Positions 1-64,000 of a stretch of 64,000 nucleotides of DNA are shown piece after piece (position 1 is the stretch's first letter; every line of letters starts with the position of its first letter). This DNA is from Deltaproteobacteria bacterium (GTDB lineage Bacteria > JAGRBM01 > JAHCIT01), in NCBI GenBank assembly GCA_026129095.1, contig JAHCIT010000001.1:1-64000 (forward strand), written 5' to 3'. Under the pieces are notes generated by a model. That model searched no databases. It saw nothing but the letters and a program-made list of their open reading frames with translations, and had not been told where the DNA came from. The translations under genes and the position numbers were made by a program.

Positions 1-453
<453 letters not shown>

Positions 454-524
454 TTAAGGGGTTAGAGGTGAAAATCCGGCTGGCTGCACCGGCGGGAACC
501 CCTCCCGCCCGGTGCTTCGCCACA

Positions 525-815
525 TCAGCTTTCGATGATAGCCAGCACATCCTCTTCGCGGAGGATCAGGTGCTCGACGCCTTCAATGTTGATTTCGGTC
601 CCGGCATATTTGCCGAACAGCACGATATCGCCCTTCTTCACGTCGAGGGGCTCGGTCTTGCCGCTTTCCAGCACGCGGCCCTTGCCGGCTGCCACAACCT
701 TGCCCCTGGAAGGCTTTTCCTTGGCGGCATCGGGGATGATGAGCCCGCCCTTGGTCTTTTCTTCTTCGTCCTCGCGTTTGACGAGAATCCGGTCGCCTAG
801 CGGTCGTACGGCCAT
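525..815 (-). CDS. groES: Co-chaperonin GroES
   Basis: [14 protein letters not shown]...[15 protein letters not shown]...[22 protein letters not shown] precedes the ATG at 815. Confidence 0.98.
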
Positions 816-989
816 GTGGTCTATCCTCACTTCTTCTTTCATTCAGGGTTTGGTTTCTGGTGCTTCCGGGGTTCCGGCGAGAGCCGGTGCTGCCCAGCCT
901 AACTGCCGGAAACAGGAGTGTTTTACCGTATTTCCGCCATTTTCATCGTGGCGGGCCGCCCCCAGAAGTCGCCCATCGGCCGACGGCTC

Positions 990-1016
990 TTAGCACTCCA
1001 AAGCGGGGACTGCCAA
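990..1016. promoter_or_regulatory. CIRCE element (HrcA operator) upstream of groES
   Basis: TTAGCACTC-N9-GACTGCCAA versus consensus TTAGCACTC-N9-GAGTGCTAA (2 mismatches), upstream of groESL. Confidence 0.9.
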
Positions 1017-1032
1017 TGACCTCGGCGGGTCG

Positions 1033-1060
1033 AATGTAAATACGGGTGTGAAAACGGCAA
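1033..1060 (-). promoter_or_regulatory. Putative sigma70-type promoter of groESL
   Basis: Minus strand TTGCCG-N16-TACATT just upstream of the CIRCE element. Confidence 0.45.
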
Positions 1061-1160
1061 GGGGGACAGAAAAGTTTGAGGCGTGGTGAGCCGTGGCAGA
1101 GGGGCTGCACGGCCCGATATGCCGGGGGAAGATTAAAATCCAGGGGGCAAACTCCCCCTC

Positions 1161-1206
1161 TTGACGCGATACGGCAGGGTGGATATCCTCCCGACTGGTT
1201 GGACCA
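1161..1206 (+). promoter_or_regulatory. Putative sigma70 promoter with FadR/GntR-type operator
   Basis: TTGACG-N17-TATCCT (1161-1189) followed by palindrome TGGT-tgg-ACCA (1196-1206), matching the FadR-subfamily TGGT-N3-ACCA consensus, upstream of a GntR gene. Confidence 0.65.
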
Positions 1207-1296
1207 CCCGGCCAACGAGCCAGGAGCCATACCCGGTCCCGCCGGACAAAGCACACGGCCAGCCATTATATATTAAGGAAGCAGCCCGGAACCCCT

Positions 1297-2055
1297 ATGA
1301 ACTTCCAGCCGGTCAAGAAGGAAAACCTCACCGACGCCATCGTGGGCCAGGTGCGGACGGAGATCCTCAAGGGCACCTACAAGGCTGGCGACCGGCTGCC
1401 CTCGGAGCGCGAACTCGCCCTCATGTTCGCCGTGAACCGCACCACCGTGCGCGAGGCGATGGCCGAACTGGAGCACCTCGGCCTCGTGGAGCGCCGCCAG
1501 GGCGAGGGGTGCATCGTCCTCGACTACCACGAGACGGGCTCCATTGATCTCCTCCGCCACATGCTCACCCGGCCCGACATGGCCGGCCGGTTCGACCTCA
1601 AGGCCATCGAATCGGTCTGCGAGACGGCGGGGATCATCTACAGCGGCGCCGCCGAGATGGCCGCCCGGCAGATATCCCCCGGCGAGATCAAGGCGCTCCG
1701 CGAACTCTGCCGCTCGATGGACGAGGCCATCGACGCCCGCGATGTGGACCAGGCGATGGACCTGGACCGCCGGTTCCACCGCGCCGTCTTCGCCGCCACC
1801 CGGTCGATCGCGCTGGAACTGCTTTCCAACACCTTCTTCGAGATCATCCGGACCTACGAGCCCTACATCCGCATCCTCATGCAGGGGGAGATCGACCGCC
1901 ACCCGGACCGGATGCGTACCTTCTATCATCACCTTCTGGATGCCCTGCACGGCCGCGACGCCGTGCGTGCGGCGTCCCTTGTCCGCCGGATGGTCACCCC
2001 GTCCGACCCGGATCTATGGAAACAGGTCACAGGCCAGGCGGGCCACCGGAGCTGA
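1297..2055 (+). CDS. GntR/FadR-family transcriptional regulator (wHTH + FCD)
   Basis: GDRLPSERELALMFAVNRTTVREAM...LVERRQGEG; C-terminal LDRRFHRAVF FCD-like motif. Confidence 0.93.
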   Translation: MNFQPVKKENLTDAIVGQVRTEILKGTYKAGDRLPSERELALMFAVNRTTVREAMAELEHLGLVERRQGEGCIVLDYHETGSIDLLRHMLTRPDMAGRFDLKAIESVCETAGIIYSGAAEMAARQISPGEIKALRELCRSMDEAIDARDVDQAMDLDRRFHRAVFAATRSIALELLSNTFFEIIRTYEPYIRILMQGEIDRHPDRMRTFYHHLLDALHGRDAVRAASLVRRMVTPSDPDLWKQVTGQAGHRS

Positions 2056-2104
2056 CGCGCTCCCCCGCAGGCGAAAACCCCCGGAACCCGAAAAGGAGGC
2101 CCCC

Positions 2105-3064
2105 ATGCCGATGCAGCTCAACAAGGAGTTCAGCCCCTACCGCCCCGAGAACCTTGTCTCGGTGGACAGTTTCCCCAAGCTCGCCTCCTCGGTGGCCGGC
2201 TCCAAGAAGGTGTTCTGGGACGACGAGAAGGTGTTCGAGGAAATCCTGTCCCGCAACGGCGGGAAGATCGACCTCACGGCCGAGGAGAAGAAGGCCATCG
2301 CCGGCCTCATGTCGATCATCTACTACGGCGAGATCGTCGCCATGCACACCTCGGCCCAGCTCGTGGGGCTGGTGCCCGACCTCGCCGCCCAGTTCGTGCT
2401 CTCCTTCCAGACGATGGAGGAGACCAAGCACGTGATGATGATGGGCCGGTACCTGAAGGCCCTCGACATCCCGATCCCCGAGATCAACCCGTGGGCGAAA
2501 AAGCTGCTCGACAGCATCCTCGCCGTGGACGACCCGGTGCTGAAGCTCCTCGGCATGAACCTGATCGTCGAGAACGTCGCCCACAGCATCTTCACGATGA
2601 TCCAGGACAACTTCGACGAGCCGGTGCTGCGCGACTGCCTGCACTACATTGACTTGGACGAGGTGAAGCATGTGGCGCTGGCCAAGAACTACCTGCCCGA
2701 ACTGCTCCGCAAGACGGGCCGGGTCCGGGCCATGCGGTTCGTCGGCTACCAGATCCTGTGGAACTACTACATGATACGGGCGCAAACCCGGATCATGGAG
2801 GACGCAAAGCCCCTCAACATCAACTGGAACAAGCAGGCCAAGCGCGACACGATCGACTGGATCAACCTGTTCAAGGAGATCCCTGAGGATGCCCGGCGCG
2901 GCCTCATCACCCCGCCCTCGCGCAAGCAGGCCGAATGGCTCATTGACTGGCTGATGCCGCCGGAAAAATTCGCCCACATCGAGGAAAAGCGCCTGCGCAT
3001 GAACGCCGAACGCCGTGCCCGGATGCAGCCGAAGATCACCGCCCCGCACGAGGGAATGAACTAG
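2105..3064 (+). CDS. Ferritin-like diiron protein (possible oxygenase/desaturase-like)
   Basis: AAGGAGG RBS before the ATG at 2105. Diiron ligand pattern YGE...EETKH...VENVAH...DEVKH. Confidence 0.8.
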   Translation: MPMQLNKEFSPYRPENLVSVDSFPKLASSVAGSKKVFWDDEKVFEEILSRNGGKIDLTAEEKKAIAGLMSIIYYGEIVAMHTSAQLVGLVPDLAAQFVLSFQTMEETKHVMMMGRYLKALDIPIPEINPWAKKLLDSILAVDDPVLKLLGMNLIVENVAHSIFTMIQDNFDEPVLRDCLHYIDLDEVKHVALAKNYLPELLRKTGRVRAMRFVGYQILWNYYMIRAQTRIMEDAKPLNINWNKQAKRDTIDWINLFKEIPEDARRGLITPPSRKQAEWLIDWLMPPEKFAHIEEKRLRMNAERRARMQPKITAPHEGMN

Positions 3065-3199
3065 GGGGCCGATTACCGGACCCGGACAGCATACCTCAAG
3101 GCAGTCTTCAATCTGGTTGCAGGTCTTCCCTTTTCAAGGAGGGCCTGGCCCGTCCATGCTGGGACAGTCGCAGTCCATGAAGAAAAGACGGGTGGTTTG

Positions 3200-5128
3200 A
3201 TGGCTGGTTCGTCACCGCAGGGCGCCCCGACGTCCCTTTTCGACCGCTTTCTTGACCGTTACGAACGGGTCGTAGGCTGGCCCACAGGCCGGAAGGTCTT
3301 TCTCCTGACGAGCCTGGCGCTGGCTGTACATCTGCTCGCCTCCACCGGACTGAGAACAGCCGTTTCCCATAGCAGCCGTGTGGGAGGATTTTTCGACCCG
3401 GCCCCCCTGATCTTCATCCGCCGCGCCTGGTTTGCCTGGCTCGTCCCGTTCTTCCTCGTTTGCCTCTGGCGTATGCGCTCGAAGGGCGAGGAGCGCTGGC
3501 TCGCCCACGTTCTCATCTGGCTCTATGCCTTCACCGTCATGCTCCTGTTTCATGCGTGGGGGCAGATCACAACGGCGTACTTCTTCATCGCGCCGATGCT
3601 CACCCTGTTCGCCGCCATCGCCTTCGATACCCGCATCGGATGGTGGACCTATTTCCTGGCGACCCTGCTCACCTGCGTAATGGCGGCCGTCGATACGCTG
3701 GGGCTGATGCCTTATGCCCGCGCATTCCTCGAACGGACCCTCGATTCGCATACCCGTGCGATCTACTACGTGCCGGTTCTCTGTGTGAGCTGGGCGGGGT
3801 TCTCGCTGGTGTTCCTGCTGGTTCAGGCGACAACTGCCAGCAGGGCCCGGCTACGAGAGGCCATCGGGAAAACCTATGGAGAGCTGGCTCGCGCAAAGGA
3901 TTCACTGGCGCGGTCGAAGGCGCTCTCCATCATCGCCGGGGCGGGTGCCGCAGCCGCTCATGAACTCGGGAACCCGCTGGCCTCCAGCGGGGCGCTCCTC
4001 CAGCTCCTGCGCGAGGATCTCCCCGCTTCCATCCGCGACAGGGCCCTACCGCTCATCGAGAGGATACTGGCACGCGAAAAGCGGATTTCCGAGGTGGTCC
4101 ACCGGCTGCAGAAGGAGACCGACGACGTGATGCGGCACGAGGCGATCGGTCCCGTCCCTCCCGGATACGAAGCCGAAAGTCTGCCGGATGCGGTCCGTGG
4201 CCCGGCTTCGCTCCGCTCCACGCTCGCCGAGCGCTATGAAACCTCCACCGATTGGCCGCTGGCGCGGAAAGCGTTCTTCATGAACCTGGTTTTGCTTCCG
4301 CTCGCCCTCTTCATGAGCACAGGCGTGAGCTATGCCTGGAAGGCAGGAATCGCGGATAACCTGCTTGACCTGAACCCCCTCGTCTGGCTGCTCTGGGGAT
4401 ACGTCCTGTGGCTCGGACTGTCAGTGGCTGCGGCACGCTTCTTCATCGTGCGGAATGAAAACTCCCGCCTGCCGGCCTATCTGTCGCTGATCGGGGTATT
4501 CCTGCTCTCCTTCGGCCTGTTGCGTCTCTTCGGAACGGTCAGCAGCGCCGTGTTCGCAATCCTTCCGGGGCTCCTCATCTGTCACCTGGTCTTTCTGGAT
4601 ACGCGAATTGGATGGGCAGGATGGGCTGGTGGCACCGCCACCATCCTGCTCCTAGCCTGGGGGGATATCTCGGGTGCGTGGCACTATGCGCCACTTTTCC
4701 GGCTACGGCAGATTGACGATCAGCTGGCGCCGGTCTTCTATCTGACACTTCTGGCGACAGTATGGACCAGCTTCACGTGGGCATTCGTGCAGGTACAGCT
4801 CGCCGAGCGGCTTCGCATCTCGGAACAGCAAAAGATCGAGGAAGCCACCAGACGGCTGGCTACCGCCAAAGAAGATCTGGCACAGGCTGAAGGACGGGCC
4901 GCGGCGGGGAGCATCGTGATGGAGCTGATCCCGAAACTGCTTGGTCCGTTGCAGGAAAACGAACCCGATCTCAGGGCCTTGGAACGGGAACTGGCGGCCG
5001 TTCCGGGTGGTGCGGCCAGGGGAGAGCTGGATGTGCTGGCGAGGATCCTGAAGGCGGAAGCCAGGGCCGCCACCATGGCCGGACAACTGGAGAAACTGTC
5101 CGTGCCCGTGGCCGGCGCTCCGGCCTGA
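3200..5128 (+). CDS. Polytopic membrane protein with two tandem sensor modules and a HisKA-like helix pair, no HATPase domain
   Basis: Many hydrophobic segments, internal duplication (WPTGRK/WPLARK; DTRIGW twice), H-box-like AHELGNPL, no N/G1/F/G2 boxes. Confidence 0.75.
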   Translation: MAGSSPQGAPTSLFDRFLDRYERVVGWPTGRKVFLLTSLALAVHLLASTGLRTAVSHSSRVGGFFDPAPLIFIRRAWFAWLVPFFLVCLWRMRSKGEERWLAHVLIWLYAFTVMLLFHAWGQITTAYFFIAPMLTLFAAIAFDTRIGWWTYFLATLLTCVMAAVDTLGLMPYARAFLERTLDSHTRAIYYVPVLCVSWAGFSLVFLLVQATTASRARLREAIGKTYGELARAKDSLARSKALSIIAGAGAAAAHELGNPLASSGALLQLLREDLPASIRDRALPLIERILAREKRISEVVHRLQKETDDVMRHEAIGPVPPGYEAESLPDAVRGPASLRSTLAERYETSTDWPLARKAFFMNLVLLPLALFMSTGVSYAWKAGIADNLLDLNPLVWLLWGYVLWLGLSVAAARFFIVRNENSRLPAYLSLIGVFLLSFGLLRLFGTVSSAVFAILPGLLICHLVFLDTRIGWAGWAGGTATILLLAWGDISGAWHYAPLFRLRQIDDQLAPVFYLTLLATVWTSFTWAFVQVQLAERLRISEQQKIEEATRRLATAKEDLAQAEGRAAAGSIVMELIPKLLGPLQENEPDLRALERELAAVPGGAARGELDVLARILKAEARAATMAGQLEKLSVPVAGAPA

Positions 5129-5149
5129 AACCGCGCCTTTTACTCCTCA

Positions 5150-5977
5150 CTACTCGAACCCAAGGCCCGCGTAGCCGACGACGGCAGTGAGGTCGCCGCT
5201 CACGTCGCCGCTGGTGGCGTAGTCCAGAAGCTCGGCGCGGGTCGCGCCGAGGCGGCGGACCGCCTCCAGCATGGCGGTAATCGGCTGGTAGCCGCAGACG
5301 GAGAGGTCTTTCTCCTCGACCGTCCGGAACAGCTTTTCGGGGTCCAGCTCCAGCATGGCGTCAATGGCCAGCCGGTCGAGCTGCCGGGTGAGGGCGTCAG
5401 GGAGGTAATGGTTCATGTCGCTGGAGACGACGATGAGGATCTGCCGTCCGGCCGCCTCGCGGGCGCGGGCGATGCTCCGGGCAATATCGGCGCCGGCGGC
5501 GCGGAGTTCCTGCAAGGAGAGACCCCCAAGGGTGATGGGGACGATCTTCAGCCGGGGGTTTCGTTCCAGAAGGAACGGAAGCTGGACTTCAAGGGCATGC
5601 TCACGCACGTGGGCCATGACGTCGGGGCGCAGGATAGCCGATCCAGTTACCAGCTCCCGGGCCAACTCTTCGTCGACCGGCACGTCGCCCAGCGGCGTTC
5701 GCCAGGCCCCTGAAGTCCACACTGCCGCCCGGGCCCCGAGCCCGGTGTGGTTCGGTCCGATGAGCACCGCCGTGTCCGGCACATTGGCCGACGCGGCTAC
5801 TGCTCCCGCCACGGAACCCGAGTACACGTAGCCCGCATGGGGCATGACGATCGCCAGAAAGTTTCGGGGGGATTTATTCCGGCGGAGATACTCGCGGACC
5901 GTGGCGTCCAGTTCCACTCTTCGCGCCGGATAGAATCTACCGGCGACTGCGGGCTCACGTATGTTCGTGTCCTTCAT
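5150..5977 (-). CDS. amrB: AmmeMemoRadiSam system protein B (MEMO1 family)
   Basis: REPAVAGRFYP, PHAGYVYSG, GPNH, EHALEVQLPFL, SSDMNHY, SVCG, YATSGD...VVGYA. Confidence 0.95.
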   Translation of the reverse strand: MKDTNIREPAVAGRFYPARRVELDATVREYLRRNKSPRNFLAIVMPHAGYVYSGSVAGAVAASANVPDTAVLIGPNHTGLGARAAVWTSGAWRTPLGDVPVDEELARELVTGSAILRPDVMAHVREHALEVQLPFLLERNPRLKIVPITLGGLSLQELRAAGADIARSIARAREAAGRQILIVVSSDMNHYLPDALTRQLDRLAIDAMLELDPEKLFRTVEEKDLSVCGYQPITAMLEAVRRLGATRAELLDYATSGDVSGDLTAVVGYAGLGFE

Positions 5978-6016
5978 TGAAGCAGATGGGAACCGGAACC
6001 GGGTAGAAGAAGCGCA

Positions 6017-6088
6017 CTAGCGCTTCTTCGCTTTCTTCGCGGGCTTCTTCTTGGCCGTCTTCTTAGCTGCTTTCTTCTTTGCTGCCAC
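6017..6088 (-). CDS. 23-aa Lys/Ala-rich basic microprotein (MAAKKKAAKKTAKKKPAKKAKKR)
   Basis: GTG start at 6088 preceded by strong SD AAAGGAGGT; TAG stop at 6017-6019; promoter-like sequence upstream. Confidence 0.7.
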   Translation of the reverse strand: MAAKKKAAKKTAKKKPAKKAKKR

Positions 6089-6130
6089 CGCCTGGTTACC
6101 TCCTTTCGACAGATTTCGGCGAATGAATGA

Positions 6131-6160
6131 ATTGTAAGGATATCGGGCACCCAATTGCAA
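6131..6160 (-). promoter_or_regulatory. Putative sigma70 promoter for the microprotein-amrB unit
   Basis: Minus strand TTGCAA-N18-TACAAT in an AT-rich patch. Confidence 0.55.
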
Positions 6161-6257
6161 TAAGAATCGACAGGTTCCGGCGGTCTGTCGCGCCCCGGCC
6201 GGCGGCTCCCTTGCGGGCATGTCAGCAGGGACGGTATGCTTTTCTCCGCGTGCACCG

Positions 6258-6725
6258 ATGAGTGATCCCGTTTCACAGCGTCCCGCGTCCGGGCTCTCGC
6301 CGATACTCGGCGACGAGATCGACGCGCTCCGCCGCCGCGCGGAGATCGACCTCGACGTGCTGATGCGCGAGCACAAGTACGAACTCGACCAGATCCTGCA
6401 GCAGCAGAAGTCGGCGCTTCGCGCCGTGATGCTTCTGGCGCTCACCGTTGTCTTTCTTGCCGCCGGTGCCGTTTTCTGGCTCCGGTCCGCCGACCTTGAG
6501 AGTCTGGACCGCCAGCGCACGGAACTGTCGCTCCTGTCGGCAGAGCTTCGCCGCAAGAACGAGGAGGCGCAGGCCCTGGTGGAATCGTTCCGCGAGATCG
6601 AGCGGGCCTGGAAGCGGCGGCTTCTGGACGCCTCGGGACTCCGCCACCAGGAGGATGCCGCCCTGCCCCTGCTGGAAAGCGCCCCGGCGGCCGGACCGGC
6701 CGCGCCCCCCCCTGCCGCCCCCTAG
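6258..6725 (+). CDS. Hypothetical single-pass membrane coiled-coil protein
   Basis: One hydrophobic helix (AVMLLALTVVFLAAGAVFW) flanked by charged heptad-like segments. Confidence 0.6.
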   Translation: MSDPVSQRPASGLSPILGDEIDALRRRAEIDLDVLMREHKYELDQILQQQKSALRAVMLLALTVVFLAAGAVFWLRSADLESLDRQRTELSLLSAELRRKNEEAQALVESFREIERAWKRRLLDASGLRHQEDAALPLLESAPAAGPAAPPPAAP

Positions 6726-6844
6726 AACCCCGGTGCCGCGCCCTGCATGGACACCTACCCCGATTTCTGGTATCTCTTAACGAAAGCCGCAGGTTATGGC
6801 CGCCGCCCCGGACGGGGACAGCCGCCAGGAGAGTTGGACGATAG

Positions 6845-7579
6845 ATGGATGCCAACCGGAAGAAGATAGTCGTTGTCGGCGGGGCCCTCGTGGTCGCGCT
6901 CGTGCTGGTCCTGTTTGTGGTCCTGTTCTTCCTGGGCGGGGAGCCCGAGCCCCGGCCGGTCGCCGTGACGCCTCCCCCGCCGGTCGAGGCTCCGCCGCCA
7001 AAGGCCGAGGAACCCAAGCCCGAAGCCAAGCCGCAGCGGCTGGCGAGCTATACGGTCAAGAAGGGCGCCACGATGGAGGACATCGCTGCCCGCCCGGACA
7101 TCTACGGCAAGGGCGACGACTGGTGGGTCTTGTGGCAGGCGAACCCCGACGCCGTTTCCCATGCCTTCCAGACCGAGGGCGGGAAATGGGTGGCCATCGT
7201 CCGCGCCGGCAAGACGCTGAAGGTGCCAGAACCCAAGGCCCTCTCCCAGATGGACAAGAATTCGCTCACGGCTGCCGTCCAGCCTTATGCCGTCCAGTTC
7301 GCCTCGTTCCCCAGCGCGGGCGAGGCAAACCGCCTGCTGGCATCGCTCTCGGCCAGCGGCGCGGCGGATTTCTACGTCACGCCCCGCTATGTGGATGGGG
7401 TCAACTACCACCGCGTTCGCGCCGGGTTCTTCAGGAACTGGAACGAGGCCGAGCGGTTCGGCGCCACTTTCACCCAGTCGAACAGCGCGGCCGATGACTA
7501 CTACGTGACCGAGCCGCGCCCGGAAGAGGTCCGCGACCAGAACGCCGCGCTCCTCCGGAAATACAAGGGTGGCGAGTAG
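6845..7579 (+). CDS. Membrane-anchored LysM-like + SPOR-domain protein
   Basis: N-terminal TM, Pro-rich linker, YTVKKGATMEDIA...YG...W..LWQANP (LysM-like), YAVQFASF...YHRVRAGFF (SPOR). Confidence 0.8.
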   Translation: MDANRKKIVVVGGALVVALVLVLFVVLFFLGGEPEPRPVAVTPPPPVEAPPPKAEEPKPEAKPQRLASYTVKKGATMEDIAARPDIYGKGDDWWVLWQANPDAVSHAFQTEGGKWVAIVRAGKTLKVPEPKALSQMDKNSLTAAVQPYAVQFASFPSAGEANRLLASLSASGAADFYVTPRYVDGVNYHRVRAGFFRNWNEAERFGATFTQSNSAADDYYVTEPRPEEVRDQNAALLRKYKGGE

Positions 7580-8743
7580 CTACTTCCCCCGGATCCGGTC
7601 CCTCGTCTGGTAAGCGTAGCGGTCGGTCATGCCGGCCACGTAGTCGCACACGCACCGGTGCAGCCCCTTCTTGCCGATCCTCGACCGGTAGGTATCGGGC
7701 AGCTCGTCCGGGCGTTCCGCGAAATAGAGAAACACCTCGCTCACCACGCTGTCGCTTTCCCGGTGATGGGCCTCCACCCTGGGATGCTGGTAGAGGTTCC
7801 GGTAGAGATGGGCCTTGAGCTGGCGGCGGAGGACGTCGGTCCCCTCCGGCAGGGCGGTGAGCCAGCCGCCGCGGCTGCGGATATCGTCGGCCGTGGCGAC
7901 ACGGGCCGCCTCCACCCGGCGGGAGGTTTCCCCCGCCAGTTCGCCGATCAGGTGGCCGATGAGCCACCGGATCGCTGTCAGGCGCAACACCTTCTCGCGC
8001 ATCTTCGGGGTCCGGGTGGCGGGCGTCTCGCCCGAATCCCTCAGGCGGCGGCGGGCCTCCTCCAGTGCCATCGCCCACAGTTCGACCTTTGCCAGCGCGT
8101 CCGCGTCCAGAAGACCCGACTCCAGCCCGTCGTCTATGTCGTGGTTGAGGTAGGCGATCTCGTCGGCGAGGTCGATGAGCTGCGCCTCCAGCGAGGGCGG
8201 CCTTGAAGGGTCGAGCCGTTCGATCCGTTTGCAGCTTCTGAATGGCTTTCCGGGCGAATGCTTGAGGATTCCCTCCCGCGTCACCCAGGTGAGGTTGATT
8301 CCCGGGAAGCCGGGATAGCGGGTTTCCAGTTCCTCGACGATCCTGAGCGACTGGAGGTTGTGTTCGAACCCGCCGTGTTCCCGCATCAGGCCGTTCAGGA
8401 CGGCCTCCCCCGAGTGGCCGAACGGCGGATGCCCCAGGTCATGCGACAGCGCGAGCGCCTCGGCGAGATCCTCGTTCAGGCGGAGGCGGCGGGCGATGGC
8501 GCGGCTCACCTGGGCGACCTCGATCGAATGGGTGAGGCGCGTGCGGTAGTAGTCGCCCTCGTGGTTGACGAACACCTGGGTCTTGTATTCGAGCCGCCGG
8601 AACGCTCCCGTGTGAATGATCCGGTCCCGGTCCCGCTCAAAGTCCGGGCGGCCGTCATTGTGGGTTTCCGGGTAGCGCCGCCCCCTGACGTCCGGGTGCC
8701 GTTCGGCCCACGGGGCCAAGGGGATGTTTTCGGCGGCGGTCAT
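7580..8743 (-). CDS. dgt: Deoxyguanosinetriphosphate triphosphohydrolase (HD family)
   Basis: FERDRDRIIHTGAFRRLEYKTQVF, RTRLTHS, HDLGHPPFGHSGE, ADEIAY..HDIDD, CDYVAGMTDRYA. Confidence 0.96.
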   Translation of the reverse strand: MTAAENIPLAPWAERHPDVRGRRYPETHNDGRPDFERDRDRIIHTGAFRRLEYKTQVFVNHEGDYYRTRLTHSIEVAQVSRAIARRLRLNEDLAEALALSHDLGHPPFGHSGEAVLNGLMREHGGFEHNLQSLRIVEELETRYPGFPGINLTWVTREGILKHSPGKPFRSCKRIERLDPSRPPSLEAQLIDLADEIAYLNHDIDDGLESGLLDADALAKVELWAMALEEARRRLRDSGETPATRTPKMREKVLRLTAIRWLIGHLIGELAGETSRRVEAARVATADDIRSRGGWLTALPEGTDVLRRQLKAHLYRNLYQHPRVEAHHRESDSVVSEVFLYFAERPDELPDTYRSRIGKKGLHRCVCDYVAGMTDRYAYQTRDRIRGK

Positions 8744-8763
8744 CGCTGGCGGCAGGAGGCCTT

Positions 8764-10047
8764 TCAGTACCGCTTCAGTGTTTCCACGAGTTCCCTGATG
8801 GATGGTGCATCCGCCGAACGGGGAGCCAGCTCCAGGTATTTCTCGAAATGGGCGCGGGCCTGCGGGTAGTCGTTGCGCTCGTAGAAGTCGTAGCCAAGGT
8901 TGTAGTAGGCCGGCGCGAACGAGGGATCCGTGCGGATCGCCTGCCTGAGATATTCGAGATACAGGGCCCGGTCGGTGGTTTCGAGCTTGAGTCCCTCGTT
9001 GAACCAGCGGGCCGCCTTCCAGTCCTTCTGTTCGGCCGACGGCTGGAAACCGGACGGTTCCGGCTGAACGGGTGCAGGGACCGGCGTCACCACCGGAGCC
9101 GCCGGTTCGGGCTCGCCCAGATGGCGCCGGAGTTCGGCGATCACGGTCCTGACCCCGAACGATTCCGGGGCGTCAGGCTTCATCTTCAGGAACCTTTCAA
9201 ACTCGCCGAGCGCGTCCCGGTACTGCTTGCGCTGGTAGAAAAGCTCGCCGAGCGCGTAGTGCGGCTCCGCAAACTGGGGATCCAGGGCGGAAGCCTTGAG
9301 ATAGTAGTCGCGCTCGCGGTCGGAATAGTCGCCAAGACGGACTCCCAGGTTGAACAGTTCCCTTGCCTGCCGGACCGGATCGGCCTTCCTCACCGGCGCG
9401 GCGGGAGCCGGCTGTGTCGAGGCCTGTGGAGAAGCGGCCGGTTTGGCCGCCGGCGCAGCGGCGGGGGGCTCAGGGGCCGGAGCCGAGAGCGTCACCGCCT
9501 TCGCCGGGGCAGAGGCCGTCTGCTGGACGATCTTCTTCGCCTCGGCCGAGAGGTCGTCCTGGACCCCGAACAGGTCGCTCCGGGTGGAACGGAGCTTTTT
9601 CACCGTCTCGGTGCTGGTGTCGCCGACAACCATGTTGAACCGGTACACCTCGCCCGACTGCTGGTAGCTGCCCCAGATGATGAAGCGGGCCCCCGCCGAA
9701 CGGGCCAGATCGAACGCCTCGTCGAAACCGGGTTCCGTTGAGGCCGAAATGCCCTTCTCGCGGCGCAGACGTTCCATCTCGCTGCGGGGGATGGTTTCCA
9801 CCGCTCCGGGGGAGGCGATTTCGTATTCAATGGCGCTGGCGACCCCTTCAGCTTCGGCCGGGGCGGCGGCCCCGCCCACTTTCACCGGCGGGATCACCAG
9901 AACGCGGACCGGCTCCCGGCCCCACAGGGAGGACGACAGCACCAGCACCAGGAGTCCGCTGAACTTCCATAAACGGGAAACAGGGTATGAACCGGCCAAT
10001 TTGATCTTTCCTTCCGGGGCCTTCATAAATATACACGTAGGACGCAT
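8764..10047 (-). CDS. Exported TPR protein with a TolB-N/CsgG-like N-terminal domain (start uncertain)
   Basis: Hydrophobic leader, VRVLVIPP...ARSAGARFIIWGSY domain, Ala/Pro linker, two TPR clusters (FAEPHYALG; FAPAYYNLG). Confidence 0.75.
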   Translation of the reverse strand: MRPTCIFMKAPEGKIKLAGSYPVSRLWKFSGLLVLVLSSSLWGREPVRVLVIPPVKVGGAAAPAEAEGVASAIEYEIASPGAVETIPRSEMERLRREKGISASTEPGFDEAFDLARSAGARFIIWGSYQQSGEVYRFNMVVGDTSTETVKKLRSTRSDLFGVQDDLSAEAKKIVQQTASAPAKAVTLSAPAPEPPAAAPAAKPAASPQASTQPAPAAPVRKADPVRQARELFNLGVRLGDYSDRERDYYLKASALDPQFAEPHYALGELFYQRKQYRDALGEFERFLKMKPDAPESFGVRTVIAELRRHLGEPEPAAPVVTPVPAPVQPEPSGFQPSAEQKDWKAARWFNEGLKLETTDRALYLEYLRQAIRTDPSFAPAYYNLGYDFYERNDYPQARAHFEKYLELAPRSADAPSIRELVETLKRY

Positions 10048-10178
10048 CCGGCCTTCCTTATGTATCAGGAAGGAGAGGATAGCGTCCCGGACCCCCGGTT
10101 GAAATGGGGGCCGGGCACGGACCGGGACCCGTGCCCATGCCGATAATAGTGGTGGACCGGAAGGACAAGTCAGGGCCC

Positions 10179-10940
10179 GTGCCCAGCATCTTCCAGCACA
10201 TTCGCGAAGACATCCGCAATGTATTTGAACGGGATCCGGCCGCACGCAGCACGGCCGAGGTGCTCCTCTGCTATCCGGGGCTCCATGCCCTGTGGATGCA
10301 CCGGGCGGCCCACGGCCTGTGGAACCGGAACCTCAAGCTCTCGGCCCGGATGCTCAGCCACTTCTCGCGCTTCGCCACCGGCATCGAGATCCACCCCGGT
10401 GCCTCCATCGGGCGGCGGGTATTCATCGATCACGGCATGGGCGTGGTGATCGGCGAGACGGCGGAGATCGGGGACGACGTGCTGATGTACCACGGCGTCA
10501 CCCTTGGCGGCACGAGCCTCGAAAAGGGCAAGCGTCATCCCACGATCGGCGATCATGTGGTGATCGGAAACGGCGCCCGGATCATCGGCCCGGTCCAGAT
10601 CGGCCACCACACCAAGATCGGGGCCGGTTCGGTTGTCGTGAAGGAGATCCCCCCGCACTCGGTTGTGGTCGGCATCCCCGGCCGGATCGTCCATACCGAC
10701 ACTCCGGAGAACCGGGCCGACGAGGAGCGGATGCTCCAGGACCAGAGCGTCATGCCCGACCCCGACGAGGCACGGATCGAGGCACTTCAGGCCCGCAATG
10801 CCGAACTGGAGAGCGCCCTCGACAAGCTCCAGCAGGAACTGGACCGGCTGCAGGGCCAGTTCGACCGGGCCCGCGGCGGCGGCGACCTGCTCGCCACCGT
10901 GGACCAGATTCGCGGTCCCCGCCGGCTGGGTACCAAGTAA
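10179..10940 (+). CDS. cysE: Serine O-acetyltransferase
   Basis: RDPAARS...[21 protein letters not shown]...[22 protein letters not shown]-terminal coiled-coil extension. Start approximate. Confidence 0.96.
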
Positions 10941-10955
10941 GACGTCTCCCCGCTT

Positions 10956-12074
10956 GTGACCCGTACCTATCTCGACTGGAACGCCACCGCCCCCGTCCGC
11001 CCGGAGGCGCGGGAGGCCGCCCTGAAGGCCCTGGACCTTTCCGGCAATCCGTCCAGCATCCACCAGGAGGGGCGTGAGGCCCGTCGAGTGCGCGAATTGG
11101 CCCGCGAAGCAGCCGCCCGCTGGCTCGGAACCAGTCCCGAAGCCATCATCTTTACCAGCGGCGGCACTGAATCGAATGCTGCCGCCATCTACGGCCTGTT
11201 CCGGACGGCCAGCGGCAGCCACCGGATCCTTGTGTCAGCCACCGAGCACCCGAGCGTGCTCGAAAACGCCCGCCTCACCGCGGCCCGCTTCGGCGGCGAA
11301 CTGGTCTTGCTGCCGGTGGACCGGAGTGGGGTTCTTCCTCCCGGCCCGCTGGAGCGGGAACTGGCCAAGGGCGCGACGCTGGTGTCGGTCCACGCCGCCA
11401 ACAACGAGACCGGAGTGCTGTTTCCCGTGGACGAAATTGTCCATCAGGCCCGCGCCGCCGGGGTTCCGGTCCATGTGGATGCGACCCAGTGGCCGGGGCG
11501 GCTCCCCCTGCCCTCTGGCCTGTGGGGCGCCGACCTCCTCACCTTTTCCGGTCACAAGCTGGGGGCGCTGAAAGGCGCAGGGATTCTGGTGAATCCCGGA
11601 CGCAGGCCGCTGGAACCGCTCATCACTGGCGGCCCCCAGGAGCGGGGACGGCGGGCCGGGACGGAAAACCTTGCTGCCATTGCATCCCTTGGCGCGGCCA
11701 CTGAGGCGATCCGGACTACCGGAGAAGCCGAGTTCGCCCATCTGGCCGCACTTGACCGGTGGATGACTGGCCGGCTTGCCGGGTCACCGTGGAAGCCCGT
11801 CACGGACGATGCCCCCCGCCTGCCGAACACATGGAATCTCACCCTGGACCAGGATGCGGAGCCGGTCATACAGGCGCTCGATCTGGAAGGGTTCGCCGTC
11901 TCGTCAGGGTCGGCCTGCTCGTCCGGATCGGTAGAACCCAGCCACGTGCTGCTGGCCATGGGCCTTTCCCCAGCCGAAGCACGCCGCTCGCTCCGCATCA
12001 GCGCCGGGCGGCTCACCACGACAGAAGATCTGGAAAACGTCCTGAAAGCCCTGGAACGGGTCTGCCGGAGATAA
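10956..12074 (+). CDS. iscS: Cysteine desulfurase (IscS/NifS type)
   Basis: YLDWNATAP, GNPSSIH, FTSGGTESN, ANNETG, SGHK (PLP Lys), SSGSACSSG (catalytic Cys). Confidence 0.9.
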   Translation: MTRTYLDWNATAPVRPEAREAALKALDLSGNPSSIHQEGREARRVRELAREAAARWLGTSPEAIIFTSGGTESNAAAIYGLFRTASGSHRILVSATEHPSVLENARLTAARFGGELVLLPVDRSGVLPPGPLERELAKGATLVSVHAANNETGVLFPVDEIVHQARAAGVPVHVDATQWPGRLPLPSGLWGADLLTFSGHKLGALKGAGILVNPGRRPLEPLITGGPQERGRRAGTENLAAIASLGAATEAIRTTGEAEFAHLAALDRWMTGRLAGSPWKPVTDDAPRLPNTWNLTLDQDAEPVIQALDLEGFAVSSGSACSSGSVEPSHVLLAMGLSPAEARRSLRISAGRLTTTEDLENVLKALERVCRR

Positions 12075-12109
12075 CCTCCCCCCGCCCCGCCTGCTGGCGG
12101 GACGGGAGG
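12075..12109. terminator. GC-rich hairpin between convergent iscS and the giant gene
   Basis: Imperfect inverted repeat cctccc...cccgcc-tgct-ggcggg...gggagg; no clear U tract. Confidence 0.35.
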
Positions 12110-12131
12110 CCGGAACACCGCGGTCAGGAGA

Positions 12132-15100
12132 TCAGGCCTGTTTCCGGCGCCGCCGGATACGTCCTGCCGCTCCCGCGAGCGCCATCACAAGGCCAATCGC
12201 CGCGCCGGGATCCGTGGCACCGGCCGCGCAGCCGCCACCCTTCTTGGTGGGGTTTCCGGGCGTTCCGCCGCCACCACTGCCGCCGCTGCCGGCCGCCAGC
12301 ACGTTGATGAAGAACGGACCGATCGTGGTCGAGCTGGTGCCGTCGGAAACAATGTAGAAGATGTTGTTGTAGAGGCGGATATCCGTCGCTTCCGGCGTTC
12401 CGGACAGAACCCCTGTCGAGCTGTTCAGCGTGAGCCAGTCAGGCTTGTTCAGCATCGTGATCGTCAGGGTGTCGGTTTCCGGATCAGAGATGGTCGGACT
12501 GAAGGAGTACAGCTGGCCCACCACTGCCGCGGAGGCCGGTGTGCCCGTCACGACCGGCGGCTGGTTTATCTCGATATCAAACGAGGGGAGCGCCACCGGG
12601 GCGTTCACGCCGTCCGATATCCAGATGATGATGTTCGTGTACGGGCTGTTCGCCAGATGGGCGGGAACCGAGGACAGCGGTGAGCCGCCTAGCGATCCAT
12701 TGCCCGTCAGGTTGAACGTGCTGCCGTCGCAGGGAGCGCCGGTATCGCCCGCGAAGACTGCCCAAGCCGGCAGGTTCTCGATGCAGAACCGCAGGTCGTC
12801 GTAAGCCTCCGCATTCACGACCGTCGGCGTGAAGCTGTAGGTCCGGTCAAGACCGGCGCGGGGCGCCGGTACGCCGGAAATCACCGGGATCCCGTTCACG
12901 ATGATGGTCAGCGGGTTGACGTAGTAAACCGGATCGAAGTTGCCGTCGGTCACGCCCACCCTGATCTCGTAGGAACCGACATCGGCCGAAGTCAGGCCGC
13001 CCGGGGCGACCGATACCGTTCCGTCGGCCGAGTTGAACACCAGCCAGTCGGGCTGGCCCTGGATCACGAACAGCAGGTTGGCGTTCTCGCCCGGATCGTC
13101 ATCATTGGCCGTCCACTGGATGTTCGCCAGCTCGTCGGTCGTGAGGTCTTCGGCCACAACATAAGACGCCTGGACCATGCCGGTGAAGTTGATCGTCGGC
13201 CGCGAATTCACGATGATCGTGAAGGCCGGGAGCAGCACCGGCTGGTTTACGCCGTCGCTCACCCAGATCCGGATGTCCACGTACGAACCCTGGTCGCCGT
13301 CCACCGGGACCCCGCTGATATTGCCGCTCGTCGCCGGGAGGAAGGCCGGGTAGACGCCAGCGTCGCAGGTGGCCCAGTACGGACAGTTCTCGACGGCGAA
13401 CTCCAGTGCGTCGCCGTCCAGATCATAGACGTCGGGCGTGAATCCGGCCGGCGAGTGGTAATCGCTATTGATCGCCACCATCGTTGCGGGGCCGCCGGAG
13501 ATCACCGGCGGGCTGTTTACGACGATATCGAAGGCTGGCAGGGAGACCGGCGGGTTGATGCCGTCCGTCACCGAGATGACGATGTTCTGGTACGGGCTGT
13601 TGGTGCTGTCGGCACGGATCGGCGTGCCCCACAGGCGGCCCGTTGAAGGGTCGAAGAAGGCCCATGCCGGCTTGTTCGCAATGCTGTAGACAAGCGTGTC
13701 GTCATCCGGATCGGTCGCCACCGGATCAAACGAGTACAGGATGCCCGGATTGGCGACGGTACCCGGCGTGGCCGGGTCGAATACCGGCGGCAGGTTCGGC
13801 CGGATCACAACGACCTCGAAGGCCGCCGAGGCCACCGCCAAGTTCAGCGGATCCTTCACCGAGATCACGATTCCCGAATAGGTGCCGGCGTCGGCGATGC
13901 CGGGGGTTCCCGTCAGGACGCCGGTCGAGGGGTTGAAGCCTGCCCAGGGCGGCCGGTTCTGGATCGTGTAAACGAGCAGCGGTATGTCGCCGGCCTCGAA
14001 GGTGTCGGTTCCGCCCGGATTGCAGGTAAACAGGTTGCCGGCCAGCACGACGTCGTCGCCGCACGGCGTCGTAAAGCTCGGCGGGCCGTTCACGTACAGG
14101 CTCGGAATGACGAGCTGGACCGGATCGTTCACGCCATCGGTCACCTCGATGGTGACATTCAGGCTGGCCACGCCCGCATCCAGGATGCTGGGCGTTCCGC
14201 TGAGGACACCCGTGCTCGGGTCGATGCCCATCCAGCCCGGGTTGTTGATGACCGAGAAGGTAAGCACATCGCCCGCGTCAGGGTCGCTCGCGATCGGCGC
14301 GAACGTGTAGTCCACGCCTGTCGGTATGTTCGCCGGCGAGGTGCCGGAGATCGCCGGCGAACGGTTCACCAGTATGGAGAACGGAGCCAGCTCGACCGGT
14401 GCGAAGTTGCCATCGGTAACGGCGATGATGACGTTCTCGTACAGGCCGCCGTCGCTGGGCAGCGGACGTCCTGGCTGGTTGGTGAGCGCGCCGGTCGTCT
14501 GATTGAACTGGGCCCATGCGGGCAGGTTCTGGACCGACCAGATGAGGGTTTCGCCGTCCGCATCCACCGCCGAGACTGTCGTCGAGTAGGGAGTCAGCGG
14601 GCTCACCGGAACGACAGTCTGCGGGCTGCCAGGCTGAAATGACGGCACGGGCGGCGTGTTCACTATGATCGTGAACGGCCCGATCGACGAGGGGACATTC
14701 GGCAGCACCGCGTCGCGCACCCATATCCGGATGCCCGCATAGGCGCCGCGGTCCCCGGCCGCCGGGGTGCCGCTGATTTCACCGGTACCGGCGGCAAAGG
14801 CCGGGTAAACACCACCGTCGCAGGTGGCCCACGCCGGGCATTCCTCGATGGAGAACTGCATGGCATCGCCATTGGGATCGGTCGCCACCGGCGTGAAGCT
14901 GAAGGGCGAACCGACAGCCGCAAAGGCGGGCGGCACGCCGGAGATCACCGGCGGGCTGTTCACGACGATATCGAACGGCGCCAGCGAGGCCGACTGGAGC
15001 GTCATGGTATCCCGGATCGTGATGATGATGTTCGTATAGGGGCTGTTCGTCGCGTCAGCCACGATCGGCGTTCCGGACAGGGCTCCGGTCGCCGTATTGA

Positions 15101-18100
15101 ACGTCGCCCAGGCCGGCTTGTTGGTGATCTCGTAGGCGACGGGATTGTTCACCGGGCTCGATCCCGTCGGCGTGAACGAGTAGGCCTGACCGGGGACCGC
15201 GAAGGTCGCCGGCGTTCCGCTGATAACCGGATCGCCCGTCACGGTGATCGTGAAGGCCGGGAGCGCGGTCGTCTGGAATCCGTCCGTGACGGAGATCGTG
15301 ATATTCGTGTGGAAGCCCGCGTTGGCCGCCAGCGGCGTGCCGGTGAGCTGGCCCTGTGACGGACTGAACGACAGCCACGAGGGCCGGTTGGTGACCGAAT
15401 AGGTGAGCGTGTCGCCGTCCCCGTCGGTCGCCGTCACAACGAGCCCGGCGGGGTATTCGTACGGCGTTCCGACCGGCACCGAGAGATCCGGCGTGAGGCC
15501 GGCGGCCGTGAACGCCGGACGGCTGTTCACCCGGATATTGAAGTTGAGCGTGTTCGACACGAGGGGGATGGGGTTGCTGGTCCCGTCGTCCGCCTCGATC
15601 TGGATGGCGTAGACGCCGGCGTCGGCATCGCTCGGGGTGCCGGTGATGGCTCCCGTATTCGGGTTGCACAGCGCCCAGGTGGGGCAGGTGCCCAGGAAGT
15701 CGAACACGAGCGTGTCGCCGTTCGGGTCGGTTGCGACCGGCGTGAAGCTGAACGCCGTGTCCGGCACCGCACGCGGGACCGTGCCCGCCGACAGGACCGG
15801 CGCACCGTTCACCTTGATGCTGAACGGGCTGGTGGAAACCACCGGGAACACGTTGTCGGTCACCGAGATCACGATGCCGGTGTAGAGGCCCACGTCCGCA
15901 CCGGTCAGGTTGCCGTTCGAGGTGATCGAACCCGTGAGCTGGTCGAACGAGGCCCAGGCCGGGCGGTTCGTGATCGAGTACAGGACGACGCCGGGCGTGG
16001 GCGTGGGCGTGAAGGTATAGGGCGAGCCCACGTTCACCACATCGGGGTTGGCGGCCGGGGCATCCACCGTGGGCGGCGTGTGCACGATGATGGTGAACAT
16101 CGGGTACGAGACGTACGTCGCGCCGCCGTCGTCGCTCACGCTCACCTCGACGAACTGGTAGGTGCCGCCGTCAGCCAGGACCGGGGTGCCGGTCATGTTG
16201 CCGGTGCCGGGCGCGCAGGCCGGGAAGTCGCCGCCGCCGAAGGTCAGCCACGCGGGGCGGTTCCGGATGCGCCAGCAGAAGGGTGCGGTGTCATCGAAGT
16301 CGAACACCGACGGGGTGTATCCACCCGCGCCGCCGTAGTTGCTTCCGACGGAAACCTGGGTCGGCGGAACCGGTGTGCCCAGCACGGGGAGCGAGTTCAC
16401 GTCGATGCTGAATACGGGGAGCGCCACCGGCGGATTCAGGCCGTCGCTCACCTCGATCACGATGCCGCCATACACGGCCGAATCGAGCTGGCTCGGCGTT
16501 CCGCTGAGGCGGCCCGTCGTGGAGTCGAACAGCGCCCAGGGGGGCTGGTTCGTGATCGCGAAGGTGAGCACGTCGTTTTCAGGGTCGGTCGTCACGGGCT
16601 GGAAGACGTAAGGCTGGTTGGGCTGCGCACGCAGGGCAGGCGTTCCGGAGATCACCGGCGGCGCATTGACCGTGATCGTGAAGGCCGGGAGCGAAACCGC
16701 CGGGTTGTATGGGTCCGCAACGCTGATGACGATGCCGGTGTAGATGCCGCTGTCGGCAGGCGTGGGCGTTCCCGACAGATAACCCGTCGCCGCATTGAAG
16801 GTCATCCAGATCGGCCGGTTCACGATCGAGTAGGCGAGGAAATCGGCTTCCGGATCGGTCGCCAGCGGCAGCGCCACCGGGAACTCGAAGAAGTCGCCCG
16901 CGATGAGCTGCGTATCAGCGGGCGTGTCGTTGAACGCGGGCGGTCCGTTGACCTCGATCGTGTAGCTCACCGGAGCGGTTGTGACCGTTCCGTCAGACAA
17001 TTCGATGTCGAAGGTGTACGAGCCCACGTCCGGAAGGCCCGGCTGGCCGCTGATCGTCCCGGTGGACGGGTTGCAAACCGCCCAGGACGGACACCCGGGG
17101 TTCGAGAAGATGAAGGTGAACGTCTCCGGATTGGCCGGGGGCTGGTGGTTCGGATCGGAGAACGTCGGCGTGAAGGAGTAGTTCACACCCGGCACGGCGA
17201 TGGGCGGCGTCGTCGCCGTCAGGACCGGCGATCCGTTCACCTTGATCGTGAACGGCGGGAGCGAGGCCTCGCCGCCATTGCTGTCGTAAACGGTGATGAC
17301 GATGTTCTCGTACCGGCCGATGTCGGCAACCGACGTGGAGCCCGACAGGGCGCCCGTCACGGTGTTGAACACGGCCCAGGGGGGCTGGTTGTCGATCCGG
17401 TACAGGAGGCCCTGCGGCACACCATCCGGATCGGAAGCGACCGGGGTAAACGTCGGGTAGGCGTTGCCCGCCTGAACGACCGTGGCCGGAATACCGGAGA
17501 TGACCGGCGGCGTGTTGACGACGATGAGGAACCGGAGTTCCACCGGCGGCGAGAACCCGTCGTCCGCATAAAGGATGAACAGGTAGCTGCCGGTATCGGC
17601 CGTCGTGGGCGTGCCGTCGATCAGCACTTCGTACGGGTCGCCGGGGTCCACCGGCGGCGTGACGACCGGGGCGTTCAGCCAGCCCGACTGGTCATCCACG
17701 GTGATGACAAGGGCGTCGCCATCCAGGTCCACGGCGTTGGCAATGAACGTGTACAGGGCGCCCGGCGGAGCCTGGGTGACCGAGGTGGTCGAGATCACCG
17801 GCGGCGCATTGACGCGGATACTGAAGATGAGCGGCGCGGATGCGACGATACCGTCGTCCGCGGTGATCTCGATCCCGGCGTACAGCCCCGAATCGTCCAC
17901 GATGGGAGATCCGGACAGCCTGCCGGTAGCCGTGTCGAAATCGGCCCAGGCGGGGCGGTTCACGATCGAGAAGGTGAGCACGTCTCCCGAGGAATCGACC
18001 GCCGTGGGAGTGAACTCGAATGGCTCGTTCGGACGGATAACTGCGGCGGGCGAACCAGACAGTATCGGCGGCGTGTTCACGCGGATCGAGAACGGATCCA

Positions 18101-21100
18101 GACAGACCGGCAGACTGTTGAAGTCGGTCACGCAGATAACGATATCGTTGTAATTGCCGCCATCTGCAAGGGCAGGAGTGCCGCTCAGGTTCCCGGTGAT
18201 TGTGTCGAACACGGCCCAGGAGGGCTTGTTCGTGATCGAGAACCGGAGCGTGTCGAGCGCCGGGGACTCGGGATCGACCGCGACCGGCGTGAATCCGCCG
18301 CCACCGTTGTACGGATTACCCGCCGACACCAGCGTGTCGGGCGTGCCGCTGATCGTCGGCGGCGTATTCACGACAATGGTGAAGGGGTCGAGGTAGACCG
18401 TCTGGATGCCGTCGGTGACGCCGATCCGGATGCCCACGTAGGTGCCGCGATCGGCCACCAGCGGCGTGCCGGACAGTTCGCCCGTTACCGGGTTGATGCT
18501 CAGCCACGACGGGATATCCGTACCGACGAAGGTCAGCGTGTCGAGCGGATCAATGTCCCATCCGAAGAACGTGTACGAATAGGGAACGGCGATATTGGCG
18601 ATGCCCGGCGGATCACCCTCGATATAGGGCAGCGTGTTCACGATGATGGAGAACGGCCCCAGCACATACGGCGCGTTGACGCCATCGGAAACCGAAATGG
18701 TGATGTTGCTTTCGACGCCATAGTCCACCGCGCCCGGCACGCCATACAGGCGGCCGGTCGTGTAGTCGAAGAAGGCCCAGCTCGGCTTGTTCACGATGTC
18801 ATACGTGAAGGGCCGGTTCGGATTCTGCGGATGGGCGTTCGTATCCGGCAGGAACGAGTATTCCTCGTTCGTGTTGGCGATGGCCGGCGGGATGCCGCTC
18901 AGGGTTGGCGGCGTGCGGGTCAGGTCCACCGACAGCGCCGCGCTGATCTGGAACTGGTTCACGCCGTCCGTCACGGTCAGGATGTACCCGCCCGTTCCAA
19001 AGTGCCCGCCGCCCGGTTGACAGGTGATCGTATTGATCCCGGCGTTCAGCGTCACCATCTGCGGAAGCGAAACATTCTGGAAATCATGCGAGTAGCTCTG
19101 GCCGGTCACCGTCACGCCGTCGCCCTCAAGATCGTTAATGATATATGTGACGACCGTCGGCACATACCGGGGACAGGCGAGATCCGGCCACGGCGATGTG
19201 AAGGTGAGCTGGGGCGTTCCGTTCACGTATACGGAGAAGGGCGCGGATAGCGTCGTGTTGTAACCATCGGTCACCTGAATCTGGATGTTGCTATAGGTGT
19301 TACCGGCTTCCGAGGCGGGCGCATTGGACGCCACCAGGAAGTTGATGAACCCGCCGGACGTTTGCTGCACCAGCGGGGTCATGAACGTCGGAGCATTCAC
19401 CAGCGACATCGTGAGCTGGCTGCGGGCATTATCCGGGTCATCGATGGTAACCGGGTATTGCCTTGGTTGCCCGTCGGTCGGAACCTGTGCCGGAGCAGCA
19501 AACGATACCGCCGGAGGAGCGTTCACCACCAGCCGGATCGGCGTGATTGGAACGACGAAGTTTCCGTCCGTCACGTTGATCTCGATCAGGTAGAGTCCGG
19601 TTTCGTCGATAAAGGCGTTCAGGACCGGAGTTCCGGAGATTTCGCCCGTCTCGGAGTTGATCGCGAGCCAGGTCACCGTGTCGTCCGAGAACAGGAGATC
19701 GGCCACTGGAGCGACGAGTGGATCCGTATAGGACGACCCGCCCCGAACTCCCGTGATCTCGCGGACCTGGAGCGAGAAAGCGAGGATGTCACCGTCCACA
19801 TCGCCCGACGCCGGCGTGAAGCTGAACAGCACGTTCGGCGGGATAATCGGCACCGGAGCGCCGCTGATCGTCGGCGGCGAATTCACGATGATGAAGAACG
19901 GCGGGAGCGTCACGTTGTAGTTGCCGTCGGTGACGCCGATGACGATTCCTTCGTACTTGCCTTCGGGTGTTGCACCACCGCCGTCGTCCGTAATCTCGCC
20001 CGTGGCCGGGTTGAACAGCGCCCAGGACGGCAGGTTCTGCACGGTGAACACCAGCACATCGGCCGGATCCAGATCGAAGGCGGTGGGGGCGAACGAGTAG
20101 GGATCGCCCGTTGCCACCTGCGTGACGGGTGCCGGCGCTTCCAGGATCGGGGGCATGTTCACCCGGAGCGTGAATGGCGCCAGATTCACCGGACCTGCGA
20201 CTCCGTCGGAGACCGAAATCTCGATCAGGTAGTCGCCGCGATCCGCAGCGATCGGCGTGCCGTAAAGCTGGCCGGTCGCCGTGTCGAAATTCGCCCATTC
20301 CGGACGGTCCACGATGGCGAAACTGTAGGCCGACGAATCGCCACCCGTCGCCGCCGGCTGGAAGCTGTAGAGCTGCCCCGGAACCGCCAGAAGGTCGGGG
20401 GTGCCGCTGATCTGGAGCGGTGCACGAACCGTCACAGTGAAGCTGGAAGTACAGACCGGCGCGCCAAACCCGTCGGAAACGCAGATCGCGAAGGTCGAGC
20501 TGGTGCCGCCAAATCCGGCTGGATCGCCGGAGAGGAGTCCCGTCGCCGGTACGAATGCCGCCCAGGCCGGCAGGGTGCCCGTGAAGGAATAGGTCAGGAC
20601 ATCCAGTTCCGGGTCGGTGGCATCGTTGGCCGGGAATAACACCGTCGCACCGGCGGCATCAGACAGGATGACGTTCACCGGGCTTGCGGTCGCAAACGAC
20701 GGGGCGCCGTTCACCTCGATGTCGAACGGGGCAAGCGACACCCAGTTCGCGCCGCCATCATCGCTGACGCGGATTTCGACGTTGTTGTAGGTGCCGGTAT
20801 CGGCCTGTGTCGGATTGCCGGTCAGCGCGCCGGTATTGACATCAAACGCGGCCCACGCCGGCAGGTTCAGGACGCTGAATACCAGCGCGTCGCCATTCGG
20901 ATCGCTGGCAGTCGGCGTGAAGCTGTAGGCCGAGCCCGCACGGACGAACCCCGCCGGGGTGCCGCCAATAACGGGATCGCCGTCGATCTTGACGGTGAAC
21001 GCACCAAGCGCAACGGCCGGATTGATACCATCCGAAACGCTGATGATGATGTTGGTGAAGTTGCCGATCTGGGCCGCCGGAGCCGGACCGCTGGTGAGCG

Positions 21101-24100
21101 CACCGGTCGTCGTGTCGAAGTTGGTCCATGAGGGCTGGTTCGCGATGGACCAGATCAGCGTGTCGCCATCCGGGTCGGTAGCGTTCACTGCCACCGCGAG
21201 GTTGTTGCCCGGATCAACCGAATAGACGGTATTCGGCTGGAGCGTGATGTCCGGCGGGTTGTTCAGGCTGACGGTGATGATGACCGTCGCGATGTCTGTT
21301 CCGTCGTCCAGGTCGAACTCGACGTTCCAGTCGGGACCAATATCCCAGTCAGCAAGCGTTGGCGTGCCGGAAATGGTGCCGGTCAGCATGTTGCAGACGG
21401 CCCACGGCGGGCAGTTGCGGAGATCATCAATGACGACCGTGTCCCCGTTCGGGTCACTGATCGCCGGCGTGAAGGTGAACAGGAACCCCGGCCGGGCCAG
21501 CGACGGCTGATTCGTGATGGTCGCCAGGCCGTTCACGATGATGGAGAAGGACGCCATCGTCACCGGGGCGTTGATGCCGTCGGTCACTGTGATCGTCACG
21601 TTCAGGTAGTTCCCGATTTCGGCTGCAGTTACCGGGGCGCTGGTGAGCGCGCCCGTCGTACCATTGAAACTGGACCAGGGCGGCTGGTTGGTGATGGTCC
21701 AGGTCAGGGTATCGCCATCCGTGTCGTTGGCCGTGGCGGTGAAGTTCAATGAATCGCCCACGGAGAGCGCAATCACGCCCGGCGACGGGACCGTGAACAC
21801 CGGCGGATCGTTCACCAGGATATCGAAAGCGGGCAGGTCGACGGTCGTCACGCCGCCGTCGTCGCTCACGCTGATGATGATGTTGCTATAGGTTCCGGCA
21901 TCGGCCAGCGAGGGTATGCCACGCAGTTCGCCGGTTGCCGCGTTGAAGGTCGCCCAGGGCGGCTGGTTCTGGATCGAGAACGTGAGCGTATCGTTGTTAA
22001 CATCACTCGCCGTCGGCGTGAACGAATAGAGCGAGCCCGGAGTCACCAGCGTGGGCGGGTTGCCGGAGATCACCGGCAGGCCGTTCACCCTGATGTCCAG
22101 GGTTTTCGAAACCGATCCGCCATTGCCGTCGTTCGCCGTCACGACGACGCCGTTGTAGTTCCCGGCCACATTCGCAGTCGCTGTTCCCTGCGCGTAGATG
22201 AGCCCCAGCGACGAATCGAAGCTGGCCCAGGCCGGCAGATTCGCCACCGTGTAGACGAGCGGGTCTCCGTCGTCGTCCAGCGCGTAAGGCTCGGCAAGGT
22301 CAACTACGAAAGATTCGTAAGGATCGCCCGCCTGGATCGCCGTGATGTCCGTGTAGAAGGGGTTAAAATACGGCGCCGAGTTGACGATGATGGTGAACGG
22401 ATTGAGGTAGACCGTGGGCGTGATGCCGTCCGAAATGGAAACCTGGATGGCGTAGGATCCGTTATCGGCACCACCGGCGTCCGGAGTGCCATCAATGGCG
22501 AACAGGTAAACCCCGCCCGGAGTCGGATTACCGGGGTAGGGATCCAGCATCGCCCATCCCGGCGTCGTCACCTGGACGTTCAGTGCATCGCCATCCGCAT
22601 CGACTGCCGAAATAATGATCCATACCGGATCTCCCGGCGTGACCATGACCATGCCCGATACCAGCGGATGGGAGTCGGACAGTATATCCCCCGTCGGCTG
22701 CGAATTGACCGTCAATGTGAACACGAGCGGAGCCGAGGTCAGGCCGCCGCTGTCGGTGGCGGTGATCTCGATGCCCGCGTAGGTGCCGCCGTCATCCACG
22801 ATGGGCGTTCCCGACAGGGTGCCGGTCGTCTCGTCGAAGAACGCCCATTCAGGTTTGTTCGTGATGGCGAAGGTAAGCGCATCGCCGTTGGGATCGTTCG
22901 CCACGGGAGTGAAGGTGAACGGCTGGTTCGGCCGCAGTTCGGTCACCGGCGTTCCGGTCAGCACCGGCGAGCCGTTCACGTGGATCGAGAACGGCGCCAG
23001 CGACACGGGCGCGAAGTTGCTGTCGGTCACCGAGATGATGATGTTGCCGTAAGTGCCGGCATCGCCCTCGCCCGGTGTTCCGGTCAGCGCGCCGGTGAAC
23101 TCGTTGAAATCGGCCCAGGGCGGCTTGTTCTGGACCGAATAGAGGAGCGGTGTCAGGCCCGGTGCGTTCGTGTAGGCCGACACCCGGTAGACATCATCCG
23201 CCGTGAAGACGGCGCCGCCCGAGAGCGCCGGGTTCAGCGTGAGGTCCGTCGCCGCGATGCCGCCCGCGTCGATGACGCTGGAGGCGGACGGATCAACGCT
23301 CAGGTTCTCCACCAGGTCGCCGGCCGCGAGCACCGGCGAGAGCGCGGTGAAATCAATGCCGGTGTCTTCCAGCGTCGTGGCCGAGCCGCCCGTGGCAAGG
23401 CCGGAGAAGATGCCGTCCGGATCGTTCACGACCGGGACAAACAGCGGATACGGATCGCCCGCGTTGACCGAGGCGGCTGGTGCCAGCGGCGCGGTGATGA
23501 CCGGCGGCTGGTTCACGATGATCGTGAACGGCGGGAGCGAGACGGTTTCCGGGCCCGCGCTGTCCTGGACCGACAGCACGATGTCAACAAAGCTGCCGCC
23601 CGACGTCGGCGCGATGTTGGTGACCGTTCCGGTGACGGGGTTCAGCGATGCCCACGGCGGCAGGTAGTTCACCGTCCAGGCGAGCACGTCGCCCTCCGGA
23701 TCGAAGGCGGTCACGGTGCTGGAGTAGCCGCCGGCGAGGACGCCCTGCAGCACCGAGATCACCGGCATGCCCGCCGGGAACGATGGCACCGGCAGGCTGT
23801 TCACGCGGATATTGAACGCGCCAAGGCTGACCGGCGTGTTCGTTCCGTCGGTCACCGTGATGTTGATGCCGTTGTAGTCGCCCGCGTCGATCTGGAGCGG
23901 CGTGCCCGAGATGTTGCCGTTGCCGGGATCGAACAGGGCCCACGGCGGCAGGTTCACGACCGAGTAGGTGAGATCGTCAGCCTCCGGGTCGGTCACCGCC
24001 GGCGTGAAGGAGTACAGCACACCGGGATAGGCGCGGGTTTCCGGCGTGCCGCTGATTGCCGGCGGGCCATTGACCGAGATGCTGAACGGCGCGAGCGAGA

Positions 24101-27100
24101 CGGGCGCATAGACGTTGTCGGTCACTGAAATGATGATGTTGGTGTAGGTGCCCGCGTCGGCGGCCGTGGCTGTACCGGTGATGGAGCCCGTCACGGTGTT
24201 GAAGGTCATCCACGGCGGCAGGTTCTGCACGGAGAACGAGAGCGGGTCGAGATCCGGATCGTTCGTCACCGGCGTGAAGGTGTAAAGCACACCCACTCCG
24301 GCGGTGGGATTCGGGATGCCGGAAATCGTGGGCGGACTGTTCACGGTGACCGTGAAAGCCGCCAGCGACACGGCCGGCCAGTACGGATCCTGGACCGTGA
24401 TGATGACGTTCGCATAGGAGCCGGTCACCGTCACCGGGTTGCTGCACAGTTCCCCCGCGCCGCAGGGTGCGCCGTCGAAGGCCGCCCAGGCTGGTAGGTT
24501 GCTGATCGAATACACCACCGGGTCGCCGTCCGGGTCGAGCACGTCGGGCGTGAACGAGTACGGCTGGCCCGCGCCGATGAACAGCGTGGGGGCGCCGGAG
24601 ATCGAAGGCGGCGAGTTGACGCGGATCGAGAAGGGCGCAAGCGAGACGGGCGAGTTATTCCCGTCGCTCACCGAAATGACGATACCGGCGTAGTTGCCCG
24701 AATCGGCCTGCGTCGGGTTGCCGGTGAGCGCGCCGGTGGCCGTGTCGAACGTGGCCCATGCCGGACGGTTCGTGATGGAGAACACCAGGACATCGGCATC
24801 CTGGTCGACGGCCGTGGGCCTGAACTCGTACGCATCGCCCGGCCGCACGAGCGTCGCGGGGGTGCCCGTCAGTGACGGCCGGTTGTTCTGGCCGATATAG
24901 AGGGCGCCGTCGCTCAGGCGCTGGTAGAGCTTGCGGGCCGCCGGCATCGTGATGTTGATGCCGCGGCTCACCTTGCCGGCCTGCACCGCCACCACGCCGG
25001 GGCGGGTAACATCGTTGTGGATGCTCCGGCTTGCGCCGGTGGTCACTCCGGCGGGGCACTCCGCGTCGGAGGCGATCCGGTAGTAGTCGCCGGCGGCGAA
25101 CGACTGGCCGCCCGACAGGGCGCCCGAGAAGCTGATGACGTTCTGGGTGATTCCGGCAACGGCGATCGTCGAATCGCCCAGCACGGCCGTCGAACCGACC
25201 TTCTCGACCAGCATGCCGTCGGCAATTCCAGTCGTGGTGAAGTCGCGGCTCGTGTCGATGAGGGTCAGCGTCGAGCCTCCCGTGGCAATGCCGGTGATGC
25301 CGTCACAGGGCAGTTCCACGCGGTCCGGACTGCCAAGGTCAACCGTATCGACCCGCTCGAAAACGCCGCCCGGGCTGCCGCTGTACAGGTCGCCCGAATC
25401 AAGGCTGACCGCGCTGGAGTATCCGCGTCCGCTCACCTTCGCGAGATACGAACGGACCACCTGCGAGACGTCCCCGACACTGCCGTCGAGGTCCATCGCA
25501 AACACCAGGTATTTGGCCGTGCCCTTGCCGGGATTCACCGGGAGGCCCGAGATGAGGTAGCAGCCCGAACCGCCCGTCGAGGCAATCGTCGGATCCGGGT
25601 CGGAAAACTCATGTACGCCATCCGTACGGGTGGGGAACTCAAGATCGATTTCCAGCGGGTCGATGGCGAGCGTGCGGATCGCATGGCAGCGGGCCGCCAC
25701 AGCGGGATCGGCCGGGTGACCGAAGTTCGTGCCGGATACCGCTTCCTTGTATTCGCGGCAGTAACGGTGAACGGCGCTGTCCGGGTCCACGGGCGCGCCG
25801 GTCAGCGAGCCCACCACGTCACGCTCGGCGAGCGGCTGGTATACCGAGTTCTCGTCGGAGTTGCGGCCGTCGATTTCGACCGCAACGATGCTGAGGCCGT
25901 GCACGGGATCGCCGTTGGCGTCCCGCACGCAACCGGCGATGGCGGCGGTTCCGCCGATGACTCCGTCCACGATCTCGTAGCTGTCACCATTGATGAACTG
26001 GTTGACCGTGCCGCCAACCAGCCCGTTCACGATGATCACGCTGCCGGACACGTATTCAACCGTGCCCCACGACCTGTCGGTCAGGTTGTGGACCGCATCG
26101 CCAGGCGCGACGCCGGCAAGGCCGAAGTCTTTTGACAGATCAAACAGGAACCGGGTGTTGGGGAACGAGGTGATGAACGGGGGAGTGTCGTCAATCACCG
26201 CATAGCGCTGCCCGCCCTGCCAGACGTTCGATGATCCGCCAGTGAGCGGTCCCGCCAGAGTCAGCCGGTCGCTGGCAATCACCGCGATGACGCCCGAGGA
26301 ACCATCGGTGATATTGTACAGGCGGTCGCCGATGTTCAGCCCGGCAATGGAGGTGAAGTCCGACTGCGAATCGGCGATCATGACGGTCGTGCTCGCGCCA
26401 CCCGGGAAATCGCCGGTAATTTCATACTGGTCGCCCGGCTGGAAGTTGATGACCGTCCCGCTGCAGCGGACATAGGACGTCCCAACCGCTGTCACGGTGC
26501 AGGAGAGCCCCTGCGTGACATTCCGGAGAGTGGCGCCCATCGGCACCCCCGACGCCGAGAAACTGGCCGCCGCATCCCACAGTTCGTTGGAGACGCCGCT
26601 CGTGGTGGTGATGTTGGGGCCAACCAAACGGAACTGGTTCAGCCGGTTCCAGACGTTCGATGTGCCTCCGGAAAGACCGGCGACCATCTGCACCGTGTTC
26701 CCGTATGCCGGAGCCGAAAGAACCGTGCCCGAGGAACCATCGGTCACGTTCTGGACGATATCCCCCGGACTGACGCCCACCGCGAAGAAGTTGACCGTGG
26801 TTGAGGTCAGGTCGCCGGTCGCACCGGGCCCGGAGATGTTGTTCCCGATAATCCGGTAGCTGTCGCCTGCCAGCCAGCCCGACGGCAGGTTCGTGTGGGT
26901 GATGGACGAAAAGGGCGTCAGCGGAGCAACCGTCACTGTCGCCTGCTCACCGGTGGTTTCGTTGATCACCAGGTCGCCCGCAGCAACGGAGCCGAACGGA
27001 TTCAGAGGATCCACGAGCGAGGTCGCCGTGCTGGCAGCGTCCGCCAGTCCACGCATGTGGGGCAGATGAACCCCCGTCGACACGCCATCGGCCGTGCCGG

Positions 27101-28730
27101 CAATGATGCCGAGCGTCCGGCCCGTGATGCCGTTCCGGGCAGAGTTGGTGTTGCGCAACGTTCCGTAGATGCGGAAGCTGTCGCCCGCCACGAAGATGTC
27201 GGCCGTCAGCGTGAGCTGCGTTGCGGCGACCGCCGTAACGTCGGTCTGGGCGCCGGTGGTCTCGTTCACCACCACGTCGCCAACCCGGACGCCAACCCGC
27301 GTGAAATCCCACCCGAACACGTTGTATTCGAGTGCACTCGCCACCGTCGCCGTTGCATTCCCCTGCAGGTCGTTCAGGACCGTACCGGGATACATCATCA
27401 GCATGGCGGCCTCGTCGTCGGCTTCCAGTATCCGGATCAGGCTGTTCTGGTCGCGGGGAAAATCCTCCCGGATCGGGAACATGGAGGGCTGCATGAACTC
27501 GTTCTCGGCCGCGAAGATGGGCGAGTGGTCAAGCCCCATCGCCAGACCCATCGCCTGCGTCAGCAGTCCTTCCATTCCGGCCGAGAAACCCGAATCGATG
27601 GTGGAAAGCGCCGTCGCCGTGACCAGGATATCCGCGTCCCGGATCACGCCATGCGCCATGCCGCGGGCGCGGCCGGAAATGTTCCGGACGCCGTCCCTGT
27701 CCACCGCGGGGAGGACCACCATCATCACTCCGGACGGAAGGTTCAGCTCCTGGCCGATGGATCCCGTGGAATCGTCGTACACGATCTGGCTGATTCCGTC
27801 GGCCGGGTTCAGCGCGAAGCCGAGATCCACGTCGTGATGGTCGATGTCGTAAATACTGGTGCCACCCGCGCCGCCGATCACAAAGTAGTCGTCGGTTCCC
27901 CGCAGCGGGAGCCGTTCCCAGTAAAGGTCGGAGGGGTCAAACACCGTGATGTTGGGGGTCACCGCCGGATTGAAGTCGAACTGGCTGGCAGAACTGATCT
28001 GGCCGGCGAAATCGCCGTCGCACGGATGCATGTCCGCATGGGTGAACATGAAACCGACACGGGTGGGGCCGGCTGTCCCCAAGCTGCCGACACCGTTCGG
28101 GCTGTCGCCGCTCCGCTGGGTCTGGACTTCGTTCCAGGTGCTCATCGCCACCAGCGCGGCGCGAATCGGCCCGACAATGCTCGTTTCGGTCGTGGACCGG
28201 AGGATGATCCGGTACCCGCTGGACGAATTCAGCGGATCAATCGCCTGCTCGGTGATCGACAGTTCGGGGCAGCGGAACCCCGCGCTCTGGTTCGAGTCGA
28301 TCACGTAGGTCACCACCGGGCCATCCACCTGCGACTGCCGCAGGTAGGAGCCACCGGGCGTGAGGACCGGAGCGGTCCGGCCATCGCGCCTCATGTAGGC
28401 GACCGGGTTGTGGAACTGGCTGGCAGGATCGTCGGGATCGAGCGGGAAGCCTTTGCCGTAAACCATCTCGAGGCCCTGGCCACCGGTGGCATTGCTGGCA
28501 GTCACCGGATAGATGCCCGGAGCCGACTGCCCCCGCACCGTGTCGGCGAGCCGGTCCCACCGCATCATGAGGATGCCGTCGGTATCCGGGTCGGCGTCGC
28601 AGCGGGTCGAGGCCGGATCGCAGAAGAATGCCTTCTGAACCCAGCCGGACGCCGGATCGGGGCGCGAGCCGACCGATACCAGCGCGACAGCCGCCGCCAG
28701 TGCAAGATACGCAGATATACGCTTCATCAT
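12132..28730 (-). CDS. Giant (5532 aa) surface protein: signal peptide, degenerate matrixin-like domain, unrecognised beta repeats, about 43 He_PIG/cadherin-like Ig repeats, MYXO-CTERM-like anchor
   Basis: Uninterrupted 16.6-kb ORF with RBS; MMKRISAYLALAAAVALV leader; repeats NxPPxISGxP...FTP...DxDGD.L.FS..N.P.WA.F...TG.L.GTP...D.G.Y..I.I.V.DG; tail KKGGGCAAGATDPGAAIGLVMALAGAAGRIRRRRKQA. Confidence 0.93.
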   Translation of the reverse strand: MMKRISAYLALAAAVALVSVGSRPDPASGWVQKAFFCDPASTRCDADPDTDGILMMRWDRLADTVRGQSAPGIYPVTASNATGGQGLEMVYGKGFPLDPDDPASQFHNPVAYMRRDGRTAPVLTPGGSYLRQSQVDGPVVTYVIDSNQSAGFRCPELSITEQAIDPLNSSSGYRIILRSTTETSIVGPIRAALVAMSTWNEVQTQRSGDSPNGVGSLGTAGPTRVGFMFTHADMHPCDGDFAGQISSASQFDFNPAVTPNITVFDPSDLYWERLPLRGTDDYFVIGGAGGTSIYDIDHHDVDLGFALNPADGISQIVYDDSTGSIGQELNLPSGVMMVVLPAVDRDGVRNISGRARGMAHGVIRDADILVTATALSTIDSGFSAGMEGLLTQAMGLAMGLDHSPIFAAENEFMQPSMFPIREDFPRDQNSLIRILEADDEAAMLMMYPGTVLNDLQGNATATVASALEYNVFGWDFTRVGVRVGDVVVNETTGAQTDVTAVAATQLTLTADIFVAGDSFRIYGTLRNTNSARNGITGRTLGIIAGTADGVSTGVHLPHMRGLADAASTATSLVDPLNPFGSVAAGDLVINETTGEQATVTVAPLTPFSSITHTNLPSGWLAGDSYRIIGNNISGPGATGDLTSTTVNFFAVGVSPGDIVQNVTDGSSGTVLSAPAYGNTVQMVAGLSGGTSNVWNRLNQFRLVGPNITTTSGVSNELWDAAASFSASGVPMGATLRNVTQGLSCTVTAVGTSYVRCSGTVINFQPGDQYEITGDFPGGASTTVMIADSQSDFTSIAGLNIGDRLYNITDGSSGVIAVIASDRLTLAGPLTGGSSNVWQGGQRYAVIDDTPPFITSFPNTRFLFDLSKDFGLAGVAPGDAVHNLTDRSWGTVEYVSGSVIIVNGLVGGTVNQFINGDSYEIVDGVIGGTAAIAGCVRDANGDPVHGLSIVAVEIDGRNSDENSVYQPLAERDVVGSLTGAPVDPDSAVHRYCREYKEAVSGTNFGHPADPAVAARCHAIRTLAIDPLEIDLEFPTRTDGVHEFSDPDPTIASTGGSGCYLISGLPVNPGKGTAKYLVFAMDLDGSVGDVSQVVRSYLAKVSGRGYSSAVSLDSGDLYSGSPGGVFERVDTVDLGSPDRVELPCDGITGIATGGSTLTLIDTSRDFTTTGIADGMLVEKVGSTAVLGDSTIAVAGITQNVISFSGALSGGQSFAAGDYYRIASDAECPAGVTTGASRSIHNDVTRPGVVAVQAGKVSRGINITMPAARKLYQRLSDGALYIGQNNRPSLTGTPATLVRPGDAYEFRPTAVDQDADVLVFSITNRPAWATFDTATGALTGNPTQADSGNYAGIVISVSDGNNSPVSLAPFSIRVNSPPSISGAPTLFIGAGQPYSFTPDVLDPDGDPVVYSISNLPAWAAFDGAPCGAGELCSNPVTVTGSYANVIITVQDPYWPAVSLAAFTVTVNSPPTISGIPNPTAGVGVLYTFTPVTNDPDLDPLSFSVQNLPPWMTFNTVTGSITGTATAADAGTYTNIIISVTDNVYAPVSLAPFSISVNGPPAISGTPETRAYPGVLYSFTPAVTDPEADDLTYSVVNLPPWALFDPGNGNISGTPLQIDAGDYNGINITVTDGTNTPVSLGAFNIRVNSLPVPSFPAGMPVISVLQGVLAGGYSSTVTAFDPEGDVLAWTVNYLPPWASLNPVTGTVTNIAPTSGGSFVDIVLSVQDSAGPETVSLPPFTIIVNQPPVITAPLAPAASVNAGDPYPLFVPVVNDPDGIFSGLATGGSATTLEDTGIDFTALSPVLAAGDLVENLSVDPSASSVIDAGGIAATDLTLNPALSGGAVFTADDVYRVSAYTNAPGLTPLLYSVQNKPPWADFNEFTGALTGTPGEGDAGTYGNIIISVTDSNFAPVSLAPFSIHVNGSPVLTGTPVTELRPNQPFTFTPVANDPNGDALTFAITNKPEWAFFDETTGTLSGTPIVDDGGTYAGIEITATDSGGLTSAPLVFTLTVNSQPTGDILSDSHPLVSGMVMVTPGDPVWIIISAVDADGDALNVQVTTPGWAMLDPYPGNPTPGGVYLFAIDGTPDAGGADNGSYAIQVSISDGITPTVYLNPFTIIVNSAPYFNPFYTDITAIQAGDPYESFVVDLAEPYALDDDGDPLVYTVANLPAWASFDSSLGLIYAQGTATANVAGNYNGVVVTANDGNGGSVSKTLDIRVNGLPVISGNPPTLVTPGSLYSFTPTASDVNNDTLTFSIQNQPPWATFNAATGELRGIPSLADAGTYSNIIISVSDDGGVTTVDLPAFDILVNDPPVFTVPSPGVIALSVGDSLNFTATANDTDGDTLTWTITNQPPWSSFNGTTGALTSAPVTAAEIGNYLNVTITVTDGINAPVTMASFSIIVNGLATITNQPSLARPGFLFTFTPAISDPNGDTVVIDDLRNCPPWAVCNMLTGTISGTPTLADWDIGPDWNVEFDLDDGTDIATVIITVSLNNPPDITLQPNTVYSVDPGNNLAVAVNATDPDGDTLIWSIANQPSWTNFDTTTGALTSGPAPAAQIGNFTNIIISVSDGINPAVALGAFTVKIDGDPVIGGTPAGFVRAGSAYSFTPTASDPNGDALVFSVLNLPAWAAFDVNTGALTGNPTQADTGTYNNVEIRVSDDGGANWVSLAPFDIEVNGAPSFATASPVNVILSDAAGATVLFPANDATDPELDVLTYSFTGTLPAWAAFVPATGLLSGDPAGFGGTSSTFAICVSDGFGAPVCTSSFTVTVRAPLQISGTPDLLAVPGQLYSFQPAATGGDSSAYSFAIVDRPEWANFDTATGQLYGTPIAADRGDYLIEISVSDGVAGPVNLAPFTLRVNMPPILEAPAPVTQVATGDPYSFAPTAFDLDPADVLVFTVQNLPSWALFNPATGEITDDGGGATPEGKYEGIVIGVTDGNYNVTLPPFFIIVNSPPTISGAPVPIIPPNVLFSFTPASGDVDGDILAFSLQVREITGVRGGSSYTDPLVAPVADLLFSDDTVTWLAINSETGEISGTPVLNAFIDETGLYLIEINVTDGNFVVPITPIRLVVNAPPAVSFAAPAQVPTDGQPRQYPVTIDDPDNARSQLTMSLVNAPTFMTPLVQQTSGGFINFLVASNAPASEAGNTYSNIQIQVTDGYNTTLSAPFSVYVNGTPQLTFTSPWPDLACPRYVPTVVTYIINDLEGDGVTVTGQSYSHDFQNVSLPQMVTLNAGINTITCQPGGGHFGTGGYILTVTDGVNQFQISAALSVDLTRTPPTLSGIPPAIANTNEEYSFLPDTNAHPQNPNRPFTYDIVNKPSWAFFDYTTGRLYGVPGAVDYGVESNITISVSDGVNAPYVLGPFSIIVNTLPYIEGDPPGIANIAVPYSYTFFGWDIDPLDTLTFVGTDIPSWLSINPVTGELSGTPLVADRGTYVGIRIGVTDGIQTVYLDPFTIVVNTPPTISGTPDTLVSAGNPYNGGGGFTPVAVDPESPALDTLRFSITNKPSWAVFDTITGNLSGTPALADGGNYNDIVICVTDFNSLPVCLDPFSIRVNTPPILSGSPAAVIRPNEPFEFTPTAVDSSGDVLTFSIVNRPAWADFDTATGRLSGSPIVDDSGLYAGIEITADDGIVASAPLIFSIRVNAPPVISTTSVTQAPPGALYTFIANAVDLDGDALVITVDDQSGWLNAPVVTPPVDPGDPYEVLIDGTPTTADTGSYLFILYADDGFSPPVELRFLIVVNTPPVISGIPATVVQAGNAYPTFTPVASDPDGVPQGLLYRIDNQPPWAVFNTVTGALSGSTSVADIGRYENIVITVYDSNGGEASLPPFTIKVNGSPVLTATTPPIAVPGVNYSFTPTFSDPNHQPPANPETFTFIFSNPGCPSWAVCNPSTGTISGQPGLPDVGSYTFDIELSDGTVTTAPVSYTIEVNGPPAFNDTPADTQLIAGDFFEFPVALPLATDPEADFLAYSIVNRPIWMTFNAATGYLSGTPTPADSGIYTGIVISVADPYNPAVSLPAFTITVNAPPVISGTPALRAQPNQPYVFQPVTTDPENDVLTFAITNQPPWALFDSTTGRLSGTPSQLDSAVYGGIVIEVSDGLNPPVALPVFSIDVNSLPVLGTPVPPTQVSVGSNYGGAGGYTPSVFDFDDTAPFCWRIRNRPAWLTFGGGDFPACAPGTGNMTGTPVLADGGTYQFVEVSVSDDGGATYVSYPMFTIIVHTPPTVDAPAANPDVVNVGSPYTFTPTPTPGVVLYSITNRPAWASFDQLTGSITSNGNLTGADVGLYTGIVISVTDNVFPVVSTSPFSIKVNGAPVLSAGTVPRAVPDTAFSFTPVATDPNGDTLVFDFLGTCPTWALCNPNTGAITGTPSDADAGVYAIQIEADDGTSNPIPLVSNTLNFNIRVNSRPAFTAAGLTPDLSVPVGTPYEYPAGLVVTATDGDGDTLTYSVTNRPSWLSFSPSQGQLTGTPLAANAGFHTNITISVTDGFQTTALPAFTITVTGDPVISGTPATFAVPGQAYSFTPTGSSPVNNPVAYEITNKPAWATFNTATGALSGTPIVADATNSPYTNIIITIRDTMTLQSASLAPFDIVVNSPPVISGVPPAFAAVGSPFSFTPVATDPNGDAMQFSIEECPAWATCDGGVYPAFAAGTGEISGTPAAGDRGAYAGIRIWVRDAVLPNVPSSIGPFTIIVNTPPVPSFQPGSPQTVVPVSPLTPYSTTVSAVDADGETLIWSVQNLPAWAQFNQTTGALTNQPGRPLPSDGGLYENVIIAVTDGNFAPVELAPFSILVNRSPAISGTSPANIPTGVDYTFAPIASDPDAGDVLTFSVINNPGWMGIDPSTGVLSGTPSILDAGVASLNVTIEVTDGVNDPVQLVIPSLYVNGPPSFTTPCGDDVVLAGNLFTCNPGGTDTFEAGDIPLLVYTIQNRPPWAGFNPSTGVLTGTPGIADAGTYSGIVISVKDPLNLAVASAAFEVVVIRPNLPPVFDPATPGTVANPGILYSFDPVATDPDDDTLVYSIANKPAWAFFDPSTGRLWGTPIRADSTNSPYQNIVISVTDGINPPVSLPAFDIVVNSPPVISGGPATMVAINSDYHSPAGFTPDVYDLDGDALEFAVENCPYWATCDAGVYPAFLPATSGNISGVPVDGDQGSYVDIRIWVSDGVNQPVLLPAFTIIVNSRPTINFTGMVQASYVVAEDLTTDELANIQWTANDDDPGENANLLFVIQGQPDWLVFNSADGTVSVAPGGLTSADVGSYEIRVGVTDGNFDPVYYVNPLTIIVNGIPVISGVPAPRAGLDRTYSFTPTVVNAEAYDDLRFCIENLPAWAVFAGDTGAPCDGSTFNLTGNGSLGGSPLSSVPAHLANSPYTNIIIWISDGVNAPVALPSFDIEINQPPVVTGTPASAAVVGQLYSFSPTISDPETDTLTITMLNKPDWLTLNSSTGVLSGTPEATDIRLYNNIFYIVSDGTSSTTIGPFFINVLAAGSGGSGGGGTPGNPTKKGGGCAAGATDPGAAIGLVMALAGAAGRIRRRRKQA
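12300..24890 (-). repeat. Array of about 43 He_PIG/cadherin-like Ig repeats (about 90-100 aa each)
   Basis: Hand count of recurring (V/I)NxPP starts; DxDGD putative Ca-binding motifs; conserved P.W and TG.L.GTP. Confidence 0.85.
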
Positions 28731-28778
28731 GGCTAGTTCCTTCCTGGTTCAGGGGGACTTTCCATACCCCCTGGCAGG

Positions 28779-29438
28779 TCACTTCCTTTTCGGTTTCCCG
28801 GTATCCGTTTCCGGTTTGGCGGCTGCGGCCGCCGGCCTGGCAGCACCGGATTTCCCGGTGGCTGCGGTAATAAGACTGATCACTTCATCCAGCGTCAGGC
28901 CGGAGATATGCGGCTTGTCCTGCTGGCGAACCTGCCTGACCTCCTGGTCGTAGACCCGGACAATACCGGGGCTGGCGATGACGGTTTCCGGCTCGCGCGA
29001 CGAGGGGCGCGTCACTTCCATCACGCCCTGCTTCCAGCCGACGGTGGTGCGGAACCCGTTCTCGAACTCCGGGGTCACAAACAGCAGGTATTTCTGTCCC
29101 TGCACGAACCGCGGAGCGCCCGGCACGGTGACATTCATCTCGCCGCGCTGGCCGCCCAGCACACGGATGGACAGATCCTCGAGGGGCGGCTCGCCCAGAA
29201 TGTTCGTCTGCACATCGAAACGGCTGACCGTGAACACCCGTGCCCCGGTCGCATCCAGATGAGACGACTGGCCGACACAGGTTGCCACCACCACATGCTC
29301 GGATTCGTCGATCAGATCCCGGAGCGTGCGTTTTTCAACCAGAGCGCGAACAGGAAGCGCCGTGACGGCAGCCACAGCTACCGTCAAAAGACACAGGAAC
29401 CGGAAGACCCTCCGGTCCTTCCATGTAAGAAGATTCAT
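28779..29438 (-). CDS. Secreted hypothetical protein, probably co-transcribed with the giant protein
   Basis: Signal peptide ending ...ALPVRA; LRDLIDESEHVVVATC...VFT...IRVLGG...VPGAPRF..GQKYLLF; ends 48 bp before the giant gene. Confidence 0.8.
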   Translation of the reverse strand: MNLLTWKDRRVFRFLCLLTVAVAAVTALPVRALVEKRTLRDLIDESEHVVVATCVGQSSHLDATGARVFTVSRFDVQTNILGEPPLEDLSIRVLGGQRGEMNVTVPGAPRFVQGQKYLLFVTPEFENGFRTTVGWKQGVMEVTRPSSREPETVIASPGIVRVYDQEVRQVRQQDKPHISGLTLDEVISLITAATGKSGAARPAAAAAKPETDTGKPKRK

Positions 29439-29705
29439 GGCCGTTTCATGATAAGGGTGCTGGCCAGAGGCCGTCAAGCATTCTCCCGTGTGTTTACGCG
29501 GACTTACCCCGAAAAAGTGTGGTTTATATTACAGTTCCAGAACGGATTACCGGTGCATTTATGTAAGCATTTGTACACCAGGGACAGAAACTGCCCGGAT
29601 ACCGGAATCATTAACGCCGGAAACGCCGTTTGCGGCTGTTCATGAAAGCCGCCCACCTCGCCTTTTTTCGAAACAGGTGTAACAACTACCGCAACCCGGA
29701 CACCT

Positions 29706-31502
29706 ATGGCTCCCATCATCGGCATTGACCTCGGCACCTCGAACACCTGTTTCGCCTTCCATGACGGCGGGAAGGTAACAGTGGTGCCCGCCGTTGACGG
29801 AAAGAACACCATGCCGTCGGTCGTCCACCGGACCACCGACGGCAAATGGATTACCGGCGCACCGGCGCTGAGATATCTCGGAACGGCGCCGGAGCGGACC
29901 TTCACGGCGGTGAAGCGGCTTGTCGGGCGGCGGTTCCTGCCGCAGGAACTGGCCGCTGTCCAGCCACAGTTCGGCTACCGGCTCGTCAGCGGTCCCGACC
30001 GGGAACCGCTGGCGGAAGTGAACGGCGAGCGGTTGCGCCTCGAGGAGATCCAGGCGGTGCTGCTCTCGGAGGTGAAGTCCCGGGCCTCGGATGTGGCCGG
30101 CGAGGAGGTCCGGGAAGCGGTCCTGACCGTGCCCGCCTTTTTCACCGAGAAACAGCGGGCCGCACTCAGGGATGCCGGCCGCATTGCGGGCCTGCTGGTC
30201 CGCAAGATCGTGAGCGAGCCGACGGCCGCCGCCGTGGCCTACGGCCTGGGGCGCGGCGCGAACAAGCGGGTGCTCGTCTTCGACCTGGGCGGTGGCACGT
30301 TCGACATCACGGTGATCGAGGCGAAGGAAGGCAACTTCACCGTCATCGCCACCGACGGCGACACGCAGCTGGGGGGCGAGGATTTCGACAACCGGCTGGT
30401 GGACTACCTCGCCGACCTGTTCCTGAAGAAATACCCCGGCATCGACCTCCGCAAGGATCCCGCGTCGAGGGCCCGCGTCAAGGAGGCCGCCGAGCGGGCC
30501 AAGTGCGAGCTCTCGACCGCCAAGCAGTCGGCCATCAACCTGCCGTTCATCACCGTCATCGATGGCCAGCCGGTGCACTTCGAGGGCGAGGTGACGCGAA
30601 GCCTGCTGGAAGGCACCACGGACATGCTGGTCCTGAGAGCCGTGAAGATCGTCGAGCGGGTGCTCGCCAACCAGAACCTGAAAAAGGAGAACCTGGACGA
30701 GATCCTCATGGTGGGCGGCATGACCCGGATGCCGAAGATCCTCGCCACGGCAGAGAAGGTTCTCGGGCGGCCGCCCTCCCGCGGCGTCAATCCGGACGAG
30801 GCGGTCGCCATCGGCGCGGCGACGATCGGCCAGTGGATCAGCGAGGCGGGGTCCAGGCACCGGCTGACCGATGTGGTGCCGCTTCCGCTCGGTCTCACCG
30901 CCGCCGGCAACAGGATGAGCGTGCTGATCGACCGGAACACGCCGACACCGGCCGAGGCGAAGAAGGTCTTCACCACCAGCCGGGACGGGCAGGACCGGAT
31001 CAAGATTCACGTGCGGCAGGGCGAGCACCCCGAGGCCACCCAGAACGAACTGCTCGGCGCGTTCAATCTGATGCTGAGCGAGCCGGGCCCCAAGGGCACG
31101 GCAAAGATCGAGGTCGAGTTCAGGCTGGACGATTCGGGCATCCTCACCGTGGCGGCCCACGACACGGCCACCGGCTCGAAGCAGGAAGTGGTCATCGAGC
31201 CGGGCGGCGAGACGGACACCAGCGGCGTCGCCGACAACTTCGAGTCGGCCCGGAACCGCATGGCCCGTTTCGGGGCCATCCGGAAACAGCTTGAACAGGT
31301 GGAAGAGCTGATCCGCAGCTTCTCGCAGAACATCCAGAAGAAGGACCGCGACGATATCGAGGAAAAGCTCCGCCGGGCGCGGGCGGCCATCGTGCTGAAC
31401 GACCTCGCCCGGGCCGAGACGCTGGTCAAGTCGGTCGGCGATGCGGCCATGAAGTTCTACGAGCGGCTCGATGCGGCCAGCAGCAGCGGCGCTCCCGCCT
31501 GA
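29706..31502 (+). CDS. Hsp70/DnaK-family paralogue
   Basis: [54 protein letters not shown]; substrate-binding domain present; atypical linker. Confidence 0.95.
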
Positions 31503-31611
31503 CCGGCCCGCCGTTCGGAATCTGAACCGGAACCGCCGGACGGCCGCCACTTCTCCCTGATATCCCCCGTGATTCCTGCCGGATAGCGGTGCCGCACACG
31601 GGGCACCGGTT

Positions 31612-34005
31612 TTGCGCCCGTCCCCGTTGATGAAGGGCTGGTGGACACGCTGGCAACAGGACCGGGTGATCCCCCAGGGGAAGACCACCACCCTTGCCGC
31701 CTTCCGCCGGGCCATCTTCTGGTGGCTGGGCGATTCTGCCGCCACCGGGTTCAGTCCACGGAACCTGCTGCTCGCCGCCTTCATCGCCGGCACGGTACTC
31801 GGCTGGCACCAGCAGTTCGTTCTCTCCGCCGTTCTCGTCGCGGTGGGCGGCCTCGGATTCCACCATCATGCCCGGACGATCACAGCCGGTTTTGCCGCCG
31901 GTCTCCTCATTGGCCACGCGGCCCACCGGGAACCACCGCCGGTTTCGACAGCCACGGCCCTGCTCACGGTCGAGGTGGCGGGCCTTCCGGTCCGAATGGC
32001 CGGTGTCTGGTGGATCGACACGAAAGTGATCTCTGCCGGTCATGCAGAAGTTCCGGCAACACCGCTGGAACCCGGAGACCGGGTGCGTCTGGAACTGCGC
32101 GGGAATGGCAGCAGCGGTACAAACCCCTGGCGATGGGTGCGTACCGACCGGCTCACCACCAGGGCGCGGGTGTATCCGCTCGTCCCGAGCTTCAACCCCG
32201 GCGCCTTCGACCGGGACCGGTATCTCGCGCAGAAGGGATTCCGGGCGCGGGCCGTGGCTGATCTGCTTCCAGACGGCGACGGAGGCCCCGCCATTGTCCG
32301 CACGCCTTCGGCGCACTGGATTGCCGCGCTGGACCGCTTCCGGCTGGCGGCGGGACGGGAACTGAACCGGCACGGACCGGGCGGACGGCTCCTGGCGGCA
32401 CTCGCGCTGGGACTCAGAAATGACGTCGACCCGGCCACCACACGGCAAATGAACCGGCTGGGACTCGCACACCTGCTCTCGATCAGCGGCGTCCATTTCA
32501 CGATGTTTGCCATCTGGGTCATCCTGCTGATCGAACTGGTGCTGGGCCGGAGCCAGTCCATCACGCTGCGGCTCCCCGTACGGAGAATCGCCGTCGGGCT
32601 CGCCGTACCGGTGCTGTTTTCATACACGGTCCTCACCGGCGCGCAGACCGGAACCGTGCGGGCGTTCATCATGTTCCTCGCCGCCTCGGGCGCGGTGATT
32701 TCCGGACGGCGACATGCGATGGCCGACGCGCTGCTCCTCGCCGCGGCGCTCATGCTCCTTCACGATCCCTCGCAGGCAGGCGACCTGTCGTTCCAGCTCT
32801 CGTTCCTGTCGATGCTGGGGATCGCGCTCGTCCCTTCCGTTTCCACCGGAGCGGCGGAATCGGCCGCTGTTCACCCGCTCCGGAAACTCGTTACCGGATC
32901 GGTCGTCATGTCGGCAGCCGCGACGCTGCTGACCGCACCGCTCGTCATTTCCACCTTTCACCAGCTTCCGCTGTCGGGGCTCGCCGCCAACGCGGTCATC
33001 CTGCCGGTCATCGAAACGGCCCTGCTTCCGGCCGGTGTCATCGGGACACTCGCGGCGGGAATCCTGCCGGATACCCTGCGGCCCTACCTGCCGGGACTGC
33101 TGGGACCGATCTGTCAGGGACTCGACGGGCTGATCCGGACCGGAGACCGGTGGCTGCCCGGCCCCCTGCCGCTGGGGGCACCTCCGGCAACGGCGACGGC
33201 CGTCTTTTATTTGCTTGCCGCACTGTCGGCCCTGGCCCTGAGAAACGGACGCGCCCTGCCCGCCTTCCTGACGGTGATCCTTGCCACCACGGTTCTCGTT
33301 TTCGCCTGCCACCGGTCCGCCGCGCACGAGCGGATCACCGTTCTGGACGGCCCCCATTCCCCCGGACTGGTCTGGATGCGGCCGGGTACGCCTCCCCTGT
33401 GGCTTTACCCCGGAACCCGGCAGCCGCCGAATTCACTGCTCCGGACGGTCCACGAAACCCTTGCCCACCACGGCGTGCGGGAGGAGGTGATCTTCCTCGC
33501 GCCGCGCCTCCGCATGGCGGAACGCTCCCGGTTCCACTGGCGCGATCAGAGTTTCCGGCGGGCCGGACCCGAGGAAACCGCCGGCGGGATCGAGCCGGTC
33601 ACGGTCTCCGGCGAAACGCTCGCCGTGATCCTCAATGCCGGAGGCCGCCGGGTGCTGGCAGACTTCACCGGTACCCGGTGGCGTCCGGCGCTCATCAGGC
33701 CGTGGGGACGCGTGGATGGCTGGGTGTGCCTCGCGGCCGGATGCAGCACACCCTCCGCGGCATCCCGCGAGGAAACGCCCATCGTCATGGCCGGGCCGAA
33801 GCCGGGACGCATGGACCGCCCCGCCCTGTGGACCCGCACGCACGGGCAAGTTGTACTGGAGCCTGCGCGAAACGGATTCGCCGTGCAGACCGCCCGGATG
33901 CGTCCGCGCACCGGACGGACTGGCAGGTCAGAACGCCAGCCGGATCACCCGGTCGTAGACCCAGTTGGGCATCAGCCGCACGATCCGCATGACCAGCGCC
34001 AGTAG
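31612..34005 (+). CDS. comEC: ComEC/Rec2 competence protein with a degenerate C-terminal domain (start uncertain)
   Basis: NPGAFDRDRYL, GLAHLLSISGVH, TVRAFIM, SFQLSF. The 3' end overlaps the SDR gene. Confidence 0.88.
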   Translation: MRPSPLMKGWWTRWQQDRVIPQGKTTTLAAFRRAIFWWLGDSAATGFSPRNLLLAAFIAGTVLGWHQQFVLSAVLVAVGGLGFHHHARTITAGFAAGLLIGHAAHREPPPVSTATALLTVEVAGLPVRMAGVWWIDTKVISAGHAEVPATPLEPGDRVRLELRGNGSSGTNPWRWVRTDRLTTRARVYPLVPSFNPGAFDRDRYLAQKGFRARAVADLLPDGDGGPAIVRTPSAHWIAALDRFRLAAGRELNRHGPGGRLLAALALGLRNDVDPATTRQMNRLGLAHLLSISGVHFTMFAIWVILLIELVLGRSQSITLRLPVRRIAVGLAVPVLFSYTVLTGAQTGTVRAFIMFLAASGAVISGRRHAMADALLLAAALMLLHDPSQAGDLSFQLSFLSMLGIALVPSVSTGAAESAAVHPLRKLVTGSVVMSAAATLLTAPLVISTFHQLPLSGLAANAVILPVIETALLPAGVIGTLAAGILPDTLRPYLPGLLGPICQGLDGLIRTGDRWLPGPLPLGAPPATATAVFYLLAALSALALRNGRALPAFLTVILATTVLVFACHRSAAHERITVLDGPHSPGLVWMRPGTPPLWLYPGTRQPPNSLLRTVHETLAHHGVREEVIFLAPRLRMAERSRFHWRDQSFRRAGPEETAGGIEPVTVSGETLAVILNAGGRRVLADFTGTRWRPALIRPWGRVDGWVCLAAGCSTPSAASREETPIVMAGPKPGRMDRPALWTRTHGQVVLEPARNGFAVQTARMRPRTGRTGRSERQPDHPVVDPVGHQPHDPHDQRQ

Positions 34006-34692
34006 GAAGGGAAAGTCCACCTGCGAGCGGCCGGCGAGAATACCGGTTGCCATGATCCGGGCCGCTTCGTCGGCTTCCATCAGGAACGGCATCGGGAACC
34101 GGTTCTTCTCGGTCATCGGCGTCCGGACAAAACCGGGATCAATGTTGACGGCTGCAATTCCCCTAGGCCGGAGCTGGACCCGGAGCGACTCCATGCAGGT
34201 CCGCATGGCGGCCTTCACCGCGGAATAGGTTCCGCCGAACGGAAGTCCCCGCCAGCCCGCAAGGGATGAAACAGCCACGATGGTCCCCTCGCTGCGAGCC
34301 TTCATGCCGGGCAGCACGGCATCGAAGGCGTGAAGCATCCCCATGAAGTTCAGTTCGAAGGTCCGGCGGGCAGCCGGGGCGAGCGGTTCGTCTGCTTTCG
34401 GTTCAAAGCTGCCGCCCGCATTGGCAACCATGATCGCGGCCGGGCCCAGTTCCGCTTCAAGCCGCTGCACCGCCACCTGAACCGAAGCCGCATCGGTCAC
34501 GTCAACGGCCGCCCAGGCAGCCTTGCCCCCGGCACGGGCGATGGCGGCCGCCACCTCCGCCAGTTCCGGCTCCCGCCGGGCCAGCAGGCCCACAGGCCGG
34601 CCGCGGCGGCCGAACTCGATGGCCAGCGCCCGGCCGATGCCGCTCGAAGCGCCGGTGATGATGACTGCGTGCGCGGCAGAACCGGAAGGCAT
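33928..34692 (-). CDS. Short-chain dehydrogenase/reductase
   Basis: ITGASSGIG, ANAG, SS, YSAVK, PGFVRTPMT. Confidence 0.95.
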   Translation of the reverse strand: MPSGSAAHAVIITGASSGIGRALAIEFGRRGRPVGLLARREPELAEVAAAIARAGGKAAWAAVDVTDAASVQVAVQRLEAELGPAAIMVANAGGSFEPKADEPLAPAARRTFELNFMGMLHAFDAVLPGMKARSEGTIVAVSSLAGWRGLPFGGTYSAVKAAMRTCMESLRVQLRPRGIAAVNIDPGFVRTPMTEKNRFPMPFLMEADEAARIMATGILAGRSQVDFPFLLALVMRIVRLMPNWVYDRVIRLAF

Positions 34693-34698
34693 GACCTG

Positions 34699-35655
34699 TC
34701 AGTGGGTCCGTTCCACCACGTAGGTGGCCAGTGAGCGCAGGGGATCCGCTCGGCGGTCGAACTTCCGGAGCGAAAGCACGGCGCGGGCGGCCGTATCGCG
34801 GGCGGCCTTGCGCGAGCCGTCTATTCCCAGAAGCTGCGGGAAGGTCATCTTGTCCTCGGCGATATCACTCCTGGCCGTCTTGCCAAGCGTCTTTTCGTCG
34901 GCAGTGAGATCCAGCACGTCGTCGGTGATCTGGAACGCGAGTCCGATCAGCCGGCCGTAGTTGGAGAGGGCCTTGCGCTGGGCACTCGTGGCACCGGCGA
35001 GGATTGCGCCCCCCTCCACCGATGCCGCGATGAGCGCGCCGGTCTTGCACAGGTGCAGCCGCTCCAGTTCCGTACGGCTCAGCTTCTTTCCCTCAGCGGC
35101 GAGATCAAGCATCTGCCCGCGAATCATCCCCTTGTAGCCAGAAGCCTCGGCCAGCAGCCGCGAGAACTCCAGTACCCAAACCGGCGAGAGCCGGCGGCGG
35201 TGACTCGAATCCGAACAGATGGCGAATGCCTCCGTCAGCAGGCCGTCCCCGGCCAGTATCGCAGCAGCCTCGCCGAAAACCTTGTGGCTGGTTGGCCGTC
35301 CACGGCGAAGGTCGTCATCATCCATCGCCGGCAGGTCGTCGTGGATCAGCGAATAGGTATGAATGAGCTCGATCGCGCAGGCGAACGGAAGCGCCAGATC
35401 GGAGTTGCCTCCCACGGCCTCGGACGCCGCCAGCGTCAGCACCGGCCGCAGGCGCTTGCCGCCGGCGAACAGGCTGTACCGCATCGATTTCGCGATGCCG
35501 GCGTCCCCGGCCGACTCCCGCGGGGCGACACGCTTCAGCGCGATTTCCACGCGCCGGGCCTGTCTCTTGAGGTAGTTGGCGAATGTCTCTCCGCCCAGGA
35601 AACCGGCCGGCAGCGGCCGCCGCGATTCAGTTTTCCTCGACGTCGTCTTCGTCAT
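34699..35655 (-). CDS. ispA: Polyprenyl (farnesyl/geranylgeranyl) diphosphate synthase
   Basis: GGKRLRP, SLIHDDLPAMDDDDLRRG, KTGALI, FQITDDVLD; follows xseB. Confidence 0.95.
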   Translation of the reverse strand: MTKTTSRKTESRRPLPAGFLGGETFANYLKRQARRVEIALKRVAPRESAGDAGIAKSMRYSLFAGGKRLRPVLTLAASEAVGGNSDLALPFACAIELIHTYSLIHDDLPAMDDDDLRRGRPTSHKVFGEAAAILAGDGLLTEAFAICSDSSHRRRLSPVWVLEFSRLLAEASGYKGMIRGQMLDLAAEGKKLSRTELERLHLCKTGALIAASVEGGAILAGATSAQRKALSNYGRLIGLAFQITDDVLDLTADEKTLGKTARSDIAEDKMTFPQLLGIDGSRKAARDTAARAVLSLRKFDRRADPLRSLATYVVERTH

Positions 35656-35986
35656 CAAAATCCGGCCCCTCTTCTCCGTCATCATCCCCGATGCTGCCGC
35701 CTTCCAGCACATCCCCGGCATCCAGCTCGCGGCGCTCGGCCCCTGCCCGGCCCTTGCGGACCAGAAGCTCCACCCGCTTCTCCGCCGTTTCCAGCCGGTC
35801 GAGCAGTTCTTTCGACAGGTTCATGCCTTCCTCGAACAGGCCGATGGCCTCTTCGAGGCGCAGATCCTCGCCCTCCATCCGTTCGACCAGCAGTTCAAGC
35901 CGCTTGAGCTGGTCCTCGAATGAAGCGCCGGCATGACCGGCGGTCCCGGAATCCCGGGACTCCCGTTTGCGGCGTGAAGCAGTCAG
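35627..35986 (-). CDS. xseB: Exodeoxyribonuclease VII small subunit (probable CTG start)
   Basis: SFEDQLKRLELLVERMEGEDLRLEEAIGLFEEGMNLSKELLDRLETAEKRVELL; xseB-ispA synteny; AAGGAG 7 nt before the CTG at 35986. Confidence 0.88.
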   Translation of the reverse strand: MTASRRKRESRDSGTAGHAGASFEDQLKRLELLVERMEGEDLRLEEAIGLFEEGMNLSKELLDRLETAEKRVELLVRKGRAGAERRELDAGDVLEGGSIGDDDGEEGPDFDDEDDVEEN

Positions 35987-36276
35987 GGGAGTTCTCCTTC
36001 TAAGGAGTAGTCGGCGCTTGAGCGCACATGAGCGGGGCGGACGCTATGCCCGGTCACTCGCCGGGTCAAGACAGAAATTGCGCGAACTGCGGCAAATTCG
36101 CGCGGGCGGGCAGGCCGCATTGCGGCATGAACAGAAATCCCCACTGGTTACAATAACTTGTTCGCAAGGTGGCGTTGCTGCTATTCTTCGCAATGACGCC
36201 ATTAGAGATCTGAAGGCATTTTTCCGGCCTGCCAGGGGCCGGGTGCCACTTTCCAGATCAGGAGAACCCCCGACCC

Positions 36277-39200
36277 GTGCATCGCACCATTCTTACCCGG
36301 ACCACCATTGTCCTCTGCTTCCTGCTTGCACCGGCCGCTTCCCGGCCTGCCCATGCCCTTAATGTCGAGTGGGACAACACTTTCGGAAGCCGCGGGCAGG
36401 CGGCCGGCCAGTTCAACATCCCCGCGGGCGGGGCCGTCGACGCGCAGGGCAACTACCACATCACGGACAACCGGGGCGGACGGGTCGTGGTGTTCGACAA
36501 GACGGGAAAGTTCCAGAGGGAATACGGGACCAACTCCACGCCGAAGCTCGCCCGGCCCTGGGGCATCGCGATCAGCCCCGCGACAGGAAAGATTTTCGTC
36601 GCTGACAACGACCAGCACCTTCTGTTCGTCTTCGCCCCTGACGGAAAACTGATCGAAACCCTTGGCGGCCGCGGCTCGAACCCCGGCTCGCTCCGGGATC
36701 CGCAGGGTGTGGCCATCCGCCACGGCGGGCGGGTTTATGTGGCAGACACCGGCAACGGCCGGATCTCCGTATTCGGCGAAGATGGCCTCTTCCTCGGCGT
36801 GTTCGGGCCGGAATCAAAGGGCACGGGCGCGACCCTCAAGAAGCCCGTAGATGTGGCGGTGGACCCGGAGGAAAACATCTACGTTGCCGACTCCGGTCTC
36901 AGGGAGGTCGTGATCTTCAACAGGGACTGGCGGCGGCTCACGAAGATCGGCCGGGACCGGGGTTTTAGCGAACCGGCCGCCGTCGCCACCGACGCCAACG
37001 GGACAGTGGCGATGCTGGACGCCGACAGCCAGCGCATTTTCCACTTCGCACCGGGACAGAAGCCCCTCCAGACGTTCGGATCTTCCGGAAGCGCACAGGC
37101 GCAGTTCCGGAGCGCACTCGGACTGGTATTCGACGACGTGAACGGACGGTTCGTTGTCGTGGACACCGGCAACCAGCGGGTCCAGACATTCCGCCACCGC
37201 GACCGCGAGGGGCAGACTCCGCGGCCAAATTACCGGCCCGAATACACGCTGGAATTCGTCCGGTCCATCACCGTCAAGGCCGACGACATCGATGTAGGCG
37301 ACGGCAAGATATTCGCGCTGGATTCCAGAGGGAAAACCATCCGCGTACTCACCACCGAAGGCGCCGCAGTGAACAGCATTGCGCTCAAGTGGGAATCAAA
37401 GGATGCCGTGGAGGATCCCGCCAATATCCTCTACCACGCGGGAACGGTTTACGTGACCGACCGCGGAGCCCATGACGTCAAGATGTTCGATGCAGGCGGC
37501 ACCTTCAAAGGCCGGATGGGGGCCAGGGGTTCGGCCCCCGGCCAGCTCCGCGACCCCAGGGGCATGTTCGCCAGCGACCGGTTTCTCTTCATTGTGGACC
37601 GGGGCAACGACCGCGTCTCGCTGTTCAGTCCGAATGGCGGCTTCGTCACGATCAACCAGTCGAAGGGATCGGGTGCTCTCAGCAAGCCTGTCGATCTCGT
37701 CGCGGATGCGGACGGCAACCTGTACGTGCTGGACGAGGGACCGAACCGGCTGATGAAATATTCCCAGAACAGCCAGTTCCTGAACGCACTCTGCCGGGAC
37801 GGATACGGTCCCGGCTCGCTGGACCGGCCGGCCGCCATCGAGATGGACCGGATGGAGATGTTCTACATCCTCGACCGCAACGGTATCAGCATCGTTGACA
37901 AGGAGTGCAAACCGATGGCCGGGTTTGGCGGCGGCATCGATGGGAAGGGCAAGGGCCGCTACACGGCGACCGGTGGCCTCGCCGTGGACGATTCCAAGGG
38001 AACCTTCATCTACTTTTCCGATCCCGCCAATGACGCGATCCAGGTCGTGACGTTCAAGCAGACGCCATCGGCGGCGGTCGGTCTCACGCTGACGACGGGC
38101 CGCGAAGGCGCCACGCTCTCCTGGACCGGCACGGCGGAGGCGTTCCGGCAGGCCTGGGAAATCCAGGGAGCGGCCAAGCCCGAAGGGCCGTTCACGAAAA
38201 TCGCCGACGCGAAGCAGCCGCCCTTCGAGCTCAAATACCCGGTCGAGAACGACCCCACCTGCTTCCGCGTGGTGGCCCGCAGTTTCTCCGGGGTCGAAAG
38301 CACCCCGTCGAACGTCGTCATCGACATTTTCCGGCAGGCGAACCTGCTGTTCGCCGCCCGGCAGTTCGACGTGGCGCTGGCCCGCGCAGACGAGCATCTC
38401 GCCGGTTATCCAGACCAGCCCGACGCCCTGTTCCTGAAGGCGCGGTCGCTGGTGGAACTGAAGCGTGCGCCCGAGGCAGCCGAAATCTTCCGAAAGCTGG
38501 CGCAGGTGGAGGGATACGGCGAAAGAGCGCTGGAAGAACTGGGGCGCATCTACCTCGCCGATGCGAAATACAAGGAGGCCGGGGACATTGCGACGCAGCT
38601 TCTCACGCTGAACGACCTGTCGGTAGCCGCCCACAAGATGCTGGCCACCGTGGCGCTCGAAACGGGCCAGCTTGACGATGCGATTGCCAAATCCTCCCGG
38701 GCGGCCGCCATCAACGCAAACGACACCGAGGCTCTCGATATCCAGGCCCGCGCCTACCTGAAGAAGGGGCTTCCCGGCGAAGCAATCAAGATCTATACGA
38801 ACGCGCTCAAGATCAACAAGACCGATCCGGTCCTCTATATCGGCCTGTCATCGGCGCTAATTTCCATCGGACAGCCGGCCCAGGCCGTCCCGTATCTCCA
38901 GTGGGTCGTCAAGCAGCAGCCGGACAACATCCGGAGCCGCGAGCTTCTGGCCCGCGCCCTGCTCGCCGCCAAGCAGCCTTCGGCCGCGCTCGAACAGGCC
39001 GAGGCCGTCAAGCGGCTGGGCCCGGAACAGGCCGTGGGACATGAACTGGCGGGTTTTGCCGCACGCGACCTGAATGACATGCCGAAGGCAATCCTCGAAC
39101 TGGAGCAGGCAGCCCGCAAGGAGCCCCAGAATCCGCGTTACCAGATCCAGCTCGGACTCCTGTACCGCGCGGCCAACCGGCCCGGAGACGCCAACCTCGC

Positions 39201-40134
39201 CTTCCAGAAGGCAATCGCACTGACCCCGAACACCGCTCCCGAACGCCGGGTGCTGGCCGACCAGCTTTTCCAGGCGCAGCTCTATCCGCTGGCGACCGTC
39301 GAATACGACAACGTCTTCCGGCTCGACCCCAAGCAGACGGATGCTGTGCTGCTGTCGGCCGAATCCTACTATCTGTCCAACCGGATGGAGCCCGCCCGCA
39401 ATGCCTACCTGAAGGCGCTCGACGTGAACCCAAACGCGGGACTGGCCCACTACCGGCTTGGTTCCATGCACATGAGCGCCAAGGAGTACGAGCAGGCGGT
39501 GCCGAGATTCCTTCTGGCCTCGCGGATCGAGCCGGCGCAGCACGCCTACCACGCCATGCTGGGCGACGCCTACATGGGACTTGGCGACGCCAAATCCGCC
39601 ACGGATGCCTACCGGACAGCCACCGAGATCGAGCCCGGCAACGCGACCTACCAGGCCAAGTACGGACAGGCCAAGGCGAAATACGACGCCGCCCCCTACG
39701 AACGGACCGGCCCGCTGGAGATCGTGAACCTGACCATTCCCGATCTCGTGCAGTCAGCCTTCGAGCAGTACCGGCAGTCAGGTGCGCTGGAGATGAGGTT
39801 CAGCAACCGCGCCGGCGAGGATCTCTACCAGGTGAAGGTGAAGTTCCAGGTTCCGGGGCTCACTGCCTATCCCTACGAGGACCAGCTCACCGTGCTGAAG
39901 CCGAAGGACACGCAAGCCCTGACGATCAAGCCACGGTTCAACCAGGCGGCGCTCGACCTGCCGGGTGACACCTTCGCCGTCGCCTCGTTCGAGATCAGCT
40001 ACTATTTCCAGAAGCGCGTCAGGACGTTCAACATCTACCGCTCGCTGCTCATCCGGGCCGACCTGTCGAAACCGGCAGTCCCTCCGGGCGCTGTGCCCTC
40101 ACCGGTTCCGGCGGCCACGCCGGGCTTCCGGTAA
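36277..40134 (+). CDS. Exported NHL-repeat/Fn3/TPR multidomain protein
   Basis: Signal peptide; NHL repeats (P.G.A...VYVADTGN.RI); Fn3-like segment; long TPR array; C-terminal beta domain. Confidence 0.88.
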   Translation: MHRTILTRTTIVLCFLLAPAASRPAHALNVEWDNTFGSRGQAAGQFNIPAGGAVDAQGNYHITDNRGGRVVVFDKTGKFQREYGTNSTPKLARPWGIAISPATGKIFVADNDQHLLFVFAPDGKLIETLGGRGSNPGSLRDPQGVAIRHGGRVYVADTGNGRISVFGEDGLFLGVFGPESKGTGATLKKPVDVAVDPEENIYVADSGLREVVIFNRDWRRLTKIGRDRGFSEPAAVATDANGTVAMLDADSQRIFHFAPGQKPLQTFGSSGSAQAQFRSALGLVFDDVNGRFVVVDTGNQRVQTFRHRDREGQTPRPNYRPEYTLEFVRSITVKADDIDVGDGKIFALDSRGKTIRVLTTEGAAVNSIALKWESKDAVEDPANILYHAGTVYVTDRGAHDVKMFDAGGTFKGRMGARGSAPGQLRDPRGMFASDRFLFIVDRGNDRVSLFSPNGGFVTINQSKGSGALSKPVDLVADADGNLYVLDEGPNRLMKYSQNSQFLNALCRDGYGPGSLDRPAAIEMDRMEMFYILDRNGISIVDKECKPMAGFGGGIDGKGKGRYTATGGLAVDDSKGTFIYFSDPANDAIQVVTFKQTPSAAVGLTLTTGREGATLSWTGTAEAFRQAWEIQGAAKPEGPFTKIADAKQPPFELKYPVENDPTCFRVVARSFSGVESTPSNVVIDIFRQANLLFAARQFDVALARADEHLAGYPDQPDALFLKARSLVELKRAPEAAEIFRKLAQVEGYGERALEELGRIYLADAKYKEAGDIATQLLTLNDLSVAAHKMLATVALETGQLDDAIAKSSRAAAINANDTEALDIQARAYLKKGLPGEAIKIYTNALKINKTDPVLYIGLSSALISIGQPAQAVPYLQWVVKQQPDNIRSRELLARALLAAKQPSAALEQAEAVKRLGPEQAVGHELAGFAARDLNDMPKAILELEQAARKEPQNPRYQIQLGLLYRAANRPGDANLAFQKAIALTPNTAPERRVLADQLFQAQLYPLATVEYDNVFRLDPKQTDAVLLSAESYYLSNRMEPARNAYLKALDVNPNAGLAHYRLGSMHMSAKEYEQAVPRFLLASRIEPAQHAYHAMLGDAYMGLGDAKSATDAYRTATEIEPGNATYQAKYGQAKAKYDAAPYERTGPLEIVNLTIPDLVQSAFEQYRQSGALEMRFSNRAGEDLYQVKVKFQVPGLTAYPYEDQLTVLKPKDTQALTIKPRFNQAALDLPGDTFAVASFEISYYFQKRVRTFNIYRSLLIRADLSKPAVPPGAVPSPVPAATPGFR

Positions 40135-40142
40135 GACAGCAT

Positions 40143-40382
40143 TCACGCCGCCGCCAGCGCCACCCGTATCACCCGGCCGGCCGGGCCCGCTTCCCAGCGG
40201 GCCACGATCTGACCGGCAGGACTGGTCGCGCAGAGGGCCTCGCCCGGCCTCAAAAGGTGCAGGGCCAGGATTTCCGCCTCGGCGAGCGTCCCTTGCAGGG
40301 GGAGAGGCTTTTCCCGGGGCGAGCCCTTCTGTATCAGGACGAAATTGAGGGTCTCGCCATCTGGCTGTTCCTGAGCTGCCAT
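40143..40382 (-). CDS. Small hypothetical protein (79 aa)
   Basis: Strong GAGGAGG RBS before the ATG; fills the gap without overlapping real genes. Confidence 0.55.
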   Translation of the reverse strand: MAAQEQPDGETLNFVLIQKGSPREKPLPLQGTLAEAEILALHLLRPGEALCATSPAGQIVARWEAGPAGRVIRVALAAA

Positions 40383-40656
40383 AGGTGCCTCCTCTCCTCA
40401 CCGATAACGCATCGCGTCTATCGCAAGGGTAAGCACTATGACGCGATCAGTCAAGAAAAGAATTCATAACAGCATTTTCCGGATTTATATTTAATTTCAG
40501 GTAGTTATGTAGGATACCCAGCAACCAGAAAGTGCGGTTTTCGGGCACCATTTCTGACGCGGCGCGTATTGTGGGACCAGCCCAGTAGGCGGACAATGGC
40601 ACTTACATAGCTAAAGGTGTGGCGGCCGGAGGGCCGCAATCTCCCCTCTGATGGGA

Positions 40657-40686
40657 GTGGCCCCCGGCAAGGTGACCGGGGGCCAC
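40657..40686. terminator. Perfect 11-bp hairpin downstream of tldD
   Basis: GTGGCCCCCGG-caaggtga-CCGGGGGCCAC, 14 nt after the tldD stop. Confidence 0.55.
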
Positions 40687-40700
40687 GTAGTTCAGGGGGA

Positions 40701-42092
40701 TCAGTTCAGTTCGCCACCGACGATGATCTCAGGGATCCGGATGGTGGGCTGGGCATCGGAGACGGGAACGGCCTGCCCGTTTTTGCCGCAGGTACCGATG
40801 CCGAAGCCCAGGTCCGTGCCCACCCTGTCGATCTCCCGCAGGATGCGGGGACCGTTGCCGGTGAGCGTGGCGCCGCGGACGGCTGGGCCCCGCTGGCCAT
40901 TTTCGATGAGATACCCCTCGGATACCTCGAAAACGAAATCTCCGTTCACGGTGTTCACCTGTCCGCCTCCCATGCGGGTGACGAGCAGGCCCCGGTCCAC
41001 CGACTTCACGATGGCGGCAGGATCATCCTCGCCGGAGGCGATATAGGTATTGGTCATGCGGACCATCGGCAGGTGCTCGTAACTCTGGCGGCGGCCATTG
41101 CCGGTGGACTGGGTGCCGTCCTTCATGGCCGACAGGCGCGAGGAGAGGTAACGCTTCAGGACTCCGTTCTCCACCAGCACGTTCCGGCCCGATTTCACTC
41201 CCTCGTCGTCGAACGAGAACGTGCCGCGCCGGTTCGGGATCGTGCCGTCATCGACCACGGTAATGAGATCGCTCGCCACCTTCTCGCCCAGCTTGCCGCC
41301 GTATACCGAGAGCCCCTCGTTGGCGAGATCGGCCTCCAGGCCGTGCCCGATCGCCTCGTGAATCATGGTGCCGCCGGCCTCGGCCGCCATGACCACGGCC
41401 ATGCGGCCGCCCTGCATGGGCCGGGCGTCAAGGTTGCGGAGAACCCGTGCGGCAGCCGTTTTGGCCACCTCATCGGGCGGATGCTGGTCGAACAGCTCGA
41501 AACCGATCGTCCCACCTGCCGGCTCGTAGGCCGTCTGGAGCACACCGCCCTTTTCTCCGACCACCTGCACCGAAAAGAGGACGTGCGTACGGGTATCGGT
41601 GGCCCATTCGCCCGCCGAGTTGACGACCGTCACGTCCTGCACAAGATCGCGGAGCAGCACCCGGACCTGCCGGATGGCGGGTGACTGGCGTGCGGCCCGG
41701 TCGCCAGTCTCCAGCATGGATATCTTCCTGGCGAGCGCCACTGTCGAGGGTTTCCGGCCGATCTTGTTCAGGAATGCCGGACGCGATTTCTTGAAGTTGA
41801 ACGTGCGTTTCTGGCCCGGTTCGCCACCGGCGCCCTCGGAGGCGACGAACGCGGCGATCTCGGCGAGGTTCTTTTCCGACAGATCGTTCGTATAGGCATA
41901 GACCTCGCGCCGGTTCCGGATCAGCCGGATGCCGCAGCCCGTATCCTGCCCGGAAAGCACATTGTCCAGCCGCCCGTCATCATAGGAGAGCGTCGAGGCT
42001 TTGCGGCTTTCGATGAATATGTCGGCAAACTCCCCGCCCCTGGCCAATGCCACGGCGAGCACCTTCTTGGCGGTGGTATCCTTGATCGTCAT
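40701..42092 (-). CDS. tldD: TldD/PmbA-family metalloprotease, TldD type
   Basis: GGEFADIF.E, HEAIGHGLEAD, FDDEG, TGNGRRQSY...RMTNT, CGKNGQ.VPV..AQPT. Confidence 0.95.
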   Translation of the reverse strand: MTIKDTTAKKVLAVALARGGEFADIFIESRKASTLSYDDGRLDNVLSGQDTGCGIRLIRNRREVYAYTNDLSEKNLAEIAAFVASEGAGGEPGQKRTFNFKKSRPAFLNKIGRKPSTVALARKISMLETGDRAARQSPAIRQVRVLLRDLVQDVTVVNSAGEWATDTRTHVLFSVQVVGEKGGVLQTAYEPAGGTIGFELFDQHPPDEVAKTAAARVLRNLDARPMQGGRMAVVMAAEAGGTMIHEAIGHGLEADLANEGLSVYGGKLGEKVASDLITVVDDGTIPNRRGTFSFDDEGVKSGRNVLVENGVLKRYLSSRLSAMKDGTQSTGNGRRQSYEHLPMVRMTNTYIASGEDDPAAIVKSVDRGLLVTRMGGGQVNTVNGDFVFEVSEGYLIENGQRGPAVRGATLTGNGPRILREIDRVGTDLGFGIGTCGKNGQAVPVSDAQPTIRIPEIIVGGELN

Positions 42093-42346
42093 CCGGTTCT
42101 GTTTCGCCCTGCCTGGAGGTTTCGCATCCGCCAGCGGCCGGTTAAGGGTAATCCCCTGCCCCGCCCGGGCGGGCAGCTTGGAACCCTAGCACATCCTTCC
42201 GACAAGTGATGGAACCCCCCGAAAAGTTGCCCAAAAACCGGGGAAATGGCCCCGGAAGGCATTTCCAGGCCCTCTATATTACAGCTGGCCGGTTTGCTCC
42301 GGACAGCCGCCCGGACCTATAAAGCCCTCCGCGAAAGGTGGCCCGC

Positions 42347-42700
42347 ATGGCTGACGACAAGAACTGCCTCTTCTGCAAGATTGCCCGCAAGGAGATCCCT
42401 GCAAAGATCCTCCACGAGGATGACCGGTGTGTCGCCTTCCATGACATCAACCCGCAGGCTCCGGTCCATTTCCTGGTGATCCCGAAACGGCATATCCCTG
42501 GCTTGAACGAAATCACCCCCGGAGATTCGGACGAAATCGGCCACATTTTACAGACGATCCGCGAACTGGCAAAAAAAACCGGCATCTCCGGCAACGGATA
42601 TCGCGTCATCAATAACGTGGGCAGTTACGGCGGCCAGACCGTCTTCCACATCCACTTTCATGTGCTCGGCGGCAGGGCACTCGCCTGGCCTCCCGGCTGA
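42347..42700 (+). CDS. Histidine triad nucleotide-binding protein
   Basis: CLFCKI, DINPQAPVH.LVIPK.H, GQTVFHIHFHVLGGR...WPPG. Confidence 0.96.
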   Translation: MADDKNCLFCKIARKEIPAKILHEDDRCVAFHDINPQAPVHFLVIPKRHIPGLNEITPGDSDEIGHILQTIRELAKKTGISGNGYRVINNVGSYGGQTVFHIHFHVLGGRALAWPPG

Positions 42701-42706
42701 AACCAT

Positions 42707-43933
42707 TTGAACGGCCAGCTCCCGGGCTCTGCACCCGACTGGCGGGCGCTTCGTCCGACCGTCATCGCGCTGCTCGGCCTCATCCTGCCGATGATGCTGA
42801 CCTTCGTGCTGCCCAAGCGGCTCGAGGATCTCGGCGCGCCACTGGACACCGTCGGACGCATCATGAGCATGTGGGGATGGGCGCCGATGCTCCTCATCCC
42901 CATCATCGGGCATTTCATGGACCGGTACGGGCGCAAGCCCTTTGCCCTGACGGGCGCGCTTCTCATGGCCATTTCCTCCATTGGCTTCGCCCTCGCCAGC
43001 ACACCGGACTGGCCGGTCTATGCCTGCCGGGCGGTCCAGGGACTTGGATTCGTGATGGGCTACACCGCGATCACCGCCGCACAGGCCGATCTCTCGCCCG
43101 GCAGCGTGCTTCCGCGGGTGTACCTCGTCACCGGCATCTGGGCCCTCCTCATGCATGTCATCGGGCCGGTCGCGGGTGAACTGATCTACCGCCAATTCGG
43201 TTACGCCCCGGTGGCCTGGCTCGCCCTCGCGGCCTCGCTCGTTGCAGCCGGCATGATCCTGGTACTGCCCGAGAGCCGGACGGCAAATCCGGCAGGCACA
43301 CCCCCGGAAGCCCCAAACGGGATCATCCGGTTCATGCGAGAGCGGGGAATCCTGCCCGTCCTGTTTTTCAATCTGGTGGAAGTTGCCGCCTACACGGCCA
43401 CTGTCACCTTCATCATGACGTTCGCGCGTGCGCAGGGGCTTCCGTCCACGCGGCTCTTCTTCTTTGCCTACCCATTGATGGGGATAGCCCTGCGGCTCCT
43501 GTTCAGCCGCGCACCGGGCAGGTTCGGAACGCAGCGGGTGATCTACGCCACGATGATCTTCTATGTCGCGGGTATCGGATCGCTCGCCTGGCTGCAAACG
43601 CCTGCACATCTGTTCATCGCCGGACTCGCCGTGGGCGCCGGGATCACGTTCGTTAACCCGCTTCTCTCGGCCCTTGCTATCGAACGGGCCGGCGACCCGG
43701 CCTACACCGGACGGATCAGCGGATGGTTCGTGTTCGCCTGGTGTCTGGGCGGAACGCTCGCGCCGCTCCTGTTCGGTATCGTCGCCGGGAACGCGGGCTA
43801 CCCGGCCATGTTCCTCTCCGTGGCGGCGATGCTGCTCGCGGGCAACCTCCTTTTCGCCTGGAGCGACTGGCGGCTGGCAAGGATAGTTTCCGCTCCCCTG
43901 TTTCCGCCCATGCGGGGAACGCCGCTCCGCTGA
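42707..43933 (+). CDS. MFS transporter
   Basis: About 12 hydrophobic helices; motif A GHFMDRYGRK. Confidence 0.9.
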   Translation: MNGQLPGSAPDWRALRPTVIALLGLILPMMLTFVLPKRLEDLGAPLDTVGRIMSMWGWAPMLLIPIIGHFMDRYGRKPFALTGALLMAISSIGFALASTPDWPVYACRAVQGLGFVMGYTAITAAQADLSPGSVLPRVYLVTGIWALLMHVIGPVAGELIYRQFGYAPVAWLALAASLVAAGMILVLPESRTANPAGTPPEAPNGIIRFMRERGILPVLFFNLVEVAAYTATVTFIMTFARAQGLPSTRLFFFAYPLMGIALRLLFSRAPGRFGTQRVIYATMIFYVAGIGSLAWLQTPAHLFIAGLAVGAGITFVNPLLSALAIERAGDPAYTGRISGWFVFAWCLGGTLAPLLFGIVAGNAGYPAMFLSVAAMLLAGNLLFAWSDWRLARIVSAPLFPPMRGTPLR

Positions 43934-43978
43934 TCCGCCCTTGGATCGCCGGATTCATCCGCCCATAATCGGCAGGTC

Positions 43979-44470
43979 ATGGCCCGGAAAACCGTACCCC
44001 GTCTCCCCCGCAATCCGGTTGTACCCAAGGCGCACCGCTCGGGCGCAGGCGCCCACCGGTCCCCGCTCGACTACCGGCGGAGCGGCGCCCGCGCCGACAT
44101 TGACGAGCAACTCGGCGAGGCACCCCCCATCATCTATCACCTGGTTCCCGAACCCTACTACCGGGGAATCGCGCCGGAAGAACCCTACGTGAGCGAACGC
44201 TACTATGACGAAGGGTTTATCCATTTCACCGCGCCCGTGGCCGAACTGGCCGCTGCCGGAAACCGCCACTACCGCAGCGACCCGAGGCCGTATCTCATGC
44301 TCGAAGTGGATGAGCTGATGCTCACCGCACCTGTCCGGTACGAAGACCCCGGCCGGATCTTCCCGCACCTCTATGGCCCCTTGAACCGGGATGCGATCAC
44401 CACCGTCCGGCATTTCCGCCGGGCCGCGGACGGCACTTTCATCGGGCCAGGAGAACCGGCCGAGACATGA
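43979..44470 (+). CDS. DUF952-family protein with an N-terminal extension
   Basis: IIYHL...DEGFIHFT...VRYE...FPHLYGPLNRDAI. Confidence 0.85.
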   Translation: MARKTVPRLPRNPVVPKAHRSGAGAHRSPLDYRRSGARADIDEQLGEAPPIIYHLVPEPYYRGIAPEEPYVSERYYDEGFIHFTAPVAELAAAGNRHYRSDPRPYLMLEVDELMLTAPVRYEDPGRIFPHLYGPLNRDAITTVRHFRRAADGTFIGPGEPAET

Positions 44471-44485
44471 CAGGCGGGCGGAGAG

Positions 44486-45283
44486 CTACCGGTCGAACAG
44501 GTCAACCTGCCTGAAATCGGCTGGCGGGCTGAATGCGCTTGAAGGTACCTGCGCCGAACCCGATTCCCGCAACTCCAGATGCACGCGAAGACTGGCGTTC
44601 GGTCCCCCGGAACCCGTAGACCGTTCCACAACGGCCGGCACGCCAAACTGCGAGAACGGGAAATCCAGTGGCCAGGGGAAGGTGCCGAATATCCCGATGA
44701 TGCGCTGGCCGCCGGTGGCGGCTGCCACGGTTTCCTCCAGCTGGGCAAGCGCCTCGGCCGCCGGACCGGACAGCGCCGCATCGGCGCAAACCGACAGCTG
44801 GACCTCGCTGCCGATACGTCCATCCACGAACGCGCACTTGCTGGCGGCATCGCGGCCGCGGCGTGCGGTCGATATCCACCGGAGCGGATCAATTCCCTTG
44901 GCTCGCCGCTGCCGCTCGGCCAGTTCCCTCAGTGCGGGAGGAAACTGCGCCACCGCGTCGGCGGCGATCTGGTTCACGCTGCGCATGTGGTCCATATAGG
45001 CCCCAAGCTGGGCGTAGCCGAAGGTTTTTGCGGTCCGTTCGATATAGAGCAGTTCGCCTGACTTGACGTTGATCACGTGGATTTCCCGCGGCGAGACGGC
45101 CCGCACGCGATTGCCCCGGACCTCGACCGTGACCTGCTCGCCGGCTGGACGCTTCAGATCCGCCGAGGGTTCATATCCTTCGGCCCAGTACTCGTAAGTG
45201 AACCGGAAACCCTCATCCTGTGCCGCCGCAGGCCAGGCACAAAAAAACATTACCGCCAGCAGAACCTTCAGATGCTTTTCCAT
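44486..45283 (-). CDS. Secreted hypothetical protein (DUF4412-like)
   Basis: Signal peptide ending AAA|Q; beta-rich; C-terminal VPSSAFSPPADF. Confidence 0.6.
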   Translation of the reverse strand: MEKHLKVLLAVMFFCAWPAAAQDEGFRFTYEYWAEGYEPSADLKRPAGEQVTVEVRGNRVRAVSPREIHVINVKSGELLYIERTAKTFGYAQLGAYMDHMRSVNQIAADAVAQFPPALRELAERQRRAKGIDPLRWISTARRGRDAASKCAFVDGRIGSEVQLSVCADAALSGPAAEALAQLEETVAAATGGQRIIGIFGTFPWPLDFPFSQFGVPAVVERSTGSGGPNASLRVHLELRESGSAQVPSSAFSPPADFRQVDLFDR

Positions 45284-45336
45284 GCCGGAGATATTAACCG
45301 GGCCTGCGGACGTTTTCAGCCCCCGGAAGCAGACTC

Positions 45337-46296
45337 ATGGCGACTCCACCCGACGACCCGCTTGGAACCACGACCGGTTGGATCGAGGTCGAACTGGCCC
45401 TCGATCCCCGCCTGGCCGACGAGGCCAGCGCGCTCCTGTTCGCGCATGGAGCCACCGGTGCCGAGGAGCTGCCGCCGGAAGAAGGCCGTGCCCGGCTCCG
45501 GGCGTGGTTTCCGGTTACCGTGGAGCCGCAGTCGTCCGAAATCTGGCTGTCGGACCTGTACCGTTCCGCCGCCCAGGTCCATACGGATTTGAAACCGGTA
45601 CGGGTGCGGATCAGTTCAGTCGAGGAAAAGGACTGGGCCGAGAGCTGGAAATCCTGCTTCGCGCCACTCCGGGTCGGCCGGCTGCTCCGGATCCTGCCGT
45701 CGTGGCTCGATGCAGGCGATACCGGGCGCGACCCGTCGCTGTCGCCGGACGCACGCATCGTCCGCCTCGATCCCGGCATGGCGTTCGGAACCGGCACCCA
45801 TCCTACCACGTTCATGTGCCTTGAGCATCTGGAACAGCTGGCCCGCGACCGGCGGTGCGAACTCGGAAGGATTTGGGACTGGGGAACCGGAAGCGGAATC
45901 CTCGCCATCGCAGCGGCGAAACTGGGCGGCGCGTCCGTGCTCGGAACCGACACATCGGCCCAAGCCATCCAGGCGGCCCAGGACAACGCCCGGCTGAATG
46001 ATGCCGGGAACGCGACCGGGTTCGTCCACCGTCCGGTCTCCCGGATCGAGGGACCGTTCGACCTGATCCTGGCCAATCTGTATGCCGAAGTGCTGCTCAA
46101 GGACGGGCCCGAAGCGCTGAAGCGGCTCGCGCCGGGCGGCACGTTCATTGCCAGCGGGTTTGTGGCCGAGCGTGCCACCGAAATCGAGAAGATGCTCGCC
46201 AGTGCCGGGCTCCTGGAGGTTGCACGGGCCTCCAGACGCGATTCGGTGCAAACCGACACGGAGGAGTGGGTATCCCTCCGGTGGGTTCGACCCTAG
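45337..46296 (+). CDS. prmA: Ribosomal protein L11 methyltransferase
   Basis: DWAESWK, LDPGMAFGTGTHPTT, DWGTGSGILAI, DLILANL. Confidence 0.95.
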   Translation: MATPPDDPLGTTTGWIEVELALDPRLADEASALLFAHGATGAEELPPEEGRARLRAWFPVTVEPQSSEIWLSDLYRSAAQVHTDLKPVRVRISSVEEKDWAESWKSCFAPLRVGRLLRILPSWLDAGDTGRDPSLSPDARIVRLDPGMAFGTGTHPTTFMCLEHLEQLARDRRCELGRIWDWGTGSGILAIAAAKLGGASVLGTDTSAQAIQAAQDNARLNDAGNATGFVHRPVSRIEGPFDLILANLYAEVLLKDGPEALKRLAPGGTFIASGFVAERATEIEKMLASAGLLEVARASRRDSVQTDTEEWVSLRWVRP

Positions 46297-46321
46297 CCGG
46301 TCCTGAAACAGCCGGCCCGCA

Positions 46322-47218
46322 TCAATATCCGCGAATCCGCCGCACCAGAAGAAACCCGAGCACCACCGACGCCGCCAGCAGCACGGCCAGCCCCACCACA
46401 GCGCCCATGATCCAGGGGTGTTCGAGGTCGCTTACCGAAAATGCCTCCATCCGGACTGGACCGGAGAGGCTCTGCCAGCCCACCAGGACCTCCTGGGAAA
46501 TGGGGTCATAATAGAAGTAGTCGCCGGTCCATCGAAGCATGGCCGTGCCGGACGGCCCCATGATGTACTGGACGTAGGCTGCAGGCGCCTTGTCATCAGA
46601 AGATCCGCGCACGAGGAACATCACGACAACGTGGCCTGACGGGATGATGACCGGCCCCATCGCATCCTCCCGCCGGAGCTTTTCAGGGGGATGCTCTTTC
46701 CCATAATCCTGTGCCAGTTGCAGCGCCGTCACCAGGGCCGAGAGCCGGCTCTTCGGCTTTTGCCCGGGCCATGTGCGAATCTGGACCTTCGCATCCGCGC
46801 TGCTAAAAAAGAACTCGCCGCCGGGACCGGTTCCCTGGCCCAGTTCGCGGAACTCCTCCTCTTTCCAGACGCCCCTGTCGGACGAGAACGCCCGGGGCAG
46901 CTCGAAGGAGGACTCCACGGTGGACAGGATCACCGCCCTTTTTCCGGGCGAGGCGACCCGCTCCGTCCCCGCCTCCTGCCCCGCCTCGGCCGTATCCGGC
47001 TCGCCCGTCCCGGACCTCAGCACGCGTGCCCCCCGGACCGTCGTCCGGCCCCGGTACTGTGGCGGCACCTTGGAGAACTCGTCGGTGAAGTGGTTGACTC
47101 CCTGGTCATCCACCCATTCGTAGTAGTCTTTGGCGGCAAGATGAGACGGCGCAGCCGCCGCCAGCATCGCTGCACCAATCATCAGGGCGCAAAATACGGC
47201 CCGGCTCTCTAGCCTCAT
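46322..47218 (-). CDS. DUF4124-domain exported protein with a C-terminal TM anchor
   Basis: Signal peptide; YEWVDDQGVNHFTD...VPPQYR; C-terminal hydrophobic helix followed by RRIR. Confidence 0.75.
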   Translation of the reverse strand: MRLESRAVFCALMIGAAMLAAAAPSHLAAKDYYEWVDDQGVNHFTDEFSKVPPQYRGRTTVRGARVLRSGTGEPDTAEAGQEAGTERVASPGKRAVILSTVESSFELPRAFSSDRGVWKEEEFRELGQGTGPGGEFFFSSADAKVQIRTWPGQKPKSRLSALVTALQLAQDYGKEHPPEKLRREDAMGPVIIPSGHVVVMFLVRGSSDDKAPAAYVQYIMGPSGTAMLRWTGDYFYYDPISQEVLVGWQSLSGPVRMEAFSVSDLEHPWIMGAVVGLAVLLAASVVLGFLLVRRIRGY

Positions 47219-47402
47219 GGTTGGTTCCCCTCCGGATAACCAGCGTAAAGTTCAGGTCTGACGTCCGGGTCATTTGTAACCGCCAGCCTGCCAACTGGCA
47301 AAATCCGGCATTTCGGCGGGTGACGGGACACCGCCTCGCGGCAGACTTGAACCCCTGTCCCCCCCATGCCCATATTCAGGCCGGAGGCACCGGACCCTAT
47401 CT

Positions 47403-48293
47403 ATGGAAGTCATCGTGGCAAAGAGCGGCGGATTCTGCTGGGGCGTTGAGCGGGCAATCGATATCGCCCGCAAGGTTGCCGAAGAGAATCCCCAGCTCAG
47501 GGTTTCGACCTATGGCCCGCTCGTCCACAACGAGGAGGCCCTGAAGCCCCTGCGCGACCTCGGTGTCACGGCAGTGAAAGCCGAACCCGATCCCAAGGTG
47601 GAAACCTGGCAGACCGACGCCGTCGTGCTCCGCGCCCACGGCATCACCCCGCACGAACGCAACCGGATCAAGTCGATCCGCACCGAGGGCCGCCAGGTGT
47701 TCGATGGTACCTGCCCGGATGTGGGCATCATCCACGCCACCGTGAAGAAACACATCAACAAGGGTTACAACGTCATCGTGGTGGGCGACGCCGGACATGC
47801 CGAGACGGACGGCATCATGGGCTATACGCCGGCCGGGCGCGGCATGATCGTGGAAAATCCCGAACAGGCTTCCAGTGTGAACTTCCCGGTGGACCAGCCG
47901 ATCTGTGCCGTTTCGCAGTCGACGCAGGAGGCCGAGAACTTCTGGGCCATCGTGGACGCGCTCAAGGTACGATATCCGCATCTGGAACCGTTCAACACGA
48001 TCTGCGAGGCAACCACCTCGCGGCAGACCGACCTCAAGGAACTGATCGAAACCTGCGATGCCGTGATTGTCATCGGCGCGCACCACTCCGCCAACACCTG
48101 CCGCCTCGCCCAGATGTCGAGGGACCGGGGCCGGGTGACCTACCACATCGAGAACGAGAGCGAACTCAATCTCGAGGAACTGCGCCAGTACCGGCGCATC
48201 GGTATCACCGCCGGGGCTTCCACTCCGCCGGCGGCCATGTACCGCGTGAAGGCCCTTCTGGATCCGCTCGAACCCCTGAACCGGGCCTCCTGA
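47403..48293 (+). CDS. ispH: 4-hydroxy-3-methylbut-2-enyl diphosphate reductase
   Basis: GFCWGVERA, GPLVHN, RAHG, TCP, TICEAT..RQ, SANT, GITAGASTP. Confidence 0.96.
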   Translation: MEVIVAKSGGFCWGVERAIDIARKVAEENPQLRVSTYGPLVHNEEALKPLRDLGVTAVKAEPDPKVETWQTDAVVLRAHGITPHERNRIKSIRTEGRQVFDGTCPDVGIIHATVKKHINKGYNVIVVGDAGHAETDGIMGYTPAGRGMIVENPEQASSVNFPVDQPICAVSQSTQEAENFWAIVDALKVRYPHLEPFNTICEATTSRQTDLKELIETCDAVIVIGAHHSANTCRLAQMSRDRGRVTYHIENESELNLEELRQYRRIGITAGASTPPAAMYRVKALLDPLEPLNRAS

Positions 48294-48371
48294 GCGGCTT
48301 CAGCCGGGGTTCCGCCCGGTCTTGCGCCGCAGTTTGCTGTTTCACTGGCCACCTTCGATAATCCCGCCGCT

Positions 48372-49751
48372 GTGCTGTCAGCCACCGACATCGAGCTCCG
48401 GCAGTTCGTGAACTCCCAATGGGCCCTGCGCGGCAGGATCGTGGGCTATATCGGCCTCGCCTTCAGCTTCTTCCTGCTCGCCTATGACTGGGCGCTCTAT
48501 CCCGAAGTCTGGATGCAGACATCACTTGTCCGGGCCGTGCAGGCAGTGGCGATCATCGCCCTGCTCATCGCAAGCCTGAGAGAGGACTGGTGGCATCTAG
48601 CGGCCTATTACGTGACAACGGGAATTCTCGTCTTCATCGCGGGAGTCGATATCGTCCTGCATATCCAGGGCGCACAGGCCACCACTGACCGCGCCTTCGC
48701 CTACACCGCAACGACGTTCGTTATTTTCTACCTGCTGCCAGTTCAGCGGGCGGAGGGCGCGATCTACCTGGCCGCGACATACGCAAGCTATTTCCTGTGC
48801 GGGTATTTCTGGGGATACCCGCCGAACCTGTTCGCCGCCCCGTATCTCATCCAGGCCGGTATCGTCGTCAGTGTCGGCATCATCGGAAACAGGGTCTTTC
48901 TGAAAACCAAGCGCGAGGAGATCGAGGCAAACGCCCGCCTGCGGGAGCGCACCGATGAGCTGGCCCGCGCCAAGTCCGCGCTGGAAAAGACCTTGGAGGA
49001 ACTCCGTGCGTCGCAGGCCGCGCTCTCCCGTGCCGAGGGGCTCGCCGCCGTCAGCGAGTTCGTCAACGGCGTCGCCCACGAGATCAACAATCCGATGGCC
49101 AGCGCCCGGAGCCTCATGGAAACCCTTGCCGAGGATATCGAAATCCTGCGCCGGGACGGACCCGCCGCCGTCCGGCAGGAAGACCTCGTCCGGTCCCTCG
49201 ACGGGGCCCGCGCCGAAATCGACCGGGCCCGGACACTGATCCGCGAGGTCCGGACGCTCTCCCAGGAGGTCCGGAACTCGCCTGACAGCGTGGACCTGCG
49301 CCAGCTCCTGCGGGAAGTCATCAACGAGGTCAGGACCGGGAGCGCCGCCACGGCCAGCATCCAGATGGGCGGTCCGGGAGAACCTGGCCCGCTTGTGATC
49401 CGCGCCCACTACGCACGGCTCCGGCGCGTATTCCTCAACCTGCTCGACAATGCCATCGCCGCCGAGCAGAAGGCCGGTCACATTCCGGACATCAGCATCA
49501 GGCTGGAGCTGGCATCCGGCCGGGTAAACGTGACGGTGGCGGACCACGGGACGGGCATCCAGCCCGATATCCAGGAAAAGATTTTCCAGCCGTTCTTCAC
49601 CACCCGGCGCACCGAGCACCGGCCCGGCCTCGGACTGTACATCGCCCATGAAATCGTACGCTCGCTGGGCGGCCGGATTACCGTCGTCTCGGCGGTCGGC
49701 GAAGGTTCAAGCTTCCAGGTGGACCTGCCGGTGGAACGGACGGCTGCCTGA
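48372..49751 (+). CDS. Membrane sensor histidine kinase (no adjacent response regulator)
   Basis: About 6 TMs; AHEINNP; NLLDNA; DHGTGI; FQPFFTT; GLGL. Confidence 0.93.
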   Translation: MLSATDIELRQFVNSQWALRGRIVGYIGLAFSFFLLAYDWALYPEVWMQTSLVRAVQAVAIIALLIASLREDWWHLAAYYVTTGILVFIAGVDIVLHIQGAQATTDRAFAYTATTFVIFYLLPVQRAEGAIYLAATYASYFLCGYFWGYPPNLFAAPYLIQAGIVVSVGIIGNRVFLKTKREEIEANARLRERTDELARAKSALEKTLEELRASQAALSRAEGLAAVSEFVNGVAHEINNPMASARSLMETLAEDIEILRRDGPAAVRQEDLVRSLDGARAEIDRARTLIREVRTLSQEVRNSPDSVDLRQLLREVINEVRTGSAATASIQMGGPGEPGPLVIRAHYARLRRVFLNLLDNAIAAEQKAGHIPDISIRLELASGRVNVTVADHGTGIQPDIQEKIFQPFFTTRRTEHRPGLGLYIAHEIVRSLGGRITVVSAVGEGSSFQVDLPVERTAA

Positions 49752-49769
49752 CGGCAGCCGGCAGCGGCC

Positions 49770-50894
49770 GTGAAGATTCTCCTTGTTGCCGATTCGCTCG
49801 CCGGAGAACATGGGCGTCCGTTCTACGTGAAAGGGCTGGCTGCCCAGCTCGCCGCCGCCGGACACACGGTATCGGTCTATTGCGAGGAAGCAGGAGATTC
49901 CGGCGCTCCACCCGGCACGGCGTTTCTCTCGCCGCAGGAGTTCATGGATGCGCTCCCCGGTTCCGGCGCCGTTCACCTGCATCTGCCGGTTTCACCGGCG
50001 ACAGCCCTTTTGGCCGCCGGCCATCCCCGGCTTGTCATCCACCCCCATGACTACGGGTTCTGCTGTCCGGCCGGAACGCTGTACCTGCCGGGCTCGTCAC
50101 GGCTCTGTCACCGGCAGACGGGGCTGCTCTGCTACCTGTGGGCAATCGAGGAAGGATGCACATCCGCGGCGCCGGGCCCGTTTGCCCGCCGTTACATGGA
50201 TGCACGAAAACTCAAGTCCCTTGCCGGCCTGAACCGGGCCCGATGGATCGCCTCCACCCCACGCATGGCCCGCGCACTGGCCGACAGCGGGATTCCCGAA
50301 GACCGCATCCATGCGGCGGGCACTGCCGTTCCGGCCCCGCCGGAAGTCTCCGAGCCGCCGGCAAACGGCCCCGTCTTTTTTGCCGGCACGGTGGAGGAAA
50401 AGTCCGGCATCTTCGACCTGCTCGACATCGTGCTGGTCAACGACGTGGACCTCCATGTCGCCGGGGACGGTCCCGACCTGGAAAAATTCCGGCTGGCCGT
50501 GGAAAGAGCTGATCTCGGACGGAAGGTGCACCTGCTCGGCGACCCCGGATGGTCCGGACGGCAGGCCGAATATGCAAAGGCACGGTTCGTCGTGCTGCCC
50601 GACCGGTGGGACAACAGCCTGCCGTGGGCCGCCGCCGAGGCGGCCGCCAGTGGAAGGGCCATCGTGGGCTACCAGGTGGAAGGTGCGCCCGCGTGGTGCC
50701 GCCATCCGGAAACCGCGCTGCTCGCCGATCGTGCGTATGTCCATGAACTGTCCGGCGCGGCGAAGCTGATGATCGCCGAACCTGACCGGTGCCGCCGCAT
50801 GGGTGAGGCCGCCCGGCGTCTTTACGACTCGGAACTGTCGTGGCCGGTCCACCTGAAAAGGATCATGGACGTATACGGCCGGCTCACGGCCTGA
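49770..50894 (+). CDS. GT4-like glycosyltransferase with degenerate motifs
   Basis: MKILLV, GHTVSV, HDYGFCCP.G, LHVAGDGP, EAAASG..IVG, RRMGEAARR. Confidence 0.8.
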   Translation: MKILLVADSLAGEHGRPFYVKGLAAQLAAAGHTVSVYCEEAGDSGAPPGTAFLSPQEFMDALPGSGAVHLHLPVSPATALLAAGHPRLVIHPHDYGFCCPAGTLYLPGSSRLCHRQTGLLCYLWAIEEGCTSAAPGPFARRYMDARKLKSLAGLNRARWIASTPRMARALADSGIPEDRIHAAGTAVPAPPEVSEPPANGPVFFAGTVEEKSGIFDLLDIVLVNDVDLHVAGDGPDLEKFRLAVERADLGRKVHLLGDPGWSGRQAEYAKARFVVLPDRWDNSLPWAAAEAAASGRAIVGYQVEGAPAWCRHPETALLADRAYVHELSGAAKLMIAEPDRCRRMGEAARRLYDSELSWPVHLKRIMDVYGRLTA

Positions 50895-50900
50895 CCTGTT

Positions 50901-51488
50901 TCAGGTCTTGAGTCCCCGGATGAACACGTCGGCGATCTGGCGGCCGCAATCAGCCAGGTCGAACCGCTTCCGCTTCGACTTGAGCCACAGGACCGTGACC
51001 TCGCTCAGCGAGCCGTACAGGGCCGTCTTGATTACCTCGGCCTCGATATCCTTGCGGAACACGCCCGAATTCTGTCCCTCGATGATCAGCTCCGACACCA
51101 TGTCCAGGTAGGCGAAAAACTTCTTTGGCACGTATTCCTTCATGAACTTGCTCGACTGCCGGAGCTCGATTGTGATGACCTCGACGAGCTTGGGAAACTT
51201 CTCGACGGTCTCGAAGTGGTGGCGGATGAACAGCCGTATCTTGTCCTCCGGGCTGCCGCCGGAGGCGACCGCCGAACGGATGTTCTGGAGATGCCGCTCG
51301 ACCATGTACTCGAAGATCTGGATCAGGATATCGTCCTTGTTCTTGAAGTAGAGATAGATCGTGCCGTCGGCCACTTCCGCCTGCCGGGCAATCTCGGAAA
51401 TCTTGGCGTTGAAAAAACCCTTTTCGGCGAAAGTCCGCGTGGCGGCTTCCAGAATGCGTTCCCGCTTGTCCAGGGTCCGGTTACTCAT
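50901..51488 (-). CDS. TetR-family regulator, FadR/YsiA-like
   Basis: ILEAA...FAEKGF....ISEIARQAEVADGTIYLYFKNKDDIL...IELRQS. Confidence 0.93.
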   Translation of the reverse strand: MSNRTLDKRERILEAATRTFAEKGFFNAKISEIARQAEVADGTIYLYFKNKDDILIQIFEYMVERHLQNIRSAVASGGSPEDKIRLFIRHHFETVEKFPKLVEVITIELRQSSKFMKEYVPKKFFAYLDMVSELIIEGQNSGVFRKDIEAEVIKTALYGSLSEVTVLWLKSKRKRFDLADCGRQIADVFIRGLKT

Positions 51489-51570
51489 GAAAACCTGTTC
51501 CTCCCGTGCCGGTTGAAGGCGGGCGGCCGGCGGGACTACCATGCGGCCAGTAACGGCGGGCGCAGCCGGC

Positions 51571-51588
51571 TGAATGAACGCTCATTCA
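51571..51588. promoter_or_regulatory. FadR(YsiA)-type TetR operator
   Basis: Perfect palindrome TGAATGA-acgc-TCATTCA upstream of the TetR gene; resembles the B. subtilis FadR box TGAATGA-N4-TCATTCA. Confidence 0.75.
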
Positions 51589-51655
51589 TACCGCTCCAGG
51601 CCCGCCCGGTCAAGGAGTCCGCCCCTTCAGCCGGAGCGGTGTCACGGGAATCCCG

Positions 51656-51856
51656 ATGCAGGTAATCGTCAATGGAGAGCCGGTTGAACTGGACAAACCG
51701 GTCACGGTAGGCGAACTTCTCGGCCGCTATGGCCTTGTCCCGGCGCGTGTCGCCGTCGAGGTCAACCAGCGGATAGTTCCCAGGGCCGACTATGGCCGCA
51801 CGGTTCTGGACGACGGAAACCAGATCGAGATCGTCCAGTTCGTCGGTGGCGGCTGA
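51656..51856 (+). CDS. thiS: Sulfur carrier protein ThiS
   Basis: MQVIVNGE...VAVEVN..IVPR...IEIVQFVGGG. Confidence 0.95.
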   Translation: MQVIVNGEPVELDKPVTVGELLGRYGLVPARVAVEVNQRIVPRADYGRTVLDDGNQIEIVQFVGGG

Positions 51857-51892
51857 TCCTGCATGAAACCCTGAAACGGCGGTAGACCTCAC

Positions 51893-52984
51893 TTGGCATC
51901 CAACTCGTTCGGCACACTGTTCAGATACACCACATGGGGCGAGAGCCACGGGCCCGCCGTTGGCGTGGTGATCGATGGCGTGCCGTCCCGGGTGGAGCTG
52001 TCGGAAGCCGACATCCAGCAAGAGCTGGACCGGCGGCGCCCCGGACAGTCGAAGCTGGTCACCCAGCGGCAGGAAGCCGACCGGTGCGAGATTCTCTCCG
52101 GTGTGTTCCGGGGACTGACGACCGGCGCGCCGGTGTCGGTCATCGTCCGCAACACTGATGCCCAGTCCGCCAAGTACGACGAGATCGAGCATCTCTACCG
52201 CCCGGGCCACGCCGACTACGTTTATGATTTCAAGTACGGCCACCGGGACCACCGGGGCGGGGGACGGTCAAGCGCCCGGGAAACGGTGGGGCGGGTGGCG
52301 GCCGGGGCCATTGCCAGAAAGATTCTCGCGCCGCACGGCATCCGGTTCCATGCCGGTGTCATATCGGTCAGGGATATCGTCGCCGCCGAACGGCGCTGGG
52401 ATACGGTGGAGCAGAACCCCGTCAGGTGCCCGGATCCGGAGGCGGCGGGCCGCATGGCCGAGGCGATCGATGCGGCGCGCAAGAGCCGTAACTCGCTGGG
52501 CGGCGTCGTTGAACTGGTGATATCGGGTCTTCCGGCCGGCATCGGCGAGCCTATTTACGACAAGCTGGACGCCCTGCTGGCCTATGGAATGATGACGCTG
52601 AACGCGGTGAAAGGCGTCGAGATCGGCGCCGGTTTCGCCAGCACGCGGATGACCGGTCTCGAAAACAACGACGAGATGGAAACCGTCAGCGGCAAGCCCG
52701 TGTTCCGCAGCAACCATGCCGGCGGGATCCTGGCGGGCATCTCCACCGGCCAGGACGTGATTGTTCGGGTTGCCATCAAGCCGACTGCTTCCATCGCCCA
52801 GGACCAGCACACCATCGACCGGAATGGCGAAAACGGCAAGATCCTGGTCGAAGGCCGCCACGACCCCTGCCTGTGTCCCCGGGCCGTTCCGGTCATAGAG
52901 GCCATCGCGGCGGTCGTCGTCTGCGACCTGTGGCTGAGGGTGCAGGGTTATCCGGTGGCCGGAGGCTTCCGTTGCCAGCCGTGA
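51893..52984 (+). CDS. aroC: Chorismate synthase
   Basis: TWGESHG, RPGHAD, GGGRSSARET, NHAGGILAGIS, GRHDPC. Confidence 0.97.
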   Translation: MASNSFGTLFRYTTWGESHGPAVGVVIDGVPSRVELSEADIQQELDRRRPGQSKLVTQRQEADRCEILSGVFRGLTTGAPVSVIVRNTDAQSAKYDEIEHLYRPGHADYVYDFKYGHRDHRGGGRSSARETVGRVAAGAIARKILAPHGIRFHAGVISVRDIVAAERRWDTVEQNPVRCPDPEAAGRMAEAIDAARKSRNSLGGVVELVISGLPAGIGEPIYDKLDALLAYGMMTLNAVKGVEIGAGFASTRMTGLENNDEMETVSGKPVFRSNHAGGILAGISTGQDVIVRVAIKPTASIAQDQHTIDRNGENGKILVEGRHDPCLCPRAVPVIEAIAAVVVCDLWLRVQGYPVAGGFRCQP

Positions 52985-53040
52985 AACTGGTGGTATAACG
53001 TAGGGCCTTGAGACGCCCCTGAGAGGTAACGCGCTGCGCT

Positions 53041-53550
53041 ATGGGAATTCCTCCCCCCAAACCCGTCCGAGGGATGATTCCGGGTTACAACCACAACATC
53101 CGGTTCGCCGACGAGATCTGGCACATCCAGACCGAGGATTCGGGCCGCAACAACCCGCACATCATCACCCTGCTCTACAAGGGCGGGAACATCATCGCCC
53201 GCAAGAAGGTGAGCTACGCCGACATACTGGAAAACCAGAATGTTGAGGACGTTGTCCGCAGCCTGATGCAGGAGCAGCACAAGGCGATGCTGCGGGATCT
53301 CAAAGGGGGCGTGTTTTCCGGCAAGGCCCCGGAAGCGGCCGCCCCGAAGGCTCCGGCAGCGGCCGTCCCAGCGGCTGCCCCTACGGCAGCAGCCCCGGTC
53401 CCCGAACATGTGCCGCCCGCCGAGACGCCGATGTTCGACCTGGATAATAGTGAAGTTGACTCCCCATTCGGCGCCGACCTTATTTCCAACAAGAGTCTGG
53501 ACGAAGTCATCCTCGGCTATCTGGCGATGGAACTAAAAGAAGATAAGTGA
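53041..53550 (+). CDS. Conserved hypothetical protein
   Basis: GYNHNI...HIQTEDSG..NPHIIT.L..GG.II domain, Ala/Pro linker, C-terminal FGADLISNKSLDEVILGYL. Recalled as a myxobacteria-type family; not verified. Confidence 0.7.
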   Translation: MGIPPPKPVRGMIPGYNHNIRFADEIWHIQTEDSGRNNPHIITLLYKGGNIIARKKVSYADILENQNVEDVVRSLMQEQHKAMLRDLKGGVFSGKAPEAAAPKAPAAAVPAAAPTAAAPVPEHVPPAETPMFDLDNSEVDSPFGADLISNKSLDEVILGYLAMELKEDK

Positions 53551-53762
53551 GAGGTGTCACTGTAATAGTTTGACACATTGAATTTTTCCCGACTGGCCGC
53601 CGCCCCATTGAAAGAACAATTTAATATGTAACTATTGCCGTGTGCAGAATTACGGCGGATTTGATAACGTAATGTTTCAATTACGGGATTAATTTCGACT
53701 GTCATTCTGTGCAGCGACAGTTTCGAACTGGCGTAAAACAGGCGGGGGAACGGCAGGTCATC

Positions 53763-54104
53763 ATGGCGAAACAGCTATCCATCGGGCTCCGCATCCGCGG
53801 GCTGCGCGAATCCAGGGGGCTCTCCCAGTCAGATGTGGCCGGGGGATCCGGGCTCAAGAAGGAATACATTTCCCGAATCGAAAATGAGCATATTATTCCG
53901 ACCTTCAGCACGCTCGAATCCATCGCAAACGGACTCAAGGTTGATGTAATTGATATTGTCAAATACGGAAATAATACAGTTGTCATTCGCCCTTCCGATG
54001 AAGAAAAAAAATGGGCGAGACTGTTTCAGCATCTGATGAGGAAAAGAAACACGGCCGAACGCCGCCGGGTCATCAAAGCGGTGGAAAGACTGATCCTGTC
54101 CTGA
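53763..54104 (+). CDS. XRE-family HTH regulator
   Basis: IGLRIRGLRESRGLSQSDVA...YISRIEN....PTFSTLESIA. Confidence 0.9.
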   Translation: MAKQLSIGLRIRGLRESRGLSQSDVAGGSGLKKEYISRIENEHIIPTFSTLESIANGLKVDVIDIVKYGNNTVVIRPSDEEKKWARLFQHLMRKRNTAERRRVIKAVERLILS

Positions 54105-54125
54105 GCAAAGCCGGGGAGCCCGCCG

Positions 54126-54509
54126 CTATTCGTCCAGGGCACCCGCTTCCGTAATCCGCTCGATGTAGAGTTCAAAAATCTCCCGGTCCTCGGTCTTGAG
54201 GTCGATGATTTCGAGTCCGAGTCCGGCGGGCCGGCCAGCCGCCCCGGCCTGCTCCTGATCCAGCACCCATGCCACCCGCCCGTGCAGGGTGATCTCGCGC
54301 TCCGTGTGGGGGAGACACAGCACCACCTCCACCGGATCCTCGCGGTCAAGCCGAAGGCCCGTCTGGACGAAAATGCCGCCCTTGGAAATGTTAATCGTAT
54401 ATTCCTGGGCGAACGCCCGCGGGGTACGGAATCGTACCTTCAACCGGGCCTTGTAGCGGCCCTGACGGCGCCTGTCCTGCTCGTTCTTCTTCAAAGGATA
54501 TGCCGGCAT
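54126..54509 (-). CDS. PilZ-domain protein (TIGR02266 type)
   Basis: RRQGR (RxxxR) and NISKGG.F (D/NxSxxG) c-di-GMP motifs; GRVAW...GLG. Confidence 0.9.
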   Translation of the reverse strand: MPAYPLKKNEQDRRRQGRYKARLKVRFRTPRAFAQEYTINISKGGIFVQTGLRLDREDPVEVVLCLPHTEREITLHGRVAWVLDQEQAGAAGRPAGLGLEIIDLKTEDREIFELYIERITEAGALDE

Positions 54510-54680
54510 ACTGCGATACCTCGCCACCGGTCCGTTCTGCCCGCCACAGGAGATAACGCGCGGCGGCCATCTGGGTTACATTTTTATTCTCTCCGGAAAT
54601 GCGGTCAACGACATTGATCATGCTTTTGCCACATGAACGCCGATTTATTCTGGAGGCGTACAATAATGAGCCTGTAGGGC

Positions 54681-55229
54681 CTAATTGGGCAGCCGGTAAC
54701 GGGTAGCGAGCAGTGAAACCAGTTCGTTTTGAACCGCATCCTTGGTCATGCCGTCGGTATGGAGCTGGAACTCGGCCCGGCCGTAGTAGGGCATCCTGCG
54801 TTCCATGAGCTCGCGGGCCTTTCTGGCCGGATCGTCCCCTTCGAGGAGCGGACGGCGAACCCTGTGACTGGCGTTGGCCTGCCGGTAGACGGCCGTCTCG
54901 GGCTTCACCAGCAGGGCGATGACCGGCCCCAGCCGCCGGATGAGCGGCCAGTTTTCCTCCCGGCTGACCAGTCCCCCGCCCGTGCTGACAACATGGTGGC
55001 GGGGGCCGCTGTCCACGAACCGTTGCAGGGTTTCGGTCTCGATCCGCCGGAACGCCTCTTCGCCGTCCTGGGCGATAATATCTCCTGGCTTCCTGCCGGT
55101 CGTCCCGGCAATCAGCTCGTCCGTGTCCATGAGCCGCCAACCCCACCGTTTCGCAAACAGGCGAGCCTGAGTTGATTTCCCCGCGGTCGGGAAACCGATC
55201 AGGACGAGATTGTCGAAGGTATCCGGCAT
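54681..55229 (-). CDS. aroK: Shikimate kinase
   Basis: LIGFPTAGKST, DTD, GEEAFR..E, STGGG, RPLL, R.PYY. Confidence 0.93.
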   Translation of the reverse strand: MPDTFDNLVLIGFPTAGKSTQARLFAKRWGWRLMDTDELIAGTTGRKPGDIIAQDGEEAFRRIETETLQRFVDSGPRHHVVSTGGGLVSREENWPLIRRLGPVIALLVKPETAVYRQANASHRVRRPLLEGDDPARKARELMERRMPYYGRAEFQLHTDGMTKDAVQNELVSLLATRYRLPN

Positions 55230-55236
55230 GAGCCCG

Positions 55237-55644
55237 TCAGCCCTGCTTGGCGCGGTCCCGGTTCTGGATATAGTAGGCGCCCGTGGCCCTGGCGAGGAGC
55301 TTGCCGTCAGAGCCAGTCACCTCGGCCTCGCCATAGGCCACCGTCCTCTGCCGTTCGACGATACGGGCCGTGACGGTAATCTTTCCGTCCTTCACCGTGC
55401 GGAAGTAGTGAATCGACAGGTTGAGCGTCGCGGGCAGCTCTCCGGCGGAGAGGTCCAGCAGGCCGAACAGGGCGGCACCGAGAGCCTGATCGCAGACGTA
55501 GAACATGACTCCGCCATGGAGCCGCCGGGCCGCGCTGTGCATGGCCGGCGTGCAGTCGAAACTGTATATGGCCTTTCCGGGCTCTATCTTGTCGGGCTTG
55601 TGGCCGATGATCCGGTCGAGTTCATTGAGCGGGCTGTCAATCAT
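55237..55644 (-). CDS. PaaI-family thioesterase
   Basis: LHGGVMFYVCDQALG, ATLNLSIHYFR, LLARATG. Confidence 0.9.
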   Translation of the reverse strand: MIDSPLNELDRIIGHKPDKIEPGKAIYSFDCTPAMHSAARRLHGGVMFYVCDQALGAALFGLLDLSAGELPATLNLSIHYFRTVKDGKITVTARIVERQRTVAYGEAEVTGSDGKLLARATGAYYIQNRDRAKQG

Positions 55645-55807
55645 ATGGCTGGTCCGGCCCGACTCTAGACGGATGCAAAGCGGCAGGTCCAACCACACCA
55701 CTGCACAGCCAGAAGCCACTCGATGGCCATTGACCCCTGCGAGGACATCATGCTCGAATCGCGCCGCCGCCGGCTGACCGGGTGGCAGGCAAGGGAGACA
55801 GGTGCAA

Positions 55808-56266
55808 ATGGCAGCGATCAAAGAGGGCCAGAAGGCCCCGGACTTCACCCTGGAGAGCGACAGCGGCGAGAAGGTCACCCTTTCCAGGCTCAAGGGACAG
55901 AAGGTCGTGCTGTTCTTCTACCCCAAGGACATGACGCCCGGTTGTACCATCGAGGCGTGCGACTTCCGGGACAACTATCCGAAGTTCAAGAAGAAGGGCG
56001 TGGCCGTGTTCGGCGTCTCCAAGCTGAACGCGAAGTCGAAGGCCAAATTCCGCGACAAGCACAAGCTGAACTATCCGCTGCTGGCTGACGAGGATCTCAA
56101 GGTGGTCACCAGCTGGGGCATCCTCAAGGACAAGGTGATGTACGGGAAAAAGGTCAAGGGAATCGAACGCACGACCGTCCTGATCGGCGAAGACGGCAAG
56201 ATCGGGAAAATCTGGCCGAAAGTGCAGATCGAGGGGCACGTGGAAGAGGTTCTGAAGGCCCTCTAG
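55808..56266 (+). CDS. bcp: BCP/PrxQ thiol peroxidase
   Basis: APDF.L, FFYPKDMTPGCTIEACDFRD, RTT.LI. Confidence 0.95.
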   Translation: MAAIKEGQKAPDFTLESDSGEKVTLSRLKGQKVVLFFYPKDMTPGCTIEACDFRDNYPKFKKKGVAVFGVSKLNAKSKAKFRDKHKLNYPLLADEDLKVVTSWGILKDKVMYGKKVKGIERTTVLIGEDGKIGKIWPKVQIEGHVEEVLKAL

Positions 56267-56314
56267 GCAGGCGTTTCCCCGGCTCCAGCCCACCGGCTAC
56301 ACTCCGGTCCATAT

Positions 56315-57697
56315 ATGACCGCCCCGGCCGCCACCGAAACCCTGCCGATCCTTCCCGGCGAAGTCGATGCGGGAGCATCGCCAAAGGCCTGCCTGCTGAC
56401 CGGACGGCTCACGGGGCGCCGCTACCAGCAACTGGTCAAGTCCGCTCCACAGGACATCCGGGAATCGATCGACACGGTTGAGCGCAACCGTGCGGTCCAG
56501 CTCCAGTATCTCCGCATCCTCGCCTACGCCGTCCCCAGCATCCCGTTTGCGCTGATCTATCACGAGCTGATGCAGCTCTTCATCATCGTGCCGCTCTGCA
56601 TGATTTCCCTGAACGCGCTGTGCATTCCGCTCGTTCGCAGTGTGCCGTGGTTCCGGGGACTCAACGCAGCCCTCTTCGTGATGGACATAATCATTACCGA
56701 AGCGTTCGTCTGGCAGCTCGGGCTCGTCACCACGCACAGCATCTTCTTCCTGCCGCTCATCATCATGGCGATGGTGGTGTTCCTGCCTACCCGGACGGCG
56801 GGTGCCCTGACATTCGCCATGACCGCCACGCACCTGACACTCATTGTCCTTCAGGGGATGGGGCTGCTGCCGCTTGGGCCAATGCTGCGGCAGTCGGGGC
56901 TGGATGCCGGTATCATCAGGGAGATTGTCACGCAGAAGGATGTGCTGCTTTCCTCGTTTATCTTCTCGTCGGCACTCCTGCCCGGGACGTTCTTCGGCAC
57001 CTACTGGCTGTTCAAGCTGCTTCGCCAGAGGGAATACGAGCTTGCGCGGTCCAATGCCCTGATCCGCCGCTATGTGCCCCACCAGCTTGCCGACCAGCTC
57101 GAGGCCGGAGAACTGCCAGACACCAGCGCGCATGAACGAAAGAAACTGGTCATTTTCTTTTCGGACATACAGGGCTTCACCCAGGCAGCCGACCAGCTTG
57201 AGGCCGAGGAGTTCTCCCGCATCCTGAACGAGTACCTGCAGGAGATGACCGCCATTGCCAGCGTGCACGGGGGCACGATCGACAAGTTCATCGGTGACGC
57301 CATCCTGATCTTCTTTGGCGCGCCCAAGGCGACCAGCGACCAGGACCATGCGCTGAGGTGCGTTCGCATGGCCGTCGACATGCAGAAGCGGGTCGGCGAA
57401 CTGAACGACAAGTGGTTCAACGAGGGGATCCAGGTGCCCTTCCGCGTCCGGATGGGAATCAATGCCGGTGTCGCCACGGTCGGGAGTTTCGGTTCCACCG
57501 GCCGCATGGACTACACGGCCATCGGCAACCAGGTGAACCTCGCCTCCCGGCTCCAGACCCACTGCGAACCCGGGAAGATTCTCCTCAGCCATGCCGCCTG
57601 GGCCCTGGTCAAGGACCACCTTCCCTGCATCGAAAAGGGCGAAATACAGGTCAAGGGCATCCACTATCCGGTGCGGACCTACGAAGTCGCCGGGTGA
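56315..57697 (+). CDS. Membrane-bound class III adenylate cyclase
   Basis: TM region, then FSDIQGFT, DKFIGDA, RMGIN.G, DYTAIGNQVNLASRL, VKG. Confidence 0.93.
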   Translation: MTAPAATETLPILPGEVDAGASPKACLLTGRLTGRRYQQLVKSAPQDIRESIDTVERNRAVQLQYLRILAYAVPSIPFALIYHELMQLFIIVPLCMISLNALCIPLVRSVPWFRGLNAALFVMDIIITEAFVWQLGLVTTHSIFFLPLIIMAMVVFLPTRTAGALTFAMTATHLTLIVLQGMGLLPLGPMLRQSGLDAGIIREIVTQKDVLLSSFIFSSALLPGTFFGTYWLFKLLRQREYELARSNALIRRYVPHQLADQLEAGELPDTSAHERKKLVIFFSDIQGFTQAADQLEAEEFSRILNEYLQEMTAIASVHGGTIDKFIGDAILIFFGAPKATSDQDHALRCVRMAVDMQKRVGELNDKWFNEGIQVPFRVRMGINAGVATVGSFGSTGRMDYTAIGNQVNLASRLQTHCEPGKILLSHAAWALVKDHLPCIEKGEIQVKGIHYPVRTYEVAG

Positions 57698-57864
57698 TCC
57701 TTCCGGCAGCCAGTCAGGCCATCCGGACACCGGCGCAACCGTATTGCATTCCCCACACCCCTTGGATACCTAACCCGCCCAATGAGGTATGTGCCGGGAC
57801 GGGTTTCCCGGCCCTGATGCCGGACTTCCCGGCTGCCAGCGAATGAAGAAGGAAGGTTCAAGAG

Positions 57865-58497
57865 ATGACACTGCAACTGGGCGCCAAGGTGCCTGATTTC
57901 GAAGCCAATACGACCCACGGCCCGATCAAGCTTTCCGGGTTCAAGGGAAAATGGATCGTCCTGTTTTCCCACCCGGCCGATTTCACTCCGGTCTGTTCGA
58001 CCGAGTTCGCCGGTTTCGCCGAACGCTTCGAGGAGTTCGACAAGCGCGGTGTGCAGCTGATCGGCGTGTCGATCGACTCGGTCTACTCGCACATCGCCTG
58101 GGTCCGCGACATCGAGAAGAACTTCAAGGTCAAGGTGAAGTTCCCGGTCGTCGCCGACCTGGACCAGAAGGTCGCCCGCCTGTTCGGCATGGTACACGAA
58201 CCGATGGCCGTGACGGCCGCCGTGCGGTGCGTGTTCTTCATTGATCCGGAAATGACCCTTCGTGCGATGATCTACTATCCGCTATCCACGGGCCGGAACA
58301 TCGACGAGGTGGTTCGCGTGATCGACGCGCTCCAGCTCAACACCAAGGCGGGCGTCGCAACGCCGGCCAACTGGAAACCAGGCGATGACGTGATTGTCCC
58401 CGCGCCGGTCACCCAGCAGGCCGCCGAGGAGCGGGCCAAGGACAGCTCGCTCAAGGTGACGGAGTGGTATCTGTCGAGGAAGGCACAGCCCAGGTAA
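57865..58497 (+). CDS. Peroxiredoxin, Prx6 (1-Cys) type
   Basis: FSHPADFTPVCSTE, YP.STGRN..E, ATPANW.PG. Confidence 0.95.
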   Translation: MTLQLGAKVPDFEANTTHGPIKLSGFKGKWIVLFSHPADFTPVCSTEFAGFAERFEEFDKRGVQLIGVSIDSVYSHIAWVRDIEKNFKVKVKFPVVADLDQKVARLFGMVHEPMAVTAAVRCVFFIDPEMTLRAMIYYPLSTGRNIDEVVRVIDALQLNTKAGVATPANWKPGDDVIVPAPVTQQAAEERAKDSSLKVTEWYLSRKAQPR

Positions 58498-58636
58498 TCC
58501 ACCGTAACCATCCGGCGTTTTTCAAGCGCCGGTCCAACAGTCTGAACTTGCACATTGGCCCCCGAATCCGTCAGGGTTCGGGGGTCGATGCCTTCAGGGG
58601 CCGCGAGGCCCCGGAACGCTGCGGATCCGCTAACCG

Positions 58637-59203
58637 ATGGACGATACCAAGCCTCCTGCCACAGAACCCCTGTTTCCGCCCGCCCTGGCGGAAGTACCCG
58701 ATGAAATCCCCGCCGGCCTGCTCGAACCGGACGGAAGCTTCATGCCGGACTACGATCCGCCACCGCGTCCGTTCGGGGTGTGGGTGGCATCGGCCCTGGC
58801 GGCAGCGGCCGCATTCTACTCGGCTGGCCGCATGCTGTCGGCCGTCAGCGGAGCCGATATGGTCGGCTTCCTCATTAACGGCGGCGCGGCCTGGGCCTAT
58901 GGCTTCTCGGCGCTCGGACTGTTCAGGGGCGACCCCCGCGGCCACACGACCTACATTGTCCTTCTGCTGGTGAATCTCGTTTTTTTCTCGGCCTTCACGG
59001 TCCTCTGCGCGCTGATCGCCAGCAACACCATGCCGCAGCTCCTGTCCCTGCTCGGCGACGATCCCGGCTGGCAGGAGTTTGTGCGGAACGCCGCCCTGGC
59101 GATGCTCGCCGCTTCGGCAGCGGTGCTCGGCGGCGTGGGACTGCTGCTCACCTGGCTGGAAAGCGACCGCGTCCGTGAGTGGGTTGGCAAGGATGCCGGC
59201 TGA
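58637..59203 (+). CDS. Hypothetical membrane protein
   Basis: Four hydrophobic segments after an acidic/Pro-rich N-terminus. Confidence 0.65.
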   Translation: MDDTKPPATEPLFPPALAEVPDEIPAGLLEPDGSFMPDYDPPPRPFGVWVASALAAAAAFYSAGRMLSAVSGADMVGFLINGGAAWAYGFSALGLFRGDPRGHTTYIVLLLVNLVFFSAFTVLCALIASNTMPQLLSLLGDDPGWQEFVRNAALAMLAASAAVLGGVGLLLTWLESDRVREWVGKDAG

Positions 59204-59678
59204 GTCCAGAACCTATCCCCGCAGCCAGTTCGCCCGCACCGCCTGGGGTCTCCTGTTCATCATCGCACTGATCGTGACCGCCGCCGGCATCTTCGGCCTC
59301 GGCACGGGCATCAGTTCCATCGGCGAGTCGAAGGCGGCCACCATTTTCAGGTGGCTCGGCGTGAGCGTCCCTGTCACCGCCCTGGGGAGCTGGGGCCTGT
59401 GGAAGATCGCCTTCTGGACCAAGGGGGTCACGCTGCACGATAACCGGCTCACCCTGGAGCAGGCTGCCGCCGAGGAAGAACTGGCCTACGAGAATCTCGC
59501 ACGAATCATCTGCATCCCCTACCGGGACCGCTGGCGCATCGCGCTCGTTGACCATGAAGGAACCGGCTACCGGTTCCAGTGGCCCGACCTCGACTGGGCC
59601 GAGGATCTCTCCCGCCGGACCGGGATACCCATCGAGGGGGGACGCGAGTTCGTCCAGACTCCGCCCCAGCCGGGCTGA
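59193..59678 (+). CDS. Hypothetical membrane protein (2 TM + small beta domain)
   Basis: ATG at 59193 overlaps the end of the previous gene; two TMs followed by a beta-rich, bPH-like domain. Confidence 0.6.
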   Translation: MPAESRTYPRSQFARTAWGLLFIIALIVTAAGIFGLGTGISSIGESKAATIFRWLGVSVPVTALGSWGLWKIAFWTKGVTLHDNRLTLEQAAAEEELAYENLARIICIPYRDRWRIALVDHEGTGYRFQWPDLDWAEDLSRRTGIPIEGGREFVQTPPQPG

Positions 59679-59710
59679 CTCCCCTCTTCCGGTCCCCGGA
59701 CGATCCCTGT

Positions 59711-60457
59711 ATGATGACGGCAATGGTTATCCGGATTTCCCTCATGTCTGCCGTCTTCACGGCGGTCCTGGTAGCTATAGTTTCCGCGGCAGCCGTCCCC
59801 GCACTGGCCAAGGAGCTCTACCAGTACCGCGACCGGTGGGGGATGCTCCACATCGTCGACTCCCTGCAGAAGGTTCCCCCGGAATACCAGGACAAGGCCG
59901 AACAGGTAGACGGGAAAACACCCCGGCGCGGATCGTTCACGGTGCAGGAGTCTCCGGTCGTCAACGAAAAGCCGGCGGCACCCGCCGCCCCAAAGCCGGT
60001 GCTCCGGCCCGACGGCAGGCAGGGCACGTTCGATGTCATGCGGTTCCGGATTGCTGGCGAGAAAGAGACGGCCTCACGCTGGGAGCCGAGCACGGGGGCC
60101 TTCCGCAAGGAGCCCTTTCATGTGGTCGTCGCTGCCTCCTGGTGCCCTCACTGCATCCGGCTGATCGACGAGATCAGCCGTAATCCCGCGCTGAAGGCAA
60201 AGGTGGACGGCATCCTGTTCTACGAGGACGAGGTTCTCTCCCGCGAGAAACGGCGCACTGGCGTGCCCAGGACCAGCATTGATACGGACAAGGAGTCCCG
60301 CCTCGTCTATCCGGCGGAGCTCGCCGCATACGGTTCACTCCCGATGTATTTCATCCGTCCGGGGACGTTCGGCCATCTCGTCAGGGGATTTCCCACCATC
60401 CTGCGTTGCGAGCGTTCGGGGTGCAGGCAGGCCAGCCGGAACAGCCTGCTGCCATGA
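59711..60457 (+). CDS. Exported DUF4124-like + thioredoxin-fold (WCPHC) protein
   Basis: Signal peptide; LYQYRDRWG.LH.VD....VPPEY; ASWCPHC; GFPTI cis-Pro motif. Confidence 0.75.
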   Translation: MMTAMVIRISLMSAVFTAVLVAIVSAAAVPALAKELYQYRDRWGMLHIVDSLQKVPPEYQDKAEQVDGKTPRRGSFTVQESPVVNEKPAAPAAPKPVLRPDGRQGTFDVMRFRIAGEKETASRWEPSTGAFRKEPFHVVVAASWCPHCIRLIDEISRNPALKAKVDGILFYEDEVLSREKRRTGVPRTSIDTDKESRLVYPAELAAYGSLPMYFIRPGTFGHLVRGFPTILRCERSGCRQASRNSLLP

Positions 60458-60487
60458 AAAACGGCGGACGGGAACCCCCGTCCGCCG
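60457..60487 (-). terminator. Rho-independent terminator after the ferritin-like gene
   Basis: 10-bp stem CGGCGGACGG-N6-CCGTCCGCCG followed by a T tract on the minus strand. Confidence 0.65.
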
Positions 60488-60507
60488 CCGGGCCGGCGAG
60501 TGCCGGC

Positions 60508-61773
60508 CTATGCCTGGGCAGGCTCACCAAGCGCCAGAAACCGCGATACGGCATCCAGCGCCTTCTGTTTGGCGGGGTCCAGCGCACGGTTGAGATACCC
60601 GCGCACCGGATCCTCGGTCCCGAACACTTCCTCTTCCAGCCGCTTCATTTCCACGTCACGGATCACCGTCTTGTCGAGGGTAAAATCCGTAAAACCGGGA
60701 TAGCTGTCCCGGAGCACACCCTTGCGGTAGGCGTTGATCGCCAGGTTGTAGGCGCGCATGGCGTCCTTCCGGTTCAGGGTCGTATAGAAGCCGCTCCGTT
60801 CGGAGAGCCGGAACACCTTGTCAAGGCACTTCCCGCCAAACTCGTAGATGTCGATGCCGATCTCGCGGGCGTCGTCTTCCACCTCGAACAGGAGCCCGAA
60901 GAGCGGGACGAGCATCCAGCCCCGGCGGAGCTGCCGTATGGGGGAATGCCGCTCCAGGAACGACAGCGGCGCTTCCTTCGTGTAGCTCTGCGGGAAGCCC
61001 GAATGGCGCGATTCGTCGAGGTGAAACATTTTCAGGACGTTTTCCAATCCGGGAAAAGTCGCAAAGGTCGAAAAGAAGTTCATCGCGACCGATTCGACGA
61101 CGACGTTCATTCCAAACAGCCGGTTGATGGGGCTGGCCTTGAGGACGCCTTCCAGAAGCTGGAAATCCCATGCGCTCTGCGGGTAGATGCGATCGATCCG
61201 CTTCACCAGTTCCCGCATGACGATGAAGTGCTTGGCCTCCTCCATCACCTGCATGGCCATGGCGAGCTTGGGCCCCGTGCCTTTCACCACTGGAAGCAGC
61301 GAGGCGCTGGTAAAGAGGGCATAGGCCTCGCCATGCAGGATGATCGAAAGGAGCCGGGCCAGGGCCTTGCGCTGGCCCGGCGTGTAGTGCCGGCGGATGG
61401 TCTCCTCGAACTTTTTCGAGGCGATCTCGGCCCGCATGCGGCTGATTTCCCGCAAGGTCGCCGCCGCCGGATCGGCATGGTCACGGAGTTCCTCGCCGGA
61501 GGCGTCATGGAAGCCGAGTTCGGGTGCAACCACTTCCGCCTTCCACAGGCGGCGGAGCGCCGTCTCGTAGTTGCGGTGGGTGATCCCTTCCATGTCGCCG
61601 CCGGTGAACGTCGCGGTCCTGTCGTCATAGGGAAGTGCCCGGCGCGGCAGCCGCACGGCCTTTTCCAGTACTGTCCCGAGCCTGTGAACCGCCGCCGGGA
61701 CCGGATTGCTGCCCGCCCCTGCCGTCAGGCCCTGAACCGTCACCTTCCGCTGGGCGCTGGTACCCTTCGCCAT
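60508..61773 (-). CDS. Ferritin-like diiron protein, paralogue of 2105-3064
   Basis: HGEAYA...EEAKH...GMNVVVESVA...DESRH; GGAGG RBS. Confidence 0.8.
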   Translation of the reverse strand: MAKGTSAQRKVTVQGLTAGAGSNPVPAAVHRLGTVLEKAVRLPRRALPYDDRTATFTGGDMEGITHRNYETALRRLWKAEVVAPELGFHDASGEELRDHADPAAATLREISRMRAEIASKKFEETIRRHYTPGQRKALARLLSIILHGEAYALFTSASLLPVVKGTGPKLAMAMQVMEEAKHFIVMRELVKRIDRIYPQSAWDFQLLEGVLKASPINRLFGMNVVVESVAMNFFSTFATFPGLENVLKMFHLDESRHSGFPQSYTKEAPLSFLERHSPIRQLRRGWMLVPLFGLLFEVEDDAREIGIDIYEFGGKCLDKVFRLSERSGFYTTLNRKDAMRAYNLAINAYRKGVLRDSYPGFTDFTLDKTVIRDVEMKRLEEEVFGTEDPVRGYLNRALDPAKQKALDAVSRFLALGEPAQA

Positions 61774-61812
61774 GTGTGTTTCCTCCCTGACCGGCGGCTA
61801 CGACAGCGCACC

Positions 61813-61834
61813 GTGTCATCCGCAATGATGACAC
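61813..61834. promoter_or_regulatory. Candidate operator palindrome
   Basis: GTGTCATC-cgcaat-GATGACAC, about 40 bp upstream of the ferritin-like gene. Confidence 0.5.
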
Positions 61835-61878
61835 TCGCGTCAGTCAGGGATTATGACGTGGATCAACCTCGCAAGAAC

Positions 61879-63267
61879 TTATCCCGCCCGGCGGCCCTGG
61901 CCACCGCCACCGCCACCACCGCCGCCCGGACCACGGCCGCCACCACCACCCATTCCTCGCCCGCCACCGGAGCCACGGCCCATTCCCCCGCCACCACCGG
62001 AACCCGGTGAAGCGGGTGGTTCAGCCGGCGCAGGCGGCTCGACAGCCGCCGGTTCACTCGCCTCATCATCCGGTCCGGCTGGCTCCAGGCCGGCCGTCAC
62101 CTTGAACCGGCGCAGCGACTTCATCACGCCGAAGCTCACGACCCCGCTCGCCGCGCCAAATCCCAGATGCACCAGCGCCAGGGGTGCAGCAATCGCATAG
62201 AAGGCATCCGGCGCACCAATCGCCACGGCGATGACCACGATGGTGGTAAAACGTCCGAACGCTGCGAGAAATCCCAGCACGCCGTAGGCCAGCGCACCGT
62301 TCACCTTGCGCGCCATGACCCGCGTCAGCGGAAGTAGCAGGTCAATGATGATGCCGGGGACAATATGCTTGAACACCTCGAAAATGCCGTACCGGCCGTC
62401 TCCCATGAGAAAGCTGATGATGCCCATGCTGGCACCGACGAGCGTCGCGCCCCAGCGTGTATGGGTCAGTTCGGCTGCCAGCAGGTACATCGGGAGCAGG
62501 AGCACCGTCTTGTGACCCGGAGCAAAGGGCAGGCCCGGCAGCACCTTCAGCCACTTGAGCGTGAGCATGGCCAGCGTCATGCCGGCGATGACACCGAGAT
62601 CGGCCGAACGCTCCGCCGGGAGCCCCGGATGATGCGTACGCGTATAGTCGCGGGCCCGCTCCAGGTTCCGCAACATTCCGTCGGTCAGCACGCTGAGATC
62701 GCCCTTCATGATCTCTTTCAGGATGACCGTCGCCTTCTTGTTGCGTCCCCGGCCTCCCCCGCCGCCCATGCCGCGGCCGCCGCCATCTTCGAGTTTCTTC
62801 GCCTGTTCCGGCTCCAGCAGATGCAGGGTCGTGTCGAGCGCGAGCGCCAGCGAGTTCGGCAGGAAGATCCCCCTCAGGCCATCCACGAACTCGCCGGACC
62901 TGAGTCCCCGGCGGACCAGCATGCTGGTAAAGATGGCAATGTATATCCGCAGGCACATGAGCAGGCCGTCATGCAGGCCCGCTTCGGACAGTTCCAGTGT
63001 CCATCTGGTGACAGGGACAGTGAGCGAATACCAGTCTCCGTCTCCCCCTTCTTCCGGGAAAAAGACGAACATCAGCACGATGACCGAGAAGAAGAAGAAC
63101 AGCCTCGAAAAGAGCCGGACGATCTCGCCAGGCGGGTTGCGCGTTGCGCCCCAGAGCACGAACTGGAAACCCAGAACGGCGATCACCCAGCGCAGGTCAT
63201 GGAGGAAGAAGACGCCGACGGCGACCCCGATCAGGTAGAGGACGCGTGCGGTTGGCGGAATTCGCAT
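61879..63267 (-). CDS. ECF T-component-like domain fused to an S-component-like membrane domain, with Gly/Arg-rich tracts
   Basis: N-terminal CbiQ/EcfT-like TMs ending EFVDGLRGIFLP; C-terminal 5-6 TMs with PGLPFAPGHK; GGGRGMGGGGGRG occurs twice. Confidence 0.65.
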   Translation of the reverse strand: MRIPPTARVLYLIGVAVGVFFLHDLRWVIAVLGFQFVLWGATRNPPGEIVRLFSRLFFFFSVIVLMFVFFPEEGGDGDWYSLTVPVTRWTLELSEAGLHDGLLMCLRIYIAIFTSMLVRRGLRSGEFVDGLRGIFLPNSLALALDTTLHLLEPEQAKKLEDGGGRGMGGGGGRGRNKKATVILKEIMKGDLSVLTDGMLRNLERARDYTRTHHPGLPAERSADLGVIAGMTLAMLTLKWLKVLPGLPFAPGHKTVLLLPMYLLAAELTHTRWGATLVGASMGIISFLMGDGRYGIFEVFKHIVPGIIIDLLLPLTRVMARKVNGALAYGVLGFLAAFGRFTTIVVIAVAIGAPDAFYAIAAPLALVHLGFGAASGVVSFGVMKSLRRFKVTAGLEPAGPDDEASEPAAVEPPAPAEPPASPGSGGGGGMGRGSGGGRGMGGGGGRGPGGGGGGGGGQGRRAG

Positions 63268-63368
63268 AAATGGGGCTCCGGGCCGATGCCTGCCGGATTT
63301 CATGAACCCGGCAGCAGGGCCCGGAGCACCCTAGCCGGTCACATGACCGGCGGCGAGGAAATGCCTTT

Positions 63369-63905
63369 TTATGCCCGGACCAGCTTCCAGCTCCGGAGGA
63401 ACGGAACGATGGTCTTCAGGTCGAAGTAGAGGATCCCGCTGCCCACGGTCTTGCCCGAACCCTTTTCGGTGATGTCCGTATACAGCGTCGTCATCCCCTT
63501 CTGGAAGTTGAGCCAGTTGCGGTGTTTCTCGCCGTGCAGGTGGTACGCCTTGCCGTCCGGGCCCGTGAAGTCGAGGTCATAGATCATCATGCCGCGGCTC
63601 CGGACGAGATTCATCTCGATCGCGCCGCTGGCGGGCAGGTCGCCCGGGATCCCCTCGATCCGGAGAGATCCTTCGAGTTGCGCGGTCCGGAACACGCCCT
63701 TGCCAGACGACTTCCGCAGGAAAGCGGCCAGATCCGGGGCGTGGGCACGCAGGTCGAACTCCACACGGGCGCTCCGTCCAGCGATGGGACCATCCGTGAA
63801 GGTGCAGTCGCCCGCCATGATCTCGTGAAACTCGAACCCACGGCCGGCCAGCAGGCCGCCCGGGGCTGAAACGGGGGAGTGGTGGGCTGTCGTTGCGGTT
63901 GCCAT
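63369..63905 (-). CDS. Hypothetical beta-rich protein resembling the accessory domain of cholesterol oxidase-like/patatin fusion proteins
   Basis: FEFHEIMAG...YDLDF...GKAYHLHGEK...MTTLY..I....G.G.L; AAGGAG RBS. Resemblance is recalled, not searched. Confidence 0.6.
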   Translation of the reverse strand: MATATTAHHSPVSAPGGLLAGRGFEFHEIMAGDCTFTDGPIAGRSARVEFDLRAHAPDLAAFLRKSSGKGVFRTAQLEGSLRIEGIPGDLPASGAIEMNLVRSRGMMIYDLDFTGPDGKAYHLHGEKHRNWLNFQKGMTTLYTDITEKGSGKTVGSGILYFDLKTIVPFLRSWKLVRA

Positions 63906-63953
63906 ATGGTTTCTCCTTGCAGCTGAACCGGGGTTCGCTGTGCGTGTTATGTG

Positions 63954-64000
63954 TCAGGCAGCCTCGCGGCCGCTCAGGGTTTCCATGCTCCGGATGCGCT
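63954..64000 (-). CDS. Probable 3' end of an upstream gene (partial)
   Basis: Minus frame reads ...RIRSMETLSGREAA-TGA, ending 48 bp before the next start codon. Confidence 0.4.
   Translation of the reverse strand, partial: RIRSMETLSGREAA

Follow-up and report, generated by a model that had tools for sequence, protein, structure and literature searches.

We analysed a window of 64,000 nucleotides (positions 1 to 64,000 of contig JAHCIT010000001.1 from a deltaproteobacterium) with two adjacent minus-strand genes, whose 48-bp gap, described in a preliminary description of this DNA, was borne out. The downstream gene (12132..28730, minus strand) is an uninterrupted ORF coding for a giant surface protein of 5532 aa, and the upstream gene (28779..29438, minus strand) codes for a secreted partner of 219 aa, counted from its ATG. 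The two genes occur together in all three of the same-family genomes whose neighbourhoods were checked. The GC content at third codon positions of the giant frame is 0.84, compared with 0.59 and 0.51, and because of this bias the long plus-strand frames over the giant gene (up to 1056 aa) were read as shadow frames. One sigma-70-like promoter site, TTGACG-18-TATCAT (29448..29477, minus strand), was found where 0.3 would be expected; it ends 9 nt before the partner ATG and both of its boxes are kept in the four genomes aligned. A TTG at 29477 was considered as the start of the partner gene and rejected, since it is part of the -35 box of this conserved site. Judging from the sequence, the transcript of the partner gene would be near-leaderless. 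Both proteins begin with what reads by eye, without a predictor, as a Sec-type signal peptide, in line with the earlier proposal: aa 1-29 of the giant protein (28644..28730, minus strand; conserved in orthologues) and aa 1-32 of the partner, where cleavage at VRA|L would give the mature N-terminus L33-V34-E35. A Tat reading of the partner signal (RRVF) was dropped because this motif is not conserved, the relatives having LR, RK and QQ. Contigs from three RNA libraries span the giant gene; such contigs cannot show transcription, its level or operon structure. Run X5 had no cover at 11000-11663, and this was given no evidential weight. Sequencing runs that shared few words with the window were set aside when habitat was considered.

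The first domain of the giant protein after the signal peptide (aa 30-450, 27381..28643, minus strand) is a catalytically dead matrixin-like (M10-like) domain with family-specific inserts, and the suspected resemblance was confirmed by profile. Motif alignment revealed a degenerate zinc motif, Q392-A-M-G-L-A-M-G-L-D-H402 (27525..27557, minus strand), which corresponds to NALGHA[MI]GLDH in three relatives and departs from the HExxHxxGxxH consensus. The catalytic Glu and the first zinc His are absent from the head in all four family genomes, the general-base Glu being Ala in each, whereas the Met-turn residue M417 is invariant in the four genomes and its column is also invariant in a 41-row alignment. 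In a search with the four head sequences, an HMM of 59 intact metzincin-like neighbours was matched with E values of 9e-9 to 9e-17, and an Atlas lead from the head to PF00413 scored 0.89. The mixed alignment A3 matched MMPs at 4e-21, a signal that comes mainly from its intact members. The profile scan gave no direct Pfam match for the head, the four-sequence head profile matched nothing in the PDB, searches of 1056 candidates of 3042-9681 aa returned only the head, and phmmer against 1.8 billion representatives found only the query itself. Among the 401 genomes searched, the head is confined to its own family, save for three weak matches to intact matrixins. In a FastTree phylogeny it nests among matrixins bearing a carboxypeptidase-regulatory-like domain (support 0.84), distant from the intact matrixin paralogue of the family, which the genome of the window also encodes. 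Across the four family genomes, identity in the catalytic half of the dead head is 67-70%, whereas the corresponding half of the intact paralogue reaches 49-56%; five neighbouring housekeeping genes range over 60-79%, and a neighbouring competence gene is at 45%. As its motif reads, the head appears to be a non-catalytic matrixin derivative.

The beta repeats that had been left unrecognised following the head turned out to be copies of a small beta-barrel unit of ~73 aa, of which the protein has eight. Six are in tandem (aa 455-923, 25962..27368, minus strand; repeat analysis and fold search), the seventh (aa 1145-1222, 25065-25298, minus strand) lies within the carboxypeptidase-regulatory-like domain, and the eighth (aa 1775-1852, 23175-23408, minus strand) is inserted in the stalk. 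The number of barrels varies among family genomes; one of them (G001) has two copies at the position of the six in the window. The repeat matched no named family. The search of PDB sequences gave weak matches, none better than E 0.026, among them a chain from a phage baseplate at E 0.62; the fold search returned a tailspike domain at Z 8.2, the rest at Z 6 or less, with a best E of 0.002 in BFVD. Because this range of Z allows a common arrangement, a phage-tail origin of the barrels is only a lead. The carboxypeptidase-regulatory-like sandwich (aa 927-1262, 24945..25952, minus strand) is colinear with its counterpart in 13 intact matrixins, which speaks for the earlier assignment, although the match to PF13620 is below the cut-off (18.7 versus 32.3 bits, E 0.0022, 24 aa) and is broken by inserts including barrel 7.

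The stalk (aa 1282-5477, 12300..24887, minus strand) is an array of ~43 cadherin-like Ig repeats of the He_PIG type, in which D-x-[DE]-x-D motifs recur. The Pfam He_PIG profile (PF05345) covered 15+16 stretches with 387 and 394 bits against a gathering score of 24, and a custom HMM found 44 Ig segments. In two cases an insertion divides one domain into a pair of these segments, and a ~100-aa gap (3170-3271) is unmatched; we therefore count ~43 domains, the number given before. Such a stalk would presumably be roughly 140-190 nm long, given the per-domain lengths that we assume. The remainder of the protein (12132..12299, minus strand) comprises a Gly/Ser linker and a Cys-containing C-terminal sorting signal, in which GGGC with C5501 is followed by DP at 5507-5508, a hydrophobic helix and the Arg cluster RIRRRRK. 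The tail scored 17.5 with the MYXO-CTERM model TIGR03901 (cut-off 20), and its Cys, transmembrane helix and Arg cluster, noted previously in the window, are kept in all three relatives. The genome encodes the T2SS components GspD and GspE, both over the cut-off, and, on other contigs, two CPBP proteases, whose best scores stay below the myxosortase cut-offs (74.3 versus 100 for Mrt_core and 68.6 versus 75 for MrtJ). With the dead motif, the He_PIG array and the Cys-TM-Arg tail all found, the view of the protein as an anchored pseudo-protease on an Ig stalk is supported.

The partner was modelled with a pLDDT of 81, and the model has the TIMP/NTR fold. The top match of the fold search was N-TIMP-3 (Z 10.2, rmsd 2.7, 116 aligned residues), the top 13 rows were all TIMP/NTR-type domains, and agrin NtA (Z 9.4) and C345C/NTR domains ranked above all other OB folds. 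Identity to TIMP sequences is 9-12%. The mature chain has one Cys and starts with L-V-E, so that the Cys1-x-Cys3 disulfide network of TIMPs is missing. Within the family of the window the N-terminus reads L/V-x-E with Glu35 invariant, and in the wider TIMP-fold family positions 1-2 are most often Thr. Across the family genomes the partner shows 61-63% identity, compared with 45-52% for the TIMP-like domain of the intact paralogue. The partner profile found nothing among PDB sequences and the search against PHROGs nothing useful; none of the 67 members of the partner family matched any Pfam family at E 0.01, including PF00965, or had a meaningful NCBIfam match.

Members of the partner family were found in 62/301 genomes, and in 62 of 67 distant loci the gene is beside, or fused to, a metzincin-like domain; in 4/67 the TIMP-fold gene has no adjacent metzincin. 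Each of ten C-terminal fusions examined has a second signal peptide, which would regenerate a free N-terminus. The pair had been proposed as an undescribed surface system. That proposal stands in part: the general TIMP-fold and matrixin pair is widespread and the window pair derives from it, whereas the catalytically dead, stalk-mounted variant is new and specific to this family. The literature searched, mostly papers outside subscription and without their supplements, held no description of the partner family or of the dead stalk-borne form.

Prediction of the head-partner complex gave a score of 0.78, the best of three controls scoring 0.00. The score mark was reached by 116/157 solved complexes and 2/215 mismatched pairs, counts that hold only roughly here. 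The predicted complex resembles those of TIMPs with MMPs in that the partner N-terminus enters the cleft of the dead protease; partner residues 33-35 and loops 62-69, 92-108 and 122-135 contact residues 304-311, 327-346, Q392, A393, L396 and D401 of the head. At least 65% of the contacts recur between runs, with a pLDDT of at least 75 for the partner and 53-60 for the head, from alignments dominated by intact homologues. This predicted interface speaks for the inhibitor-like partner or cap that had been suggested. Head residues at the interface are invariant at 25/37 positions versus 118/297 elsewhere, and those on the partner side at 23/37 versus 59/130 (p 0.09, weak); both comparisons draw on four related genomes that are not independent. 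The score may, however, reflect likeness to solved TIMP-MMP structures. This and the TIMP-fold genes without a neighbouring metzincin would suit a vestigial gene order, with the partner now only a folding helper, or independent and unbound to the head. We consider this unlikely, since the order of the genes, their promoter and the sequences of both proteins show strong conservation in all four genomes and it is the invariant residues of the head that touch the partner.

The same contacts bear on whether the head could be a residual or unconventional enzyme, with a metal site made of the two His retained by the three relatives and of the N-terminal amine or Glu35 of the partner, which is invariant and touches the former active site in the model. 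This seems very improbable: the window copy has a single His, L396 replacing the other, and the general base is lost in every family genome. Because the window copy keeps only one His, the metal site of the head is not under constant selection. The retained TIMP fold and free N-terminus of the partner, the presence of an intact matrixin paralogue and the wide occurrence of the partner family would also suit an inhibitor depot or decoy, in which the TIMP-fold protein is kept on the dead head at a distance from the cell and let go against foreign matrixins, or in which the head captures the TIMP-fold inhibitors of competitors and so protects the cell's own intact matrixin. We give this little credence, as the inhibitory face is buried in the model, the partner N-terminus differs from the one commonest in the wider family and the tree separates the head from the paralogue.

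We therefore favour, as probable though far from certain, a non-catalytic, surface-anchored binding tip derived from a retired enzyme-inhibitor complex. The two-gene operon would descend from the widespread module, whose TIMP-fold protein, secreted and free of disulfides, would block the active site of the matrixin encoded with it. In this family the catalytic Glu and the first zinc His of the matrixin have been lost and, according to the model, its partner-binding surface was kept. Both proteins would be exported by Sec; by analogy with MYXO-CTERM proteins, a sortase of the CPBP family would cut the giant protein at its Cys-containing tail, where it would receive a lipid anchor, and type II secretion would then carry it to the surface. 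There a stalk of ~43 putatively Ca-binding Ig domains would carry a compact tip of pseudo-protease, TIMP-fold cap, carboxypeptidase-regulatory-like domain and variable barrels. The tip would cut no peptides and would act as a long-reach binding head for a surface, a matrix or another cell; the partner would either belong to it permanently as a subunit or, as a cap, keep the peptide-binding cleft closed until contact. The architecture suggests an adhesin, which might serve adhesion, prey or host recognition, biofilm formation or kin contact. A more elaborate form, possible but doubtful, is a gated, non-catalytic receptor at the end of a 150-250 nm filament, whose TIMP-fold cap gives way to a peptide ligand presented by prey, by a host or by kin, while phage-tail-like barrels of variable number tune specificity; two-subunit adhesin tips of this kind would form a new class. 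The separate genes, the anchorless partner and the long reach, together with a Cys-type sorting tail as in myxobacterial TraA (PMC11980579), might instead point to a receptor-ligand pair, the secreted TIMP-fold protein acting in trans to link the heads of neighbouring cells or to pass signals between them, in the manner of kin recognition. This too is improbable, because across genera no part of the head is more conserved than the predicted interface, in contrast to the polymorphism of kin receptors of the TraA type, and only one binding face is predicted on the partner.

If the binding-tip reading is true, an enzyme-inhibitor interface has outlived its enzyme and found new use in an adhesin tip, structural or gated. 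For the TIMP-matrixin module of bacteria, the loss of catalysis has left the interface conserved. This conservation and the second signal peptides of the ten fusions both argue for binding of the TIMP type, which they open to direct testing. The locus shares with the animal TIMP-MMP system (MEROPS I35 with M10A; 3cki, 1uea) the NTR/OB fold, a matrixin-type partner domain and predicted binding through a free N-terminus and adjacent loops. However, the partner has neither Cys1 nor a disulfide-bonded N-terminus, is 9-12% identical and gives no Pfam TIMP match, and the protease is dead and borne on a 4200-aa stalk. Intact bacterial pairs such as L078/L079 have their genes in the order seen here and an equivalent succession of domains, from matrixin through carboxypeptidase-regulatory-like domain to GGGC-TM tail, with a weak match, below cut-off, to NF041905 (myxosortase-dependent metalloprotease, MXAN_2677/2678 family); intact pairs have HExxHxxGxxH and mostly 200-1000 aa, whereas the protein of the window is dead and has grown through insertions of barrels and Ig domains. 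Potempins have a fold that differs from that of the window partner. The Tannerella potempin gene sits immediately upstream of its cognate KLIKK peptidase (PMC9890683), and potempins are lipoproteins with active targets, in contrast to the dead head. The Listeria Mtz-Tim pair likewise has adjacent metzincin and TIMP-like genes, but Tim (PMC8235301) is a lipoprotein cleaved by active Mtz and encoded 3' of the protease gene, whereas here the partner gene is upstream and the head is dead. With MYXO-CTERM and JDVT-CTERM proteins such as TraA (PMC11980579; 10.1101/2023.06.07.544157), the giant protein shares the Cys, hydrophobic helix and Arg cluster, with T2SS and CPBP proteases in the genome; with JDVT-CTERM signals, DP lies nine residues after the Cys and the sortase gene is adjacent, compared with DP at +6 in the giant protein and CPBP genes on other contigs. 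No TraA-type domain was detected in the giant protein. Adhesins of the SiiE, LapA and ice-binding types place a binding tip at the far end of a long array of Ca-binding Ig-like domains. Compared with these giant Ig-repeat adhesins, the protein of the window shows no type I secretion signal, ends in a putative C-terminal lipid-type anchor and has a tip made of a pseudo-protease and a separate subunit.

Both reading frames of the preliminary description were confirmed on the minus strand as adjacent genes, a giant ORF of 5532 aa (12132-28730) and a small ORF of 219 aa (28779-29438), separated by 48 bp. A promoter-like site, TTGACG-18-TATCAT, ends 9 nt 5' of the ATG of the small gene. The start of this gene is fixed, because both boxes are kept in all four genomes aligned, and the conserved boxes suggest that the two genes form one near-leaderless operon. 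Related-strain contigs over the region showed only two indels, one outside the giant gene and the other in the Gly linker, where 3 nt are inserted in frame. An Hsp70-like gene (29706-31502, plus strand) is divergent from the pair and syntenic with it in 4/4 genomes; the 267-bp intergenic stretch beside it contains a second conserved block, TGTAAT.TAAAC.ACA, possibly the promoter of the Hsp70-like gene or a regulator site. Serine acetyltransferase-like and cysteine desulfurase genes (10104-12074, plus strand) run towards the giant gene's 3' end, and a GC-rich hairpin-like stretch lying between (~12076-12112) may terminate both transcripts. A 1285-aa protein with an NHL beta-propeller and TPR repeats is encoded at 36277-40134 (plus strand).

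The expectation that the two genes co-occur was borne out, as the other three family genomes all carry the pair, with gene order preserved wherever contigs permit. Searches of the two genomes from the same taxonomic order (93-96% complete, but fragmented) did not recover the head, and its profile, run against 401 genomes, matched the family only, plus three weak matches to intact matrixins. Conservation is strong: between family genomes the catalytic half of the head is 67-70% identical, as compared with 49-56% for that of the family's intact matrixin paralogue. The corresponding values are 60-61% for the neighbouring cysteine desulfurase, 73-74% for the Hsp70-like protein, 76-78% for PurH, 60-69% for the carboxypeptidase-regulatory-like sandwich domain and 40-50% for the ~73-aa barrel repeats.

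In a Pfam scan, He_PIG repeats were found across aa 1271-5532 of the giant protein, and neither aa 1-1270 nor the small protein gave any match; a custom HMM detected ~43 Ig domains. The tail scores just below the MYXO-CTERM cut-off, and its pattern, GGGC...DP...TM...RRRRR, is common to all three relatives, in each of which the cysteine desulfurase gene adjoins the tail end of the giant gene. In one relative, G001, the giant gene is broken between two contigs with a 55-nt end overlap. Each of the two parts aligns to aa 2929-5062 of the window protein; the G001 stalk is therefore probably longer, at ~65 Ig domains, although the contig break falls within a repeat. Two other lineage proteins of 3000-4000 aa (L140, G001:C26; L141, G005:C1) share these He_PIG repeats and have other heads; their ends are presumably RHS-like.

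For Myxococcus, one report describes Cys-type tails that are cleaved by myxosortase, predicted to be lipidated and delivered to the surface by the T2SS (PMC11980579). The genome studied here encodes GspD and GspE of a T2SS, both above cut-off, at least four Cys-type tails (strict pattern) and two CPBP proteases, both under the myxosortase cut-offs. By analogy, the giant protein would undergo tail cleavage, lipidation and T2SS transfer to the surface, where it would be anchored. A census of large ORFs in this 3.7-Mb genome (G000) yielded ten frames >3000 aa, at C20:41689-71616, C12:43197-101337, C9:8236-21114 and elsewhere, one of them of 9976 aa and four clustered on contig C12; so many giant frames may be a hint of predation or of a contact-dependent lifestyle.

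The small partner protein is predicted to have a TIMP-type fold. In an Atlas search, bacterial clusters without a name scored 0.97, and TIMP/NtA/NTR clusters followed at 0.82-0.89; in the best of the latter, 19% of members are labelled TIMP. The AlphaFold model (pLDDT 81) matches N-TIMP-3 (Z 10.2, rmsd 2.7, 116 residues), and N-TIMP-3, agrin NtA and complement C345C domains rank above generic OB folds. A profile of the partner family (16 rows) matched 62 of 301 genomes. Of the 89 non-family matches, 68, chiefly those with higher scores, were surveyed for neighbours; they fall at 67 loci, seven of which were also in the seed alignment, and some of the genomes are close kin. At 58 of these loci the partner-family gene is fused to, or lies on the same strand next to, a sequence with an intact HExxHxxGxx[H/D] motif; the other nine comprise two fusions to HExxH domains whose third ligand is atypical, one matrixin cut by a contig end, one fusion to a dead matrixin (L089), four loci without an adjacent metzincin and one unresolved case. 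The window's pair descends from this TIMP-fold and matrixin module.

TIMP-type inhibition requires a free N-terminus of fixed length. By a heuristic rule applied without full control, 74 of 77 TIMP-fold domains have their first helix preceded, at a near-constant distance, by the end of a signal-peptide-like segment (Ala counts: 26 at offset 8, 49 at offset 9 and 2 at each of offsets 4-7); these include all 10 domains fused behind a protease and membrane tail. One-ORF matrixin/TIMP-fold fusions occur at L018 (G000:C12:448912-450810), its orthologues L019-L021, L084, L089, L092 and L111. The L018-type ORF, in the order intact matrixin, GGGC-TM-basic tail, second signal peptide and TIMP-fold domain, would be a protease-inhibitor polyprotein, from which signal-peptidase cleavage would release a free N-terminus. 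At L064, L066, L067 and L121, other proteins of at least 3000 aa have an intact matrixin domain beside or fused to a TIMP-fold gene.

The head matches an HMM built from 59 intact neighbour matrixins. His1 and Glu of its zinc motif are lost in 4/4 family genomes and His2 additionally in the window's copy, while His3 and the Met-turn are retained. Nearest to the head are short proteins (L078, L079) composed of a matrixin, a carboxypeptidase-regulatory-like domain and a GGGC-TM tail. In a midpoint-rooted tree with moderate support (68 sequences, 159 columns), the head groups with such proteins (support 0.84), not with the family's own paralogue. This closeness and grouping argue that the giant is such a protein enlarged by insertions: six barrels after the protease domain, one within the sandwich domain and the Ig stalk before the tail. 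The second dead matrixin, L089 (motif AYGLGAGLWYSP; G041:C66, locus frame 8794-11193), comes from an unrelated genome, where it forms a fusion with a TIMP-fold domain; it lies outside the family clade, which suggests an independent loss of the catalytic motif.

One barrel repeat was modelled (pLDDT 89) as a small all-beta barrel. Its best structural matches are phage tailspike, distal-tail and baseplate domains (Z 8.2, then ≤6.0), and it also matches viral proteins in BFVD. The window has eight barrels, G001 four and locus L126 at least nine; similar repeats were found in four unrelated large proteins.

The proposal that head and partner share an interface gained support from complex prediction, in which head aa 30-452 with mature partner and zinc scored 0.78 versus 0.00 for the best of three controls. 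In calibration, 116 of 157 solved complexes and 2 of 215 mismatched pairs attained the score mark; for this job, with custom alignments and a ligand, these rates are only a rough guide, and the pass may be due to likeness to solved complexes. Runs agreed in at least 65% of contacts, with pLDDT of at least 75 for the partner and only 53-60 for the head. The partner is predicted to bind in the dead cleft: its first three residues and three loops touch aa 327-346, the strand overlying the cleft, as well as positions 392, 393, 396 and 401 of the former active site, an arrangement that we take to be TIMP-MMP geometry. Among four related genomes, interface residues are invariant in 25/37 versus 118/297 elsewhere in the head, and in 23/37 versus 59/130 in the partner, consistent with the predicted complex. 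That the partner is vestigial or only a helper is unlikely; use of the pair as receptor and ligand in trans, or as an inhibitor depot or decoy, is somewhat less probable still, and residual catalysis is very unlikely. We favour, with reservation, a locus encoding a non-catalytic binding tip made of a retired enzyme-inhibitor complex; the tip would serve in binding, on a stalk whose length would be as the Ig domains imply.

Literature searches returned no description of the partner family or of a dead, stalk-borne matrixin form. The only bacterial metzincin/TIMP-like pair found in the literature is that of Listeria, whose authors report having found no record of TIMP-like proteins from bacteria (PMC8235301). 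The head lacks the defining residues of M10 peptidases and the partner those of I35 TIMPs, and thus neither is a member of these families, but their binding to each other probably resembles that of M10 peptidases and I35 TIMPs.
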